Made by a program: the position numbers and the translations under genes. This document shows positions 1 to 64,000 of a stretch of 64,000 bases of DNA, one piece after another. The stretch comes from Lama guanicoe (Eukaryota). Position 1 is the stretch's first letter, and every line of letters starts with the position of its first letter. The DNA is taken from NCBI GenBank assembly GCA_013239625.1, contig MU053859.1, forward strand, positions 1 through 64,000, in the 5' to 3' direction. The notes beneath the pieces were generated by a model, which worked only from the letters and a program-made list of their open reading frames with translations, made no database searches and had not been told where the DNA came from.

Positions 1-1113
1 CATTGTTTAAAAAAAGAAGGCACAGGATAATGTGCATTATATGTTAACACTTACATAATAAAAATACAGACACCCATATGTGAACATACATATATATACA
101 TACCCAAATATATCTCATTATATATATATTCCTCTAACATTTACTGAGCCTGAGGTCAGAGAGTAAATTGAGGCTCACATATCCTGTGTTTAAATATTCA
201 CATGTATAGTTCAAGCCAACAGAATTTTCTATGTTCTGTCCTCCTATTTGTACAAATACAACCGAAGAACCACAAAATTGAAAAATATGTAAAAAGCATA
301 GGAGTGATGGAGGTGTGTGATTTCTAAAATTTTCCTTGAAGTGGGAAATAGAGACATACTTCATATATACAGGAAAAACAGAAGTTCAGTGTGCTGTTTA
401 AAATTGTAGACCATTGAATGCACACACATGTGTGGCTGTGGAATTGGATAAGGACAGGTGGGGTTGGTGTTTTCCTCAATTATTTTTATTGATAATCCTC
501 AGTTATCAACAAGAAATTTAACAGATAGTATTTATAAGGAATATAAGCTTCTTATTTATAGGTACTTTCAGAGCTATCAGAAAAACTACAAACAATAACT
601 TGACTTCATTCTTCATTTTTAAAAAATTTTGTTTTAGACACATTTTATTACATTGACTAATATTTTAAAACAAATCTTTAAAAAAAAGAAAACAAAACAA
701 ATGGCCAGTTTTTTAGATACCCTATAAGTTAATAGCAGTCTTTCCGTTGATGCATTTTGTATTGTAAAAGGTTGATACGGTGCTCTTCCAATATAAGCCT
801 GTCCCAGGTAGTTTGGCATCAGATTATTCATTAACCAATAATAAATACAGAGCAAATATCTGCAAAGTCAACCAAAAGAGCCACAAATAGCCTGAACATA
901 TTCAAAGTCTTCAGCAAATAGGGGTTATAGAAAAATGTGTGTGAATTACTGAAGAAAATAATGTAGCTATAAAGGAATGTGGATAAGAGCCTAACAGAGA
1001 TGTTGATTTTTAGTGCATGAAATACAAGCAGACAAACTAACTTTGGCTCCGGGACATGGAATCATCAGGCCAGATAAAAGGAAGCGAAAGCAGAAATTAA
1101 AAATTTTCTGTAC

Positions 1114-1230
1114 GGGGAGGGGATAGCTCAGTGGTAGAGTGTGTGCCTAGCATGCACGAAGTCCTGGGTTCAATCCCCAGTACCTCCATTGAAAAAAGGA
1201 AATAAACCTAATTACCCCTCCCCCACAAAA
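1114..1230 (+). mobile_element. tRNA-derived SINE (camelid Vic-1-like)
   Basis: Pol III A box tagctcagtgg and B box ggttcaatccc, A-rich body and tail. Confidence 0.85.
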
Positions 1231-2430
1231 TTCCTATAACTGTATCTTCTTTCCTGCGTCTTTACACTGCTGTGTCTCCAAACTGCAGGCTCTGAGTCTT
1301 ACCTCTCACTTACTATTCATGCACAAACACACACGCTCACACCCATGAACACGTGCATGTGCATGCACTCACATAGAGAAGCCTGAGTTCTCTGAAAGGG
1401 TTTCTGGCTGTTCCTCACATTACATTCGCAAATCTATATGCTGTTTTCCTGCTTATGTACTTTCCCCAGGTTTTTTTTTTTAGAGAGTAAAAGCAGAAAT
1501 CTATGCTGAACTGCTATTTTCTCAAGTCACTAAGGAACTTCTTCAAGGATCAATTATTAATGGAATGACTCATTTCTCATCTGAGGAAGTCTCCCTGATA
1601 TCACTGAAAAATAACAAAGTGATAAATTTGTGTGTTAAAACTGTTAAGAGATATGAAGTATAAAGAAGGAGTCTCAGAAACAATGAAGAAGAAGGGGTTG
1701 GAGTACCCTTAGCAGTAATAGAAGAAAAAAGATCAGTATTTAAGAAAATACGACTCCCAAATTTGAAAAAGCATACACATTGCTGAGCAAGAAAAATTTA
1801 AAAGATTTCATAATTCGATCATTTATACTAAACGTCAAAACATCAAGAATAAAGAGAAAATTCTGGAAGCCTTCAAAGGGCAGGAAAACAAAACGAACTT
1901 TAAGAGAATGAAAATCTTTCTCTCGACGGTGTCTTATCATCTGCAGTAACTGCATGTAAAGACAACAGTGCAATATCAGGTTTATAAAGGAGACAGTGTT
2001 TTAAATTCAAGTTGTTAATTGCCTATTATTCAGATGTTAGAGAAAATTTTTCAGATGTAGTGATTTAATCACTACTCACAGAATTGTACAAATAAATTCA
2101 AACCAGAATGCAAGTGGGACATAAGAACTGGTAGAGAGCAGTCCTAGCAAACTAAAACATGATGCGTTTACAAACTTACATAAAAGGAAGTAAACAGATT
2201 TTTAAAAAATCTCTCTCTCTTTCTTTCTCTCTCTCTATATGTATATAGTTCCAAAATATAATGAGGAAAAAGAAATCATTAAAATAAATATTACAGAAGT
2301 GGAAATAGTAAAGCAGAGTAAATCTCCCTTTCTTTCAATGAACAATTCTTGTACATCTTGCTCTGAAAAATAGCATAAAAAGAGAAATCTGCCCAGTTCT
2401 TTTTAATAAGCTAGTGTAAGTTTGATTTTT

Positions 2431-2594
2431 TAAATTTTTTTTTAATTTTTGAGGCAGGGTAATGGTTTATTTAATATATTTAGTAATTTGTTTATTTAAG
2501 ATATTTATTTATTTTAATAGAGGTACTAGGGATTGAACTCAGGACCTCACTCATGCTAAACATGCATTCCACCACTGAGCTATACCCTACCCCC
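2431..2594 (-). mobile_element. tRNA-derived SINE (duplicated copy at about 4711-4877)
   Basis: Reverse A/B boxes (ccactgagctata, gggattgaac); flanking near-TSD tgtaa[g/a]tttgattt. Confidence 0.8.
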
Positions 2595-3199
2595 TCTGTA
2601 AATTTGATTTCAAAACAAGCTAAGAACAAGACAGGAATAGACAACTTCTCTTATGAAATTGGAAGTAGAAATTCCAATAAAATATCAGTTAATTAAATAT
2701 AACAATATAGTTAAAAATTCGCATTTAAGTGGATTTATCCTGGATATGCTTTGATATAACAAAATCAGTTAGGGTAGGCTACCTGATTAACAAACTTAAA
2801 AAATAAAACCCCTTGATTTTTCAATAAATACATACACAGAGCACTGATAACATTCACTGTCTATGTAAGATAAATCCTCTTAGGAAACTAGGACTTAGAG
2901 AGTACCTCTTTAATTACTAATATGTTAATTTTTAATTGAAATATAATTGGAGTACAGTATTATATAAGTTATAGGTGTACAATATAGAGAGTCACAATTT
3001 CTAAAGATTATAATCCATCTATAGTTATCGTAAAATGTTGGCTATATTCCCTGTGCTGAACAATATACCCTTAGACGTTATTTCATGTATATTAATTTGT
3101 ATGTCTTGATCTCCTATATTGCTCCCTCTCCCCTCTCCCCACTGGTAAACCACTAGTTTGTTCTCTACATTTCTCAGTCTGCTTTTTTTGTGGTAGTTT

Positions 3200-4052
3200 N
3201 NNNNNNNNNNNNNNNNNNNNNNNNNNNNNNNNNNNNNNNNNNNNNNNNNNNNNNNNNNNNNNNNNNNNNNNNNNNNNNNNNNNNNNNNNNNNNNNNNNNN
3301 NNNNNNNNNNNNNNNNNNNNNNNNNNNNNNNNNNNNNNNNNNNNNNNNNNNNNNNNNNNNNNNNNNNNNNNNNNNNNNNNNNNNNNNNNNNNNNNNNNNN
3401 NNNNNNNNNNNNNNNNNNNNNNNNNNNNNNNNNNNNNNNNNNNNNNNNNNNNNNNNNNNNNNNNNNNNNNNNNNNNNNNNNNNNNNNNNNNNNNNNNNNN
3501 NNNNNNNNNNNNNNNNNNNNNNNNNNNNNNNNNNNNNNNNNNNNNNNNNNNNNNNNNNNNNNNNNNNNNNNNNNNNNNNNNNNNNNNNNNNNNNNNNNNN
3601 NNNNNNNNNNNNNNNNNNNNNNNNNNNNNNNNNNNNNNNNNNNNNNNNNNNNNNNNNNNNNNNNNNNNNNNNNNNNNNNNNNNNNNNNNNNNNNNNNNNN
3701 NNNNNNNNNNNNNNNNNNNNNNNNNNNNNNNNNNNNNNNNNNNNNNNNNNNNNNNNNNNNNNNNNNNNNNNNNNNNNNNNNNNNNNNNNNNNNNNNNNNN
3801 NNNNNNNNNNNNNNNNNNNNNNNNNNNNNNNNNNNNNNNNNNNNNNNNNNNNNNNNNNNNNNNNNNNNNNNNNNNNNNNNNNNNNNNNNNNNNNNNNNNN
3901 NNNNNNNNNNNNNNNNNNNNNNNNNNNNNNNNNNNNNNNNNNNNNNNNNNNNNNNNNNNNNNNNNNNNNNNNNNNNNNNNNNNNNNNNNNNNNNNNNNNN
4001 NNNNNNNNNNNNNNNNNNNNNNNNNNNNNNNNNNNNNNNNNNNNNNNNNNNN
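3200..4052. other. Assembly gap (853 N)
   Basis: Run of N. Confidence 1.
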
Positions 4053-5211
4053 AAAAAGCATATGCTGAGCAAGAAAAATTTAAAAGATTTCATAATTCGA
4101 TCATTTATACTAAACGTCAAAACATCAAGAATAAAGAGAAAATTCTGGAAGCCTTCAAAGGGCAGGAAAACAAAACGAACTTTAAGAGAATGAAAATCTT
4201 TCTCTCGACGGTGTCTTATCATCTGCAGTAACTGCATGTAAAGACAACAGTGCAATATCAGGTTTATAAAGGAGACAGTGTTTTAAATTCAAGTTGTTAA
4301 TTGCCTATTATTCAGATGTTAGAGAAAATTTTTCAGATGTAGTGATTTAATCACTACTCACAGAATTGTACAAATAAATTCAAACCAGAATGCAAGTGGG
4401 ACATAAGAACTGGTAGAGAGCAGTCCTAGCAAACTAAAACATGATGCGTTTACAAACTTACATAAAAGGAAGTAAACAGATTTTTAAAAAATCTCTCTCT
4501 CTTTCTTTCTCTCTCTCTATATGTATATAGTTCCAAAATATAATGAGGAAAAAGAAATCATTAAAATAAATATTACAGAAGTGGAAATAGTAAAGCAGAG
4601 TAAATCTCCCTTTCTTTCAATGAACAATTCTTGTACATCTTGCTCTGAAAAATAGCATAAAAAGAGAAATCTGCCCAGTTCTTTTTAATAAGCTAGTGTA
4701 AGTTTGATTTTTAAAAATTTTTTTTTAATTTTTGAGGCAGGGTAATGGTTTATTTAATATATTTAATAATTTTTTTATTTAAGATATTTATTTATTTTAA
4801 TAGAGGTACTAGGGATTGAACTCAGGACCTCACTCATGCTAAACATGCATTCCACCACTGAGCTATACCCTCCCCCCTCTGTAAATTTGATTTCAAAACA
4901 AGCTAAGAACAAGACAGGAATAGACAACTTCTCTTATGAAATTGGAAGTAGAAATTCCAATAAAATATCAGTTAATTAAATATAACAATATAGTTAAAAA
5001 TTCGCATTTAAGTGGATTTATCCTGGATATGCTTTGATATAACAAAATCAGTTAGGGTAGGCTACCTGATTAACAAACTTAAAAAATAAAACCTCTTGAT
5101 TTTTCAATAAATACATACACAGAGCACTGATAACATTCACTGTCTATGTAAGATAAATCCTCTTAGGAAACTAGGACTTAGAGAGTACCTCTTTAATTAC
5201 TAATATGTTAA

Positions 5212-6720
5212 TTTTTAATTGAGATATAATTGGAGTACAGTATTATATAAGTTATAGGTGTACAATATAGAGAGTCACAATTTCTAAAGATTATAATCCA
5301 TCTATAGTTATCGTAAAATGTTGGCTATATTCCCTGTGCTGAACAATATACCCTTAGACGTTATTTCATGTATATTAATTTGTATGTCTTGATCTCCTAT
5401 ATTGCTCCCTCTCCCCTCTCCCCACTGGTAAACCACTAGTTTGTTCTCTACATTTCTCAGTCTGCTTTTTTTGTGGTAGTTTGCAGAAGACTCTGAGGTT
5501 ACTGCAACCACCAGTAGGTGAAGCCAGGTCCAGGGGTTAGTGCCGGCCTACCGGCAGGCAGAGCCAGGTTCTGGGCTCTGGTTTCAGGGCCCAGGTATCC
5601 CGGAGCTGGTGTTAGATTTCTGGGGCAGGTAGGGGGTTGGGAGTTGCCAGTTCCTGTTACAATTGTGTACATGGTCCAGCGTGTCTTGAAACTTGTCCTG
5701 GCCTCCTAGTGGGCAGGGCTGGGGCCCAGCTGGTCCCAAGGCAAAGCCGGGCCTGCTGTGGGCAGGTGGGGTCAGCAGGCTATGGCACTGTGGTTTTCTT
5801 GCCTCTGGTGTCTGCCCACTGGTGGATGAGGCTGGTCCAGAGTCTGGAGTGGGCTCCCTGGAGGGCAAAGTCAGGGCCCTGAGAATTCTGGAACGGGCGT
5901 CTGCCCACTGGCGGCTGTAATGGGTCTGGGCCCTTTGGTGGGAGGGACCAGCCATCTCCTGTGGCTGCTTTGGGCTCAGGAGACTTGAGGCAACCTGTCT
6001 GCCAGTGGGTGGGGCTATGTCCCTACCCAGTTGGGTGCTCGGCTTGAGGTGTTCTAGCGCAGGCGTCCTGCGGGCAGGCCTTGACGCTGATGCACTGGAG
6101 GGCGGACCGCAGAACGGCACATTCCAGCTCCGCCAGCATGGAAGAGCCTGTCCAAAATGTCTACCTCCAAAGTCCACGTAAGCAGGACGAGCCACAGCTG
6201 CCCCGCGTCTCTCCAGGACACACTCCACGACCACCAGGTAAGTCTGGCCCAGGCTCTGACCAAATGACTGCTTTCGCCCTGGGTCCTGAAGTGGGTAAGA
6301 TTTTGTGTGTGCCCTTTAAGAGTGAAGTCTCTATTTCCCCAAGTCCTTTCAGAATCCCCAAATTAGGCCCCGGTGGCCTTCAAAGCCGAGTGTTCTGTGG
6401 GCTTGTCTTCCTGGCCCAGGACCCCCGGGCTGGGGAGCCGGATGGAGGGCTCAAAACCCTCACGCTGCAGTACAATTATTCTCCAGGTTGCGGGTCGCCC
6501 CTCCCAGAGTATGGGACTTGGCTATACTGCGGGTCCAGCCCTCCCTCCTACTTGTCTCTTTGCGGTTCCTTCTGCATGTCTTTAGCTGTAGAAGATCTTT
6601 TCCAGTAGCTTCTGATCTTTTTCACTGATGGTTGTTCTGCAAATAGTCGTGGTTTCAGTGTGCTTGTGAGAGGAGGTGAGCTCACGGTCTTTCTACTCCC
6701 GTCATCCTGGCCGATCTCCC
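5212..6720 (-). mobile_element. LINE-1-derived element: GC-rich 5'UTR joined to L1 3'UTR
   Basis: Minus strand begins gggagatcggccaggatgacgggagtagaaagaccgtgagctcacctcctc (L1 5'-end-like) and ends with typical L1 3'UTR (agagaacaaactagtgg...cagcacagggaatatagcc...caattaaaaa). Confidence 0.7.
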
Positions 6721-6991
6721 TGTTGTATGTTAAATTTATACAGCATTTTTTATGATGCTTAATAATGAAATTTTATAGATTCCTCTTAAAATCAAAAACA
6801 AGCAAAAGACGCTCACTCATTGGTACTCTTGAACGCAGCAGAGCCCTAGCCTTTAAACAGTGATACAAGGAAACCAAAGGAAATAAAATCGATTCTGTTC
6901 GTATTTCTTTTTATATAATCAAATTGTCTGAAAACACTGCAGACAGATCTCTTCCATTGGAATCCCTTCCCTTTTATTGTGATCATGAAAC

Positions 6992-7414
6992 TGAAGGAAA
7001 TTAGAATATGTCACCTCAAAATATGCCTTTTTGACATAGGAATTATATTGAGTTGAAGGCACTCAGGGAACAGTGAACGGCAGGAAAATCTCTCCCTGCC
7101 ACTTCCGCCCAAAAAGACAGGATACAAATTCTCCCTTTTACTTCTGTTGGTTTCCGCCCACGGAGTTGCCTTCCCACAGCTGACGGCCCTTGGAAGCCTA
7201 AAACTGCTTCCTTTGTCCGGTCCTGTTCTTTGTAGGAGATGCCACACTAGCTGGAATTCTACCTACCTACCACTTTGAATTCCTCTTTGTGGAGGTTTCT
7301 TCCGCGCGGTGTGACCACAGGCACTAGGAAACTGTTACTAATCTGTTCGTTCAAGAGCCCCAGCTGAAAACCCAGGTTGGGTAGAGTTAAAATTTTGCCT
7401 CCCCTCCCCCTACA
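6992..7414 (+). mobile_element. Solo LTR, ERV1-class (MER34-like)
   Basis: TG...CA termini with exact 4-bp TSD aaac. Confidence 0.75.
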
Positions 7415-8188
7415 AAACCAAAAAACCTCCTGGTTTTCCATTCACTGGGTCTGCTCTACACCTCTGAACAGAGGCGGAGTACAAATGATATCTTTTGATT
7501 TTTTTCTTTCTTTCTTTAAGTCCTTTTTTTTTCTGACATAAAATGTGTGTGTGTGAACCGTCCTCCCAGACTGTTTCTTCATCTGCTAATAATGTGTCAG
7601 ACAGGGGTATCTTAATCATGGATGGAGTTATTACTGTTCCTAATGCCCTAACATCTCCATGAGTGCTGACAGCCTCTCCTTTCTAGTTCATTCTGCTCAG
7701 CGCAAATTAATGCTTTTATCTTGACATTTCCTAGCTCAAATACATTAAAATTCTCTCTGATGATATAGAAAACAATTGATCTGATATTTAAATTCTTCTG
7801 TCATAAAACCTCACGACTTTCTTCTCATTTTATCTTTGATGTATTGGTTTATACATCTGTTACAGCCACTTGTCTCCTCATAGCCCTTTGTACCTCCTTG
7901 ATTTCAACCCCCCGTTAACATTATTTCTGCCTTTTGAGATAACCTTCCTTTTCTTCCCTCCTTCCACCAAGTCTAAGTGACCTCCCTACCCCTCCACTGC
8001 ACATCTGAACGGCTGTAGCAATCAATGGCAAGTACCTTCTTTGTATTTTGTAATATCCTTTATTACTTTAAGCTACAGAAGCTTTTAATAAGTTTCTTGA
8101 TTGATTATTATAGGAGAGGAATAAATGAGTAAGTTTCCGGTTGGGGTTTCTCTGGAAATTTGACCGTAAGTATTTATTTATTTTGCAG

Positions 8189-8252
8189 TTTGCAAGTTGA
8201 TATGCTGTGTGTGTGTGTGCTCTGAGTATTACAGTGGTCATTCTTCTAACAG
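8189..8252 (+). CDS. CLEC2A: CLEC2A putative transmembrane exon (64 nt, out of frame)
   Basis: ttttgcag acceptor, ag|gtgagc donor; 5' part reads CKLICCVCV in phase 1, 3' part reads ALSITVVILLT in the frame joining exon 3; frames differ across (TG)7 at 8206-8219. Confidence 0.6.
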
Positions 8253-11200
8253 GTGAGCGGCTTAACTTATAAACTTTTTCCGGTTCTTCATGGCCAGCAG
8301 ATCTAAATATTTGTATCTCAGTCTCAATTCTGAATGCCTCAGTTCTGAGGTAGTAAAGGGGTTTGTAGAGACTTGTCCTTGTATCCTACCAGTTGGGCAG
8401 CTTTCACTATACTCTTTGCTTCTATTAAAATACTCTCGGAATTCAGTCATGACTTTATAGGATGTCTTGATCTTCGACAAACTTTTTCCGGTTCTTCATG
8501 GCCAACAGATCTAAATATCTGTATCTCAGTCTCAATTCTGAATGCCTCAGTTCTCAGGTAATAAAGGGGTTTGTAGAGACTTGTCCTTGTATCCTACTAG
8601 TTTGGCAGCTTTCACTATACTCTGCTTCTATTAAAAATACTCTCGGAATTCAGTCATGACTTTATAGGATGTCTTGATCTTCGACTAAAATAGTCGTAAA
8701 TTCTCAGATGACCAGCGGATAGCAAGAGCAATAGCTATTTTTTAAAATTTGGGAGTATTTTGTGTGAGTTAAAGAGCTCATGTTAAAGAACGCTATGCTT
8801 TATTATTTGTGTTTAATTCTCACAAGATATGAAACAGATATAGTTACAAAATTCATTTACAGTCAAAGAAATAGAGGCCAGAGTGAATCAGTTGCCTCAC
8901 AAAAAAGAAATTCCAGAGCCAGACCTGAGACTTGTCTGCTAAGTTTCTGTTTCTCTAATTCCTGATATTTTAACCACTGTGCAACACTGCTTCTATAATT
9001 GCAATATTTTTTAAGTTTCTTTTGGATCAAGAGTAAGTTATATTACTAAAAGTTGCTCTATGAAGGATTTGTTTTATCTCTATCACGTTATGTTAAAAGA
9101 AAAAAAGAGAAAGAAGGCCACAAGTGATTGGTTGCAAGATTTCCTCTGTTGGAGTAGATTTGTAAAAATGAAGATGTTTTAATTCTCCTCCAGGCATTAT
9201 GGGTTTACATTTTGAAAAGAATTTAAAGATAGACTTTCATTTCTGAGCCACGGCCTCATAGTTCTCAGAACTTGATTTTCCATCTGCCTTTTTTGCTTGA
9301 TTTAGCTCTGAAGTTGGACTAACACTTAACACCCTGGATTCTTGTTTCCTTTGTCATTTGCAAGGGTTCTGAAATTCTTCCTGCTTGCAGCCTCTTCTGT
9401 CACTCTGGAGTTCTGGGAGCTCAATGCTGTGGATTATTTAGACATCTGGAAGTCAAATATTTATAGGAAGGGTTTCTCTAAGAAGTACTTACATTCATTC
9501 ATTAGTTGATTAGCTGAAAAACAAATGTTGAAGCACAATGTATTTCATTACCTGTTCGTGGTTGCCTGGATCCATTTCCGAGCATTACAGACAAGAAAAA
9601 GTGACGAGAGGCAGCTTTGGAGTTGGCCCTGCATATAAACATTGACTTGGTTCCTTGCTTGTTCTAATTCTTGCCTTTAAACATTTGGAAAGAAGGGACT
9701 TTATTCTGATTACTTAGCACCGAGCTAAAACCCTGAAACAGTAAATTCTCCAAGTAATATACATAGAAATAAATTCATCATTATTGCAGCTTCTTTGATA
9801 CTAAATATCTGTGAAGTAGAATGAATGTTTCACTGACTTGTATGTCAGTGACTTGTCATTTATGGTAAATTTCACTTTCCCAGCTTGGCTGTCCTATCCT
9901 ATCTTTGATCTTTTCAGTTCTTTGAGGTAAAAGTAAGCATTTATTTCTTACCCTGGTCCTCAAGAACTAATTTATATTCATGTTTCCAGATGTCTTCCTT
10001 GAATTCTAAATCTTACGCATTGGTTTTGGTAAGATGTCAATATAGATCATGAGAGGTTAGCAGTTCCATTTCTCAAAATAGAAGCCAGGAAAATAGAACA
10101 AAGTATAAACTGCTTGACCTCTAAATGGTCTTCCTTATGGACAGAGTAATTGAATTCATTCATCATTCCATGAGGGAAGCTAATTTTACAGGCCCCAAAT
10201 CAGGAAAGTAAAAAACTAAAATTGATCCACTAGGATCAGTAGAGAAATACTTTTTAACTGATTTTTCTTATTCAAGAACTGTTTTCAGTATTATTTACAA
10301 AATTTTCCAAATATCCCCAAGCTATGGAATGTCCAGAGAAATGGATTGGTGCAAGAGACAAGTGTTTCTATTTTTCGGATGATACCAGAAACTGGACAGC
10401 TAGTAGAAGGTTTTGCAGTTCACAAAGATCAGAATTTGCTCAGATTGATACACCAGAGGATATGGTAGGAAAAGGGGAATGTTTTCAATCATTTCAGAAC
10501 TTAAGTTTGTACAAAGAGAGAATAGAAATGATAAAAGCTAATACTCTTACGATAATGTTGGAGAGAAAAACAAAATATCCTTTACCCTTCTAGGATCTTC
10601 TGGCTGGTCTAAGGATTAAATTGACATGAGGCAGATTAACAGGAGAAAATCAAATTGAATTACATACATATCGGGGCTCCATGGGAAAATGAGACCCCAG
10701 GATGAGTTAGACAAAGGAGGCTTATATGTCACCTGAAGGAAAAGGAAGAGGGTAGGGGGTTTGGGATTTCAAAGAGGAAGAAAGCAATTCACATGGAGAT
10801 GGAAAGACAAATGTTTGCTATGCCAGACAGAGATGAGGGGACACGGAGAGGACTTTGGTGTCCAGGTCCAGCTGAGTTCCCCCACCGCACAGAGCTTTGT
10901 TCCCTGGTGGCAGTGCTCTTCCTGGCCCTGGCCCTTTGTCTAAGTGCTTTTAGGCAGTTAAGCAGGAAGTAAAAACAAAGACTTCTCCGCTCCTCTCTTT
11001 CCTAAATATAATCAGCCTAAAATAATCCTCATGCCAAAGAGACACATTTTGAGGTGACACACATTTTGCTCCCTTACAGTAACATACGCCACACAGTGTT
11101 TTAGGCACTGTAACGTGCCTAACTCCGGTAATCTTCAACCAATGTCTATGAAGTCGACATTTAAATGTCCTTGTTTTAAAGATAAGGAAAGTGAAACAGA

Positions 11201-14200
11201 GATGGATGCCATCCAGGTGTTGTCACACGGCCATAAATTGTTGAAGTGAGATTTGAACCCTGGCAAGTTAGCTAGTGATGTTATGTCCTTAGTCACAATG
11301 CGTATGGTTTATATAGCTAAATGTCTTTGTTCAATGTTCTTAAGTTGTTAAATACTTTTTAGTAACTTCCCATTTGCATTCTGCCAAGAATAGCCTGGAA
11401 AAAATGAAACAAAACAAAAAAAGATTTGGCTCTTGGAATTTAGAGAGGAGGATTGGGAGGAAGTATGCACGATTTGAAGAAAGGGAGGCAGTCAATGGAA
11501 GACGTAAACAGGGCAAAGAAAGAGGGACGTGGACTCCAGGGGCACAGGGTGACGGAGAGCTTTGTTTGTATGTAAAGAAAAGCTGACTAATAGGTTTGTG
11601 GTCCAATAGCAAGGAGCTGGTAGAGGAATGACTGTGGAATGATGGTGCTCAATGTATTTTATTACAATAACTCATGTTCACCCAGAAGTTAGATTTCTGA
11701 TTATATGAGAAAATATGCAATGGCAGTAACATTCTATGTTTCCTTCCAGTTTTATTGCAATATAATTGTGTAAGTTTAAGGTGTATGGGATAATGATTTC
11801 ACTTACATGTATCATGAAATGATTGTCACAGTAAGTTTAGTGAACATTCATCCTCTCCTATAGACACAAAATTACAGAAATAGCCATCTTTTTCCTTGCG
11901 ATGAGAACTCTTAGCATTTACTCTCTTAACAACTTTCATACACAACACACTTATCACATTGTACATTACATCCCTAGTATTTATTGATCTTGTAACTGGA
12001 AGTTTGACTACCTTCGTCCAGTTACTCCTCCCCCCATCCCCACCTCTGGTAACCACACATCTGATCTCTTTTTCGATGAGTTTGTTCGTTCGTTCGTTCG
12101 TTTTTGAAGTATAATTGACCTGCAACATGTTAGTTCCCATTACACAACAGAGTGATTTGGTGTTTCTACACCTTTCAAAATGGTCACCAGGATAAGTCTA
12201 GTTAGATATGTCACCATCCAAAGACATTACGTGGTTACTGAGAATATTCCTCACTCTGTACGTTTCATACCTGTGGACTTTATTTTGCAGGTGGAAGTTT
12301 GTACCTCAATCTCAACTGTTTCTCTCCTCTCCCCATCCCTCACCCTTCTGGCAACCGCCTGTTTGTTCTCTGTATCTAAGACTCTGTTTGTGTCTTGTTA
12401 TGTTTGATAACTTGTTTTGGTTATTAGATTCCACATGTAAGTGAAATCATTCAGCAATGACATTTGTATTCTGATATCTGCTCGGAGTAGTTTCTGACTG
12501 AGTTTTCTTATTATAACAGTATTTATACCATTAAGCCCCTCTCCCCCTGGAAGATTTTTGGGCGAGGAATTGTGCACAGAACAAGATATAAGCAGTAGTT
12601 CTATGTCACCCTTAGAGAACTCATCAGCTCCTGATTTTGTCATCCAGATATAACATCCTGTCGCTTCAGAGTCTTTATCATTCACTCTGTGACTAAAGCA
12701 TACTGATGCTTTATGCATTAGAATTTGAAGGAAAGGATGTCAAATATATTTTTCTCATCAGTTTCTCATTTGAGTGCTAGAAATTACCTTGAACAGTAAT
12801 TCAAGACATTGTAGCTCAGAGAGTTCCAATGACCTGATGAAAGTCACTCTATTACTTAGAGATGTTTAAGAAGTTAAAAAGCAAAGTGAAAATCGTTCTG
12901 ATAAAACTAACCTGAACATCACTGTCTGCTTTTTGTTGCTATGGCAGCATTAGGGCATACAGATTAAGGTCTAAATCATAAAAGATGGGATGGTTGGAGT
13001 GAAAAGCATGTTCAGCAGTGGGCTCTAAAATATTAAGTAATGGAGAATTCTCTGATTTTTGTGAAAGAAATTTTTGAAGATGTGCACAGGAACTTCTATG
13101 CACTGGACTGGACTGAGCAGAGCACTGGGAGAGTCTTGGAGATGGACAGATGGCACTACATTCAATGCCTGGTGAGATTCAAATTTAGTAGGAAACGTTT
13201 TACTCTGGTGCTGGATAAAAAAATTTAAGTCATTTTGAGTTGTATTATTATAAATAAATTTTCCTATTTTCTATATGTCATTACCTCCCTCAGTTTCCAC
13301 CCTGTGACACGGGTCCTCTCACACTGAAACATATCCTAGAACAACTCACCTTCCTTCTGTGTTGTTATATGACATACAGTGAAATTTTCCTTTTTTGTTT
13401 TTGTTTTTGTTTTTGTGTCTTGTTTTTAGCACCACGCTCTTGCTAATAAACTCTCCTTTTGTTAATTCAAATACAACTATTCTGCAAATCCAAAGCCAAA
13501 CCCTATGTATTATTTGCACCTTTTTCTAACTAAATTTATGCAAATCTCTTTTTTCTTTTAAGAGTTAGAGGCCATATAGTTGTCTTTGACTTTACAGTTG
13601 CCCATTGTAAGCAATATTATTTATTAATGTAATCATTTCTTGAGTGAATGTTGTTTCCTGTCTTATACACTTTTTTACTTGAAAACAAGAGCTGTATGAA
13701 TTTTCTTTTGCATCCATGTCTTCTTTCCTTAATATTTCATTAAGTGCTAGATAAAAAATGACAATAAACTTAGAAATCTGTAAGACGGGACAAATTACAC
13801 TTATTATAAAAAAAATAAAAATTTGGTCATCAGCAGGACAAATTAACAAACTATTATAATTAGTCTATTTGGCTTCTATCTAGTATATTTCAAAAGTACC
13901 AGGTGAATATAAATGTTTCTTACTTTCAAAAAGGAACATCGGCTAAAAATACAGCAGGTAATATGCCAGGAAACAGCTTTAAAAAAATTCCATAGATCTT
14001 TATATTTAGAAACACTATTTCTCTTAATAGAAATATACATAGATAAATGTAGATATATAGACATATTTATATCTATGATTTATCCATGTCTATTTATATT
14101 TCTGCCTACTGTTCTAACAAAGTTGCAGATTATGCTAATAATTATAATAGTATTAAATACCTATGTTCTGTCTTATATTCCTTTAATGTAGCAGACATTT

Positions 14201-14453
14201 TGAGGGTAGAGTATGGTGATGGGCTCAGTGAAGTGATGAAGCTTTATGTTTTGTATAAAATGTTTCATATTACTCAGTTCTTAATCTGATTTTTGATTAC
14301 AGCTGTAGGTGTTTCCTAAACTGATTTCAATGGTTTCTTTTCAGGTTTGAAATTAGCGGGAATGGACTGTTTGCTTTCCTGAACACCGATGGAGTTTCTA
14401 GTTCCAGGGGACTTGTTGATATCAAGTGGATTTGTAGCAAACCAAGATTTTAA
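8189..14453 (+). CDS. CLEC2A: CLEC2A (KACL)-like C-type lectin gene, exons 2-5; exon 1 not identified; putative TM exon frameshifted, so possibly a pseudogene or null allele
   Basis: Spliced CTLD CPEKWIGARDKCFYFSDDTRNWTASRRFCSSQRSEFAQIDTPEDM/KFLKMCTGTSMHWTGLSRALGESWRWTDGTTFNAW/FEISGNGLFAFLNTDGVSSSRGLVDIKWICSKPRF* closely matches human KACL as recalled (DKCFYFSDDTRNWTAS, SRGFIDIKWICSKP), including absence of the second CTLD Cys pair; lies tail-to-tail with KLRF2. Confidence 0.85.
8271..8685 (+). repeat. Tandem duplication, about 208 bp x2, in CLEC2A intron
   Basis: Units 8271-8478 and 8479-8685 (aaactttttccggttc...gatcttcgac). Confidence 0.95.
10289..10464 (+). CDS. CLEC2A: CLEC2A exon: stalk and CTLD part 1
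   Basis: gttttcag acceptor, atg|gtagga donor; LFTKFSKYPQAMECPEKW...TPEDM; phase 1 to 0. Confidence 0.9.
10556..11078 (-). mobile_element. Solo LTR, ERV1-class (MER34-like), in CLEC2A intron
   Basis: TG...CA termini, near-TSD ataa/gtaa; 5' end shares tgtcacctcaaaat with the 6992 LTR. Confidence 0.7.
11745..12470 (-). mobile_element. LINE-1 3' fragments
   Basis: Typical L1 3'UTR antisense motifs ending tagattccacatgtaagtgaaatcat; boundaries approximate. Confidence 0.7.
13068..13171 (+). CDS. CLEC2A: CLEC2A exon: CTLD part 2
   Basis: tgaaag acceptor, tg|gtgaga donor; 104 nt; KFLKMCTGTSMHWTGLSR...TTFNA(W). Confidence 0.88.
14345..14453 (+). CDS. CLEC2A: CLEC2A last coding exon
   Basis: ttcttttcag acceptor; FEISGNG...KWICSKPRF, TAA at 14451-14453; AATAAA at 14452 and 14524. 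Confidence 0.9.
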
Positions 14454-16351
14454 TAAAGGAAAAAAAACTGGAAAATGAATAGAGTATTTCAAACATGAAG
14501 GAGAGGGCTAGAGTATAAACTTTAATAAATATTGGTGATTTACAATGTTGCATTGGTTTCTGGTGGACATCAGAGTTTTGCACGTATTAAACAAAGGAAC
14601 TAAAAATTGTTGAATGAATGAATGGTTATAGGTAGAACCTCATCAATTCAAGACATAACCGCAAATGACTATAACTCAATAAAAAAATTGTTAAAAGAAA
14701 GCTTGAAAAAAAAAAAAAGACACAACTGCTCACTATGAGCTCAGGTCAGGAAACTTCTGTTAAATAAGACCAAACAAAGTAGCAATGAACAATGAGATGG
14801 CCTTTACCACAAGGATGGTTATGATCAATTTAAAGGTATCAATATTGATGGGCCAGCCAAGACCTACAGCTTAAAATTCAGAGAAATATATGTGCTTTAT
14901 ATGGGTAAATATGACAAAATACTAACTCCAGTCACTTTGGTTTAAAGAAATGTTACAAAAGAATCACCTATGAACAGTCATGTATTTCAACAATATTTTA
15001 AAAATAAGGGAAAAACCACCAGGAGAAACTCTAAGTAATAGCCATAGATAAATGATCAGAATTATATATTAAAGTTACAAAGCTTAGATTGTAGACTATA
15101 AACTGGAATAATAACACTAAATGTGATTAAAACAATAGATTATTGGAAAAAAATTCAATTCCCCACGTGAGGACAAGGAGATAAGGCTTACGATGCCTCC
15201 TTGGATGTGTCACAAAATTGCAAATCTTCACGGTGTGGGGAAATTATATCAAATTGGCCCTTGTTATGTTAGCTTAAGTTTCATTTCTTCCCCACGTAAC
15301 TGTAAGCTCTGATTGCAGAAGGAAATGTGAGTGTAAGTGAATAGAGAGACATTTAGTAGACAGAGAAACTGAAGAAAAAGGGGATTATCTCGCCTACAGG
15401 GTAAAGACACAGAAGCACACAAACAAGTCCTTCTCCCGTATCTTTAGTGGAGGCTCGCATCCTAAATTACTGCAGATGGAACTTTCTGATAAATGAAAAA
15501 GGAGACTTGTGAACCTCACCCGTAAATGTTTTCACCAGTACTATATATGGGCAAATACTTGGCAAATATCAACATGCAATCAAGCATGGGCATATATTGT
15601 CTGTTCAGCATGTTGTCACCAAGAAAACTGGGAGCTATGAATTTTAAACACCATTGTATATTACAGTTTGATGTATTAACTTTTGGCTCAGTTTCAGTTT
15701 AGGTTTCACTTGACTCATAAGTTTTATTTACATTGTTGGTTCATGGTCACAAATTAATTTTAATTGCTTAGAATAATCCATACCTTGTTTTCCTTTGATT
15801 CACACATACTAGGATATAAATTCCTGGTGGCTTAGCGTGAACTACAAATGGAATTTTTGATGGAGTTAAATTACTACCTCACTGACATAGTGTTTCATTT
15901 ATTTTGAAATCTGAGAGAGTTTTAAATAAATGAGAGGAAAATAACGAACTTTACTTTGAATAGAATTGTAGTTAGAAAACTAAGGAAGTCTGACTGTTCT
16001 CAATATAATAATATTTAAATATAAACTTGATTAAAAGGGAATGAATTGTGGAATCACATTAAATACAAGATTGTATATTACTTCAAATAGACAGTTCATA
16101 CTTACAACGTCTGAGTATATTTTTTTAACCAGTTGAAGGTTTGATTTTTTTTTAATAAAAATTGAAAACAATTAACTAAGGGAAAAAGCCTACCAAGAAG
16201 GAAAAAAATTGCAGAACTATATCTCTGTACCTCATCTATTATTTCACCAAATGCACATAAAGAGTTAGAACTCAAGGAACACAACACACATAAGGAATAG
16301 GCAGGATTGGAAGATTAATGATTTTTTTAGACACTGAAGCAATAAGGAATA

Positions 16352-16426
16352 ATGTTTTGTAGTTTAAAAGTAAGTTATGTTTTGTAGTTTAAAAGTAGGT
16401 TATGTTTTGTAGTTTAAAAGTAAATT
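16352..16426. repeat. 25-bp minisatellite x3
   Basis: atgttttgtagtttaaaagta[a/g][g/a]tt repeated three times. Confidence 0.9.
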
Positions 16427-16588
16427 ATTGTATTTTCTTCCTTTGAAGTATTATATCTGGTTAGGAATACTTGAAAAAACTTTATTTGTACTAAAAAAAT
16501 TATACTCCACTAATGAAAAAAATTGGCGCTATTAACATCCATACATATTTCTTCTGGTTCTTTAAATGCACAGATTTGCTTTTGTTGT

Positions 16589-16706
16589 TCAGACAGCATC
16601 TCTCTGGCAAATGCCATTAAATTTGGAGTCACAGTCTTCAGAATACACTTGAGTTCTTGTTACGACAGCACAGTTCGTGTTACCCATTGATCCAATCACG
16701 GAAAAA
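16589..16706 (-). CDS. KLRF2: KLRF2 exon 6 (CTLD 3)
   Basis: ttctcctag acceptor; FSVIGSMGNTNCAVVTRTQVYSEDCDSKFNGICQRDAV then TGA; AATAAA on minus strand at 16486-16481. Confidence 0.92.
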
Positions 16707-19700
16707 CTAGGAGAAACAGGCCGACTACAGAACATTTATCTTAAAATAAGGACTGTATTTCTTAAAGCTTCCCCCCGCCAAACCTCTTCAAGTGTTTTTC
16801 TTCAGCAGTCAAAATGTTAGAATGAACTCTTCCCGTTCATTGCCAGTGATTGTATTTGGACAATCTTTTTGTTTTTTTTTTAATTTTTATTGAAGTGCAG
16901 TTGATTTACCATGTTAGTTTCAGGTGTACAGCAAAGTGATTCAGTTATACATAGACATACAGATATATATTTTCCTCTCAGATTCTTTTCCATTATATGT
17001 TATTACAAGAAATTGAATATAGTTCCCTGTGCTAGGCAGTAGGTCCTTGTTGTGTATCTATTTTATATATGGTAGTGTGTATCTGTGAACCGCCCACCCC
17101 TAATTTATCCCTTGCCCTCCCTTTCTCTTTGGGTAACGAGTTTTGTTTCTATGTCTGTGAGTCTGTTTTTGGTTTGTAAATAGAATTTGTATTTTTTAGA
17201 TCCCACATATAAGTGATGTACCACGATAACTGCCTTTCTCTGTCTGACTTACTGCACCAGGCTCTCTTGATTCGCCTGCCCTCCACGCCCTCCCAGAGGG
17301 ATGTCTCTCTTTGAGTAACATGGCCATAGGTGCTTTGGGCCATAACATGGCCCAAAGACTAGAAGGATCCCTGACTCTTCCTTCCATCTCAATGCACGAA
17401 TTACATGTATCAGCAAGTCCTGGGTCTCCCAGCTCCAGATTCTTTCCTAGCCCAAGCTAGATTACCTCTCCCTTACCTCGGGTCACGACTTTCTAACTAA
17501 ATTCAGTTTCAGTTTCAGTTTCAGTTCCCATCTATTCATTTTCCACAAGAAGCATAAATAATTCCCTTTAAAGGGTCAAGTAGATGTCAAAAAGAGTTTT
17601 TGGTAAAGACCGCATGGTCTGTACCATCTGCATGACAGATATTTTAAACACCAGTCAGAGTTGCAAAGCAGTAAACTAGGGATTTTTTTTTTTAACTTCA
17701 GCAGCATGATAGGGTTAAGAAAATGTGTGCACAGAATTTTTTTGGAGACAGCTATTTCCTTAATTATTATTTCTGGCTATTGCATATTGTTAAAAAAATA
17801 AAAAACAAACACTATGATAGCTATCTGTATTTAATTTTCCTTAAATAATTAAGTGCCAGCTTTTAAAATGAGATATGTTGCCATAGTAATATGGGTTTCC
17901 AAATAAAAAAAGAGCCTAGTTTTTTTTTTTTACTAATTTTTGTCAAAGATTGCCATCAAAGCAGGTCCAAAGAATGAATATTACTTCATACTTGAGTTTT
18001 ATGTTCATGAAAGATGATAATGAATGGAGAACAGAAATATCTAGGTGTAGATACATATCCAGAGTGAAAGGAACTACCACTCCATGGTCTTTGCTCCAAA
18101 CTTGCCACGTCTCAAGTGCTCTAGTGATGTGGCACGTAATGAAAATGAAAGCATGGAGAACATGTTAATGTATCTGAAACTTAAGAATTTTAAAGCCTCC
18201 TTATATGCATTACCTTATGTTGTTCACACAAGAATATGGTCACCAAACTTCATTGTTCTTTTCAAACATGTGAAGAAATTGACATCAATGAGTTTAAAAT
18301 AAATTTCTAAGGACAATACATGAAATTTATGCTTTCTGATTTCAGTCCAAGAGACGTTTTTTAATGTGACTTTTATCTTTGCATTTTGTATATAGAAAAT
18401 ATTTGCTTAATATTGTTTTAAATGAGATTTAAGTCAGCTTAACAATTTTTGCCTAATTACCATTTTTCAACAATTACTGATTTCCAGGAGCCATAATGAA
18501 CATCTTCTATCCCAACCAGTGGATGTTAAAAGTAGTAGAGAAAGCAAAGAAGAAAGGTGAAAAAGAAAGAAGAAAAAGAGAGAGAGGAAGAAAAAAAGTA
18601 GAAAAAAATTTCTCTAAAGAAAGGAGGAAAGGAAGAAAAAAAATAAAAAGACTAGAGAGCAAAGAACCTTAAATAAAAATACCTTTCAGTAAATAGAACA
18701 TCAGTATGCCACCAGCCCTCCTCCACAAAGAAGTACTTACTGTTTTTGTTCCATAAAAAGGTGCTCATTTATCCACATCCATTGTTTTCCTGGAGATATC
18801 ATATATAATCCAATCCAGCTAGGATGGCCCAATTTTAAACTCTTCTGTGTGAACTCCTATAGAGGAAATAGTGTATTCATTCATTCATTCATTTATTCAA
18901 AATTATTTTGATGGTTTCTATAGAGTAAGTCAGCGTGCCAGGCATTGATAAAATGGCAAAGAATCTTTTCGTTCAGAGTAATAGAGTTTCTTTTTTAATA
19001 AACAATGGAAATCATATTATGGGGAAGGAATGTTCAAAAGCAATGACTATAAATCACCCACACTTAGAATTGCACCTAGCAATTCATCCTTGGGCACTTA
19101 GATCCCATTTCTGATTCCTCACCAGCTCTTCTGAATTTTGAATCACTGGCAAATGTGCCTGGAGCTTTGCACAATCACGTTGACGCTCATTCCAAGTTTT
19201 AGAAAAAGTTGAAAACATGTAACATTTCCCTTGGTTCCATAGCCAGTCTTCTGGGCACACAAAATTATTTCCTGAAGGAAAAGGTAGGGGAAAAAATCAA
19301 TCAAACTACAGTTAATAGAGAAAGCGTGAATAGTATCAAATGTAATTGACTGGAAAATAGGTTTTGGACAACCTACTTTTTGTGATTAAAAGATACCTCT
19401 ATTAGCAGAGCAAGAATGAGATTAATTCATAATCTGTTTATTTCCTGGAATGGAGGCAGAGTTTTGGGCTATGGGTTGTCAAGAACAAAGCTTATGAATT
19501 CTGCCCCCAATAATTAGGGGAGACAAATAATATTTTAAAGTGTTTATTATTAACTAAAAAATTAAAAACCTGTTGTTTGAATTTCCCCACGGTCTGGTTC
19601 TGATTCCCTTTTCTTGAAGGTGTCCTTGCAACCTGCACTTCACGTCTGTGACATTACTTACTGTCACCCTTACTTACTTCATTGCATTGGTTGCATTTAT

Positions 19701-22700
19701 CCTCATGGGCTTTTAATTCACACTGCTGCCTTAGCCTTGAATAGCTTCCCTTCCTTCTTCATCCTCTAAATTATACCTGTCTTTTAATGTTCAATCATAT
19801 TTCCACCTCAAAAACAAATCCTTTAACTGGTCATAATTTCTGTCACCTCTAAAAGTCATAACACTCAGGTGTCACTTAGCAAAGGATGAATTGTCCATGA
19901 CCTAGTCACCTGTGAACGTCTCCATATCTATCTGACTGGAAGGTTCTTGAGATAAGTGTCATATTCATCTCCCTTTGATTATAGTGTCTAACTGTTGATT
20001 GTTGAATGGTTGAATTAAATACTGTTAATTAAGTTGGAGCATCACATACTTTTCATTGTTAATATTTCAGGTCTATCATCTATAAGCCTAAAATTTTGCA
20101 AAAGTTTATTTTAGGAAATTGATTTAATATGTCCAGCTAAGATGGGAAAACAAAGTAACATCAGCAGACATAACTAGAAGATTATCTTGGACTAATTTTC
20201 AATGTTTAAACATCATACACATCCTTAACTCATTAATATACTTGGTACCAAGAGTTGCCAATTGTAAGTAGATAAAATCTTGCAAAAACATCTGATGACT
20301 GAAGGTAATCGGGTTCTAATCTCAGTAGAACAAGTACACAGTCATCTGCTAGAAGGCATAAAATGACCTCAAATATACCTCCAATTTATGACTGGAAAGG
20401 GGGTATTTATTCACTATTATCAGTGAGAAGGAGCCATTTGAATGAAGTAATTCCATTTCATGGATATGGGTAGACTGGTCAGTACAGTTCTAGAGCTGCA
20501 AAACACACTGAAAGTACACCAAATAATCAGGGTAATGTGGTAAACATCAAAAAATGATGCAAAATGTGAACACTAATTGTCTAAAAGAGTTATTATAGTT
20601 AATTCAGCTTCAAGTGCCATGTTCCCTATTAAGAAGAAATATCATGGGGATGAGGATGGAGAAAAACATTTACTGAGCAACATTTTGTATCAATTCCTGT
20701 CTCAGATGCTTTGCATGTTAATAACAACTAACCCAAATTGCCATTATTGTGGACCAAGCAGGTTTCTAAGCACCTAACATATATTTATTTTTTCAAACAA
20801 CTTTATAAAATAGAGAAGTATGTTAAATGACATCATGGACATATAAAAAAGATGAATCTAGGCTATGAGAAATTATATAGAACCATGATCCATTTTTTTC
20901 CCATCAAATAGATGTCTAAGAAAAAATAAAAGGCAATAAAAAGGATGTACAGATTAAGAGACTCCAGAGACATTTTAACTTTGTTCTGCCCCCGATTTCT
21001 AACAAGTCAAGTGTGGGATAATGGTGATGATATTAAGAGGTTATTGTCAATTTTTTTTTTTTAGGAATTGTGGTAAATGAAATTCTAAAATGGCCCGAAG
21101 ACTACTGTCCTGTGTGATTTGCTTCTCTTCAGTGTGAACTGAACTTCAGAAAATGATGGTCTGTTACTCCTATGATTGTTGTATTATATGACAAAACAAA
21201 GTGATTCTGAAGACTAAAGAAACATCCCCAATCCCGTGATTTTGAGTTAATGAAAAGACAGAGATTATCCCAAGTAAGCCTGACTGAATCAGGTACAAGT
21301 CCTTTAGAAGGGAACTGGGCCTTTTCTGAAGAGAGAGAGAAGTCCTATTGTCTTTGGGGAATTAAACTTCCCCGTCTTGAGAGGATGTACAAGAATAACT
21401 CATTGGCAAGGAAATGCAGGGTGCCTCTAGGCACTTAGAGCAGCCCTGTGTGAGAGCCAGCAGGAAAGCTGTGCTCTCAGTCCTCCGGCCACACGTACCT
21501 GAATTGCACTAACGACCACACGAGCTTGCAAGAACCTCAGGTCCAGAAAGGTTCACGGTCTGGCCAACAACTAAACTGTATCCTGTGGGATCCTGAATAG
21601 ATAATTGAGTTAAGCTCTGTCCGGACTCCCAACCCAGGGAAACTCTGAGGCAATAAATTGTGGGTATGAACTATTAAGTGTGTGGCAATTTGTTATACAT
21701 CAAGAGAAAACTAGCACAGGAGTTACAGTGATATTGTGATTATGTTAAGCAAAAGGATCCCTTGAATATAAAAATCACAGACTGAAATATTTAAGTATTA
21801 AGTGGCATGATGGCTGGTAATAGCTTTAATATAATCTAGTTTGGGGGAGCTATGATGGTGGAGATACAGACGAAATCATGTTTAGTATATAATTGATAAT
21901 TGATGCTATTGAAAGGTACATGGAGATTTATTACATAATTCTCTCCTCTGTTATATTTTTCATGATAAAAATCTAAGAATATAATAAAACAAAATATTAT
22001 GAAGTAGACATTATCATCTCCCTCAATTTACAGATGAAAAAAGTGAGCCTATCCAACTCTCCCAAAGTCATATAACAGATAAATATCAGAGCTGAAATTC
22101 CAATCCAGTTAGTTTGGCTTCGTGGCCCATGTTTTAATCAATGAATCATACCACCTCCACTCTATTGTAATTGATGTTAGTGAGACAGAGTTCATCAGAG
22201 AAATAGAACAATTTATATGTTTGTGTGTGTGTGTGTGTGTGTATGTTTATAAAGAGAAAGAATGAGAGGAGAGAGAAAGAGATTTTATGAAACTGGTTCA
22301 TACCATTATTAAGGCTGACAAGTCCAAAATGTTCAGGCTGACAAGCTAGAGACTCAGGGAAGAGCTGATGTTGCAGCTTGAGTCTGAAGGCACTCTAGAG
22401 GCTGGATTTCCTCTTTCTTGAAGCCCTCCAGTATTTTTTCTCATAAGACCTTCAACGGATTGGATGGGGCCCACCTACATATGGAAGGTAACTTGCTGTA
22501 CTCAAAATCTACTAACTTAAATTCTAATCCTACCTAAAAGGAGCATTCACAGCAACATCTAAACTAGTGTTTGATCAAATATCTGGGTGCTATGCACTGC
22601 CCAGCCAAGTTCACACACAAAATTAACAGTTGGTTCAATCTTCACTAAATATTCTACGATGTAGTTATTACACTCCCATTTGAAAGTTTAATTTTCCTAA

Positions 22701-25700
22701 ATTCATGTGACCAGTTGATTGAAATCTCTTGATTCAAACATAGAACAACAACACGTTACAGACAGAATAGAATATTACCTGCAAGGCTGGTGATATTTTC
22801 TTTCTGAGAGAAGTCCATTTTTTTAACTGCACTCACTGCAAAGAAAAAAAGATAATAAGAAATATTTTTTAATGAATAACAATCTAGGTATATGAGAAAA
22901 TACTAGCACAAAATAAAGGCATGCAAATAAAAATTCAAAGTCTCCTTCTTTTTTTTTAATCAATATATCTTTTAAATCTCTTTTCATTTATACCAGTTCA
23001 CATATATTTGAATACCACTCTCTCTCCACTCCCTTTTATGATATTTGTTTGCTAATCTGTAAAATTTCTTATAGTTTGATGAGTTGCATCCTTTAACAAG
23101 TTCTTCAATCCCCCCCTGACAGTTAGATTTAGAAGCTTGTTAATATTAAGAATCAAAAAAAAGTTTTTTGCAAAAATATATTATAAGGGGTACTGAGAAA
23201 GTACATAAGGGAAAGGGAAAGTACATAATGTCTGGTTGTTCCACTTTTACTGGTGTTAATTTTATTGGTGATTTCAGATGTGGTCAGCATGAAGCCATCC
23301 TTTATAAAATGCCACATCATTCTCTAAGCTAACTGTTTTAGCAGCTGTTGATGTTCTTTGTCTCCATTTATTATTTTATTAAGGACTACCCAATAGTGGG
23401 TTTTTAAACTTCTGTAAATTCCTTCTGTAATTATGACTATGATTCTAAATAAAACAACCCCTTTTTCCCCATTGACTGTTTGGTTTTCCTAAAGCACAAT
23501 TCACATACAAAAGACTAAATCATATTGCTTGACCCTTTTCCTTTTTCTACTAATCTTTAGAATGAGTTGAGGCTCTAAGAACTCCCAAAGGTGACCAATT
23601 TGTTTTTAACTTTACAGCTTTTTTTGAGGCATAGTTGACACACAGTGAACTGCATTAATGATGCTGAGTAGCTTTTTCAGTACTTGTTAGATGTTCACGT
23701 ATCACTTTGATGAATTACCCGTTCAGATTTTTTGCCTATTTTTTTTATTGGGTTGTTTGTCTTTTTAGGACTGAGTTGTAAGAGTTTTTGTATATTCTAG
23801 ATATGATTACTTTGTTGGATATGTTTTATAAATAATTCCTCCCAGTTCGTGGCTTGAGTTTTCATTTTCTTAATGGTGTCTTTTGATAAGCAAATTTCTA
23901 TTTAAAATTTTGATAAAGTTCAGTTTATCCATTTTTTTTCTATTATGGATGGTACTTTTGGTGTTATGTCAAAGAAATGTTTGCCTAACCCAAAGTCATC
24001 AAGAATTTATTTTGTGTTTTAGTTCTTATTTAGGAGTTAATTTTTGCATATGATATGAGGAGAGATCTAATTTCTTTTCTTTTTTTTCTTTTTTTGTATA
24101 TGGATATCTAGTTCTGGCACCATTTGTCGAAGTGATTAAATCCTTTGAAACCTTTCCTGATTGAATTGCCTTGACACCTTGTCAAAAAGGAGTTGATGAT
24201 AGATGTGTTGGTCTTTTGCTGGACTCTCATTCTGCTCTGGTGACCTGCATGTCAGTGTAGTGTTATGCCAGCACCACACTGTGCTGATTACTATAATCAT
24301 GTAAATATATAAATGTATATATGTGAATATGCATATTTCCATGTAAACTTTAGAGTCAGCTTGCCAATTTCTATGAAAACATCTTGGAATTTTGACAAGA
24401 ATCTGCTGAATTTATTGATCAATTTGAGAAGAATTGCCTCTTTAACAATATTAAGTCTTCTGATTCCATAAACAAGGTACATAGCTCCACTTACTTCAGC
24501 CTTTAATTTCTTTAGGCAATGCTTTCTAGTTTTCAGTGTATAACTCTTGTATTATTTCTTCCTTAAATATTTGGTAGAATTCACTAGTGAAACACCGTAG
24601 GCCTGCTGTTTTCTTTGTGAGAAGGGTTGTGTTTTGTTTTTGTTTTTGTTTTTGTAAATTCAGTTTCGTTAATAGATATGGAAGCTATTCAGTTTATCTA
24701 TTCATCCTTGAGTGCACTTTGGTATTTTGTGTCTTTCAAGAAATTTGTCTATTTCATTAAATTCGTTGGCATAGAGTTATTCATAATCTTCCTTTCTTGT
24801 CTTTGGGATCTGTAGTGGTATCCCCTCTGATTTCTGATATTGATAATTTGTGTCTTTTCTCTTTTTTCTTCCTGATAAGTCTGAGAAGATGTTTTTCACT
24901 TTTATTTATCTTCTAAAATATCTAGTTTTCGGCTTTATTGATTTTCTCTGTTTTTCTGCCTTTCATTTGATTGTGATGCATTTGAAGAGAATACATACTA
25001 TGCTGTTGTTGGTCAGCATGTTCTGTCAACGTCAGTTACATCAAGTTGGTCTATAGGGTTGTCAAGTCTTCTATGTCTTTGATTTTTTCTGCCTACTCAC
25101 TCTGTCTATCCTTGAGAGAAGAGTATGAAAATAACCAACAATGATGAGTTTTCCTATTTCTCCTTTTAGTTCTCCCTTTTTCTCCTTCATGCTCTTGGAA
25201 GCTCTGTCACTGGCTGTGTAAATGTTTAGGACTGTCACCTTTGTTGTTGCATGATCTGTCCCATGTATGGTCACGCAAAGTCCCATTAACTTGACTCCTG
25301 GATCTTTTTGACATAATCTTAGATCTGTGATCGTCTTCTTGTTCCCCTCATGACAAGGCATTTCAAAATGTGTTTTGTACCTGTCTTCCTTCAATCCTGG
25401 AATTGGCCATTTCTCTTAAGAGCCTGGTTCTTTTTGTTGGGAACAAAGTCTCCCTCTTCTGCTATACTTCTATCCTCTCCTGCCCCAGAATTCACCTCTT
25501 TTTACCATATCTATTTTTACTCCTTTAAGTGTTAATCACAATTCTAAATATTGTGTGCATTCTTAAACTTCACTCCTATTACTTTTTTGTGTATTACTTT
25601 TTCTACTGAACTTTCAAATCAATGTTATTTCATCTTGTTGCAGGCACACACACACTCAAAATCTCCTTTTTACTGTATCAAGTGCCTTCAGCTTCTTACT

Positions 25701-28700
25701 TGCATTATTTTCAGATTGTTTTCATATGAACTGAATTAATTGCTTTCCAGGAACATAAAACAGCTGATAACTTGAAATGCCTTTTCATTAGATTCTTGGG
25801 CTAGCTTCACTCTAACTAAAAATCAGCCCCACTCCCTTATTTATTCCAGGAGAATGCGTGGAAAATGTGAGTTAAAATTGAATTTGTTCATAAGTTTGAA
25901 GACATTGCTACAGTGGTGTCTTTTCATGTACATTTAAAAATCTGGTGCCAGTTTGTCTTTGCTTTGGGAGAAAATGAATTCTTTATGTAAACTTTTAAGA
26001 TCATGTCTTTACCCATGGTATCCTGAAATACAATAAATCTATCTATCTATCTATCTATCCATCCATCCATCCATCCATCTGTCATCTATCCATTTATACT
26101 TATTTTTGTGTCATATTCTGAATTTTGCTGATTCTTACAAGCTGGAAATTCATGTTTTTGCTTTTTCTCCTGAAATTTTTAAAAATATTATTTTTTATTA
26201 TTTCTTATGTACTTTTCCCTCTATTCTCTTTTTCTGAGAAATTGTTAAATATTGTCCTTCCTGTATGACCGTATTTTCTGTTTTTGTCTCAAATATTCTA
26301 ATATTTATTTATATTTAAAATTTTTTTCTGACACTTTTCTCTATGTTCTGGAATATTTGGTTAGCTACCATTTTTTTTTTTTAAGATAGAAAGGATGTAG
26401 GAAATAGCCAAGCTATGCAGTAGATCAATACACTACTTCCTTCACCCATTCCAGAACCAAAATAAGAGGACACACACCCCATTGCACCAACACTCCATAA
26501 AAGAGGAGAGCCCCAGTGCATGCATCTAGTTTTATATACATAGTCATATATCTCATTGTTTTAAGAACATTTTTTGGACGTGGTATGGTGGTAAAAGCCA
26601 CTGTATGAGTGGAGTAAAAGGTTGTCAAGACACCAGCCTAAAAGGCCATTCCTTGAACAATCTTTCTGTTAATTGCTTTGCTTTAGACCTCACTTTACAC
26701 TCTGGACTCTTATCTCTGAAAACGGGGTCCTGCCTGGGTTTTGCCCTGTGGGATAGCTTTCATCTAGATGTAGCCATCTGCTACATTTTCTCTGAACTGT
26801 GGTTCTCTCCATTGATTTATCCAATAGCATTATCCCATCCGCTTTTCATTTTCTTTACAATTTTCTTCTCTTTCCATTCTGCACTTCTGTTAGTTTATTC
26901 TATTTTCGTTACTGTTTTTACTGTTCTAATATAAATCCTGGGAGAGAGCATATGCAAATGTTTTTGATCAATACTTTGTTCTGAGCTGAAAACTATGGAA
27001 AATATTTTTAAATATTTGGTCAAATACTAGTCAAAGTACAAGCACAACCTTAACTGAAATGCAAATATTAAAATTGTCACAGCATTATTAGAATAAAAAT
27101 ATCAATAGGAAAAATATTGCCCCACTAGTATTTCTTCAATGTGTTAAACTTTACTGGTTTCTTCTCAATAGTGCCTTTCTCAAAAAGAATGATTGAGCCC
27201 TACATTTTCAGGAACTATAGTTTCAAGAGAAAGAAAATTATAGAAACCATTAATTAGTCTGGTTGTTTCAAAAAGAACAACTATAGAATACACACATTAA
27301 ATACCACTTCAGAAAATAAAAGGTGCAGATACTTTAAAATTATTTTCTCTCAAAGTGATACCAATGAGCACATACTTTTTTTTTATACGAATATATCATT
27401 ACTTTTTATAAAATGGTAAGTCAGTCTTTTACTGGTGATTCTTCATAAGAAGAGATGTGGAATATATGTTATTTTTATATTTTATATTAAAATATTTCCT
27501 TCTATATGAAAATAATTTTGTAATATGACACAATGGACTGGTCAGTTTAATTTACCAATATTGGACTCTAATGTGGAGCTTATCTTGATATTAAAAGTAA
27601 TTAAAGATCAACTTTTTTTCTGAAAGTGCAAAAATAAGTAAAAATTCCATAGTCACACCAAAAGTCCAGGCCAATCACTGCTGTGATGATAATGAGGATC
27701 CCAATGCATACAAATACTAGCAAAAGACAGTGATATTGTAGATACAGAGGGACATCTGAAATGGTGAGATTTTTTTCAGGAACTTTAGAACTCTGTGATT
27801 ATTCACTTTATGAACACTTTCCTGTTTTACTTTTATTACAGAGACAACCCATGTTCATTTTAGACATAGTGTTAGAATTGATTGTTTATTTATAAACTTT
27901 TTCCTTTATTTAATTTATTTTTCTTTATTTAATCTTTATTTTATATTAATTTATAATCTAATTTATGACTAACATTTATGATTAATTGAAAATAACAAAT
28001 ATTTACAGTCCAAAAACAGAGATGCAACTGTTATTGAATGTGTTGGATTACAATGTCATTGTCTTGCTTTGCTAATTATTTGATGATTTTTTTGATGACA
28101 AAATGATTTATTAATATACAGTATACACAATGTACAGTAGTATATTAAAACTATTACATAATAGGGTATAAAAATATAAAATACATGATTTATACTCTAT
28201 ACACAGAATAATATAATATATATTATATATCAGGTACTGCCATGGGTATTATTTTAACGACTCACTGTAACAAATAAAAGAAGAAAAAGAACATTTATTG
28301 AAGTTCTATTATGTACCAGTCACTGTACTGGGAATATTGCCGTGTTATTTCATTTTTATGTATGATATACTGTATTTTCCTGGCTTTGGTATTTTGGACA
28401 GGAATCAGCATCAACCTAAACAGCATGGACCTCTGATTAAGGATGCTTATCTAGAACTGTGCCATCTACTCCCTTGGCTCAGAGTTGGCAAGTCTCTTTA
28501 TAGAGAAGTAACACGCATGTCTCTGTTTACTCTATACCTACATTAAACAGGGATATGCATGCTATGATCCTCTTTCAATTTTATCTATTTTTGCCACACA
28601 CTGGCACTTTTGGATAAGTTGGAATACACACTCTTTCCACAAAAAAGGTGAAGGCAGATATCTTTCTATATGCAGACGGCATAGGGATAGTATTGCAACC

Positions 28701-30981
28701 TAGAAGCATCCTGGCCAGACCACTTACCACACCACTGACAAAGTCAAGTAATTTGATACTCAGATAATTGTCTGCCAATTTTAGTTAGTTTATAAATAGA
28801 GAAACGCTTAATTCCACTACCTTGGTTACCTTCTAAGTCATAGTTTTAAAATGCTATTTCTCAAATTGGGTAATAAGTGGATGTTTCACTTCAATTAATT
28901 TTGATGGACTTGGTATCACTGATAATGTCTATAGTACACACTAATAGGATGTGCTGTAGGCAGTAAAACTTCTTAAATGTGTTGCAGTGTTGTCTGCATT
29001 ACAGAATAAATCCAGAATAAGTTTCTATTTTTCCCTCTTGCCTGTGGATATTTCTTCTGCTCAAACAGAAGTAGAAAGACCTCTACTTAGCCCCAAATCC
29101 TCAAAACACATTTTTGCAATTTTATGAAAGGATAGAAATCCCAGGCGCATGGCTCTGCAATTAACTGGTTCTATCTCTGCCGGAGAGGGAAATTTTAAAC
29201 TCTTGGCCAAATAATATTATAGCTATAAATTAAAAATCAATATTCTCTTGCACAAGCCGCAGTTATAAAATGTATCAGGCCAGGTACCTGGAATGCACTG
29301 CCCTGGTCCATTCTAGCCAGTTGCTGTTGGCCCGCGTGGTTCAGTATTAAGACATTGCTCTTTGAATCCCATTATTATCACTACTCAAGAGCACTAATTA
29401 TGTTACTCACATCCGATTTATGATAGGAAGATTTCCTTTCTGGATTTAGCAACAAGATTAATTATATCCATCCTAAGCAATAGGTGTAAATTTGTATCTT
29501 GACAGTGTGAGCCAAATAAGTGCTCAGGTTTCTCTTACTCATCAATAGTAAGGAAGCTTAGAAACCAGTTGACATCAAACACAGACATACTCAGGGTATG
29601 CAATTTTTGCTGAATTGCAGGCTTAATTTATGCTGCCAGTCTTACTCATCTTTCACTCATAATTCAAATGGACGTTACCTGGTGTTCTGTGTATTTATAC
29701 TCAGATTTCATGTCTTCACTCCCTTTCTATTATAAGATGGTTTATACATTAAAGAGCAAATAGTTAATAATTTAATGTCCACATTAAAAACAATCACACT
29801 ATAGATTTGCTTTTTTATTGAGTTTAAGAGGAGAAAAAATAATTGCCAAAAGCCACGCACCTAGTTTAGGGTCCAGTTCAGTCAATTTGATTCCAATGGT
29901 CTTAGTTTTCATTACAGCAAAGTTAAGTTACTAATGAAAAAAGGAAGTGTTGGTTCCTGGCATTGAAACCGCAAAAGGGACCCTGAGCCTTCAAATGATG
30001 AGAAAATACCATGTTTCTGAAAAACAATGTTTTTTGAATTTGCAAGATGGAAACTGAGATAGTGTGTGAGAATGTCCTGCAATCGTGTATGTGGCAGAGC
30101 TGCGGTAGTGACCAGCGAGTCTAAATTTTTGACCCATGTCATCCCGGCTGAGATCTTGGCTGTTTCAACAGAATTATTTAAAAAATTTATTTTGGACAGG
30201 CTGAATTTAGACACCAGTATTGTTTATTAAACTTGTCTATAGATCTGAAATAAAAACCCAAAACTAAAAACAACCTTGTCGCAGATACAGCAGCCTCAAA
30301 TGACAGAGATAAATGCTTTCTTTTATTTTGCCCTTCTCTCGTTCTTAGTGGACTGTTCTGCCAATCTCATGTATCTTTTGTGAAGATTGAAAAATACAAT
30401 ATGTATGTGTGTGTGTGTGTGTATGTGTGTGTATATATATATATATGATTTTTAAGCTGTAAAACACCATAGCACCCTTGTTACTTCCCCCATCAGCCCT
30501 AGTTCTTTACCTTCTGAGTGAAATAGATACCTTGTAGATATGTAGATAACATGTATGTAGATAACATAACCTAGTAGTCGCTTCTCCTTCTTATGTTTCA
30601 TAGAAGTAATTTATATAAAAAATACTATTTTCGACCTTTCAGTTGAAAGTTACACTCTTACTCATATGCTACTACTTTGAGGGGATTATAAATCATCCTA
30701 TTAGCATTTCTCTGGCTCTTGTGGCTGCAAAAATCGAGTTTTCATTGCTGATGCTTACATGAGCCTCAACAATTGATCTTAGACAACTTATGAGCAGCTT
30801 TTAAATCCCAGAATACGGTTAACTTTAACACTTTAAAGATTTCAAAGATAGTTATTCTCTTAGGAGAATAATGCAGTTTTAAACTGAAGTCTGAATGCAG
30901 AGGAGCAGTATTCCTACCTTTAGACCTTTTTCTGGATTTGAAGTGATTCTTCAGCATCATTTAGCCATCTTCATTCTCCAT
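16589..30981 (-). CDS. KLRF2: KLRF2 (NKp65) gene, 6 exons; nonsense at codon 7 (hemITAM Tyr); 190-aa frame open from Met at 30960
   Basis: Exons 30918-30981, 27657-27755, 22779-22826, 19123-19271, 18741-18856, 16589-16706, all GT-AG and phase-compatible; motifs MENEDG, LYxQYxCLLL, KKMDFSQ, VYSEDC, GICQRDA match human NKp65 as recalled. Confidence 0.9.
16866..17255 (-). mobile_element. LINE-1 3' end
   Basis: Poly-T followed by L1 3'UTR antisense motifs. Confidence 0.75.
18741..18856 (-). CDS. KLRF2: KLRF2 exon 5 (CTLD 2)
   Basis: ctctatag acceptor, gtaagt donor; EFTQKSLKLGHPSWIGLYMISPGKQWMWINEHLFMEQK. Confidence 0.92.
19123..19271 (-). CDS. KLRF2: KLRF2 exon 4 (CTLD 1)
   Basis: ttccttcag acceptor, gtgagg donor; NNFVCPEDWLWNQGKCYMFSTFSKTWNERQRDCAKLQAHLPVIQNSEEL. 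Confidence 0.92.
21069..21718 (+). mobile_element. MaLR LTR (MLT1-like)
   Basis: tgtggt...start; aataaatt...gtggcaatttgttatac...gaaaactagcaca end. Confidence 0.65.
22180..22630 (-). mobile_element. ERVL LTR (MLT2-like) with internal (TG)n
   Basis: gacctTcaacggattggatggggcccacc and ccagccaagttcacacacaaaattaac motifs. Confidence 0.7.
22779..22826 (-). CDS. KLRF2: KLRF2 exon 3 (stalk)
   Basis: tgcag acceptor, gtaata donor; 48 nt; FKKMDFSQKENITSLA(G). Confidence 0.85.
23600..25440 (-). mobile_element. Old LINE-1 ORF2 fragments
   Basis: Degenerate translations (STVWCWH, YGIRRLNIVK, LNIYTASDRASK) resemble L1 ORF2; boundaries approximate. Confidence 0.7.
26037..26092. repeat. (ATCT)n(ATCC)n compound microsatellite
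   Basis: Direct reading. Confidence 0.85.
27657..27755 (-). CDS. KLRF2: KLRF2 exon 2 (transmembrane)
   Basis: tttcag acceptor, gtgact donor; 99 nt; DVPLYLQYHCLLLVFVCIGILIIITAVIGLDFW. Confidence 0.88.
30918..30981 (-). CDS. KLRF2: KLRF2 exon 1 (cytoplasmic) containing in-frame TAA at 30963-30961
   Basis: ATG GAG AAT GAA GAT GGC TAA ATG ATG CTG AAG AAT CAC TTC AAA TCC AGA AAA AGG TCT AAA G|gtagga. Confidence 0.88.
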
Positions 30982-31084
30982 TTCCTCAAATGTATTCTTG
31001 TGACGATATCTAGAAAATACTGAAACTAAAATGGAGAGTAGCCTCAGCCTTGGATATTTCTCCTAGGTGTAATGTACCAAAAAC

Positions 31085-31141
31085 TGATAGGAAGTCCAAA
31101 AATAGTCAAAATTTACTTGGACGTGGTTATCTGAAACCACA
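31085..31141. promoter_or_regulatory. Candidate KLRF2 proximal promoter motif cluster (GATA, ETS, RUNX)
   Basis: tgatAGGAAGT, gtggttatct and aaccaca within 105-160 nt upstream of the ATG; motif match only. Confidence 0.35.
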
Positions 31142-31625
31142 CAGGATATGTTGGTGAATGAAAATAAAAAGACATGCAATTTTCTGGCTAAAGTTCTGTT
31201 TGTTGCAAGGTAAAGGTGACTGTTTTATTTGACTCTTTTCAACAATTATTTACTGTGCTTACTTGTGCACAGTTTATTAGGAACATAATAGTAAACAAGA
31301 TAAACATACTTCTTACTTTCATGTTTCTTCTATTCTAGTAGGAAAAAACTGAGATAAATCAAATAACCATCAAACAAACAAATAAAATCAGTGTCTGGTT
31401 AGATATGAATAAACATTTTTGACTTAAAAAATTTAAATAACCATTTTGCTATTTGGGGATATATCTGGCAAGCAGAATCTAGATAAAAAGGTTTAGATAA
31501 AGCAAAACAGGAAAAGAAACAGGTCAGTAAGTCTCAAATTAGTGGCAATAACAATTATTTTGAAAACAATAACTTTTCAAAAATGTTTTTTCAGAAAAAT
31601 TCTTGGCAGATTTTCCTTCAGTAAG

Positions 31626-32043
31626 TGTGATGGTTAACTTTATGTGTCAACTTGGCTGGGCCACGAGGTGCCCAGAAACTTGGTCAAACATGATTCTGAG
31701 TGTTTCTACAAATATGGTTTTGGATGAGATTAACATTTGAATCAGTGGACTTTGAGGAAAGCAGATTGCCCCCCATAATGTGGGTGGGCCTCATCTAATC
31801 AGTTGAAGGCCTGAATAGAACAAAAAGACTGGTCTCTCTCAACCAAGAGAGAATTTTCTAGTTGTCCACTGTGCCTTCTGACTTTATCTATAACATTGTC
31901 TGGTTCTACTGCAGATGGCATTTGGACTCAGAATTAAATATCAGCCATCCAGTATATCTAACCTGCTAGGCCACCTTGCAGATTTTTAACTTGCCAGCCT
32001 ACAAAATTGCCTGAGCCAATTCCTTGAAAAAAAAAAAAACCTG

Positions 32044-32086
<43 letters not shown>

Positions 32087-32131
32087 GCTATCCTATTGGT
32101 TCTGTTCCTCTGGGGAAACCTGACTAATACA
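31626..32131 (+). mobile_element. ERVL LTR (MLT2-like) with (TCTA)n
   Basis: tgtgatggttaactttatgtgtcaacttggctgggcc ... ctgactaataca. Confidence 0.8.
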
Positions 32132-32885
32132 ATATTAGTTATGAAGCCCTATAAACGCCACCAAATAACATGCATACAGGTGCTCTGTACCACACCAAAG
32201 TCTGAAAAACAGCTCTTAGTAAACAATGTTTTAAGTATACTTGATGTATGCTCAATTAATGTGTTATGATTATAAATATGATACATTGGGGGTATCATGT
32301 TTAAAAGAAGTTGAAATTAAAACCTTTTGGTTAATAGCAGCCAAAATAATAGTTTCTATTTTGAAATCTTCTTGTCTAGTCTAAGCTCAGGTGATCTGTG
32401 GATTTACCCTTCTGCTTTTCTCTGTACAAACTAGGCAGGTGATGTCACGCTTATTTCTGAGCCCCTATTATAATGTAGGAAAACTTTATTCTCCGGGCTT
32501 CTTAGACCACACTAACCATTGGTGATATTTTAGTGAAAAATAACTCTTTGAAATCATCCACTGCTTCCAAATGCTAACTGCAGTGTTATGTTTCAGTCCT
32601 TGTCTTACAGGAAACACGTAATCATCACACTTTTTTCTCTTACAATTCCCTTCATGAAATAATCCTCTCTTCAGTTTTGGGACACCACACTCCTCTGATA
32701 TTCCTCCATCCTATCTGATTGCCTTTTTCCTTCATGCAAATTCATCGCTCTTTCACTACCCACTTTCCTCTCTGTTCTCATTTCCTTTTCCTTTCAGTGT
32801 CCCGGTCAGAACAAATGTAGTGTTAATTCTGAGGCAGCCTGTGTGACAGCAGCTGCTTCTCTTCAGTTTTCCTCTTAGTGTAAGT

Positions 32886-33050
32886 ACATTCGCCCCACCC
32901 CCATGTCCGCAGGTTCTGCACCGGGGTGTCAACCAACTGTGGATGGAATCCGTGGATGGGGAACCCAGGGTACCAGGGGCCGGACAGTGGATTGTAATGA
33001 ACTTGAGCACCCCAGATTTTTGGAATTCCCCATGGATACCAAGGATTGAA
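32886..33050. mobile_element. DNA transposon relic (Tigger/MER2-like)
   Basis: tcaaccaactgtggat...gaacttgagcacc..agatttttgg...ccccatggatacc motifs. Confidence 0.55.
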
Positions 33051-33185
33051 AATTCTGATGAAGACAGATTTGAAAAGGAAATAGTGGCCTGATGACATTA
33101 GCATAATAACATTATTATCCTAAATATTTATGATAACATTCTGAGTACTTTTTAACTTTCTGTCCCTTTTTCTCTCTTTTTTTTC

Positions 33186-33190
<5 letters not shown>

Positions 33191-33224
<34 letters not shown>
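33191..33224. repeat. (GT)n microsatellite upstream of CLEC2B
   Basis: About 17 GT units. Confidence 0.9.
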
Positions 33225-33225
<1 letters not shown>

Positions 33226-33620
33226 TGTCCGTGTGCATGCCCACACTGGTGCACAAGTTTGTGTTTAAGATAGAGAGAAAATGCTTTTTATTCTGGTTTC
33301 AGTAGCCACTTTAAAGTGTAGCTTTTTTCTTTAATGCCGTCACCTTTGCGATGGTCTTTCTTAACACTTGGTAATTAAACCTTAACGTCCTAAAGCATGC
33401 TTTGTAATTAATTAGTATTCTTATCTCTTGTGGCTCTGGGAGGACATTTGTTATGTTTCACTCTTGGGAACATTAAAAAAAAATAGCCACTTGAATGTAT
33501 TTTTTGCTCTAGGTTCAGATGAGGATCTTTGAAAAAGTAAGAACATATCAGTTTTTTGTTCTTCAGTTGTTAGTGAACATTTCTCTTTTCCAGTAAATGT
33601 TTTGTTTTGTTTTTATTTCA

Positions 33621-33654
33621 CAGGAAGCAACTGTGACTCAGTCTTCGTCACATG
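33621..33654 (+). promoter_or_regulatory. Candidate CLEC2B proximal element: ETS (CAGGAAG), AP-1 (TGACTCA) and CRE half-site
   Basis: caggaagcaactgTGACTCAgtcttCGTCA about 125-155 nt upstream of the ATG; motif match only. Confidence 0.45.
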
Positions 33655-33776
33655 GCTACTTTCCTTTTGAAAAATCTCTTTACAATCGTCTTTTACTTCA
33701 AAGTCGTGTAACTCTAGTTTGGAGCTGTGTTGTAAAAACAACGTTTTTCACACTAATGTTAAAACTTTGAAGAGAA

Positions 33777-33852
33777 ATGACAAATACAGCAGTAAGCAAC
33801 CAGTTAGCTGCCGAAGATGCAAAGAAGGTGGAAACTGAGAAAAAGAAGGAAG
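33777..33852 (+). CDS. CLEC2B: CLEC2B putative exon 1 (cytoplasmic)
   Basis: MTNTAVSNQLAAEDAKKVETEKKKE with g|gtaaga phase-1 donor, compatible with exon 2. Confidence 0.7.
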
Positions 33853-36800
33853 GTAAGAACTTTTTCAGTTGTTCAGAATGAAGGTTATTTATGGAAATCA
33901 TGAAGCATGATGTTAAACAAAACTTTTGGAGACACCAATTAGGTTTTGTGATTTCTTCTACCAAGGGGGGAAAAATGCCTTTTTCAGTTAACTTCACCAG
34001 AAATAAAAATTATAATAAAATTCGGATTTGAAATGGACTGTTTGGTCCTTATAATTCAGATTCACTTTATCTATAATAGAGGAAGATTATCTGTGATGTA
34101 AATCTGTTCGAGATTTAGTTTCACTAAGTATTCAATAAGACCTGTACTGGAGATGTTAAATATGAACCACGGAGTCATTCAATGCCTAGAATGAATGCAT
34201 GGATCTGAAATAGTTAGCAAATGTTCATAATATTTTAAAAGATCATTTATGGGCCATGAATGGAGTCAAGATAAACTACACTTACTAGGAAAATGATTAA
34301 TAGTAGATTGATAATACTTAACAGCAGAACGAATATCTACCTCTCCTGCTCGTCTAAAACAATTGCTGATACCCTGAGGTTCTTCACGAGTTCCGGCAAT
34401 TTTAAAATGTACTAAAAAAAAAAAAAAAAAACCAAAACCTTAGAAAATAATTTGGTAATGTTGGAGGTATTAAATAGCAAGTTCAGAGTAGGTAAGATCC
34501 AAATTCTAAATCTAACAGGATAATCTTTTAAAGGTATTTCAACAGGGCTCCTTATATTCAAAATAGGGTGAGGCAGGGAGCAGTGTATGCAACAGTCAAA
34601 AATATTGTTGCAGTTCGTATTAGAATGCATAAATACTTTATTCCTCGTTTCTTGACAGTTTAATAATTCTGTCTAAGGTTCGATCAAAGAGAGTTGGGGA
34701 CAACAGGATCAAATATTAGACGATAATGTGAAAATATCTAAACTGAAAGATTTTTGGGGGGGTTAGGTTTTTTTAATTATTATTATTATTATTATGTATT
34801 TATTTTTTTTTAATGAAGGTACTAAGAATTGAACCCAGGGCCTCATGCATGCTAAGCACACACTCTACCACTGAACTATACCCTCACCCCTAAACCAAAA
34901 GTTTTAAGAATGCATTTTAGCCACTCATAAACCAGTATTAATTTCTGCCTTACATATCAACCAATCGTATGAATTTACACATTGTACATGTAAATTATAT
35001 AACACATACATATATGAGTTACTTAATATTATATAGTATGTATACTATTGTCTGTATTATATATAGACATATAATTCAAAATTACAAACACCATTGAAAT
35101 AGTAGTAGCTTATTGTGTGATATAATTCATTTTTAATTATTTTGTATTTTTAAAATATTTTATTTTCTTTTATTCTTTCTGCATATTGGTCTCTTATGAT
35201 TTTATTTCTACAGCTGTGAGCTAGGAAAAAAAGGGGATTCTATCCGGTTTTAAATTCGTTGGTCAGTCTGGATCTTTTATTTCTCCTTTGAGAAGATCAG
35301 AGTCAGAAATTGAGAGAAATTAGTTGTCAGTGAAGCTTCTTTGTACGGAAAATAATTGGAATCTTTATCTATTTAGATTACAACAGAGACAGATGTAAAC
35401 TATTTTCATTTCATTGCTAATTAAAGAAATTTTTGCTTGACCTTCCCTGAGATGTTATCTGTTTTTTTTTTATGTTCCTTAGTTGAATACATTATGAGGG
35501 CTGAACAACTTCTTTGAAATTCATGTTTAATACTAAATTCATTCTGGGAGATCAACATTTTCTGGGGTTTTTGTTTTTTGGATAATTTGTGCACTGTACA
35601 AGTATTGAGGATTGAGTAAAAGAAAAGAAAGAAGGAACTTATAAAGTGAAAGCTATTTATACTGAGTGCAAAAACTAGATTTTAGGGCTCAGGAACTAGA
35701 CAGATTAAATAGAGAATAAACATGCAGCAGGTTTAAATATGTACCTGCATATTCAGAAGTGCAGGACATTTCCAGTTCTTCAGTGCCTTACATCAAACTA
35801 AATTTCGCTCCAAGTCACCATCTCACTGAGCGGACAGGCTGTTTACATCTTGGTAATTGGATGGTAATGAAGCTGGAGAGTTACCTCCGGGGTTATTTCC
35901 CAAGTTTTGTGAGACACCAAAGCACCAAGCAGGTGCTTAGTCATCACTTTTCAGGGATTACTTAGAAGATATATGCCCCGACATGAATAACCCCTTTGGC
36001 TCTAGTTCAGCTACTTCTGTGCTAAACTTAAATGAAAGCCATGCTGTTTGTTTGCTACATTCATAGTACCTGCATCTTTGTTGAGACTGGTTGATCTGCA
36101 TGCAGGATCTAGCATCTCCGTCAAATGATCTACTACCTTGCCAGCCTGGTGATAGAAAGGACTCTTGCTATTAACTGTACGTGAAAATGATCGTTTCTCG
36201 TATTGTCAGGATGAGCCCTCCCTTCTCCATTTTTGTGGCTTAGTGGTATTTCCTCTTACTTAACACCTCTGTGAGTCTCAGAATCGGCCCTTTAATAAGC
36301 TAGATTTTTCTTTGGTTTTTATAAAATGAAACTGTTGCTGATTTCAGCAATCATTCTGAAGGAAAGGATGTCAAAACAGCCTGAAGACTTATGTGAAACA
36401 ATGAATAGGAAAATGTATTTAAAAAAATCTCTGCTAAATATGGTAATGAAGAATCTTCACCTCCCTCATACATAGTAATTGAAATATGGAGAGATGGGGG
36501 AGCTAACACAAGAAAAAACAGTAGCAAAAGCTTTGAAATAACAAATGAAAAAAATAACAAAAGCTTTTTTTTTTTAATTGAAGTATAGTCAGTTACAATG
36601 TGTCAATTTCTGGTGTACAGTATAATGTCCCAGTCATGCATTTTCATATTTTTTCATTAAAGGTTATTACAAGATACTGAAATATATTTCCCTGTGCTAT
36701 ACAGAAGAAATGTGATTTTTTCCCATTTTTATATATAGTGGTTATCATTTGCAAATCTTTTTTTTTAACATTTTTTATTGATTTATAATCATTTTACAAT

Positions 36801-39800
36801 GTTGTGTCAAATTCCAGTGTTCAGCACAATTTTTCAGTCATTCATGGACATATACACACTCATTGTCACATTTTTTTCTCTGTGATTTATCATAACATTT
36901 TGTGTATATTTCCCTGTGCTATACAGTGTAATCTTGTTTATCTATTCTACAATTTTGAAATCCCAGTCTATCCCTTCCCACCCTCCACCCCCCTGGTAAC
37001 CACAAGTCTGTATTCTCTGTCCATGAGTCTATTTCTGTCCTGTATTTATGCTTTGTTTTTGTTTGTTTGTTTGTTTTTGTTTTTGTTTTTTAGATTCGAC
37101 ATATGAGCGATCTCATTTGCAAATCTCAAACTCCCAAATTTATCCCTTCCCACTTCCTTCCCCACTGCAGCCAAAAGATTGTTTACTACGTCTGTGAGTC
37201 TGCTTCTGCTTTGTAGATGAGGTCATCAGTGTCCTCCTTTTTTCTTTTCTTTTTTTTTAGATTCCACATATGAGAGATATCATATGGCATTTAAAGCTTT
37301 CTCTTATTCAATTTCTGTTATAAACCAGATCTGAAAATGTAGCACATATATATCCTTTAATTAAAAAAAAGTGTTATTTAATGCTCAGTCTCTTAACGTC
37401 TGGATTTTAAAGTCCCAGAGTGTCATTTCCACCACATTCTATTGGTCAAAGCTAGGCACAAGACCAGTTCATACTCAAGTGTTGGGAAACACAGTAGACC
37501 TCTTGGTGGGAGGAGTAGCAGGATCCTATGTCAAAGGTGGGGTGGACACAGAGAGGCATGATTCTTTGGGGGCCATTTTTAACAATTTGCCACAGATGAG
37601 AACAACAAATTGTTAGCTGAAAACATTATAATATACAACAATGGGCACATGATGATTGTATTCATTCAAAATTATGTGTATTTGGCAGGGAGGTTATATG
37701 TGTAAAAATGGATTAAAGAGATATATGGATGGAAGGGTGTTAATGTCTCCAAATAGTGTAAATTTAGATTTATTTTAATTTTTTTTATACATCCACTAAG
37801 GAAAAAAAAATTGTTCAGCAAAAAGACCAACTAGTTCTTTACTAGGTGAAAAAGACAGAAAGAATAAATGTTCTCAATATATTTATAGTCTGTCTTAAAA
37901 TAGCTTCTATAATTTTTTACATTTCACAAAATTTTACAATAAGGATAAATACCTTATAATCATATGAAATAATAAAAATGTTTCATTTCAAACAACTTAG
38001 GTACTATATTTTTTCCTAAATGGACACTAATAAAAGAAAAACAATTCCTCATCATTTATTCTGTTCTATTGAATTTGCAGATGAAAGAATACAGAACCAG
38101 TAAAAAAAAAAAAAAAGGTGACTTGTCCAAGTTCCCTTTGCTCATTTGTGGCAAAAATCTCAATCCTAAATCTTTTAATTGTTTATTCTGTGACCTTTCC
38201 GATATACCATGCTGTCTATCCTTTAAAGTAAACTTTTTATTAATTATAGAGTAGATTTTCTTAGAAATATTCAAGGGAGGTTAGAATGTACTGATATTCC
38301 ACCACAGGGGAGGGAGACTGGAGGCCTGGAAGGTGACCCCAGGCCCGAGAAAATTCTACTCGAAAGAGTCATATAGATTTGATTGCTTGGACTATGGTAG
38401 TAAAATCCGTAATAACATCTGGATTGGCTATAACGATGTTCTGAGAAATTTCAGCCAAAAGGAAAAACCAGGTTTCTTTTCCATATGACAATGAAGTATG
38501 TTTTCTATCATCTGCTTGTGAACTATCAGAAAAAAATTGCCTAAAAAGGTTTGTTAGATATGGTTATGAATGCAAATTTAGTCTTTCTTTTACCTGTTTC
38601 TTAATCTATTTTTTTTCAGATATCAAGGACACATGCAAGAAGTACAGTGCCTGTGCTTTTATATTAGCAATACTTTTAGTTGCTAATATTGTTTTAATTG
38701 TTCTTCAAGGTGAGTACATTACATCCTTTATTTCTTCACTTACATGTTCCTTTTTCAGGGCTATCGTATGATCCTTTTTCTTTCTGTTTCAGTCATAAAC
38801 TTTTTTCTCAATATTCTCACTCCCTTCCCATTATCCATGATACATTTAATGTGTATCCATGGATGAATGATTACGAATTAATTACATGACCTACATAAGG
38901 CATGGAGAGATGTAAAAATGATTATGATGAAATTATTCACCCTGATGATCTCACCTTCCATACACTATCTCCATACCAGTGATAACCACCATCTTGACTT
39001 CTATTGCCAAAGGTTAGTTTTGTCCACTTAAATTTTTTCATGTGAATAAAATCATGCAGTTTTTATATATCCTTTGCCTCTTTCTTCTTTTATTCCACAT
39101 TATGCTTGAGTGATTCGTCTATGTTGTAACATACAGCAAAAGTTCATTGAGTCACTGTAAGAGAAGGATGGAAAATTTTTTACGTGAAGGGCCAGATAGT
39201 AAATAATTTAGGCTTTGCTAACCAAATGATCTCTGTTGCAATTAGTCAGCTCTGTATTTGTAGAGAAAAAAAAAAAGCCACAGAATACACATAATCAATT
39301 GAGCATGGCTATGTTTCAATAGACTTGAACATGAAAATTTGAACATTACATAATTTTCTCATGTGACAACATATTATTCCTCTTTTGATTATTTTTAAAT
39401 TATTTTTTATTATTTTGATTATTTTAACATGTAAGAACATTTTTACCTCCGAATTTGGCTTCAGGTTGTCGTTTGCAGATGCTTCCTGTGGAGTATTCCA
39501 TGCTGTGTATTAAATTGTTAATGATTCTACTCTTGATGGACATTTGGATTGTGCCACATTTTGACTACTGCTAAATGTGCTGCCTTGAACATCCTTATAT
39601 TTTTAGTCTTTTAGTGAATAGTGGATATCATTTGGGTTATATTTATGAGAAGGATTATTGAGGCATAGAGAATGCAGAGTCAGTTTCTGTAGACAATACC
39701 ATAGATAGTAGATAATCCAACCAAAAATGTCTGCAAAGGTCAGCTGCTCAGCATACATGTCAGCACTTTGTTAGTTTTACCCATTTTAGACATTCTGATG

Positions 39801-42800
39801 ACTGAGTGAGTGTGTTGGTACCATATTGTGACTTTGACATTTTCTTGATGACCAGTAATATTGTTAAGCTCCTTTTCATATTTATAGCTCATTTAACCAT
39901 AACGTTTTGTGATGGACACGTTCAAATACTTTCCCCACATTTTTATTAAGCTAGCTCTCTTTTTTGTTGTTGTTGTTTGATTCGTAAGAGTTCTTGTGTA
40001 TGCTAGAAGAAAACCTTCTGTGTATCTGTCTTAAATATCTCCTTCCATCGTGAAGCTTAGACTTCTGTATGATGTCTTTCAATGAACAGAGTTTTGTAAT
40101 TTTAAAATTGTATGTTTTTCTTTTTTCTTTTCTCTCTATTGTTACGACATTTTGCATCCTGTTTAAGAAATTTACTGTATTCTAAAGATATGAAGATATT
40201 GCTCTAGAGTTTCTACTATAATATTTTATTTAACTTCACATTCAGAGGTACAATTTTGAAATTGATTGTTAATGAATGTTAAAATATAGAAATCAAGATT
40301 TATACAGATGTGTATATATATACATATATTTAATTCAGCTAGTCTTTTAATCTGGAATAATTTATTGAAAGTCCAGATTTTACAGTTACTCCTGGTGTTG
40401 TACTTACACTGAGTCTGGAAAAATTTATAAACCTGTACCCATCCTTATGGTATCATACAGAGTATCTTCATTGTCTTAAAAATCCTCTCTGCTTTACCTA
40501 ATTATCTGCCCCCTATCCCGTCCCCTGACAATCACAGATCTTTTTATTGTCTCTGTAACTTTGTCTTTTCCAGAGCGTCATATAGTTGGAATCTTACAGT
40601 ATGTGGCTTTTACAGATTAGCTTTTTTCACTTAGTAATATGCATTTAAGGATCCTCTGTGTCTTTTTATTTCTTTTTTGCCCTGAATAATATTCTACAGT
40701 CTGGATATACCACAGTTTATTTATACAATTACCCTCATTGAAGGGCATCTTGGTTGCTTCCAAGTTTCAGCAATTGAGAATAAGACTGTTAACATCCACG
40801 TGCAGGTTTTAGTGTGGACATAAGGTTTCAACTCTTTTGGGTAAATACTGAGGAGTGCAATTGCTGGATTATATGATAAGAGTGTGTTTAGTTTTGTAAG
40901 AAACCACAGGACTGTATTCCAAAGTGCCTGTACAATTTTGCATCCTCACCATCTACGAATGAATATTCCTGTTGCTCCACGTCCTCACCAGCAACAGGAA
41001 ATCTAATATGTGTCTTATTAGTTATATATTGTTTTATTATTTTCATTGCTTTCTTAGAGACTAAAACACATATCCCAGATTTATAGCAGTCTAATATAAA
41101 TCAGTCTTTTTATTACAGTCAGATAACGATAGAATTTCATTGTATTTCATTTACCCAGAATCGGTAAGTGACTTCACACGAGAGAAATCACAGTTTGCTC
41201 TAAGACGGCCTATGTATCACTGAGTTTGAAGTTGAAAGGGATGCGGGTTCCCTGTCAAATTCTGCACTGCTGTCATTTAACTTAGCAGGAGTTTGTTTTT
41301 TAGCTTGTTATGTGACATAGTTATATAATTCTGACCATGATCATAATCTTGTACATCACAATCTTGTCTTTCTTCAATGATCTCAAAACACAATGATGCA
41401 TTACTTCATCTGGTCCTTAAAATATGTATTTGTCTTATTTCCAGTTAAAATAGCTCAAGGTGCTAGGCACTATTGCCCGGATAATTGGATTGGTTCCAAA
41501 GATAAATGCTACTATTTTTCTAAAGAAGAGAAAGATTGGAATTCTAGTAGATACAACTGTACCTCTCAACATGCTGACCTAGCTGAGATCGACACTGCAG
41601 AAAAGATGGTAAGTAATTTAAAATGCATTCCTTATGAATTATATTGAGTAGAGACACCGGAAATATTCAAATGTCATTATGATTTTAAAAACTTTCCAGA
41701 CATGCCTGTCTATATAGGCAGAATGTTGAAGATGTTCAGAATATGCCACGGGAGATACAATCGAAAAGCCCAGTGATGTTTTGTTTGGATAATATGAGAC
41801 TTACATCAAGTAGTGGACCTGAGAGCTAACTTTTGTGTTTTAAGGGATATAAAGAGAAGAGCTTGATAATATTTTGAAACTTTTTAAAATCACAAAGAGA
41901 AAATTGCCTCAGGAAGAATGAAATTCTCCGTTTCACACCCTTTGAGGAAACTTCCTCTGACTTCGCAGTCTTGCTTTGCTGTCTCGGGGGTCCCGCGGCA
42001 GCCTCCCCGTCCCACTACCAGCAAGGCAACAGATGTGTCCCTGCAAGTTTCCCCCGAGGCTGAAGTACGAGTTTCCAGAGTGCAGACACCGTATTTTATT
42101 TGAAATTGTGTCCATTGCTGTAGCATAAAGGCAGGCACAAAATAAGAGCTTAATGGATCTTCGCTGAATAAATATTGATTTACATAGAGAAATTTTATAA
42201 GTCAGGAGCATCCCCAAGAACTTTCATACGGGACTGTGAGACTCTGTACCACTGCGCTTGTGAAATCTGTTCTTTCCCTGGGTGACTTACGTGGCAAACT
42301 TATGTTTTACTTTCGTTTAGTCTCTTTAAAAGTCAAAGGTCAATGTAAGACATAATTAGCTTAGTTAAAATATTTGTATGTGAATAATGTGCAATTAAGA
42401 TGTGTTTAAGCGTAAAGCAGCACAACATAGCAGTCAACACTGTTAAAAGAGAATTGTGTATTACTTTTATGGTGAACAAAGTACATTTATGTAATCTACC
42501 TGAGAGTTGGTTCAGACTTAAAATAGATATGAACTAGGTTGCGGCAATTTATAGATCACTGCAAAGAAACTTTACAGAAGCAACAAAAGACATGGAAATC
42601 TGAATAAAATGTGAAAAACTAGGTAGAGAGCAGACACAGCATATAAGTAAAATGTAGGCTTAATTTAATAGAAATAGCTTCTGTTGTCAATAATTTCACT
42701 GTTGAATTTTACTAGAGTCTTGAAATGAACGTTCTGAGAAATCCTTAAACTTTTACACTTCCTTTTGGGGAGAAAAAAAGCTAAATTTGCAGTGAGATGA

Positions 42801-45710
42801 AAAAATAATGAGTGACAAACAGAATGAGGTCTTTACCTCATACGATATCTGTTGACAGAGGGTTAAAAGTGATGTACAGAGGAATTTTAAAGGACACTTT
42901 ATTTTAAATAGTTTAATAAAGTATTATATATGTTTACTTACATTGCAAAATACTAATTTCAGTTACAATGAGATGCCACTTGTTTCATGAAATTTTTCCC
43001 ATTTTATTTGCAACGATTCGGAATTATGTTGCCTTTTTAAGAAACAGCGACATGGTCTATCCTTTACTGAGCAAATAATAAGCAATATTTCTCACAGGAC
43101 ATGCTCTAGGAAATACACCTCCCATTTTCTTGTCACCAAGATCACAACTACTGAACCTCATCCAGTTTTCCCAATTATCTGGTAACATGTATCCTATTGG
43201 TTTCCAAAGCATTTATCCTTTCTTACATTTTTTTTTCTGCCTTAAAACAAGCTCCCTGCTACAACTAGAGGATGAATTTTCCTTTTCTCCCTGGATGTCT
43301 GTGTTTATCATGGAATCTTCTGCTCTTCCCTTCCAGATCCATCTCTGAGAGCACGTGCTATGGGAAAGTCTCCCAGAAAAACTCAGATGATTCTTCCTGT
43401 AAACTAAAATTTCCCTTTGTGTTTATTTTACTCACAATCTTCTCATCTAGTAGAATACTTTCTAACTCTACGTTTACATAAATTTCCTCACTATAATTGA
43501 AACCCTGTGAAGCCAGGGACACTGCTTTATTAACCTGTTCCTTTGTAAACCCACAGTTTACTCCCAGTGAATTGAATTTTTTTAAATAACTTCATGAAAT
43601 GCTATAGAAGATGGTATATTAAAATGCCAAAGTTTACCCAGTGTTATTATTATCAGTTAGGAATGGACCACAGTGTTGTGATCTGTCGTAATTCCTTTAT
43701 ATTTATCATAAAATTGAAACATGGAATGATACAAGGTCAAGCTTATGGTTTCCCAGCTATTTAGTGGCAGAACAGACTGAATAACTTTCTGTGTATAATA
43801 TAATTTTATGGTGAAAAAAAGGAGGGGTCTAAGGTAGCAAAAAGTTTCAATATTGAATGAGTAAGGAGAAAAGGAGAAATATCAGGAAAAAAATAAATTT
43901 TTCCCTGAATGGTATCTTCAGAAATCTAAAAGTTTAACCAAAAAAAAAAAAAGAATTTTTGAGAATTAGATTCTAAAGGAACTGGATAAATCATGTGTGC
44001 ATGTGTGTGAGCATGTGCCCAAGTGTGTGTGTGTGTGCACGCGCGCACGTGCCTGTGAGAGTTTGGGAGAAATTAAAGTAAAATATTACATTAAACTCAA
44101 TATACTAGTATTTCCTGGGAAGTGAAAAAACATTATTTAAAATATCTGATGATTAGGAAGACTGTGCAAGGACTCAGCTGAAAATTCTAGCTTTCCAGGA
44201 GTTTACAGTTTAAAAATCCTGGAGGAATAGATTTTCAACTTGAATATTTACCAATTTAGAATCAAAAGTATCAAGAAAAGTGATCTCATGGCCTTTTTTT
44301 CACATATGAGAAAACTGAGGCTCAGAGGGTAAAATGCTTTTTCAAGGTCGCAGACCTATTTTGTGGTAAAGCCAGGAAATGAACCTCTGTCACCTTACTC
44401 TTCACAACCTGCAAAGCGAGAGGGACGTGATAAGTTGTAGTGAAAACTGACCAGTAAAATTATGAAATTTATTTTGTCTCTAAAGGAGTTTCTTATGCGC
44501 TTCAAGTGCAGTTGGGATCACTGGATTGGGCAAGTTAAGACGGAAATTCAAACAGGACAGTCGATTGATGGAACTGTATTTAAGAATTGGTGAGTTTCTT
44601 TCTTTCTGGGACTATTTAAACTTATGTAATGTAACCGCCTCCACAACCTGTCCTTCAGCTCCATTTCTCTAGTGGCCACAATCAGCGTGCATGTAGGAAA
44701 AATGAACGAGGGAAGATGTAACATGGATTGAGATCCGTTCCAAGAGTCAGCCAGAGAGGCTGGAAAACAAGACATAAGGGGAAAGACCTCTTAGTTGGTT
44801 ATTTTGAAAATAAATACCTGAGATTCATATACCCAGTTTAAAAAAAAATTAAGCTTTTGCTTGATTTTAACCTATTTTCTCCAATTTTATAGCTATTCTG
44901 CAAGCTTTATGCTACCTATTTGCTGACATCTCTTACAATTCAGATTACATTTGTTTATTTTAACCTGCTTTTATTTGCACTGATCGTACAGTTTATCCTG
45001 GACTTCAAACCTTCCATTTTACAGTATGGAAAATTGGATCTGAAGAACTGAGTTCACGGCACACATGACCCCAGTATAACCATCCCAAATGGTGACTGCC
45101 GGCCACTTAGCCACTTAGTTTATATTAGAATTTCTCAGTAACAGCACAGCTGACATTCTGGACTGAATAATTCTTTGCTGTGTTGAGGGAGCACTTTCTT
45201 GTGCATCATAGGATGTGAACAGCATCTCTGGGCCTCTACCCACTGGATAATAGCAATTACCCCTGCCGCGCTCCACTCGTGACAGCCAAAAATGCCTCCA
45301 GGTATTTCCAAGTGTCCCTCGCAGGGGTGGGTGGAAGGCAAGATCACCCCGGGGTTAAGAACCACTGGTTTATAATACTGGTGGCTCCACTCGTTACATG
45401 TAACTTTATGTCAGTTTAACAAATATAAATTCTTGGAAGGGAGACTCAGTTTGGTACAGACATTAACCCTAGCAAGAGAAGACTGTGTCACAGCGTATTT
45501 TTTCAGAACTCTGGGCAGATAATATTTTTTTAAAATATGGCATTGACAAAGGGAGAAATCACAGGACTCCCTAGTACATAATGTTTAACTTTTTATTGTA
45601 GGGATCTTGCGACAAGAAATGAAATATGTACTTACCTTAATGAAAATGGTCTTGCAACAGCCAGATGTTACACAGAGAGGAAATGGATTTGCCAGAAGAA
45701 AATAGGCTGA
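33777..45710 (+). CDS. CLEC2B: CLEC2B (AICL) gene, 5 coding exons, 180 aa, open frame
   Basis: Exons 33777-33852, 38620-38709, 41445-41608, 44486-44589, 45602-45710 sum to 543 nt; KCYYFSKEE.DWNSS.YNC..QHADL, KCS.DHWIG and ATARCYTERKWIC match human AICL as recalled; tail-to-tail with KLRF1. Confidence 0.92.
34755..34890 (-). mobile_element. tRNA-derived SINE in CLEC2B intron 1
   Basis: attgaacccagggcctcatgcatgctaagcacacactctaccactgaactata, same family as 1114-1230. Confidence 0.8.
36567..37292 (-). mobile_element. LINE-1 3' end with a younger L1 3' end nested at 36759-37112
   Basis: Inner 14-bp TSD tcatttgcaaatct (36745, 37113); outer TSD aaagcttt. Confidence 0.85.
38620..38709 (+). CDS. CLEC2B: CLEC2B exon 2 (transmembrane)
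   Basis: ttttttcag acceptor, gtgagt donor; 90 nt; DIKDTCKKYSACAFILAILLVANIVLIVLQ. Confidence 0.88.
38940..41000 (-). mobile_element. Old LINE-1 fragments with MER58-like DNA element at about 39165-39485
   Basis: L1 antisense motifs; aagggccagatagtaaata...ttaggctttgc is MER58-like; boundaries approximate. Confidence 0.6.
41445..41608 (+). CDS. CLEC2B: CLEC2B exon 3 (CTLD 1)
   Basis: tttccag acceptor, gtaagt donor; KIAQGARHYCPDNWIGSKDKCYYFSKEEKDWNSSRYNCTSQHADLAEIDTAEKM. Confidence 0.93.
44486..44589 (+). CDS. CLEC2B: CLEC2B exon 4 (CTLD 2)
   Basis: tctctaaag acceptor, gtgagt donor; EFLMRFKCSWDHWIGQVKTEIQTGQSIDGTVFKN(W). Confidence 0.9.
45127..45368. mobile_element. hAT-Charlie MER20-like element
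   Basis: gacattctggactgaataattctttg...ggcctctacccact...gtgacagccaaaaatg...ttaagaaccactg. Confidence 0.7.
45602..45710 (+). CDS. CLEC2B: CLEC2B exon 5 (CTLD 3)
   Basis: ttattgtag acceptor; DLATRNEICTYLNENGLATARCYTERKWICQKKIG then TGA. Confidence 0.92.
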
Positions 45711-46857
45711 ATAAGAATGGATTGAAAACTATGAGTAAGATGGTTTTAAATATCTGCATCCTTTCTTCCTTTCTCTTTGAATAATTTTCAACATTTCTTT
45801 GCTTTACTATTATAGCCTGATAATATATCTCGATGATTCTTAAAGCAATTTCCTTATTATTTTTTTACTTTTCAAATGGCCTGGATCTTTTCTTTTCTAT
45901 ATCAATTTTAGAAGAATCTGGTAATTTCACAGTCTCTATAGGTCAGTTTGGGTACTGTTGTATTTATATATTATTTTCTTATTTATTTGTATGTCTTGCA
46001 TTGATTTTTGTCTTCTAATTTACAGGTTTTCTAAACAATTACTACATATTATTTATCATATGTGTCCCTGCTATACATGTCTAATGTTTTGGCTGTTGCA
46101 ACAATGTAATTTTATTATATTTCTATATAGAAATGCAACTGTTTTGGGCATTCTTGTCCTGTTCAACATACATTTTGAAAATTCTTAATTTTGAATGATT
46201 TATGGCTTCATTTAAATATTATAAAACACAGCATTTAGTAATAGTCATTTTTATTTTTTTCCTGCCTTATATAACAACTACTTATTTCTAGTCTAATTAA
46301 AATGGATAGGACTGCCAGGACAATATTCATGGTAAATATTCTAGACTCGTTCCACATTTTAAAGAAAATGCTTCTAATATCTCAACATTAGTAGTGTTGT
46401 GTCTAGTTTTTTATATCCTTTCTTTTTAAAGTTAAGGCATTTCTTTTCTACTATTTTCTAAGAGAATTTTTTTTGTAGGAGGAGATTGTCCATTTTATTA
46501 AATATGCTTTTCTTCCAGCACCTAGTTCGTCTTCCTTAATCTTTTAATGTAGCAAATGACATAACTTTCTATTGTTAAAGAACTACTTTGCATTCCTAGA
46601 TAAAATTCAACTTGGTCATGATGTGATATCATACTTAATCTAGATAGATTAATTCTGATATTTGTTTTTTAATGTTCTTACTTTTAAAATCATGAGTGTG
46701 ATCACCCATTTCTACTGTCCAGTTACTTAGACATTTAGAGCCTTTACCACCCTTGTAAAACTTTCCCAAGGAAAGCAGGGATTATGTTTTAAATAATTCG
46801 GTGAAGACATGGTCGGAAGATGTGTTGCTTTCCAGTTACGCCATAAAATTGTGAATG

Positions 46858-47309
46858 ATAAGAGCGATCTCATATGGTATTTTTCTTTCTGTTTCTGGCT
46901 TTCTCCAGGAGCATCCGTGTTGCTGCAAATGGCATTATGTTGTCGGTTTTTATGGCTGACTGGAATCTGAACAAACAAACAAATAAACAAACAAACAAAC
47001 AACAAAGAATAAATACAAAACAGAAATAGACTCATAGACATAGAATACAAACTTTTGGTTGCCAAGAGGGTGGGGCGTGGGAAGGGATAGACTGGAATTT
47101 AAAAATTGTAGAATAGATAAACAAGATTATACTGTATAGCACAGGGAAATATATACAAGATCTTATGGTAGCTCACAGAGAGAAAAATGTGACAATGAAT
47201 ATATATATATGTTCGTGTATAACTGAAAAATTGTGCTCTACACTGGAATTTGACACAACATTGTAAAATCATTATAAATCAATAAAAAATGTTAAAAATA
47301 AATAAATAG
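46858..47309 (+). mobile_element. Young 5'-inverted, truncated LINE-1
   Basis: 15-bp TSD ataaaattgtgaatg (46843, 47310); about 46858-46960 antisense, 46961-47309 sense with A-rich tail. Confidence 0.85.
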
Positions 47310-48183
47310 ATAAAATTGTGAATGGTAAATTTAACGTGTCTAGACAATTAAGTATGATTCACATTTTTCCGTGTATTTTTTTTTATTACATTTGCATCTG
47401 TGATCTTTGGTGAAGAACACTAGCAACTTTTGAGAGAGTTGCTGGAAAAGAATATGCTTGTATATCATGTTGTACTGATGTAGCTAGCATCAAATAATGG
47501 TGCTGAGGAGCTGCAAACTCAAGAAGATTCATGTTGCTTCAGTTAAAACACAGATTTCTAATTTTCTCATGGTGTGAGAAATGGAATTAGGAAAGACACA
47601 TTTGGCAATAAAGAAGGCAGAGATGGTCTCTGCCTCTGAAGGAAGAAAGGGTGTGTGGGCTACAACCTGTATGTACCCTCACTGGACAATAAGCAAATAT
47701 AGAATCACTCCCCTCTTTCCATTATTCTGAATTGTTATTGATAAATAATAGCACTTCTCATGGGTTCATGAATTCTGCAATGCACTTTAATCAAAGTGTT
47801 TGTTTAAACAAAGACCCTGCAAAAAATGTTTGCCCAGGATCTGTCAAATATATATATACATACATACACATTCTGATTTCTGTATTTTAACATTCATAAC
47901 AATTAATTTCAAAATTGTACCTCTGAATGTGAAATTAAATAAAATAATACAGTAGAAAGTCTAGAGTAATATCTCCATATCTTTAAAATACAATTTTACA
48001 AAACCAATACCCAGCAGTCAGTAATTACACAGGGTCTTTGCAGTTAAGGGTCAATTATAATTTTATTTAGTTTTAATACTTGAGCATGTATGATATGAAA
48101 AAGTATACAGTCTATTCCACGTGATGGAAGTGATTTTTGTAAACTTTCAGTCATACATAGGTGTAATAAAGTTTCCTTTCTTC

Positions 48184-48670
48184 TGTCTTCTGGATTAAAT
48201 TATGAGCCTGGAAGGATATGTTGAAATCCTTATCCCCAGGGCTTCAGACTGTGACCTTACTTGGAAATATAAACCACCGCGCTAAACATAATAGTTAAGA
48301 TAAAATCATTTGGATGAGCCTTAATCTCTTTATGACTAGTGTTGCTATGAGAAGAAATTTGGATTCAGTGACAGACACTAACAAAGGGAACACTATGAAG
48401 ACAAAATGAGGAAAGGATAGCTGTGTGACTGAAGTGATGTGTCTATGCGCCAAGGAATGCTGAGGATTGCCGCCAGCCTTTGCCAGGTGCTAGAAGAGAC
48501 AAGAAAGGACAAGAAAGGCTTCTCCCCTAGAACCGTCTGCCAAAGCATGACCCAACAGACGCATTGATCTTGGGCTTCCAGTCTTCAAAACTGTGAGACA
48601 ATAAACCTCTGTTGTTCTAAATCATTCAGTTTGTGGTACTTTGTTACGGCAGCACTAGCAAACTAGTACA
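48184..48670 (+). mobile_element. MaLR LTR (MLT1-like)
   Basis: actgtgagacaataaacctctgttg...gtggtactttgttacggcagcactagcaaactagtaca. Confidence 0.75.
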
Positions 48671-48959
48671 TTGTATTATCAACGTCAGTTTATCTTCATT
48701 TCTGCGTTTTATTTTTCTCATATACAAGCCTGACCAGGAATGTCTGTTTCTTGTTTCAGGGTCCATCTGCAAATTAAGGAAAATGCATTTTCTCATCCTC
48801 TCTTCTCAGTCAAATCTAGTTTTATCTATCACTCCACAAAACTGCACAAAAGCATCTCTCACTGTATCACCCCACCCACCCAGGTCGTTACTGCTGTAGC
48901 CGGTGAGCTTGCTACAGTAATGTCCTATCAAGCAGCCTGTAACATTGCTTTTTTATTTT

Positions 48960-50510
48960 CCTTTGCTCTTTTATTGAGGTGCATAGCTGATTTACAATAT
49001 TGTATTAGTTTTAGGTGTGCAACGTATGATTCAAAATATTTATAGATTATACCCCATTGCAAGTTATTATAAAATATCGGCTATATATATATACCCTTGT
49101 AGCTTATTTATACATAGTAGTTTGTACCTCTTAATTCTCTACCTCTATCTTACCCCTCCTCCTTCCCTCTTTCTGCTGGTAGCCACTTGTTTGTTTTCTA
49201 TATTCGTGAGTCTGCTTCTGTTTCGTTATAGACGTTCATTTGTTTTATTGTTTAGATTCCACATGTAAGGGATAACATACGGTATTTGTGTGTTTCTGTC
49301 TGACTTATTTCACTAAACATAACATGCTCCAGGTCCATCCACGTTGTTGCAAATGGCAAAATTTCATCCTTTCTTAGGCTGGGTAAGATTCCATTGTGTG
49401 TATGTATATATACATCTTTATCCATTCATTTGTTGATGGACACAGTTTGCTTCTGTATCTTGTCTGTTGTGAATAATGCTATGATGAACTTTGGGGTGGG
49501 TGGCTTTTTTCCAATTAGTATTTTCATTTTCTTTGTATAGGTATCAGGGGTGGATTTCCATGTGACTGCACCAATTTATATTCCCACCAACAGCGTAGTA
49601 GGGTTTCTTTTTCTCTATATCCTTTCTGACACTGTATACTTTTTGATGACAGCCATTCTAACAAGTGTGACGTGATGACTCCCTGTGGATTTGATTTGCA
49701 GTTCTTTAATGATTAGTGATGTTGAGCATCTTTTCATGTGTCTGGAAGCCATCTGTTTGCTTCTTTGGAAAAATGTCTATTCTGGTCTTCTGTCCATTTT
49801 TTCATTGGATTGCTTCTTTTTATTTTAATTGAGTTGTATGAACTGTTTATACATTTTCGATATTAAATCTTTATCAGTCATATCATTTGCAAATATTTTC
49901 TCTTTTTATTTTGTCTGTAGTTTCCTTTGCTGTGCAAAAGCTTTCAAGTTTAATTAGGTTCCTTCGTTTATTTTTGCTTTTGTTTCCTTTGCTTTAGGAG
50001 ACAGGACCAAAAAATTATTGCTACAATTTATGGCAGCCATGTTTTCTTCTAGGAGTTGTACGGTTTCCACCCTTAAATTTAGGTGTTTAATCCATTTTGA
50101 GTTTATTTTTGTATATAGCATGAGAAAATGTTCTAATTTAATTCATATGCATATAGCTGTCCAGTTTTTCCAGCACCACTTATTGAAGAGACTGTCTTTT
50201 CTCCATTGCATATCCTTACCTCTTTTGTTGTAGATTAATTGCCCATACGTGCATGGGTTTATTTCTGCGCCCTCTACTCTGTTCCGTTCATCTCCATGTC
50301 CGTTTTTGTGCCAGTACCATACTGCTTTGATTACTGTCACTCTGTAGGCTGATCTGAAGTTGGGGTTTGTGATACCTCCAGCTTTGTTCTCTTTTCTCAT
50401 GATCGCCTTGACAATTCAGGGTGTTTCATGATTCCATATAAATTTTAGAATTATTTGTCCTAGTTTTGTGAAAAATCTCGTGTATTTTGATAGGAATTTC
50501 ATTAAATCTG
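48960..50510 (-). mobile_element. LINE-1 ORF2 C-terminal region and 3'UTR
   Basis: ORF 50143-50400 ENKAGGIT...VWYWHKN...DSLFNKWCWKNW is L1 ORF2. Confidence 0.9.
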
Positions 50511-51805
50511 GAACTTGTTGGTGTAAAGTTTAGTCAAGCTCAGGGGAGTGTTAAGTCCATCCTGGTCATTCCCCACAAAGTATTAACTGATCACAAACAA
50601 AAAAGGGTCACTTTACAGTAAGGTCTGGCAAGCATCCCATTAATCATGTGGACAAAATGAATATTATCAAGAATAGAACATATAAAACCATGTACTCTCT
50701 GAGAGGATGCAGAGAGAAGAACAGAGCTTCACCACACCACTCCTCTACTAGTCCTGCCAAGAAGGCATAACTTGAATAGTATCATGAGAAATAATCAGAT
50801 AAATTTAAATTGAAGAATATTTTACAGAATAGCCAACTTGCAGTAGTTGAAAGTGTCATATTATGCATTTCAAGGAAAGTTAAGGAACTTTCTCTAGATG
50901 GAAAGGGATCAAAGAGGCATAATGACTAAATGCAGAAAATGAATCTAAGCTGGATGTTTTATTCAAAAAACACATTATTTTGACAATTGGCAAAGCTCAA
51001 AGAGAGTTAGAGATGACAGTACTGCATCAGTATTGAGTGGTTAATTTTGATAATTGTGTTGTAACTAAGTAGAGGATTTGGGGGGTACGAAGTATACACA
51101 AAAGTAATGATACTTAAAATTTTACAATGAAAGGCATCAATTTGGCAGCTAACTCTCAAGAGCTTTGGGGAAAAGGAAAGTTCTTTTTCTGTACCTGTAA
51201 TTTCCTCATAAATTTGTGGTCGTTTCTAAATGTAGATAAAAATTGTATAAAGTCTAAAGCAAACAAACAACATATTTAACGCTTTTCCCCCAGAATGCCC
51301 AGTTTTAAGGTTTACATCATAGAAATAAAAGTGCTATGACTTAAAAAGATATTCATGGTATTTACTGCAGCATAGTTTTTAGTGGCCAAAACCTGGAAGC
51401 AAAGTTAATTCTCATCAATAAAGGAGTTAAAAATGTATAAATCCACCCTAAAATGCAACTCAGAACTATATGAAATTTCCATACGATATTGTTGAGAATT
51501 TTAAAAAGCAAGATACAGAAAAGCAGACATAATTTGATCACATTTGTTGTAAAACATAAAGTGAGCTAAAGCATGAATACAAGTGCATGGGTTCACACTA
51601 GATTATATTATCACACGAAGAATCAGAAGGGTATATTTTAGATTGTTCACAGGAGTTTTTCTGGGGCTAGCGCCCTTGAAGATGATGGAAGGAAACTAGA
51701 GAAGAAATGTTGGTGTTTGATTGCAGTTCAAAATTCTTACTCCTGAAGATTGATATTAGGCAATACACTTTGATCGCTGCTTATTCCACTATCACTTTTA
51801 AAACT

Positions 51806-51914
51806 TTAATACTGGCAGATCCATTTGAAGACACTGCTGCAGGTTTCAGAATAAATTCTGTTTTCCTTGAGGGCAGCACAGCTGTTCTCCTCAGCTGGTC
51901 CTTTTATAAAGAAT
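51806..51914 (-). CDS. KLRF1: KLRF1 exon 6 (CTLD 3)
   Basis: cttctgcag acceptor; FFIKGPAEENSCAALKENRIYSETCSSVFKWICQY then TAA. Confidence 0.95.
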
Positions 51915-54900
51915 CTGCAGAAGAGAAGAGGAACACATTGTTCATCGTTGTCGCTGAGAATATCCATTTGTGTTTTCAGTTGACACTTTCCCTTAGTTAA
52001 AAGATAATTCAGGTATTCAAGGTATGTTTTAATACCTTGACTCACTGAACATTTCACTGTCTCTGAAATTTAGTATTACTGTCTATGATTGGCAGAGAGT
52101 TCCCGGAGAGTGTGTTTGCAAATGACAGAGTTCAGAATAAATGTGTGCCCATAGTCCTATCCTCCTTTCCATTGTTCCATGTCATCCATTAGATTAAAAA
52201 CTGAGATTAAGGCAGGAAGGCATAGCTCCGTGGTAGAGCACACGCTTAGCATGCACGAGGTCCTGGGTTCAATCTCCAGTACCTCCCTTAAATAATAAAT
52301 AAACCTAAATTACCTTCCCACCCCCCCAAACAAACAAACTGAGATTAAGTCACATAGACAGCTCACTTAACCTTCTTGGTTTCTCACAGCTAATTGTACA
52401 ATAGAGATAATATTTACCTCACGTTATTGTTATAGAAGTTAAATGAATTGATGTTTGTAAAGAACGCAATACACAAACTGACCCAGGTAAGCCCGAAATA
52501 AATTGTACATTTATTGAATGACTTACTCATAAAGCAACATGTCAAATACAATAATAGAGTTATCTATAAAATACTGTAGTATTAGTGATTTATTCTGTTA
52601 GGAATTGATTTAAATTGAGGAATAAGTTCAAGGAAGTATTATGGAAGAGGTACAGATGATCATCAAAGCGTCTAGATTAACAGTAGAAAAGAAAGGACTG
52701 AATTTTCGTATTGAAAAATACACTGTGCCCACTTCTAGATTCGAATTTTGATTTGAATATGTTTGAACAAAAATCCCTAGGCACGGTCTAGAGTGAAAAC
52801 TCAATTCTAAAGGCAGAGCTGAGTAAATTTGGCACGAGAAGAAAACGTAGGTTAGGATCCTTCTAGGTAGCTGATCGGGTAGCGCTCAGTGATACAGCTC
52901 TCCCCTCAGGTAACGCACGTCCGCGATTCTGTTCTCCATTCCAAATAATGTCCTTAATTGACCTCCTTGGATTGGTGAATTTAGGGCAGTGAGATAGAAA
53001 GTAAGCAATATTTAATGATGAAATAAGGCTGAAGGGACAATAACAGGACAGTGTACAGTAAGTTGGTTACCATAGTGAATAAGTTTCTTATCACTGCTGT
53101 AATAAATTACCACAAATCCAGTGGCTTAAAACAACCCAAATTTGTTACCTCACAGTGCTAGGTATCAGAAGTCCAAAACTGGTCTCAAAGGATTAGAATC
53201 AAATGTCTGCTGAGCTGCCTTCTGCAGGCACTCGGGGGAAATTTGCTCATCCCCTTTTGCAGCTGCTCAAGGCTGCCTGTGCTCCCTGGATACCAGTCAT
53301 ATGACTTGGACTTCTGTGTGTATCTTTATATCTCCTCTGACCCTGCCCCTACTCACTCCCTCTTATAAGGACTCTTGTGATTACACTGAATCCACCAAAA
53401 TAATCCAGCATAATACTTCTATCCCAATATTATTAATTTAATCACATTTGTGAAATCTCTTTGCATGTAAGGTGATGTATTCACAGGATCTGGGGATTAG
53501 GCCATGGACATTTTGGGGGGACCATTATTCTACCTACCAACATAGAGATAAGATTTGAGTTTACTAGTGAACATATTTGTATTTCTAATTAACTATTTGA
53601 TTATAAAATTAACACGAGCACACACAAACATTCATAAAATTTTAAAAATCTCAATAATCTCATGCAACTGTTGAGAGAATTTTGGATAATTTTGTTCTGT
53701 CTTGTATTTCTTGTTTGTTTTTTAACATTATTATAATTGCACAATACAAACAATTGTACACATTTTTTAAATTACTAAAGATTATTTTTAAAAAGCATTG
53801 AGAACTTTGAAAACAGAAAACTACATTGGTTCAATCCACCTTTTCATAGAAATTGTGTGTAGTTTTTAAACAATAAGTGCACAACCATTATGGTTTTCAA
53901 ATTCTTTTGCTTGGAAAACCAAACCAAAATATCCATCGTTACTCCAGCGAACATTAAATTAATTTTCATCCTTTGAAATTCTTTAGTCCCAAGAACTATT
54001 TCTGAGTTGATTTTGGTGGACTTATATTAAGAAGATAAGTTCCATGATAGACAATAAAATCAGATTGCCTTCCTGGAAGGACTCACATCTTTGGATCTAA
54101 TGGAGAATCATCCACCCAGGTCCACGTCTTCTTCAGGGAGGTAAAGTTAAGTCCAATCCACACGTAGTTTGACTGTTTTAGAGTTTTCTGTATAAAAGCC
54201 TAAAAAGTGGGTGATGAGTAACTAAATGAACAGAATATTTTAGCAATTTACATACACTAAGTAAGATTTTAGAATTTTATTAGACAACTAACACTCTTGC
54301 ATAAGGATTCTTATACTGATCAATTCATATCTTGTTCACACATACATTATATATTATATAAGTACACTTCTTGCAAATTGAATGCAAATCTTCAGACCAG
54401 AATTAGCGTGTTTTAAGTGGGGCACTGGCTGTGTGCACAAAATTTCAAAGGACACCAAAAACTCAGTAATCAAGATTAAAAGAAAATGTAATGAAAAGGT
54501 GGGAAGAAATTAAATGAATTTAATGAATTTAATTTAATGAAATGGTGGGAAGATAAGCTATTTTTAACTGTAAAGAGGCTAATGGCATAACCATGAGACT
54601 CAACCACTTACCATTTCAAGTTGGTCCTGAATAATTAGTAGGTGAGATTTTCTTCCCAAACAGTATCCATAACTGTCATTCCAACTTTTCATCTCATTAG
54701 AGAACCAATAACACTTTTCTTGATATTTGAGCCATTCTGAAGGGCACATTGCTATAAAATTAACAGTGAGAATACTTACATGTTGCAGGAAAAAGAGTGG
54801 ATCAATGATAAAATCACTCATAACAACGTGTTCAGACTCACAAGGTGTCCAAAATACAAACGATAATTCATGGGAATTAAGGAAATTAAATTAGTAAAAC

Positions 54901-57900
54901 CTTGATGTAAAAGGACTTTTTTCTCATCATAATCTGATTACTAAAATAACATGAACCAATTATGATATATATTGCATTAATGCTATTTGAGAGATTAGAT
55001 AAAATATTATCTATGTCACTTGCTTAGAATTTATCCGTATGAAGTTACAGAATCCCTCTTATTGTTTCATGTGTTTAAATCATTCTCTAATATCTCCCTT
55101 TTAATATTAAGTAATGTTGAGATAAATAATAGTTTTTTTTCCAACCTGTATAATTGCAGTTCATCAAGTCTTTTGACTTTCTTAAATTTAAGTTGAGGTC
55201 TTCTCAAATTGAAAATATCTGAGACTTTCAGAATAAGAATGAGGGGAAAATATGATATAATTTAAAATAAAAGCACATACCAAAGTCAGACTTGTGGCCA
55301 TGACAATCTCCTTTTTTTTTTTTATTGAGATAAAAAATGTGATACAAAATTCACCATGTTAACTACTTTCAAGTACAAATGCCATGGGTTTTAGGGCATC
55401 CACAAGGTGTGCAAATCTGACTACTATCTCACTCCAAAATATTTTTAGCACCCCAAATGAAGCCCCATAAATAATGAGCAGTACCCATTCTGCCAACCCT
55501 GAATCTTGGCAATCACTAATCTGCTTTCTGTATTTGACTGTGATGGATATGACAATGACTTTCTGATTTGACAATAATGGATGTTTTATATATGTGGGAT
55601 TGTATCATGTTTAGCTTTCTGTGACGGTTTTTTCAGTGAGCATGTTTTCAAGGTTCATTCAGTTGAAGCATGTATCAGTAGTTTATTCCAATTTTTTTAA
55701 CTGAGTTGTTTGTCTTTTTCTGGAGATATAAGAGTTATTTCAATATACTGGATAGTAGACACCCATTTGATACATGATTCACAAGTATTTTTCCCGTTAA
55801 ATCTGCTGTCTTTTCAATTTCTTTAAATGTCCTTTAGTGAACAAATGTCTTTACTTTTGATGGTATCCACTTTATCTATTTTTTTCTTTTGTCACCTGTG
55901 TTTTTGATCTCATATTTGAAATCACTGCCCAATTGAAAGTTACAAAGATTTACATTTATTTTTTCCTTGTAAAAATTGCATAGTTTAGCTCTTACATTTA
56001 GGTCTTTGATCCATTTTGAATTGATTTTTTGATATTGTATGAGTTAGGTGTCCAGATTCATTCTCTGCGTGTGAATGTCCAGTCGACCTAGCCCCACTCA
56101 TTGAAAAGACTGTTCATTTCACATTAAATGGTTGTGGCACCCTTGTGAAAAATCATTTGATCATAGATGTATGGGCTTAATTCTGAATCTTCAATTCTAT
56201 TCCATTGACCTTTTGTCTAGCCTAAGTCCAGTACGACACTGGTTTTATTACTGTAGATTTGTAGTAAGTTTTGACATTGGAAAATGTGAGTCTTTCAAAT
56301 TCATTATTCTTTTTCAAGATTATTTTGCTCTTCAGGTGTTCATTTCCACAAAAAAGACCATTGGAATTTTGATAGGGATTTCTTTGAATCTAGATAACTT
56401 TGGTTAGTATTTCTATCCTTATACTAACTAATTGTGGTGTATACATACAAGAAAATATTATTCAGTTTAAAAAGGAATAAAGTGCCGATACATGATACAA
56501 CATGGATGAACTTCAGAAACACTCTGCTAAATGAAAGAAGAAAGACACAAAAGGTAGAATATTGTATGATTCCATTATATAAAAATCCAGAATAGGCAAA
56601 TCCATACAGACAAAAGCAGATTAGTCATTATTGGGAGCTAGGGAGAGAGAGAATGGGGAGTAATTGCTTATTGCATATAGGGTTTCTTTTTTAGCTGATG
56701 AAAATGTTTTGGAACTAGATAAATAAATTTGAATGTTTTAATACCATTGAATTGCTTAATTTTAAATGATTAGCTTTATTTTTGCTAGTATTACCTCAAA
56801 TGAAGGAGAAAAATATTTATAGAAAATTAAAATCTCATAGTTCAGTTATACAATATTTTGACTTTAATGAATGCTTAATGGTGTCAATATGATTCTATGT
56901 TTACCTATCAAAGCTTTCTTACCTCTGAAAAGGTTCCATTATGATACACACCTTAATGAAAAATTAGCTGATCAGAGTGTAAAATATATGATAAAATTAC
57001 AATATTTCAATTGGATTAGGACTTGTACATATAAAACTGACACATAAACCAAAAGGAAAGAATGTCAATAAGTAAATCATAATATAAATGAAATTTCCAT
57101 ATGGGATAAGGGAACAAAGCAAACTAGAGGATTAGAGAAAAATCCTTTGATAAATAATTATAAAATAAATTAATCTGTACCTTCCACACATATCATATTA
57201 TCAAATAAATGTTGAAGGTTCAAAGAGTCAAGTGTTCAAAAGTCAAACTAAAAAGTTGCAAGTAGAAAGTTTTCCAAAATTTGTACGATTGGAATTTCTA
57301 CACTTAAAATCGTAGTAGATAATTTGTTAGATATAATTACTTTTACTCATTTAGTATTTCAAGAAAGGATAAATAAGAGACAAAATAGTCATTTAAATGC
57401 TGCCTTATAATCACAATTAACTTTCCATATTTACATGTCTCAACATGATTTTAAACTCTTATAGAACTTCTTTGTTATGTTGTTTACACCTCTCCTCCTA
57501 CTGCAAAAAAATTAAACTATAGGAATCAAATTTTGAGTAAAAAGTAGATTCATACCAAATCTGTGTTGGTTTACTCTCCTGAATACCTATTCAACAGGAT
57601 TTTTCAAACTTAGAAAGTCCAAAAGATGAAAAGTGGTACAGACCAAAGCCTTGAGTGATACCTTTACGGTTTGTAGCTCCTGAAACACAGTGGCCTGCAT
57701 CCTTATTACTTATATTTCCTCTTGTGTCACTATTTGCTTTCAGGTTTCTGATGTCATCGTGCTGGGTGAAATTGGAATTATTTTCTTTTTGGCACCTTAG
57801 CAACACTTCCTGAGAAACTTGAAAACAGGATTATTTTAAGGTTGGGTAAATGTCTTTGTGCAATGTCTCAGATACAGATTATTTGCAATGATGCTAATGA

Positions 57901-58726
57901 TTGGAACAGGGAATAACTGGAGGGATAACTAGAAATTTTCTTATCTTTTTTTTGTTTAAATTAGAATATTGCACAATTAATTCATTGGTAGAACATGTGT
58001 TTGCTGAGGATCTATTCTGTGCAAGCCACTGTCCTCAGAGCAAGTAATGCAGAAGCAAATACAGAAAAATTCCTGTTGCAGGGCTATGCACTCTCTTTTC
58101 AAGCTTACTTAATATTTTGCTGAAACCTGTAATGTTGTATTCAGTCCATTCTACCTTAATTATTTACTTAAAATCAGTTTCTTCCACGAAAATATGGATT
58201 TCTCACCATCACTATTCCTTTACTTTAAATTTGAAAGACTTGTAATGTTTGTAGTAGTTGCTCAGTAAATATTTGGACAAAAACAGGAGTAAACTAAATA
58301 CAATCTTAGGTAAAATGTATAAATTCTTTGAGAAAAAAATAATGGAATTCTATCCACAAACTGCTAAGAAACCTAAAAATATGATTTGCAAATATATTAC
58401 AAACACACACATATTTTTCTCCTAGAAGATCAGATACCACATGAGGAGATAGTTATCTGATTTGACTGCATATTAAATATGTTATTGTGGGATATCATAT
58501 ATTGCTTTATATATAGTAGCTCTTTATTTTATCTTTTTAATATAATGAAGAATGAATGAATATGAAAGAAAAGTCAAGAAAAAAGCAGAAGTTTTTCAAA
58601 GTTTTTGTTTAAGGTCTTATAACTTACCTAACAGAGTCAGGGAGATCAGAGTCAAAGCCAGAATACCATTTACCGCTCCAGATAGCCCCAGGAAGATTTT
58701 GTACCGGTGCAACACCACGGAACAAT
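51806..58726 (-). CDS. KLRF1: KLRF1 (NKp80) gene, exons 2-6, open frame; exon 1 not in window
   Basis: Exons 58628-58726, 57662-57817, 54612-54751, 54087-54199, 51806-51914; SEWLKYQ.KCYWFSNEMKSW, NYVWIGLNFTSLK and SETCSSVFKWICQY* match human NKp80 as recalled. Confidence 0.95.
52212..52335 (+). mobile_element. tRNA-derived SINE in KLRF1 intron 5
   Basis: A/B boxes; exact 14-bp TSD aaactgagattaag at 52198-52211 and 52336-52349. Confidence 0.9.
53076..53542 (-). mobile_element. MaLR LTR (MLT1-like)
   Basis: gctgtaataaattaccacaaa..gtggcttaaaacaac ... ggggattagg..atggacattttggggg. Confidence 0.75.
54087..54199 (-). CDS. KLRF1: KLRF1 exon 5 (CTLD 2)
   Basis: ctttttag acceptor, gtgagt donor; AFIQKTLKQSNYVWIGLNFTSLKKTWTWVDDSPLDPK. 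Confidence 0.94.
54612..54751 (-). CDS. KLRF1: KLRF1 exon 4 (CTLD 1)
   Basis: ttttatag acceptor, gtaagt donor; MCPSEWLKYQEKCYWFSNEMKSWNDSYGYCLGRKSHLLIIQDQLEM. Confidence 0.95.
55310..56800. mobile_element. LINE-1 fragments (minus about 55310-56420, plus about 56430-56800)
   Basis: L1 ORF2 and 3'UTR motifs; boundaries approximate. Confidence 0.7.
57662..57817 (-). CDS. KLRF1: KLRF1 exon 3 (stalk)
   Basis: ttttcaag acceptor, gtatca donor; 156 nt; VSQEVLLRCQKENNSNFTQHDDIRNLKANSDTRGNISNKDAGHCVSGATNRK. Confidence 0.88.
58628..58726 (-). CDS. KLRF1: KLRF1 exon 2 (transmembrane)
   Basis: ctctcag acceptor, gtaagt donor; 99 nt; CSVVLHRYKIFLGLSGAVNGILALTLISLTLL. Confidence 0.92.
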
Positions 58727-59449
58727 CTGAGAGATTAATCACATGAATTAGCTTAGAAAAGTACATTCCTGTGAAGTGATAGCAATTGTAATAATAGGAT
58801 TATATGCGATAATGGTTTTCAATTTCAAAGGATATCAGGCAATAAAAATATAAAATTACGTAAATAGAAAAATACATATTTATTTTATTAGTAATGGTAA
58901 TATTCTGGATGATCAGAATAGTGAGAGTAGAAAAACTACCCTTGAAGTTGCCAAACCCTATCAAGAAAGGGCATAATAAACCATACAGAACAGTAATTCA
59001 GAGAAATAGTACACAGCTCTTCTCTTTGTCTCATGACAAAGATAGTAAAATAAGATTTGTCAGAATTCAGTTAATGAATATCCTGCATTTCCCATATTCC
59101 TTTTGAATAATATAATAACCAATAAATTCCAAAATTTCAACATATGTAATAAAATGCCATCATTTATTTTAAAAATCAAACAAATAATTATCAGAAAACG
59201 TTAGAATAAAGGACATGGAAGCTTGTTCAAATTCAACTCAGACTCAATTATTTCTCCTAGGTATCATGGAATAACCTTTACAGTATGAATTTGAGGCACA
59301 TTAAGACTCAAAATTATGGAGAAAATAACATTTTCATTACGCTATGTTTTATCCTGTAGAGAAGTGGTATAATTTAACTTACAAGGTTAAAACAGAAGTC
59401 TTTTTCCATCAAAAAATTAAAATAATTTAAAAAACAAACCAAAAAACCC

Positions 59450-62110
59450 AATCACTCTTATGAGTGTTCATACAAAAGTCTTAAATATACTAGTAGTAGC
59501 TAAAACATACCATGAGCATGTTGGGTTTGTTCTGGGATTACAAGAGTTTTTAAATAGTAAGAAATCCATTAATATTATATATTAATAGAGTTAAGGGAAA
59601 ATGTATTATCTTCTCAACAGACATAAAAAACATATGATAAAATCCAACAAACGTATGCTAAAAGATAAAGCAGGAATTAATGGATACGTGTTCAATACAA
59701 CAGTTCTTTGCCTAATGAAACTAATATCATATTTAATAGAGAAACATGATAAGCTTTTTCCACAAATGTTTGGAAAAAATTAACTATACTATAAAGGTTA
59801 AAGGAAAAAAGTATTAAAAATAAGTATAATTAAAAGTATAGTAATTCATACATTTATTCACAATATATAAAATATATATTTATATTTTTTATAAAAATAA
59901 GTACAATGGCAACCCCAAAGCAAAACCTACAATAAGCGCACACATTAAAAGAAAAGATAATCAAAGCATACCACTATGAAATCAATTCACAAAGGCAGCA
60001 AGAGAGGAAGAAAGGAACAAGGGAACTAGGAACTACAAAACAGCGGAAAACAGTTAGTAAGCTAGCATTAGTAAGTCCTTACATATCAAGAATCACTCTA
60101 AGTGTAAATGGATTAAATACTCCAATTCAAAGGCCCAGAATGGCTGGATGGATTAAAACAAAAAAAAGACCCAACTACATGTTGCCTACAAGAGACTTTA
60201 GCTTTAAGGACACACATAGGCACCCAGAGAACGGATAGAAAAAATACATTCAATGCAAATGGAAACTAAAAGAAAGCAGAAGTAGCTAAACTTACATCAG
60301 ACAAAATCTGCAACAAAAAAAGTTCATTACATAATAATAACTAAGATTGAATTATTAATTTAAAAAATCCCCCAAGAAAAAATATTTGACAATCATCTAT
60401 CTGATAAAGGGTTAAGACTCAAAATATATAAGGGACTCTACAACTCAAAAAATTCTATTAAAAAAATGGGCAGAGGATCTGAGTAGACAGTTTTCTAAAG
60501 CCATACAAATGGCCAAGTACGTGATCATCAAGGAAATGTAAACAAAACCATAATGAGATATCACCTCACATCTGGCATGGCTGTTATGGAAGACAAGAGA
60601 TAACAAGTGTAGGTGAGGATGTGAAGGAAGGGGATGCTGCATCCAGCAGAGCTCAGGGCCGTGTCTGAGGACTGCGACGCAAGACTTAAGAAACAAAGAG
60701 ACAAAGTAAAGAGCAAAGATGGAACCAGGGGACTCAAGATCTTGTGGATCTAGAGCACCAAAAGCCTGGTCGACATCATATTTATTAGGGTGGGATGTAT
60801 ACACAGCTCAGAAAAAAATGCCATCAAAGAGGTGGGGCTTTAGATATTCCATGCGATAAGCACTAAGTTCTGCTTGCTGATGAACTGATTAATTTCAGGC
60901 CTATCCCTTCCAGGAACAATCACCCTCCTCGGGTGTTTGCAATATGCAAAATTTCTAAGTCTATCCTGTTAGCGCCTCCAGGACATCTCGAGATAGCAAA
61001 TATTTCCCCTGGGCTTAACCACATGCTTTCAGGCCAGAACAAAGTTCTGTTAATGGATGATCTGGCTTTCCAGGAAGGTCCATTGTTTTACCCTAAGGAA
61101 ATATTTGCCCTCCTTCCTGTCTTTATGGTCAGTCTCAGGATTGCTCACCACAAACTTTCTTTAGCATAATACGTGTTATAGGTCATCTACTGCGTAAAAC
61201 ATTAAAACAAAGCAAGTATGTGCATTTTAAGCAAGTAAGTGTGAATATAATATTTTAAGCTCATGGAAATTTAGGTGCGGCTTGTTTTCCAGCAGCTTGT
61301 TTCCCAGCAAGAGGACACTTGCACACTGTTGGTGAAAGTGTTAAAGTGTGAAGCCACTATGGGAAACAATATGAAAGTTCCTCAAAAAAGTAAAAATAAA
61401 ACTACCATGTGACACAGCAATCCCACGTGTGAGTGTATTCAAATGAACTGAAATCAGTATCTTGAAGAGTTGTTTGCACTCTTGTGTTCACTGTAGCATT
61501 ATTCCCAGTAGCCAAGATAGGGAAGCAATCCACATGTCCACCTACAAATGAATGGATAAAACAAGGTGGGGTATGTACATATACCATGAAGTATTATTCA
61601 GCAATGAGTGAAAAGGAAATTCTGCTATTTGGGGCAACGTGGATGGGACCTGAAGGCAGTGTGCTAAGTGAAGTAAGTCAGACAGAGAAATACACACACT
61701 GTCTGATATCACTCATATGTGGAATCTGAAAAAAGCTGAACTTACAGAACCGGAGAGTAGAAGGCTGGCTGCCTAGAGTGGGGCAAATGGGGCAATGTTA
61801 GTTCAAGAGTACAAACTTTCAGTTCAAGATGAATAATGTCTAAGGATCTACTGTACAGTATGATGACTATATTTAACATTGCTGTATTATATATTCGAAA
61901 GTTGCTAAAAGAGAAGATCTTAGTTGTTCTTACCGCAAAAAAGAAATGCTAATTATGTAAGTTGATGGATTTGTTGACTAACCCTACAGTGGTAATCATT
62001 TTGCAGTATATAAGCGTATCAAATCATCATGTTGTACACCTTAAATTTATGCATATATATATGTGTATATATATTTATATATCAAGTATATCTCAATAAA
62101 GGTGGAAGAA
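59450..62110 (+). mobile_element. LINE-1 fragments in KLRF1 intron 1, interrupted by an LTR
   Basis: Endonuclease-start motif (tgtaaatggattaaatactccaat) and ORF2 C-terminus (MFTVALF..AK..KQ..CP...EWIK). Confidence 0.8.
60635..61309 (-). mobile_element. Solo LTR, probably ERV2/beta-like
   Basis: TG...CA termini, 6-bp near-TSD agggga/agagga, AATAAA on minus strand at 60786-60781; splits contiguous L1 sequence. Confidence 0.7.
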
Positions 62111-63149
62111 GAAAGATCCCAAATCTCCATTACTAATTAATATTTTGGGGAAGTATTGTTCAATGCAATCAGACAAAATAACCAAAATACAGGGGAAAAC
62201 AGAAAAATAGACACAATTATTTGAAGGTAATAAAGTATGTGTATCGCAAAACTAAGAGTCGATTGAGAAAATGCATTATACTACCCAAAATAAGCTTAAA
62301 ATTTATTAGCTACAGTCACAAAATTAATATACTAAAATCAATTGCCTTTATATATCCAATAACCTTTTAAAAATATAACTGAAGGGAAGGCATTGCTTGT
62401 CGACAGCTAACAAACTTTTTTAAAAAAGACAAAACTGGAAATAAACTTAGTAAGAAGTGCTCCAAATTGCTATGAAGAGAACTGAACGAACAAAAAAATA
62501 GAAAACAGCATCATGAATGTAGACTCGAACTGATGGATATTCAGCCATGTCTTGGATTGAAGGCTAAGTGTCAGAGATAAATTTTCCTTAAGTTAATTGA
62601 TTAATTAAGAAGTAATTTAGTATTCTATAAAACTACATCTCAGTTTGTTTTTGTTGATTATAGTGCACGAATTGGCAAAATTCATTATACAATTATTTGG
62701 GAGAGCAAACAAATGAGAAGAGTCAAGTAAACACTGAAAAAGGTGGAAATACAAAATGGCACAATCCTATGGGGAGATAGTTGGAAAAAGCTAGCAAATT
62801 TATATAGGCATTTACATTGTCATCCAGCAATGTCTCTTTGAGGAATTTGTCTTAGTGACAACTTGGCAAAATATAAAAGACATAAGTGCAAAGTATTACA
62901 CTATTTAAAATAGGAATATACTAGGGAAAGAATGAAGATAGTATAAATGTCCATCAACGAGGGGTGGGGGGTAGTTGAATAAACCATGGTACCTCCAATT
63001 AATGAAGAAACATTCAGCTAAATGCAGGATCAGGGGATGTAGCTGTGTCTGTTTGTATATGTGTGCGTGTGCGTGTGTAACGATTTTCTGTAGGGAAGGA
63101 GGAAGAGGACAGGGTGAAAGGGACAGGATAGGAGTTGGAACTATGTTTT

Positions 63150-63365
63150 TTAAAATTTTTTTAAAATGAAGTACAGTCAATTATAATGTGTCAGTTTCTG
63201 GTGTACAGCACAATGTCCCAGTCATTCATATACACACATATATCTGTTGTCACATTTTTCTCCATTAAAAGTTATTACAAGATATTGATCATAGTTCCCT
63301 GTGCTCTACAAAAGAAACTTTTTAGAATCTATTTTTATATACAGTGGCCAACATCTGCAAATATC
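63150..63365 (-). mobile_element. LINE-1 3' end fragment
   Basis: Same family as 36567 element (gaagtacagtcaattataatgtgtcagtttctggtgtacagc). Confidence 0.7.
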
Positions 63366-64000
63366 ACAGGGAGTTGAAATTATGGGAGTGGGAGGTCTCT
63401 ACCTTGCTATACAGGTTTGAGTTTAAAAATATGTAAAAATGCTTTACATAATTATAATTATATTCTATGAATTATGTATAATTATAATTATATAATATGT
63501 ATGCTTATACATAATTTTTAAAACCTGTCAGAATGAAAAAGCGATCTCTAAAAATAAAATGAAATATAAAATAAAGGACTCTGCATATTGTTAGTGACTT
63601 AATTGTAAAGAGAGGAATTATGTGAAGTAAATTTAAAACTGTGGAAGCCCAATGTAATATATACTAAGGACAAAAAAAAACCCTCCAAAAAACACTGTAA
63701 TCTGCTATAAGCAAGTATATTGTTAGTGACACTATTTCTACAGTGATTCTGAAACTTTCTGAATATAGGGCAAAAATGTGATTTCTTCTTATCATTAGTA
63801 CCAAGATATAAGAAAAGAGATACAAATATACAATCATAAAGTAAAACACTGTGTACAGTGACAAGACTTAAATGATCGATTCAATTCAAATGTAATATGT
63901 CTTACACCAAATTTTACTAAATATCACCAAGCTTTACTAAATATTAGCAAAATACATTAGTAAATAATGATGAAGTGGCATATGCCACTTAAATAATTAG

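Follow-up and report, generated by a model that had tools for sequence, protein, structure and literature searches.

Probable joint decay of the linked KACL and NKp65 genes, CLEC2A and KLRF2, in South American camelids

We analysed a 64,000-nucleotide stretch of Lama guanicoe DNA (contig MU053859.1, positions 1 to 64,000; hereafter the window), which carries CLEC2A (encoding KACL, a skin immune ligand), KLRF2 (encoding the partner receptor NKp65), CLEC2B (AICL) and KLRF1 (NKp80). CLEC2A shows the features of an orthologue, as it lies tail-to-tail with KLRF2 and beside CLEC2B and KLRF1, and its best protein matches are CLEC2A. The exons covered by our control check, CLEC2B exons 2-5 (38620..45710, plus strand) and KLRF1 exons 2-6 (51806..58726, minus strand; exon 1 was not located), have open frames and canonical splice sites, indicating that the damage described below is specific to the CLEC2A-KLRF2 pair. 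CLEC2B exon 4 (44486-44589) is open, with WIGQ replacing WIGL and the usual second Trp missing. Across some 2.2 kb of further coding sequence in the four genes, no frame-breaking indel was found, which argues against a noisy assembly. Upstream of CLEC2A, a gap of 853 N (3200-4052) has a 1,424-bp duplicate on both sides (1777-3199 and 4059-5482; 99.4% identity), probably two haplotypes that were assembled as a false duplication. All the DNA-level lesions rest on one assembled haplotype.

The transmembrane (TM) exon of CLEC2A (exon 2; 8189..8252, plus strand) is 64 nt long, is flanked by a polypyrimidine acceptor, ttttgcag, and a donor, gtgagc, and contains a perfect coding (TG)7 microsatellite on Cys-Val-Cys codons (8206..8219), in agreement with an earlier note on this DNA that had described a 64-nt exon with good splice sites and a (TG)7 run. 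The note had also described the remaining TM exons of the four genes as phase 1-1, with lengths divisible by 3; measured here, those of CLEC2B (38620-38709, plus strand), KLRF2 (27755-27657, minus strand) and KLRF1 (58726-58628, minus strand) are indeed phase 1-1 and 90, 99 and 99 nt long. Entered in phase 1, the CLEC2A exon reads CKLICCVCVCSEYYSGHSSN, and the hydrophobic ALSITVVILLT sits in a different frame, which carries a TGA at 8198..8200. Translation thus reproduced the frame conflict between the two halves of the exon and the TGA that the note had reported. When exon lengths were computed for repeat lengths 3-10, only (TG)5 and (TG)8 gave multiples of 3, the two lengths that had been proposed to restore the frame. 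Among one-site changes, no AG acceptor (8130-8235) and no GT donor (8200-8300) rescued the frame with the hydrophobic stretch preserved.

The peptide that five TG units would be expected to encode, AVCKLICCVCALSITVVILLTVLF, occurs in P0001 and P0022, two Camelus models whose accessions (UniRef n=4) carry the labels C. ferus and C. dromedarius; the Camelus exon is in frame and 4 nt shorter than that of the window. The in-frame product of (TG)5 length predicted in the earlier note is therefore seen in RefSeq models of Camelus. In tblastn, the two halves of 8189-8252 matched P0001 and P0022 in two different frames, so that the alignment with orthologous TM exons that the note had called for places both halves on the Camelus protein. 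These matches back an assignment that had previously been inferred, and they support the identification of 8189-8252 as the CLEC2A TM exon. We accept the earlier proposal that the frameshift arose by slippage of the TG repeat, and the Camelus product fits the (TG)5 length. The expansion by 4 nt would have taken place on the lamini side, with the camel codons deduced from protein alone.

Ruminant orthologues start the same TM exon with CKL, and a Cys-x-Cys motif is found in the TM exons of orthologues (LCMC in ferret, LCVC in colobus, and LCMC or LCVC in raccoon dog), from which it follows that the repeat grew on ancestral Cys-x-Cys codons. Five runs of at least (TG)7 occur in about 63 kb of the window. 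Since (TG)7 stands on Cys-Val-Cys-type codons common to the orthologues, the repeat itself is unremarkable. A tandem duplication of about 208 bp with 95% identity occupies 8271-8688, beginning 18 nt past the donor of the TM exon. Ruminant CLEC2A TM exons differ by in-frame indels of about 5 residues between close species (P0012/P0151, P0016/P0150, P0009, P0031), and two reindeer CLEC2A models likewise differ by an in-frame TM-exon indel of about 5 residues; this variation marks the exon as indel-prone across even-toed ungulates.

The other CLEC2A exons located, also on the plus strand, are open. The first exon used by camel models (6090..6237; 148 nt, phase 1) is intact and distinct from the ancestral exon 1; ruminant CLEC2A models use a first exon and peptide alignable to this camel-type exon. 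The ancestral exon 1, with which the alpaca model P0066 starts, had no match in the window; it may lie upstream of the window or within the N gap, and P0066 and the orthologues suggest that it would also end in phase 1. The camel-type first exon is contained in a GC-rich block (5483-6720; 58% GC, 36 CpG), which we take to resemble an antisense LINE-1 5' end; if it is one, a retroelement may have supplied CLEC2A of even-toed ungulates with a first exon or promoter. Exon 3 (10289..10464), which starts in phase 1 and encodes the stalk and the first part of the lectin domain, exon 4 (13068..13171) and the coding part of exon 5 (14345..14453, ending in TAA) have open frames and canonical splice sites, leaving the frameshift as the sole truncating lesion in the gene.

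Joined as assembled, exons 1, 2 and 3 yield a 101-residue product with no hydrophobic helix (best 19-residue hydropathy 0.96 versus 2.97 for camel). Exon 3 is read out of frame in this shifted transcript and the binding domain is not retained, as translation ends within exon 3 at a premature TGA (10380-10382), 82 nt short of the exon end and ahead of most of the lectin domain. An early stop of this kind in a five-exon gene is a standard target of nonsense-mediated decay. Splicing of exon 1 to exon 3, by which the TM exon is skipped, keeps the frame and leaves no hydrophobic segment; the best 19-residue hydropathy of the TM-less KACL forms, made by such skipping or by initiation in exon 3, is 0.69-0.77, versus 2.97 for camel. 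As a type II membrane protein, KACL can reach the cell surface only by way of its TM helix. By the established behaviour of type II proteins, neither the frameshifted nor the exon-skipped form would be expected to reach the surface.

We compared the lectin domain of the window with those of 32 hand-picked non-camelid CLEC2A proteins, using lectin-domain numbering from Met; 33 had been chosen, and P0039 was dropped because its anchor motif failed, although it likewise has L and WIGL at the two altered columns. L38F (codon 10435-10437, exon 3) and I61T (codon 13107-13109, exon 4) fall in columns that are identical in 32/32 non-camelid orthologues and in camel and alpaca. I61T turns WIGL, described in the available text of PMC3819593 as forming the core of the lectin domain, into WTGL and so disrupts the core motif. 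Of the features of a functional KACL, both the in-frame TM helix and the WIGL core are thus absent from the window. Exon 4 also changes an NGT sequon to DGT; N75D (N in 31/32 non-camelids) and K28R are common to the window and alpaca. The window differs from the alpaca model P0024 at 3 of 117 lectin-domain residues, two of these differences being radical, and from camel at 11. Camel CLEC2A keeps WIGL and the NGT sequon, with changes of its own at conserved columns (F93L, P115S and D20E).

At the 68 columns conserved in at least 90% of the reference set, the window deviates 7 times, camel 6 times and alpaca 5 times. For the same columns, the 10 ruminants score 0-2 and the median over the 32 non-camelids is 2, with 4/32 scoring 5 or more; the abundance of ruminants in the reference set biases this count in their favour, and the count is a protein-level measure, not dN/dS. 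One of the four is the raccoon dog, in whose family KLRF2 is not among the functional KLRF genes listed in the available text of PMC11484026. The locus therefore combines inactivating mutations with relaxed constraint at the protein level, as seen in lineage-specific loss.

KLRF2, on the minus strand, is damaged as well. Its exon 1 (30918..30981, 64 nt) reads MENEDG-stop-MMLKNH, in which a TAA (30961..30963) occupies codon 7, the position of the hemITAM tyrosine. Tyr7 of the DGYxxL hemITAM is essential for NKp65 signalling (PMC3819593, available text). This feature of a functional NKp65, DGYxxL with Tyr7, is absent here and the TAA stands in its place. Our orthologue sample comprised 15 sequences of the 19 listed, and codon 7 is Tyr in 7/7 of those with exon 1 (three New World monkeys, two fruit bats, sengi and tamandua); the other 8 came without exon 1, and no camelid or ruminant exon 1 was in the sample. 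Exon 1 of the window is two codons shorter than in the orthologues. The codon-7 stop is the sole truncating lesion in KLRF2, as exons 2-6 (27755-27657, 22835-22779, 19271-19123, 18856-18741 and 16706-16589) form an open frame with canonical splice sites, and two in-frame ATGs follow the stop. No camelid KLRF2 protein was present among the 10 representatives of the 19 members listed. In the available text of PMC8750074, the annotated dromedary KLRF2 ran into CLEC2B and had to be corrected by hand, an overlap that is compatible with a model avoiding exon 1 and proves nothing; in that of PMC6614441, dromedary KLRF2 is listed as encoding an activating receptor, with no pseudogene label.

Database models of camelid CLEC2A were examined for the fate of the TM exon. 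Exon 3 of the window is 91% identical to Camelus CLEC2A. The TM exon is absent from all three alpaca RefSeq accessions, two of which correspond to P0024 (117 aa) and one to P0066 (125 aa), and no full-length lamini CLEC2A was found among 110 hits of 113-363 aa. Querying with the first exon alone gave camel P0001 only (one of two candidates) and no lamini product of exons 1 and 2. Two dromedary RefSeq models from different assemblies disagree, in that P0022 includes the TM exon and P0023 skips it; this difference may reflect a second out-of-frame length or an annotation choice only. TM-less CLEC2A models exist also for sheep, buffalo, panda, whale and horseshoe bat, and since buffalo has both TM-less and TM-bearing models, the alpaca models are no proof of a frameshift. 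A search of sequencing runs with 6750-14900 listed 24 runs, 17 of which are DNA runs (7 studies, 5 organism labels) holding 0.78-0.88 of the sampled words; none of the 24 is an RNA run holding this segment. Pattern scans of metagenome contigs for the host CLEC2A exon and for KLRF2 exon 1 gave 0 matches each, and one supplementary file each of PMC6614441 and PMC8750074 contained no CLEC2A variant data.

Collectively, these findings suggest that the KACL-NKp65 (CLEC2A-KLRF2) pair is probably decaying jointly in South American camelids, with the TG expansion as one lesion among several; the pair looks as if it is being lost together, not switched on and off. Loss of either partner would relax selection on the other, and under such relaxed selection the two-unit TG expansion and the core substitutions could have drifted in. 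Any variation in repeat length would then be neutral. With one truncating lesion per gene and the remaining exons open, any loss must be recent or incomplete. The elevated divergence in Camelus as well hints that the relaxation began before the camel-lamini split. An in-frame allele on the present haplotype would, judging from the sequence, restore a damaged ligand for a receptor unable to signal. The class that fits best is lineage-specific loss within the NK complex, as known for KLRF2 and CLEC2A in carnivores. No published report of either camelid lesion was found in the literature searched, whose coverage excludes subscription journals.

Intact KACL and NKp65 alleles might nevertheless persist in South American camelids, the dead versions of both genes, within 23 kb of each other, having been co-inherited here on a segregating null haplotype. 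The 3/117 residue differences between the lectin domains of the window and alpaca mean that distinct haplotypes or species forms exist, the dromedary models P0022 and P0023 differ in TM exon inclusion, and a common human NKp65 variant sharply reduces function (PMC12349009, available text). Set against these points are the missing TM exon in all three alpaca accessions, the lack of a full-length lamini protein among the 110 hits, and the K28R and N75D changes that alpaca holds in common with the window, and we regard a segregating null haplotype as unlikely. It would be the more valuable outcome, as alpacas and llamas would then be natural knock-outs in which to test the role of the pair in skin immunity.

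A composite of other ideas has the repeat length segregating on both sides of the camel-lamini split and flipping membrane KACL, with an NKp65 restarted after the stop acting as a binding, non-signalling decoy in South American camelids; this we consider quite improbable. If true, it would amount to a natural genetic dial on NK/ILC3 skin surveillance in livestock, giving knock-out, decoy and wild-type combinations in one livestock species.

Repurposing of the two genes is a very doubtful proposition. Here KLRF2 would restart to yield a binding, non-signalling decoy NKp65, for which the two in-frame ATGs past the stop and the open exons 2-6 offer material, and CLEC2A would persist as a TM-less product, made by exon skipping or by initiation in exon 3; the splice from exon 1 to exon 3 is in frame, as in one dromedary model. 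At the first of these KLRF2 ATGs, however, position -3 is a purine and position +4 is G, a context that disfavours leaky scanning, and the TM-less KACL forms lack a hydrophobic stretch and with it any membrane or secretion route.

We attach still less credence to an assembly error, in which slippage of the assembler within the TG repeat would have hidden an in-frame allele. The gap and the probable false duplication lie 3-6 kb upstream, and (TG)8 is one unit from (TG)7. Yet any read is far longer than a 14-bp run, the roughly 2.2 kb of further coding sequence is without a frame-breaking indel, the TM exon is missing from the alpaca models too, and an error in the repeat would leave the KLRF2 stop and the core substitutions unexplained.

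The remaining alternative is a selected slippage switch, in which the repeat changes among 5, 7 and 8 TG units often enough to maintain on and off alleles of KACL. Camelids show both in-frame and out-of-frame lengths, the exon-skipping dromedary model could reflect another out-of-frame length, and the NK system offers precedents in MICA A5.1 and KIR2DL4 9A/10A, as the available texts describe them. AC/TG is among the least mutable motifs; for human dinucleotides, the available text of PMC3622297 gives a change point at 4.67 repeats with 2.16% polymorphism and a slope of 0.292 above it, from which we extrapolate that about 10% would be polymorphic at 7 repeats. We find this the least credible of the readings, because 7 units lie just above the threshold for human microsatellites, where the human values allow variation and would be far from a fast toggle, because the two lengths seen so far belong to different genera, and because the KLRF2 stop at the signalling tyrosine and the altered lectin core leave neither the gene nor the pathway intact.

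The physiological role of KACL-NKp65 is still open according to the available text of PMC3819593, and KLRF genes are absent from mice (PMC11484026, available text). If joint decay of the pair is fixed, camelids would represent an independent, recent loss in which both genes can still be read, which would help to date the co-loss of a linked receptor-ligand pair, and annotations that list CLEC2A and KLRF2 as coding would need correction.

The closest point of reference is the human KACL-NKp65 pair, whose genes lie 3 kb apart and tail-to-tail (PMC3819593, available text). The guanaco genes have the same orientation, with stop codons about 2.1 kb apart, the same layout for the exons located and a hemITAM-type first exon in the receptor gene; they differ from the human pair in that the TM exon of the ligand is out of frame and the receptor codon for Tyr7 is a stop. 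With Camelus CLEC2A (P0001 and P0022; XP_032329403 and XP_031299982), the window shares both the short TM exon and the first exon, whereas the Camelus gene is in frame and (TG)5-equivalent, as judged from protein alone. In carnivores, KLRF2 is missing or non-functional in several families and CLEC2A is present only in some species; according to the available text of PMC11484026, sea lion and elephant seal yielded no KLRF2, and the functional genes given for dogs and wolves do not include it. The camelid case resembles this loss in being lineage-specific and in striking the same pair, and differs in concerning another order and in that both genes are still in place, each bearing a single truncating lesion.

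MICA A5.1 (MICA*008), as described in the available text of PMC7047279, is likewise a ligand of an NK receptor and is frameshifted in a TM exon that carries a microsatellite. MICA A5.1 is, however, a proven common allele that keeps its upstream ectodomain and is GPI-anchored and active, whereas the shift in KACL removes the ligand domain because KACL is a type II protein. Similarly, in KIR2DL4 9A/10A (PMC6288254, available text) an NK gene has its reading frame set by the length of a simple repeat within its TM exon, as is the case here; that system differs in that the repeat is a mononucleotide run, the polymorphism is proven, the ectodomain is retained and a splice variant rescues the frame.

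Follow-up and report, generated by a model that had tools for sequence, protein, structure and literature searches.

Human NKp65, the product of KLRF2, is a hemITAM receptor that signals via Tyr7 and Syk; Tyr7, which becomes phosphorylated, lies in the N-terminal hemITAM DGYxxL, the signaling route of this receptor. In humans, the NKp65-KACL axis links ILC3/NK-type cells to keratinocytes. Tyr7 is described as essential for NKp65 signaling (PMC3819593, PMC12349009), and human KLRF2 is placed tail-to-tail with CLEC2A, the gene for the ligand KACL, at a distance of 3 kb (PMC3819593). According to PMC11484026, mice lack KLRF genes, and no KLRF2 was found in either sea lion or elephant seal. In camels, KLRH, KLRJ, and NCR3 are reported to be pseudogenes, with NCR3 disabled by premature stops, and the dromedary is reported to possess a functional-looking KLRF2/CLEC2A pair (PMC6614441).

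Here, we analyze the corresponding locus of the guanaco, Lama guanicoe (assembly GCA_013239625.1), in a window of 64,000 nucleotides comprising positions 1 to 64,000 of contig MU053859.1. CLEC2A (plus strand, 6090-14453) is followed by KLRF2 (minus strand, 16589-30981), CLEC2B (plus strand, 41474-45716), and KLRF1 (minus strand, 51809 to contig position 64654). KLRF2 thus occupies the conserved position, tail-to-tail with CLEC2A and adjoining CLEC2B and KLRF1, and the stop codons of receptor and ligand gene are 2.1 kb apart, compared to 3 kb in humans. In alpaca (XP_031526540.2, P0005) as in Camelus dromedarius and Camelus ferus (XP_006192242.1 and others, P0004), KLRF2 likewise consists of six exons and 197 codons and is situated between CLEC2A and CLEC2B/KLRF1.

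A spliced model of the guanaco gene, built against alpaca KLRF2, has six exons, five of five introns of the GT-AG type, and 594 nt, corresponding to 197 codons plus TGA. On the minus strand, the coding part of exon 1 (30981..30918) opens with ATG GAG AAT GAA GAT GGC TAA ATG ATG CTG, continues with AAG AAT CAC TTC AAA TCC AGA AAA AGG, and ends in TCT AAA G before the donor gtagga; it reads MENEDG-TAA-ATG-ATG-LKNHFKSRKRSK, that is, MENEDG-stop-MMLKNHFKSRKRSK with the junction AAG|gtagga. The subsequent exons, all on the minus strand, encode the hydrophobic transmembrane segment (exon 2, 27657..27755), the stalk FKKMDFSQKENITSLA (exon 3, 22779..22826), the beginning of a C-type lectin-like domain (exon 4, 19123..19271), its WIGL motif (exon 5, 18741..18856), and the C-terminal part with the stop codon TGA (exon 6, 16589..16706). 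With the lectin exons 4 to 6 open, the model has the architecture of a type II membrane protein with a single C-type lectin-like domain. An additional in-frame acceptor is present 9 nt upstream of exon 3. The Pfam domain Lectin_C was detected in the alpaca ortholog with 57.4 bits; searched as single short exons, exon 4 of the window gave 19.5 bits versus a cut-off of 22.6, and exons 5 and 6 gave no match. The alpaca ortholog in turn matched human NKp65 (PDB 4IOP chain B) with an E value of 3.9e-53, versus 4.7e-21 for KLRF1. The exons matched alpaca KLRF2 at 79-92%, and the spliced model differed from it at 5 of 197 codons, which bears out the identification of the gene as KLRF2/NKp65 in an earlier note on this DNA. 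The same note had described five open downstream exons with canonical splice sites and 190 amino acids readable from 30960, and the spliced model reproduces both.

The sole in-frame stop of the model is TAA at codon 7 (30961..30963, minus strand), and a phosphorylatable tyrosine followed by xxL is consequently missing from position 7. A single KLRF2 locus, with exon 1 in a single copy, was found in the 2.05-Gb assembly, which places this disabling lesion in the only copy of KLRF2. Two in-frame ATGs (30955..30960) directly follow as codon 8 (30960-30958, context taaATGa) and codon 9 (30957-30955, context atgATGc). In alpaca and Camelus RefSeq proteins, the N terminus is MENEDGYMML throughout; MENEDGY was present in all seven named members (three Camelus species and Vicugna pacos) of an eight-member 90% cluster and in its representative P0001, and ME-x-EDGY was found in five of five more distant KLRF2 representatives aligning from residue 1. 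The stop therefore stands in the place of the hemITAM tyrosine, as the earlier note had claimed, and since this tyrosine is kept in alpaca and in three Camelus RefSeq proteins, the lesion is, judging from these proteins, derived and young, again in line with the earlier proposal and with the openness of the remaining gene. Because YMML occurs in all camelid proteins, the ATG pair is, by the same comparison, the ancestral Met-Met of DGYMML (the YxxL motif) rather than a compensating gain. As a location for a stop, codon 7 is statistically unremarkable: 89 of 1764 single-base changes across the 196 sense codons yield a stop, and 72 codons in addition to Tyr7 are one step from it. Gene conversion from KLRF1 as the origin of the stop was rejected, since KLRF1 has Tyr at this site.

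P0001 (206 aa, on a 1637-nt contig) is a camel protein spanning all six KLRF2 exons and thus appears to originate from a spliced transcript whose source was Camelus-like and not this animal. A search of other camelid genomic contigs for open reading frames across exon 1 (query 30766-30981, with X at the stop) gave no candidates. Exon 1 was also sought in metagenomes, once by an exact pattern with N at the third base of the stop and once by a degenerate back-translation, with 0 matches in both scans. Among sequencing runs, 15 DNA runs contained 0.82-0.91 of the sequence words of 16400-26399, and no RNA run was among those listed; in four of four DNA runs, no contig covered 30500-31500, a blank that has no bearing on the base at the stop.

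The stop differs from a Tyr codon by one base, and the draft assembly is split into 55,231 contigs and has an 853-N gap inside the window, so that a base-call or assembly error might also be at work; codon 7 of the animal would then be TAT or TAC, and its NKp65 would be normal. We consider this quite unlikely. In the vicinity, open coding exons with canonical junctions were found in KLRF2 (five), KLRF1 (six), CLEC2A (four of five), and CLEC2B (three), which argues against a high local error rate. KLRF1 on the same contig is open in exons 1 to 6, its exon 1 (contig position 64654-64571) encoding MQGEERYMTL with the tyrosine kept, and the three lectin exons of CLEC2B are open as well. Another stretch, 62524-62586 (E 35), was dismissed as a candidate for KLRF1 exon 1 because it has neither an ATG nor a donor. 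Moreover, four KLRF2 codons besides codon 7 deviate from the alpaca protein, so that real divergence of such size is present, and in a polished assembly, base errors should be rarer than true lineage-specific substitutions. The TAA is therefore probably real in the animal.

From 18 variable positions, the identity of guanaco KLRF2 amounts to 192/197 with alpaca and 181/197 with camel. Four changes set the window apart from both alpaca and camel, namely Y7*, G37V (exon 2), R89M (exon 4), and S177T (exon 6), and the alpaca lineage has one specific change plus one that differs between two RefSeq versions. Three missense changes and one nonsense change thus face one to two changes in alpaca, a protein comparison with too few differences for a selection test, and these counts give no sign of stronger constraint on KLRF2 in the lineage of the window.

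The neighboring ligand gene provides a second lesion, which is new here as an addition to the observation of the KLRF2 stop. Exon 1 of CLEC2A (6090..6237, plus strand) is open, with 7 of 49 residues differing from camel. Exon 2 (8189..8252, plus strand), the transmembrane exon, comprises 64 nt, while the camel protein implies 60; the additional 4 nt are located in a TG run (8206..8219), which by hand count of the repeat units is (TG)7 in place of the (TG)5 implied by the camel protein. As it stands, exon 2 reads ...CVCVCSEYYSGHSSN, followed by a stop in exon 3, and its +1 frame reads CVCALSITVVILLT, the same sequence as the transmembrane segment of camel. Expansion from (TG)5 to (TG)7 thus shifts the frame, with loss of the membrane anchor and a stop in exon 3. 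Two ways of restoring the frame by splicing were considered and rejected: the sole alternative acceptor at 8197 shortens exon 2 by 8 nt and leaves a net -4, and the sole alternative exon 1 donor at 6241 adds 4 nt to exon 1, for a total of +8, both remaining out of frame. Exon 3 (10289..10464) begins the lectin domain, exon 4 (13068..13171) encodes a window-specific WTGL in place of the conserved WIGL (Thr codon 13107-13109), and exon 5 (14345..14453) contains the stop codon, all on the plus strand. Dinucleotide repeats are prone to length errors, and the CLEC2A lesion is situated in one.

The alpaca RefSeq model of CLEC2A (XP_006200055.1/XP_031526543.1, P0034) has 117 aa, starts at the MEC of exon 3, and lacks the cytoplasmic and transmembrane parts. 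Of its residues, 114 of 117 are identical to the lectin domain encoded in the window, which additionally has L38F and the change from WIGL to WTGL. Alpaca model and window have in common an early C-terminal stop (PRF*), absent from camels. The short RefSeq model hints that alpaca carries the same CLEC2A lesion; a model of this form would be equally expected from an assembly gap or weak gene prediction.

These observations bear on whether the KLRF2 stop is confined to few animals. It might be a real but segregating null allele, of low frequency or private and possibly heterozygous, in a species that keeps a working NKp65, with the CLEC2A frameshift being polymorphic or an artifact. Several points agree with such an allele: the data represent a single haplotype of a single assembly, Tyr is present in the alpaca reference, the remainder of KLRF2 is intact, and polymorphism of the NKC is reported to be higher in alpaca than in camels (PMC6614441). 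However, both partner genes are disabled on one contig, on which the paralogous pair KLRF1/CLEC2B is free of lesions, and the missing transmembrane part of the alpaca CLEC2A model points to a ligand defect not limited to this animal. We therefore regard a private allele as possible, if rather improbable.

The reading that we favor, with confidence somewhat above even, is a real and young loss-of-function allele of KLRF2 within a decaying receptor-ligand pair. A single-base change would have converted the Tyr7 codon to TAA, and ribosomes starting at the first AUG would halt after six codons. As the earlier note had pointed out, the context of this AUG is strong, both -3 and +4 being G. A stop six codons downstream of such a start would prevent production of the normal receptor, so that the allele would be null or nearly so and little or no NKp65 protein would probably be made. 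The KLRF2 lesion may have arisen in a pair that was already failing, the transmembrane exon of CLEC2A having lost its frame by dinucleotide-repeat expansion. If alpaca has the same ligand lesion and this lesion preceded that of the receptor, constraint on KLRF2 could have been relaxed because the ligand was damaged first. That exons 2 to 6 are open and their splice sites intact is also compatible with a KLRF2 gene still in use; given so young a lesion, the exons would stay open anyway. Since the pair of the dromedary is functional-looking, whatever decay there is must be limited either to the South American branch or to this animal.

The earlier note had offered two alternatives, a null allele and a membrane receptor lacking its signaling motif. 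The latter would arise by re-initiation at the ATG at 30960 or 30957, giving a hemITAM-less membrane NKp65 of 189-190 aa that binds ligand without signaling, from an mRNA that escapes NMD. An intact transmembrane segment and lectin domain follow in the frame of both ATGs, and the upstream mini-ORF of 6 codons is inside the re-initiation limit of 13-18 codons cited in PMC6614817, a source that also documents N-truncated proteins from nonsense-dependent re-initiation. Evasion of NMD by AUG-proximal stops is documented in PMC3273812; for re-initiation after uORFs, PMC10187673 describes incomplete protection from NMD. The distances from the stop to the two ATGs are 0 and 3 nt, the zero spacing having been recognized in the earlier note, versus an optimum of about 80-90 nt cited in PMC6614817. 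The strong context of the first AUG also speaks against initiation further downstream, and leaky scanners would meet ATGs in another frame at mRNA positions 8 and 14, both inside the mini-ORF and the second in the context aagATGg. Beyond codons 8 and 9, out-of-frame ATGs at +43 and +89 precede the next in-frame Met, which is itself past the transmembrane segment. As the ATG pair is ancestral in camelids, it was not acquired in response to the stop, and the adjoining CLEC2A, as assembled, cannot encode a membrane-anchored KACL, so that a decoy would be left without a membrane-bound ligand to bind. Considering the CLEC2A +4 frameshift, the ancestral ATG pair, the 0-3 nt spacing, and the out-of-frame ATGs, the null allele fits better and the decoy or adhesion form is disfavored; we consider a working truncated receptor highly improbable. 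If it did exist, a high-affinity-binding, signaling-dead NKp65 would be an activating NK/ILC receptor that evolution had turned into a natural dominant-negative or adhesion form.

Most likely, the locus is an ordinary instance of joint decay of receptor and ligand. Should both the stop and the frameshift prove to be real, and widespread among llamas, guanacos, vicunas, or alpacas, such animals would be natural NKp65-KACL knockouts, and the locus would provide a case of a linked receptor-ligand pair of the NK complex lost together, possibly with the ligand first. Such a co-loss would bear on why receptor-ligand pairs stay linked. A private allele or an assembly error would have no wider meaning. 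Automated annotation can mask lesions of this kind by starting at an internal Met, a risk that the earlier note had raised for KLRF2, and the 117-aa alpaca CLEC2A model has such a form.

Compared to the systems described so far, the guanaco gene shares with human NKp65 the acidic lead-in of the hemITAM, MENEDG, and has a stop in place of the tyrosine that is essential for signaling in the human receptor. With N-truncated p53 isoforms (PMC6614817) and NMD-resistant AUG-proximal stops (PMC3273812), it has in common an early stop with in-frame AUGs downstream. However, in the cases described, the re-initiation site is located tens of nucleotides downstream, 42 nt in the p53 example (PMC6614817), whereas the candidate site in the window abuts the stop. 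The absence of KLRF genes in mice, the lack of a detected KLRF2 in sea lion and elephant seal, and the NK-receptor pseudogenes of camels resemble the guanaco locus in that a single branch of mammals has lost the function of an NK-complex receptor gene, and premature stops are the cause in camel NCR3 as well. Unlike in those losses, guanaco KLRF2 is otherwise complete, with a lone and apparently young nonsense codon, and its linked ligand gene is damaged as well.

Exon 1 of KLRF2 (30981-30918, minus strand) reads ATG GAG AAT GAA GAT GGC TAA ATG ATG CTG AAG AAT CAC TTC AAA TCC AGA AAA AGG TCT AAA G and continues into gtagga. Codon 7 is TAA (30961-30963), in the place of the hemITAM tyrosine, and paired ATGs (30960-30955) come directly after it. 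A spliced model fitted to the alpaca KLRF2 protein places exons 2 to 6 at 27755-27657, 22826-22779, 19271-19123, 18856-18741, and 16706-16589 on the same strand, with GT-AG at all five introns and a length of 594 nt (197 codons plus TGA). Codon 7 is its sole defect, and the frame from 30960 comprises 190 aa. Thus, the earlier note was right in reading MENEDG-TAA-ATG-ATG in exon 1, five open downstream exons with canonical splice sites, and exactly this protein length. The position of the stop is statistically unremarkable: among the 1764 single-base changes of KLRF2 sense codons, 89 create a stop, and 72 other codons lie one step from one. The window contains a single gap, of 853 N, at 3200-4052. 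An assembly error at codon 7 appears rather improbable to us. Intron 1 harbors a (CA/TG)n microsatellite (30367-30450), some 470 nt past the donor of exon 1. Exon 3 has tandem acceptors 9 nt apart (22826-22835, minus strand; tttgcag|TGAGTGCAG|TTAAAA); camelid RefSeq models choose the downstream one, and splicing to the upstream one would put Leu-Ser-Ala-Val in place of the Phe at the junction, in frame and with a net gain of three residues.

A query with exon 4 retrieved P0001, an unnamed 206-aa protein representing a 90% cluster of eight members, seven of which are named "killer cell lectin-like receptor subfamily F member 2" in RefSeq or GenBank (Camelus dromedarius, Camelus ferus, a third Camelus accession, and Vicugna pacos). 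Alpaca KLRF2 contains Lectin_C and matches the solved human NKp65 (4IOP_B) with an E value of 3.9e-53, versus 4.7e-21 for KLRF1; together with the named cluster, this supports the assignment to KLRF2/NKp65. In the assembly (2.05 Gb, 55,231 contigs), the KLRF2 locus and its exon 1 each occur once. The window differs from alpaca in 5 of 197 KLRF2 codons and from camel in 16, which points to an alpaca-like source genome distinct from the alpaca reference. P0001, encoded on a 1637-nt contig that looks like spliced RNA, is a camel KLRF2 protein running past the normal stop as W-TTKADLCI. Since the window has TGA and then TTKANLCI at this place, translation of TGA as Trp by the gene caller is the probable cause.

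Every camelid KLRF2 protein retrieved begins with MENEDGYMMLKNHFKSRKRSK, and ME-x-EDGY is present in all five more distant representatives aligning from residue 1. This indicates an ancestral Tyr7 and a stop that arose later, in the South American branch or in this animal. That it is a private allele we regard as unlikely, if slightly less so than an assembly error. The paired ATGs are the Met-Met of the ancestral Y-M-M-L and hence no compensating novelty. Polarized with camel, Y7*, G37V, R89M, and S177T are specific to the window; L129S belongs to alpaca, as does T175I in one RefSeq version but not the other. These counts are too small for a test and give no sign of extra constraint in the window's lineage. 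The proposal of a young lesion agrees with the tyrosine in alpaca and camel and with exons 2-6 being still open. Their openness is no evidence of function, because so young a lesion leaves exons open regardless. No other camelid copies of exon 1 were found in protein and metagenome look-ups.

CLEC2A (+), KLRF2 (-), CLEC2B (+), and KLRF1 (-) form a conserved block in the window. CLEC2A codes for KACL, the ligand of NKp65. The CLEC2A end and the KLRF2 stop lie tail-to-tail, 2.1 kb apart, versus 3 kb in the likewise tail-to-tail human locus, as given in PMC3819593. The CLEC2A transmembrane exon (exon 2; 8189-8252, plus strand) is 64 nt long, versus 60 nt implied by the camel protein, and carries (TG)7 at 8206-8219, where that protein implies (TG)5. 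Its frame is thereby shifted: read as it stands, the exon yields CVCVCSEYYSGHSSN, with a stop in exon 3, and the +1 frame contains CVCALSITVVILLT, the same sequence as in the transmembrane segment of camel. No alternative splice site restoring the frame was found. Skipping of exon 2 keeps the frame and loses the membrane anchor, resembling the camel CLEC2A isoform P0033. Camelid RefSeq isoforms that lack the transmembrane exon partly or wholly exist for KLRF2 (P0003, P0009) and CLEC2A (P0033), and such skipping would produce anchorless forms of receptor and ligand. The lectin part is open, with the window-specific changes L38F and, in a conserved lectin-domain motif (13107-13109, plus strand), WTGL for the WIGL of alpaca and camel. 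A sequon that is NGT in camel has lost its Asn in both the window (DGT) and alpaca (DGA). Window and alpaca end in PRF-TAA-TAA (14451-14456, plus strand) and camel proteins extend nine residues further (LMKEKKTGK), a South American C-terminal shortening common to both. Both alpaca RefSeq CLEC2A accessions represent a 117-aa model with the lectin domain only, starting at exon 3 MEC. This is the expected predictor output if alpaca exon 2 is likewise out of frame, and hints at such a state. The ligand may have been lost before the receptor.

Unlike KLRF2 and CLEC2A, the paralogous control pair KLRF1/CLEC2B is open. KLRF1 (NKp80) is complete with six open exons, exons 2-6 at 51809-58727 (minus strand) and exon 1 just outside the window (contig position 64654-64571), where MQGEERYMTL keeps the tyrosine of the atypical hemITAM. 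In CLEC2B (AICL), the three lectin exons are open. The middle one (44486-44590, plus strand) reads HWIGQ...GQSIDG, where human CLEC2B has HWIGL...GQWVDG, which suggests changes at conserved Leu and Trp positions.

As described in PMC3819593 and PMC12349009, NKp65 signaling via Syk requires Tyr7 of the hemITAM. The first KLRF2 AUG has G at -3 and +4, the strong context previously noted, because of which most ribosomes would translate MENEDG and then stop; a membrane NKp65 would be possible only via a start at codon 8 or 9. The short mini-ORF should favor re-initiation. The 0-3 nt to the next ATG should disfavor it, given an optimum of about 80-90 nt in PMC6614817, which upholds the earlier concern about zero spacing. 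Leaky scanning faces two ATGs in another frame, at mRNA positions 8 and 14 (the second in good context), and their mini-ORFs terminate at a TGA that overlaps codon 9. Past codons 8-9, out-of-frame ATGs at +43 and +89 precede the next in-frame Met, itself located beyond the transmembrane segment. At best, a small amount of signaling-dead receptor would be made, and the ligand for it to bind is not membrane-anchored in this assembly. Therefore, we read the allele as null or near-null, in a decaying receptor-ligand pair. Of the two readings in the earlier note, the null allele fits better, and the decoy or adhesion form is made unlikely by the spacing, the out-of-frame ATGs, and the unanchored ligand.

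The feature of greatest interest here is the candidate pairing of lesions in receptor and ligand, which calls for confirmation in reads. Literature listings on camel KLRF2, KLRF2 pseudogenes, and alpaca CLEC2A, together with passages of the papers cited here, describe neither the KLRF2 stop nor the CLEC2A frameshift in South American camelids; the supplements of PMC6614441 might bear on alpaca KLRF2/CLEC2A. That paper presents dromedary KLRF2 next to CLEC2A, as receptor and predicted ligand, and lists KLRH, KLRJ, and NCR3 as camel pseudogenes. According to PMC11484026, mice have no KLRF genes, and sea lion and elephant seal yielded no KLRF2. Loss or disablement of NK-complex receptor genes in individual lineages is thus frequent, and the KLRF2 lesion in the window is of the same kind as these losses and the camel pseudogenes.
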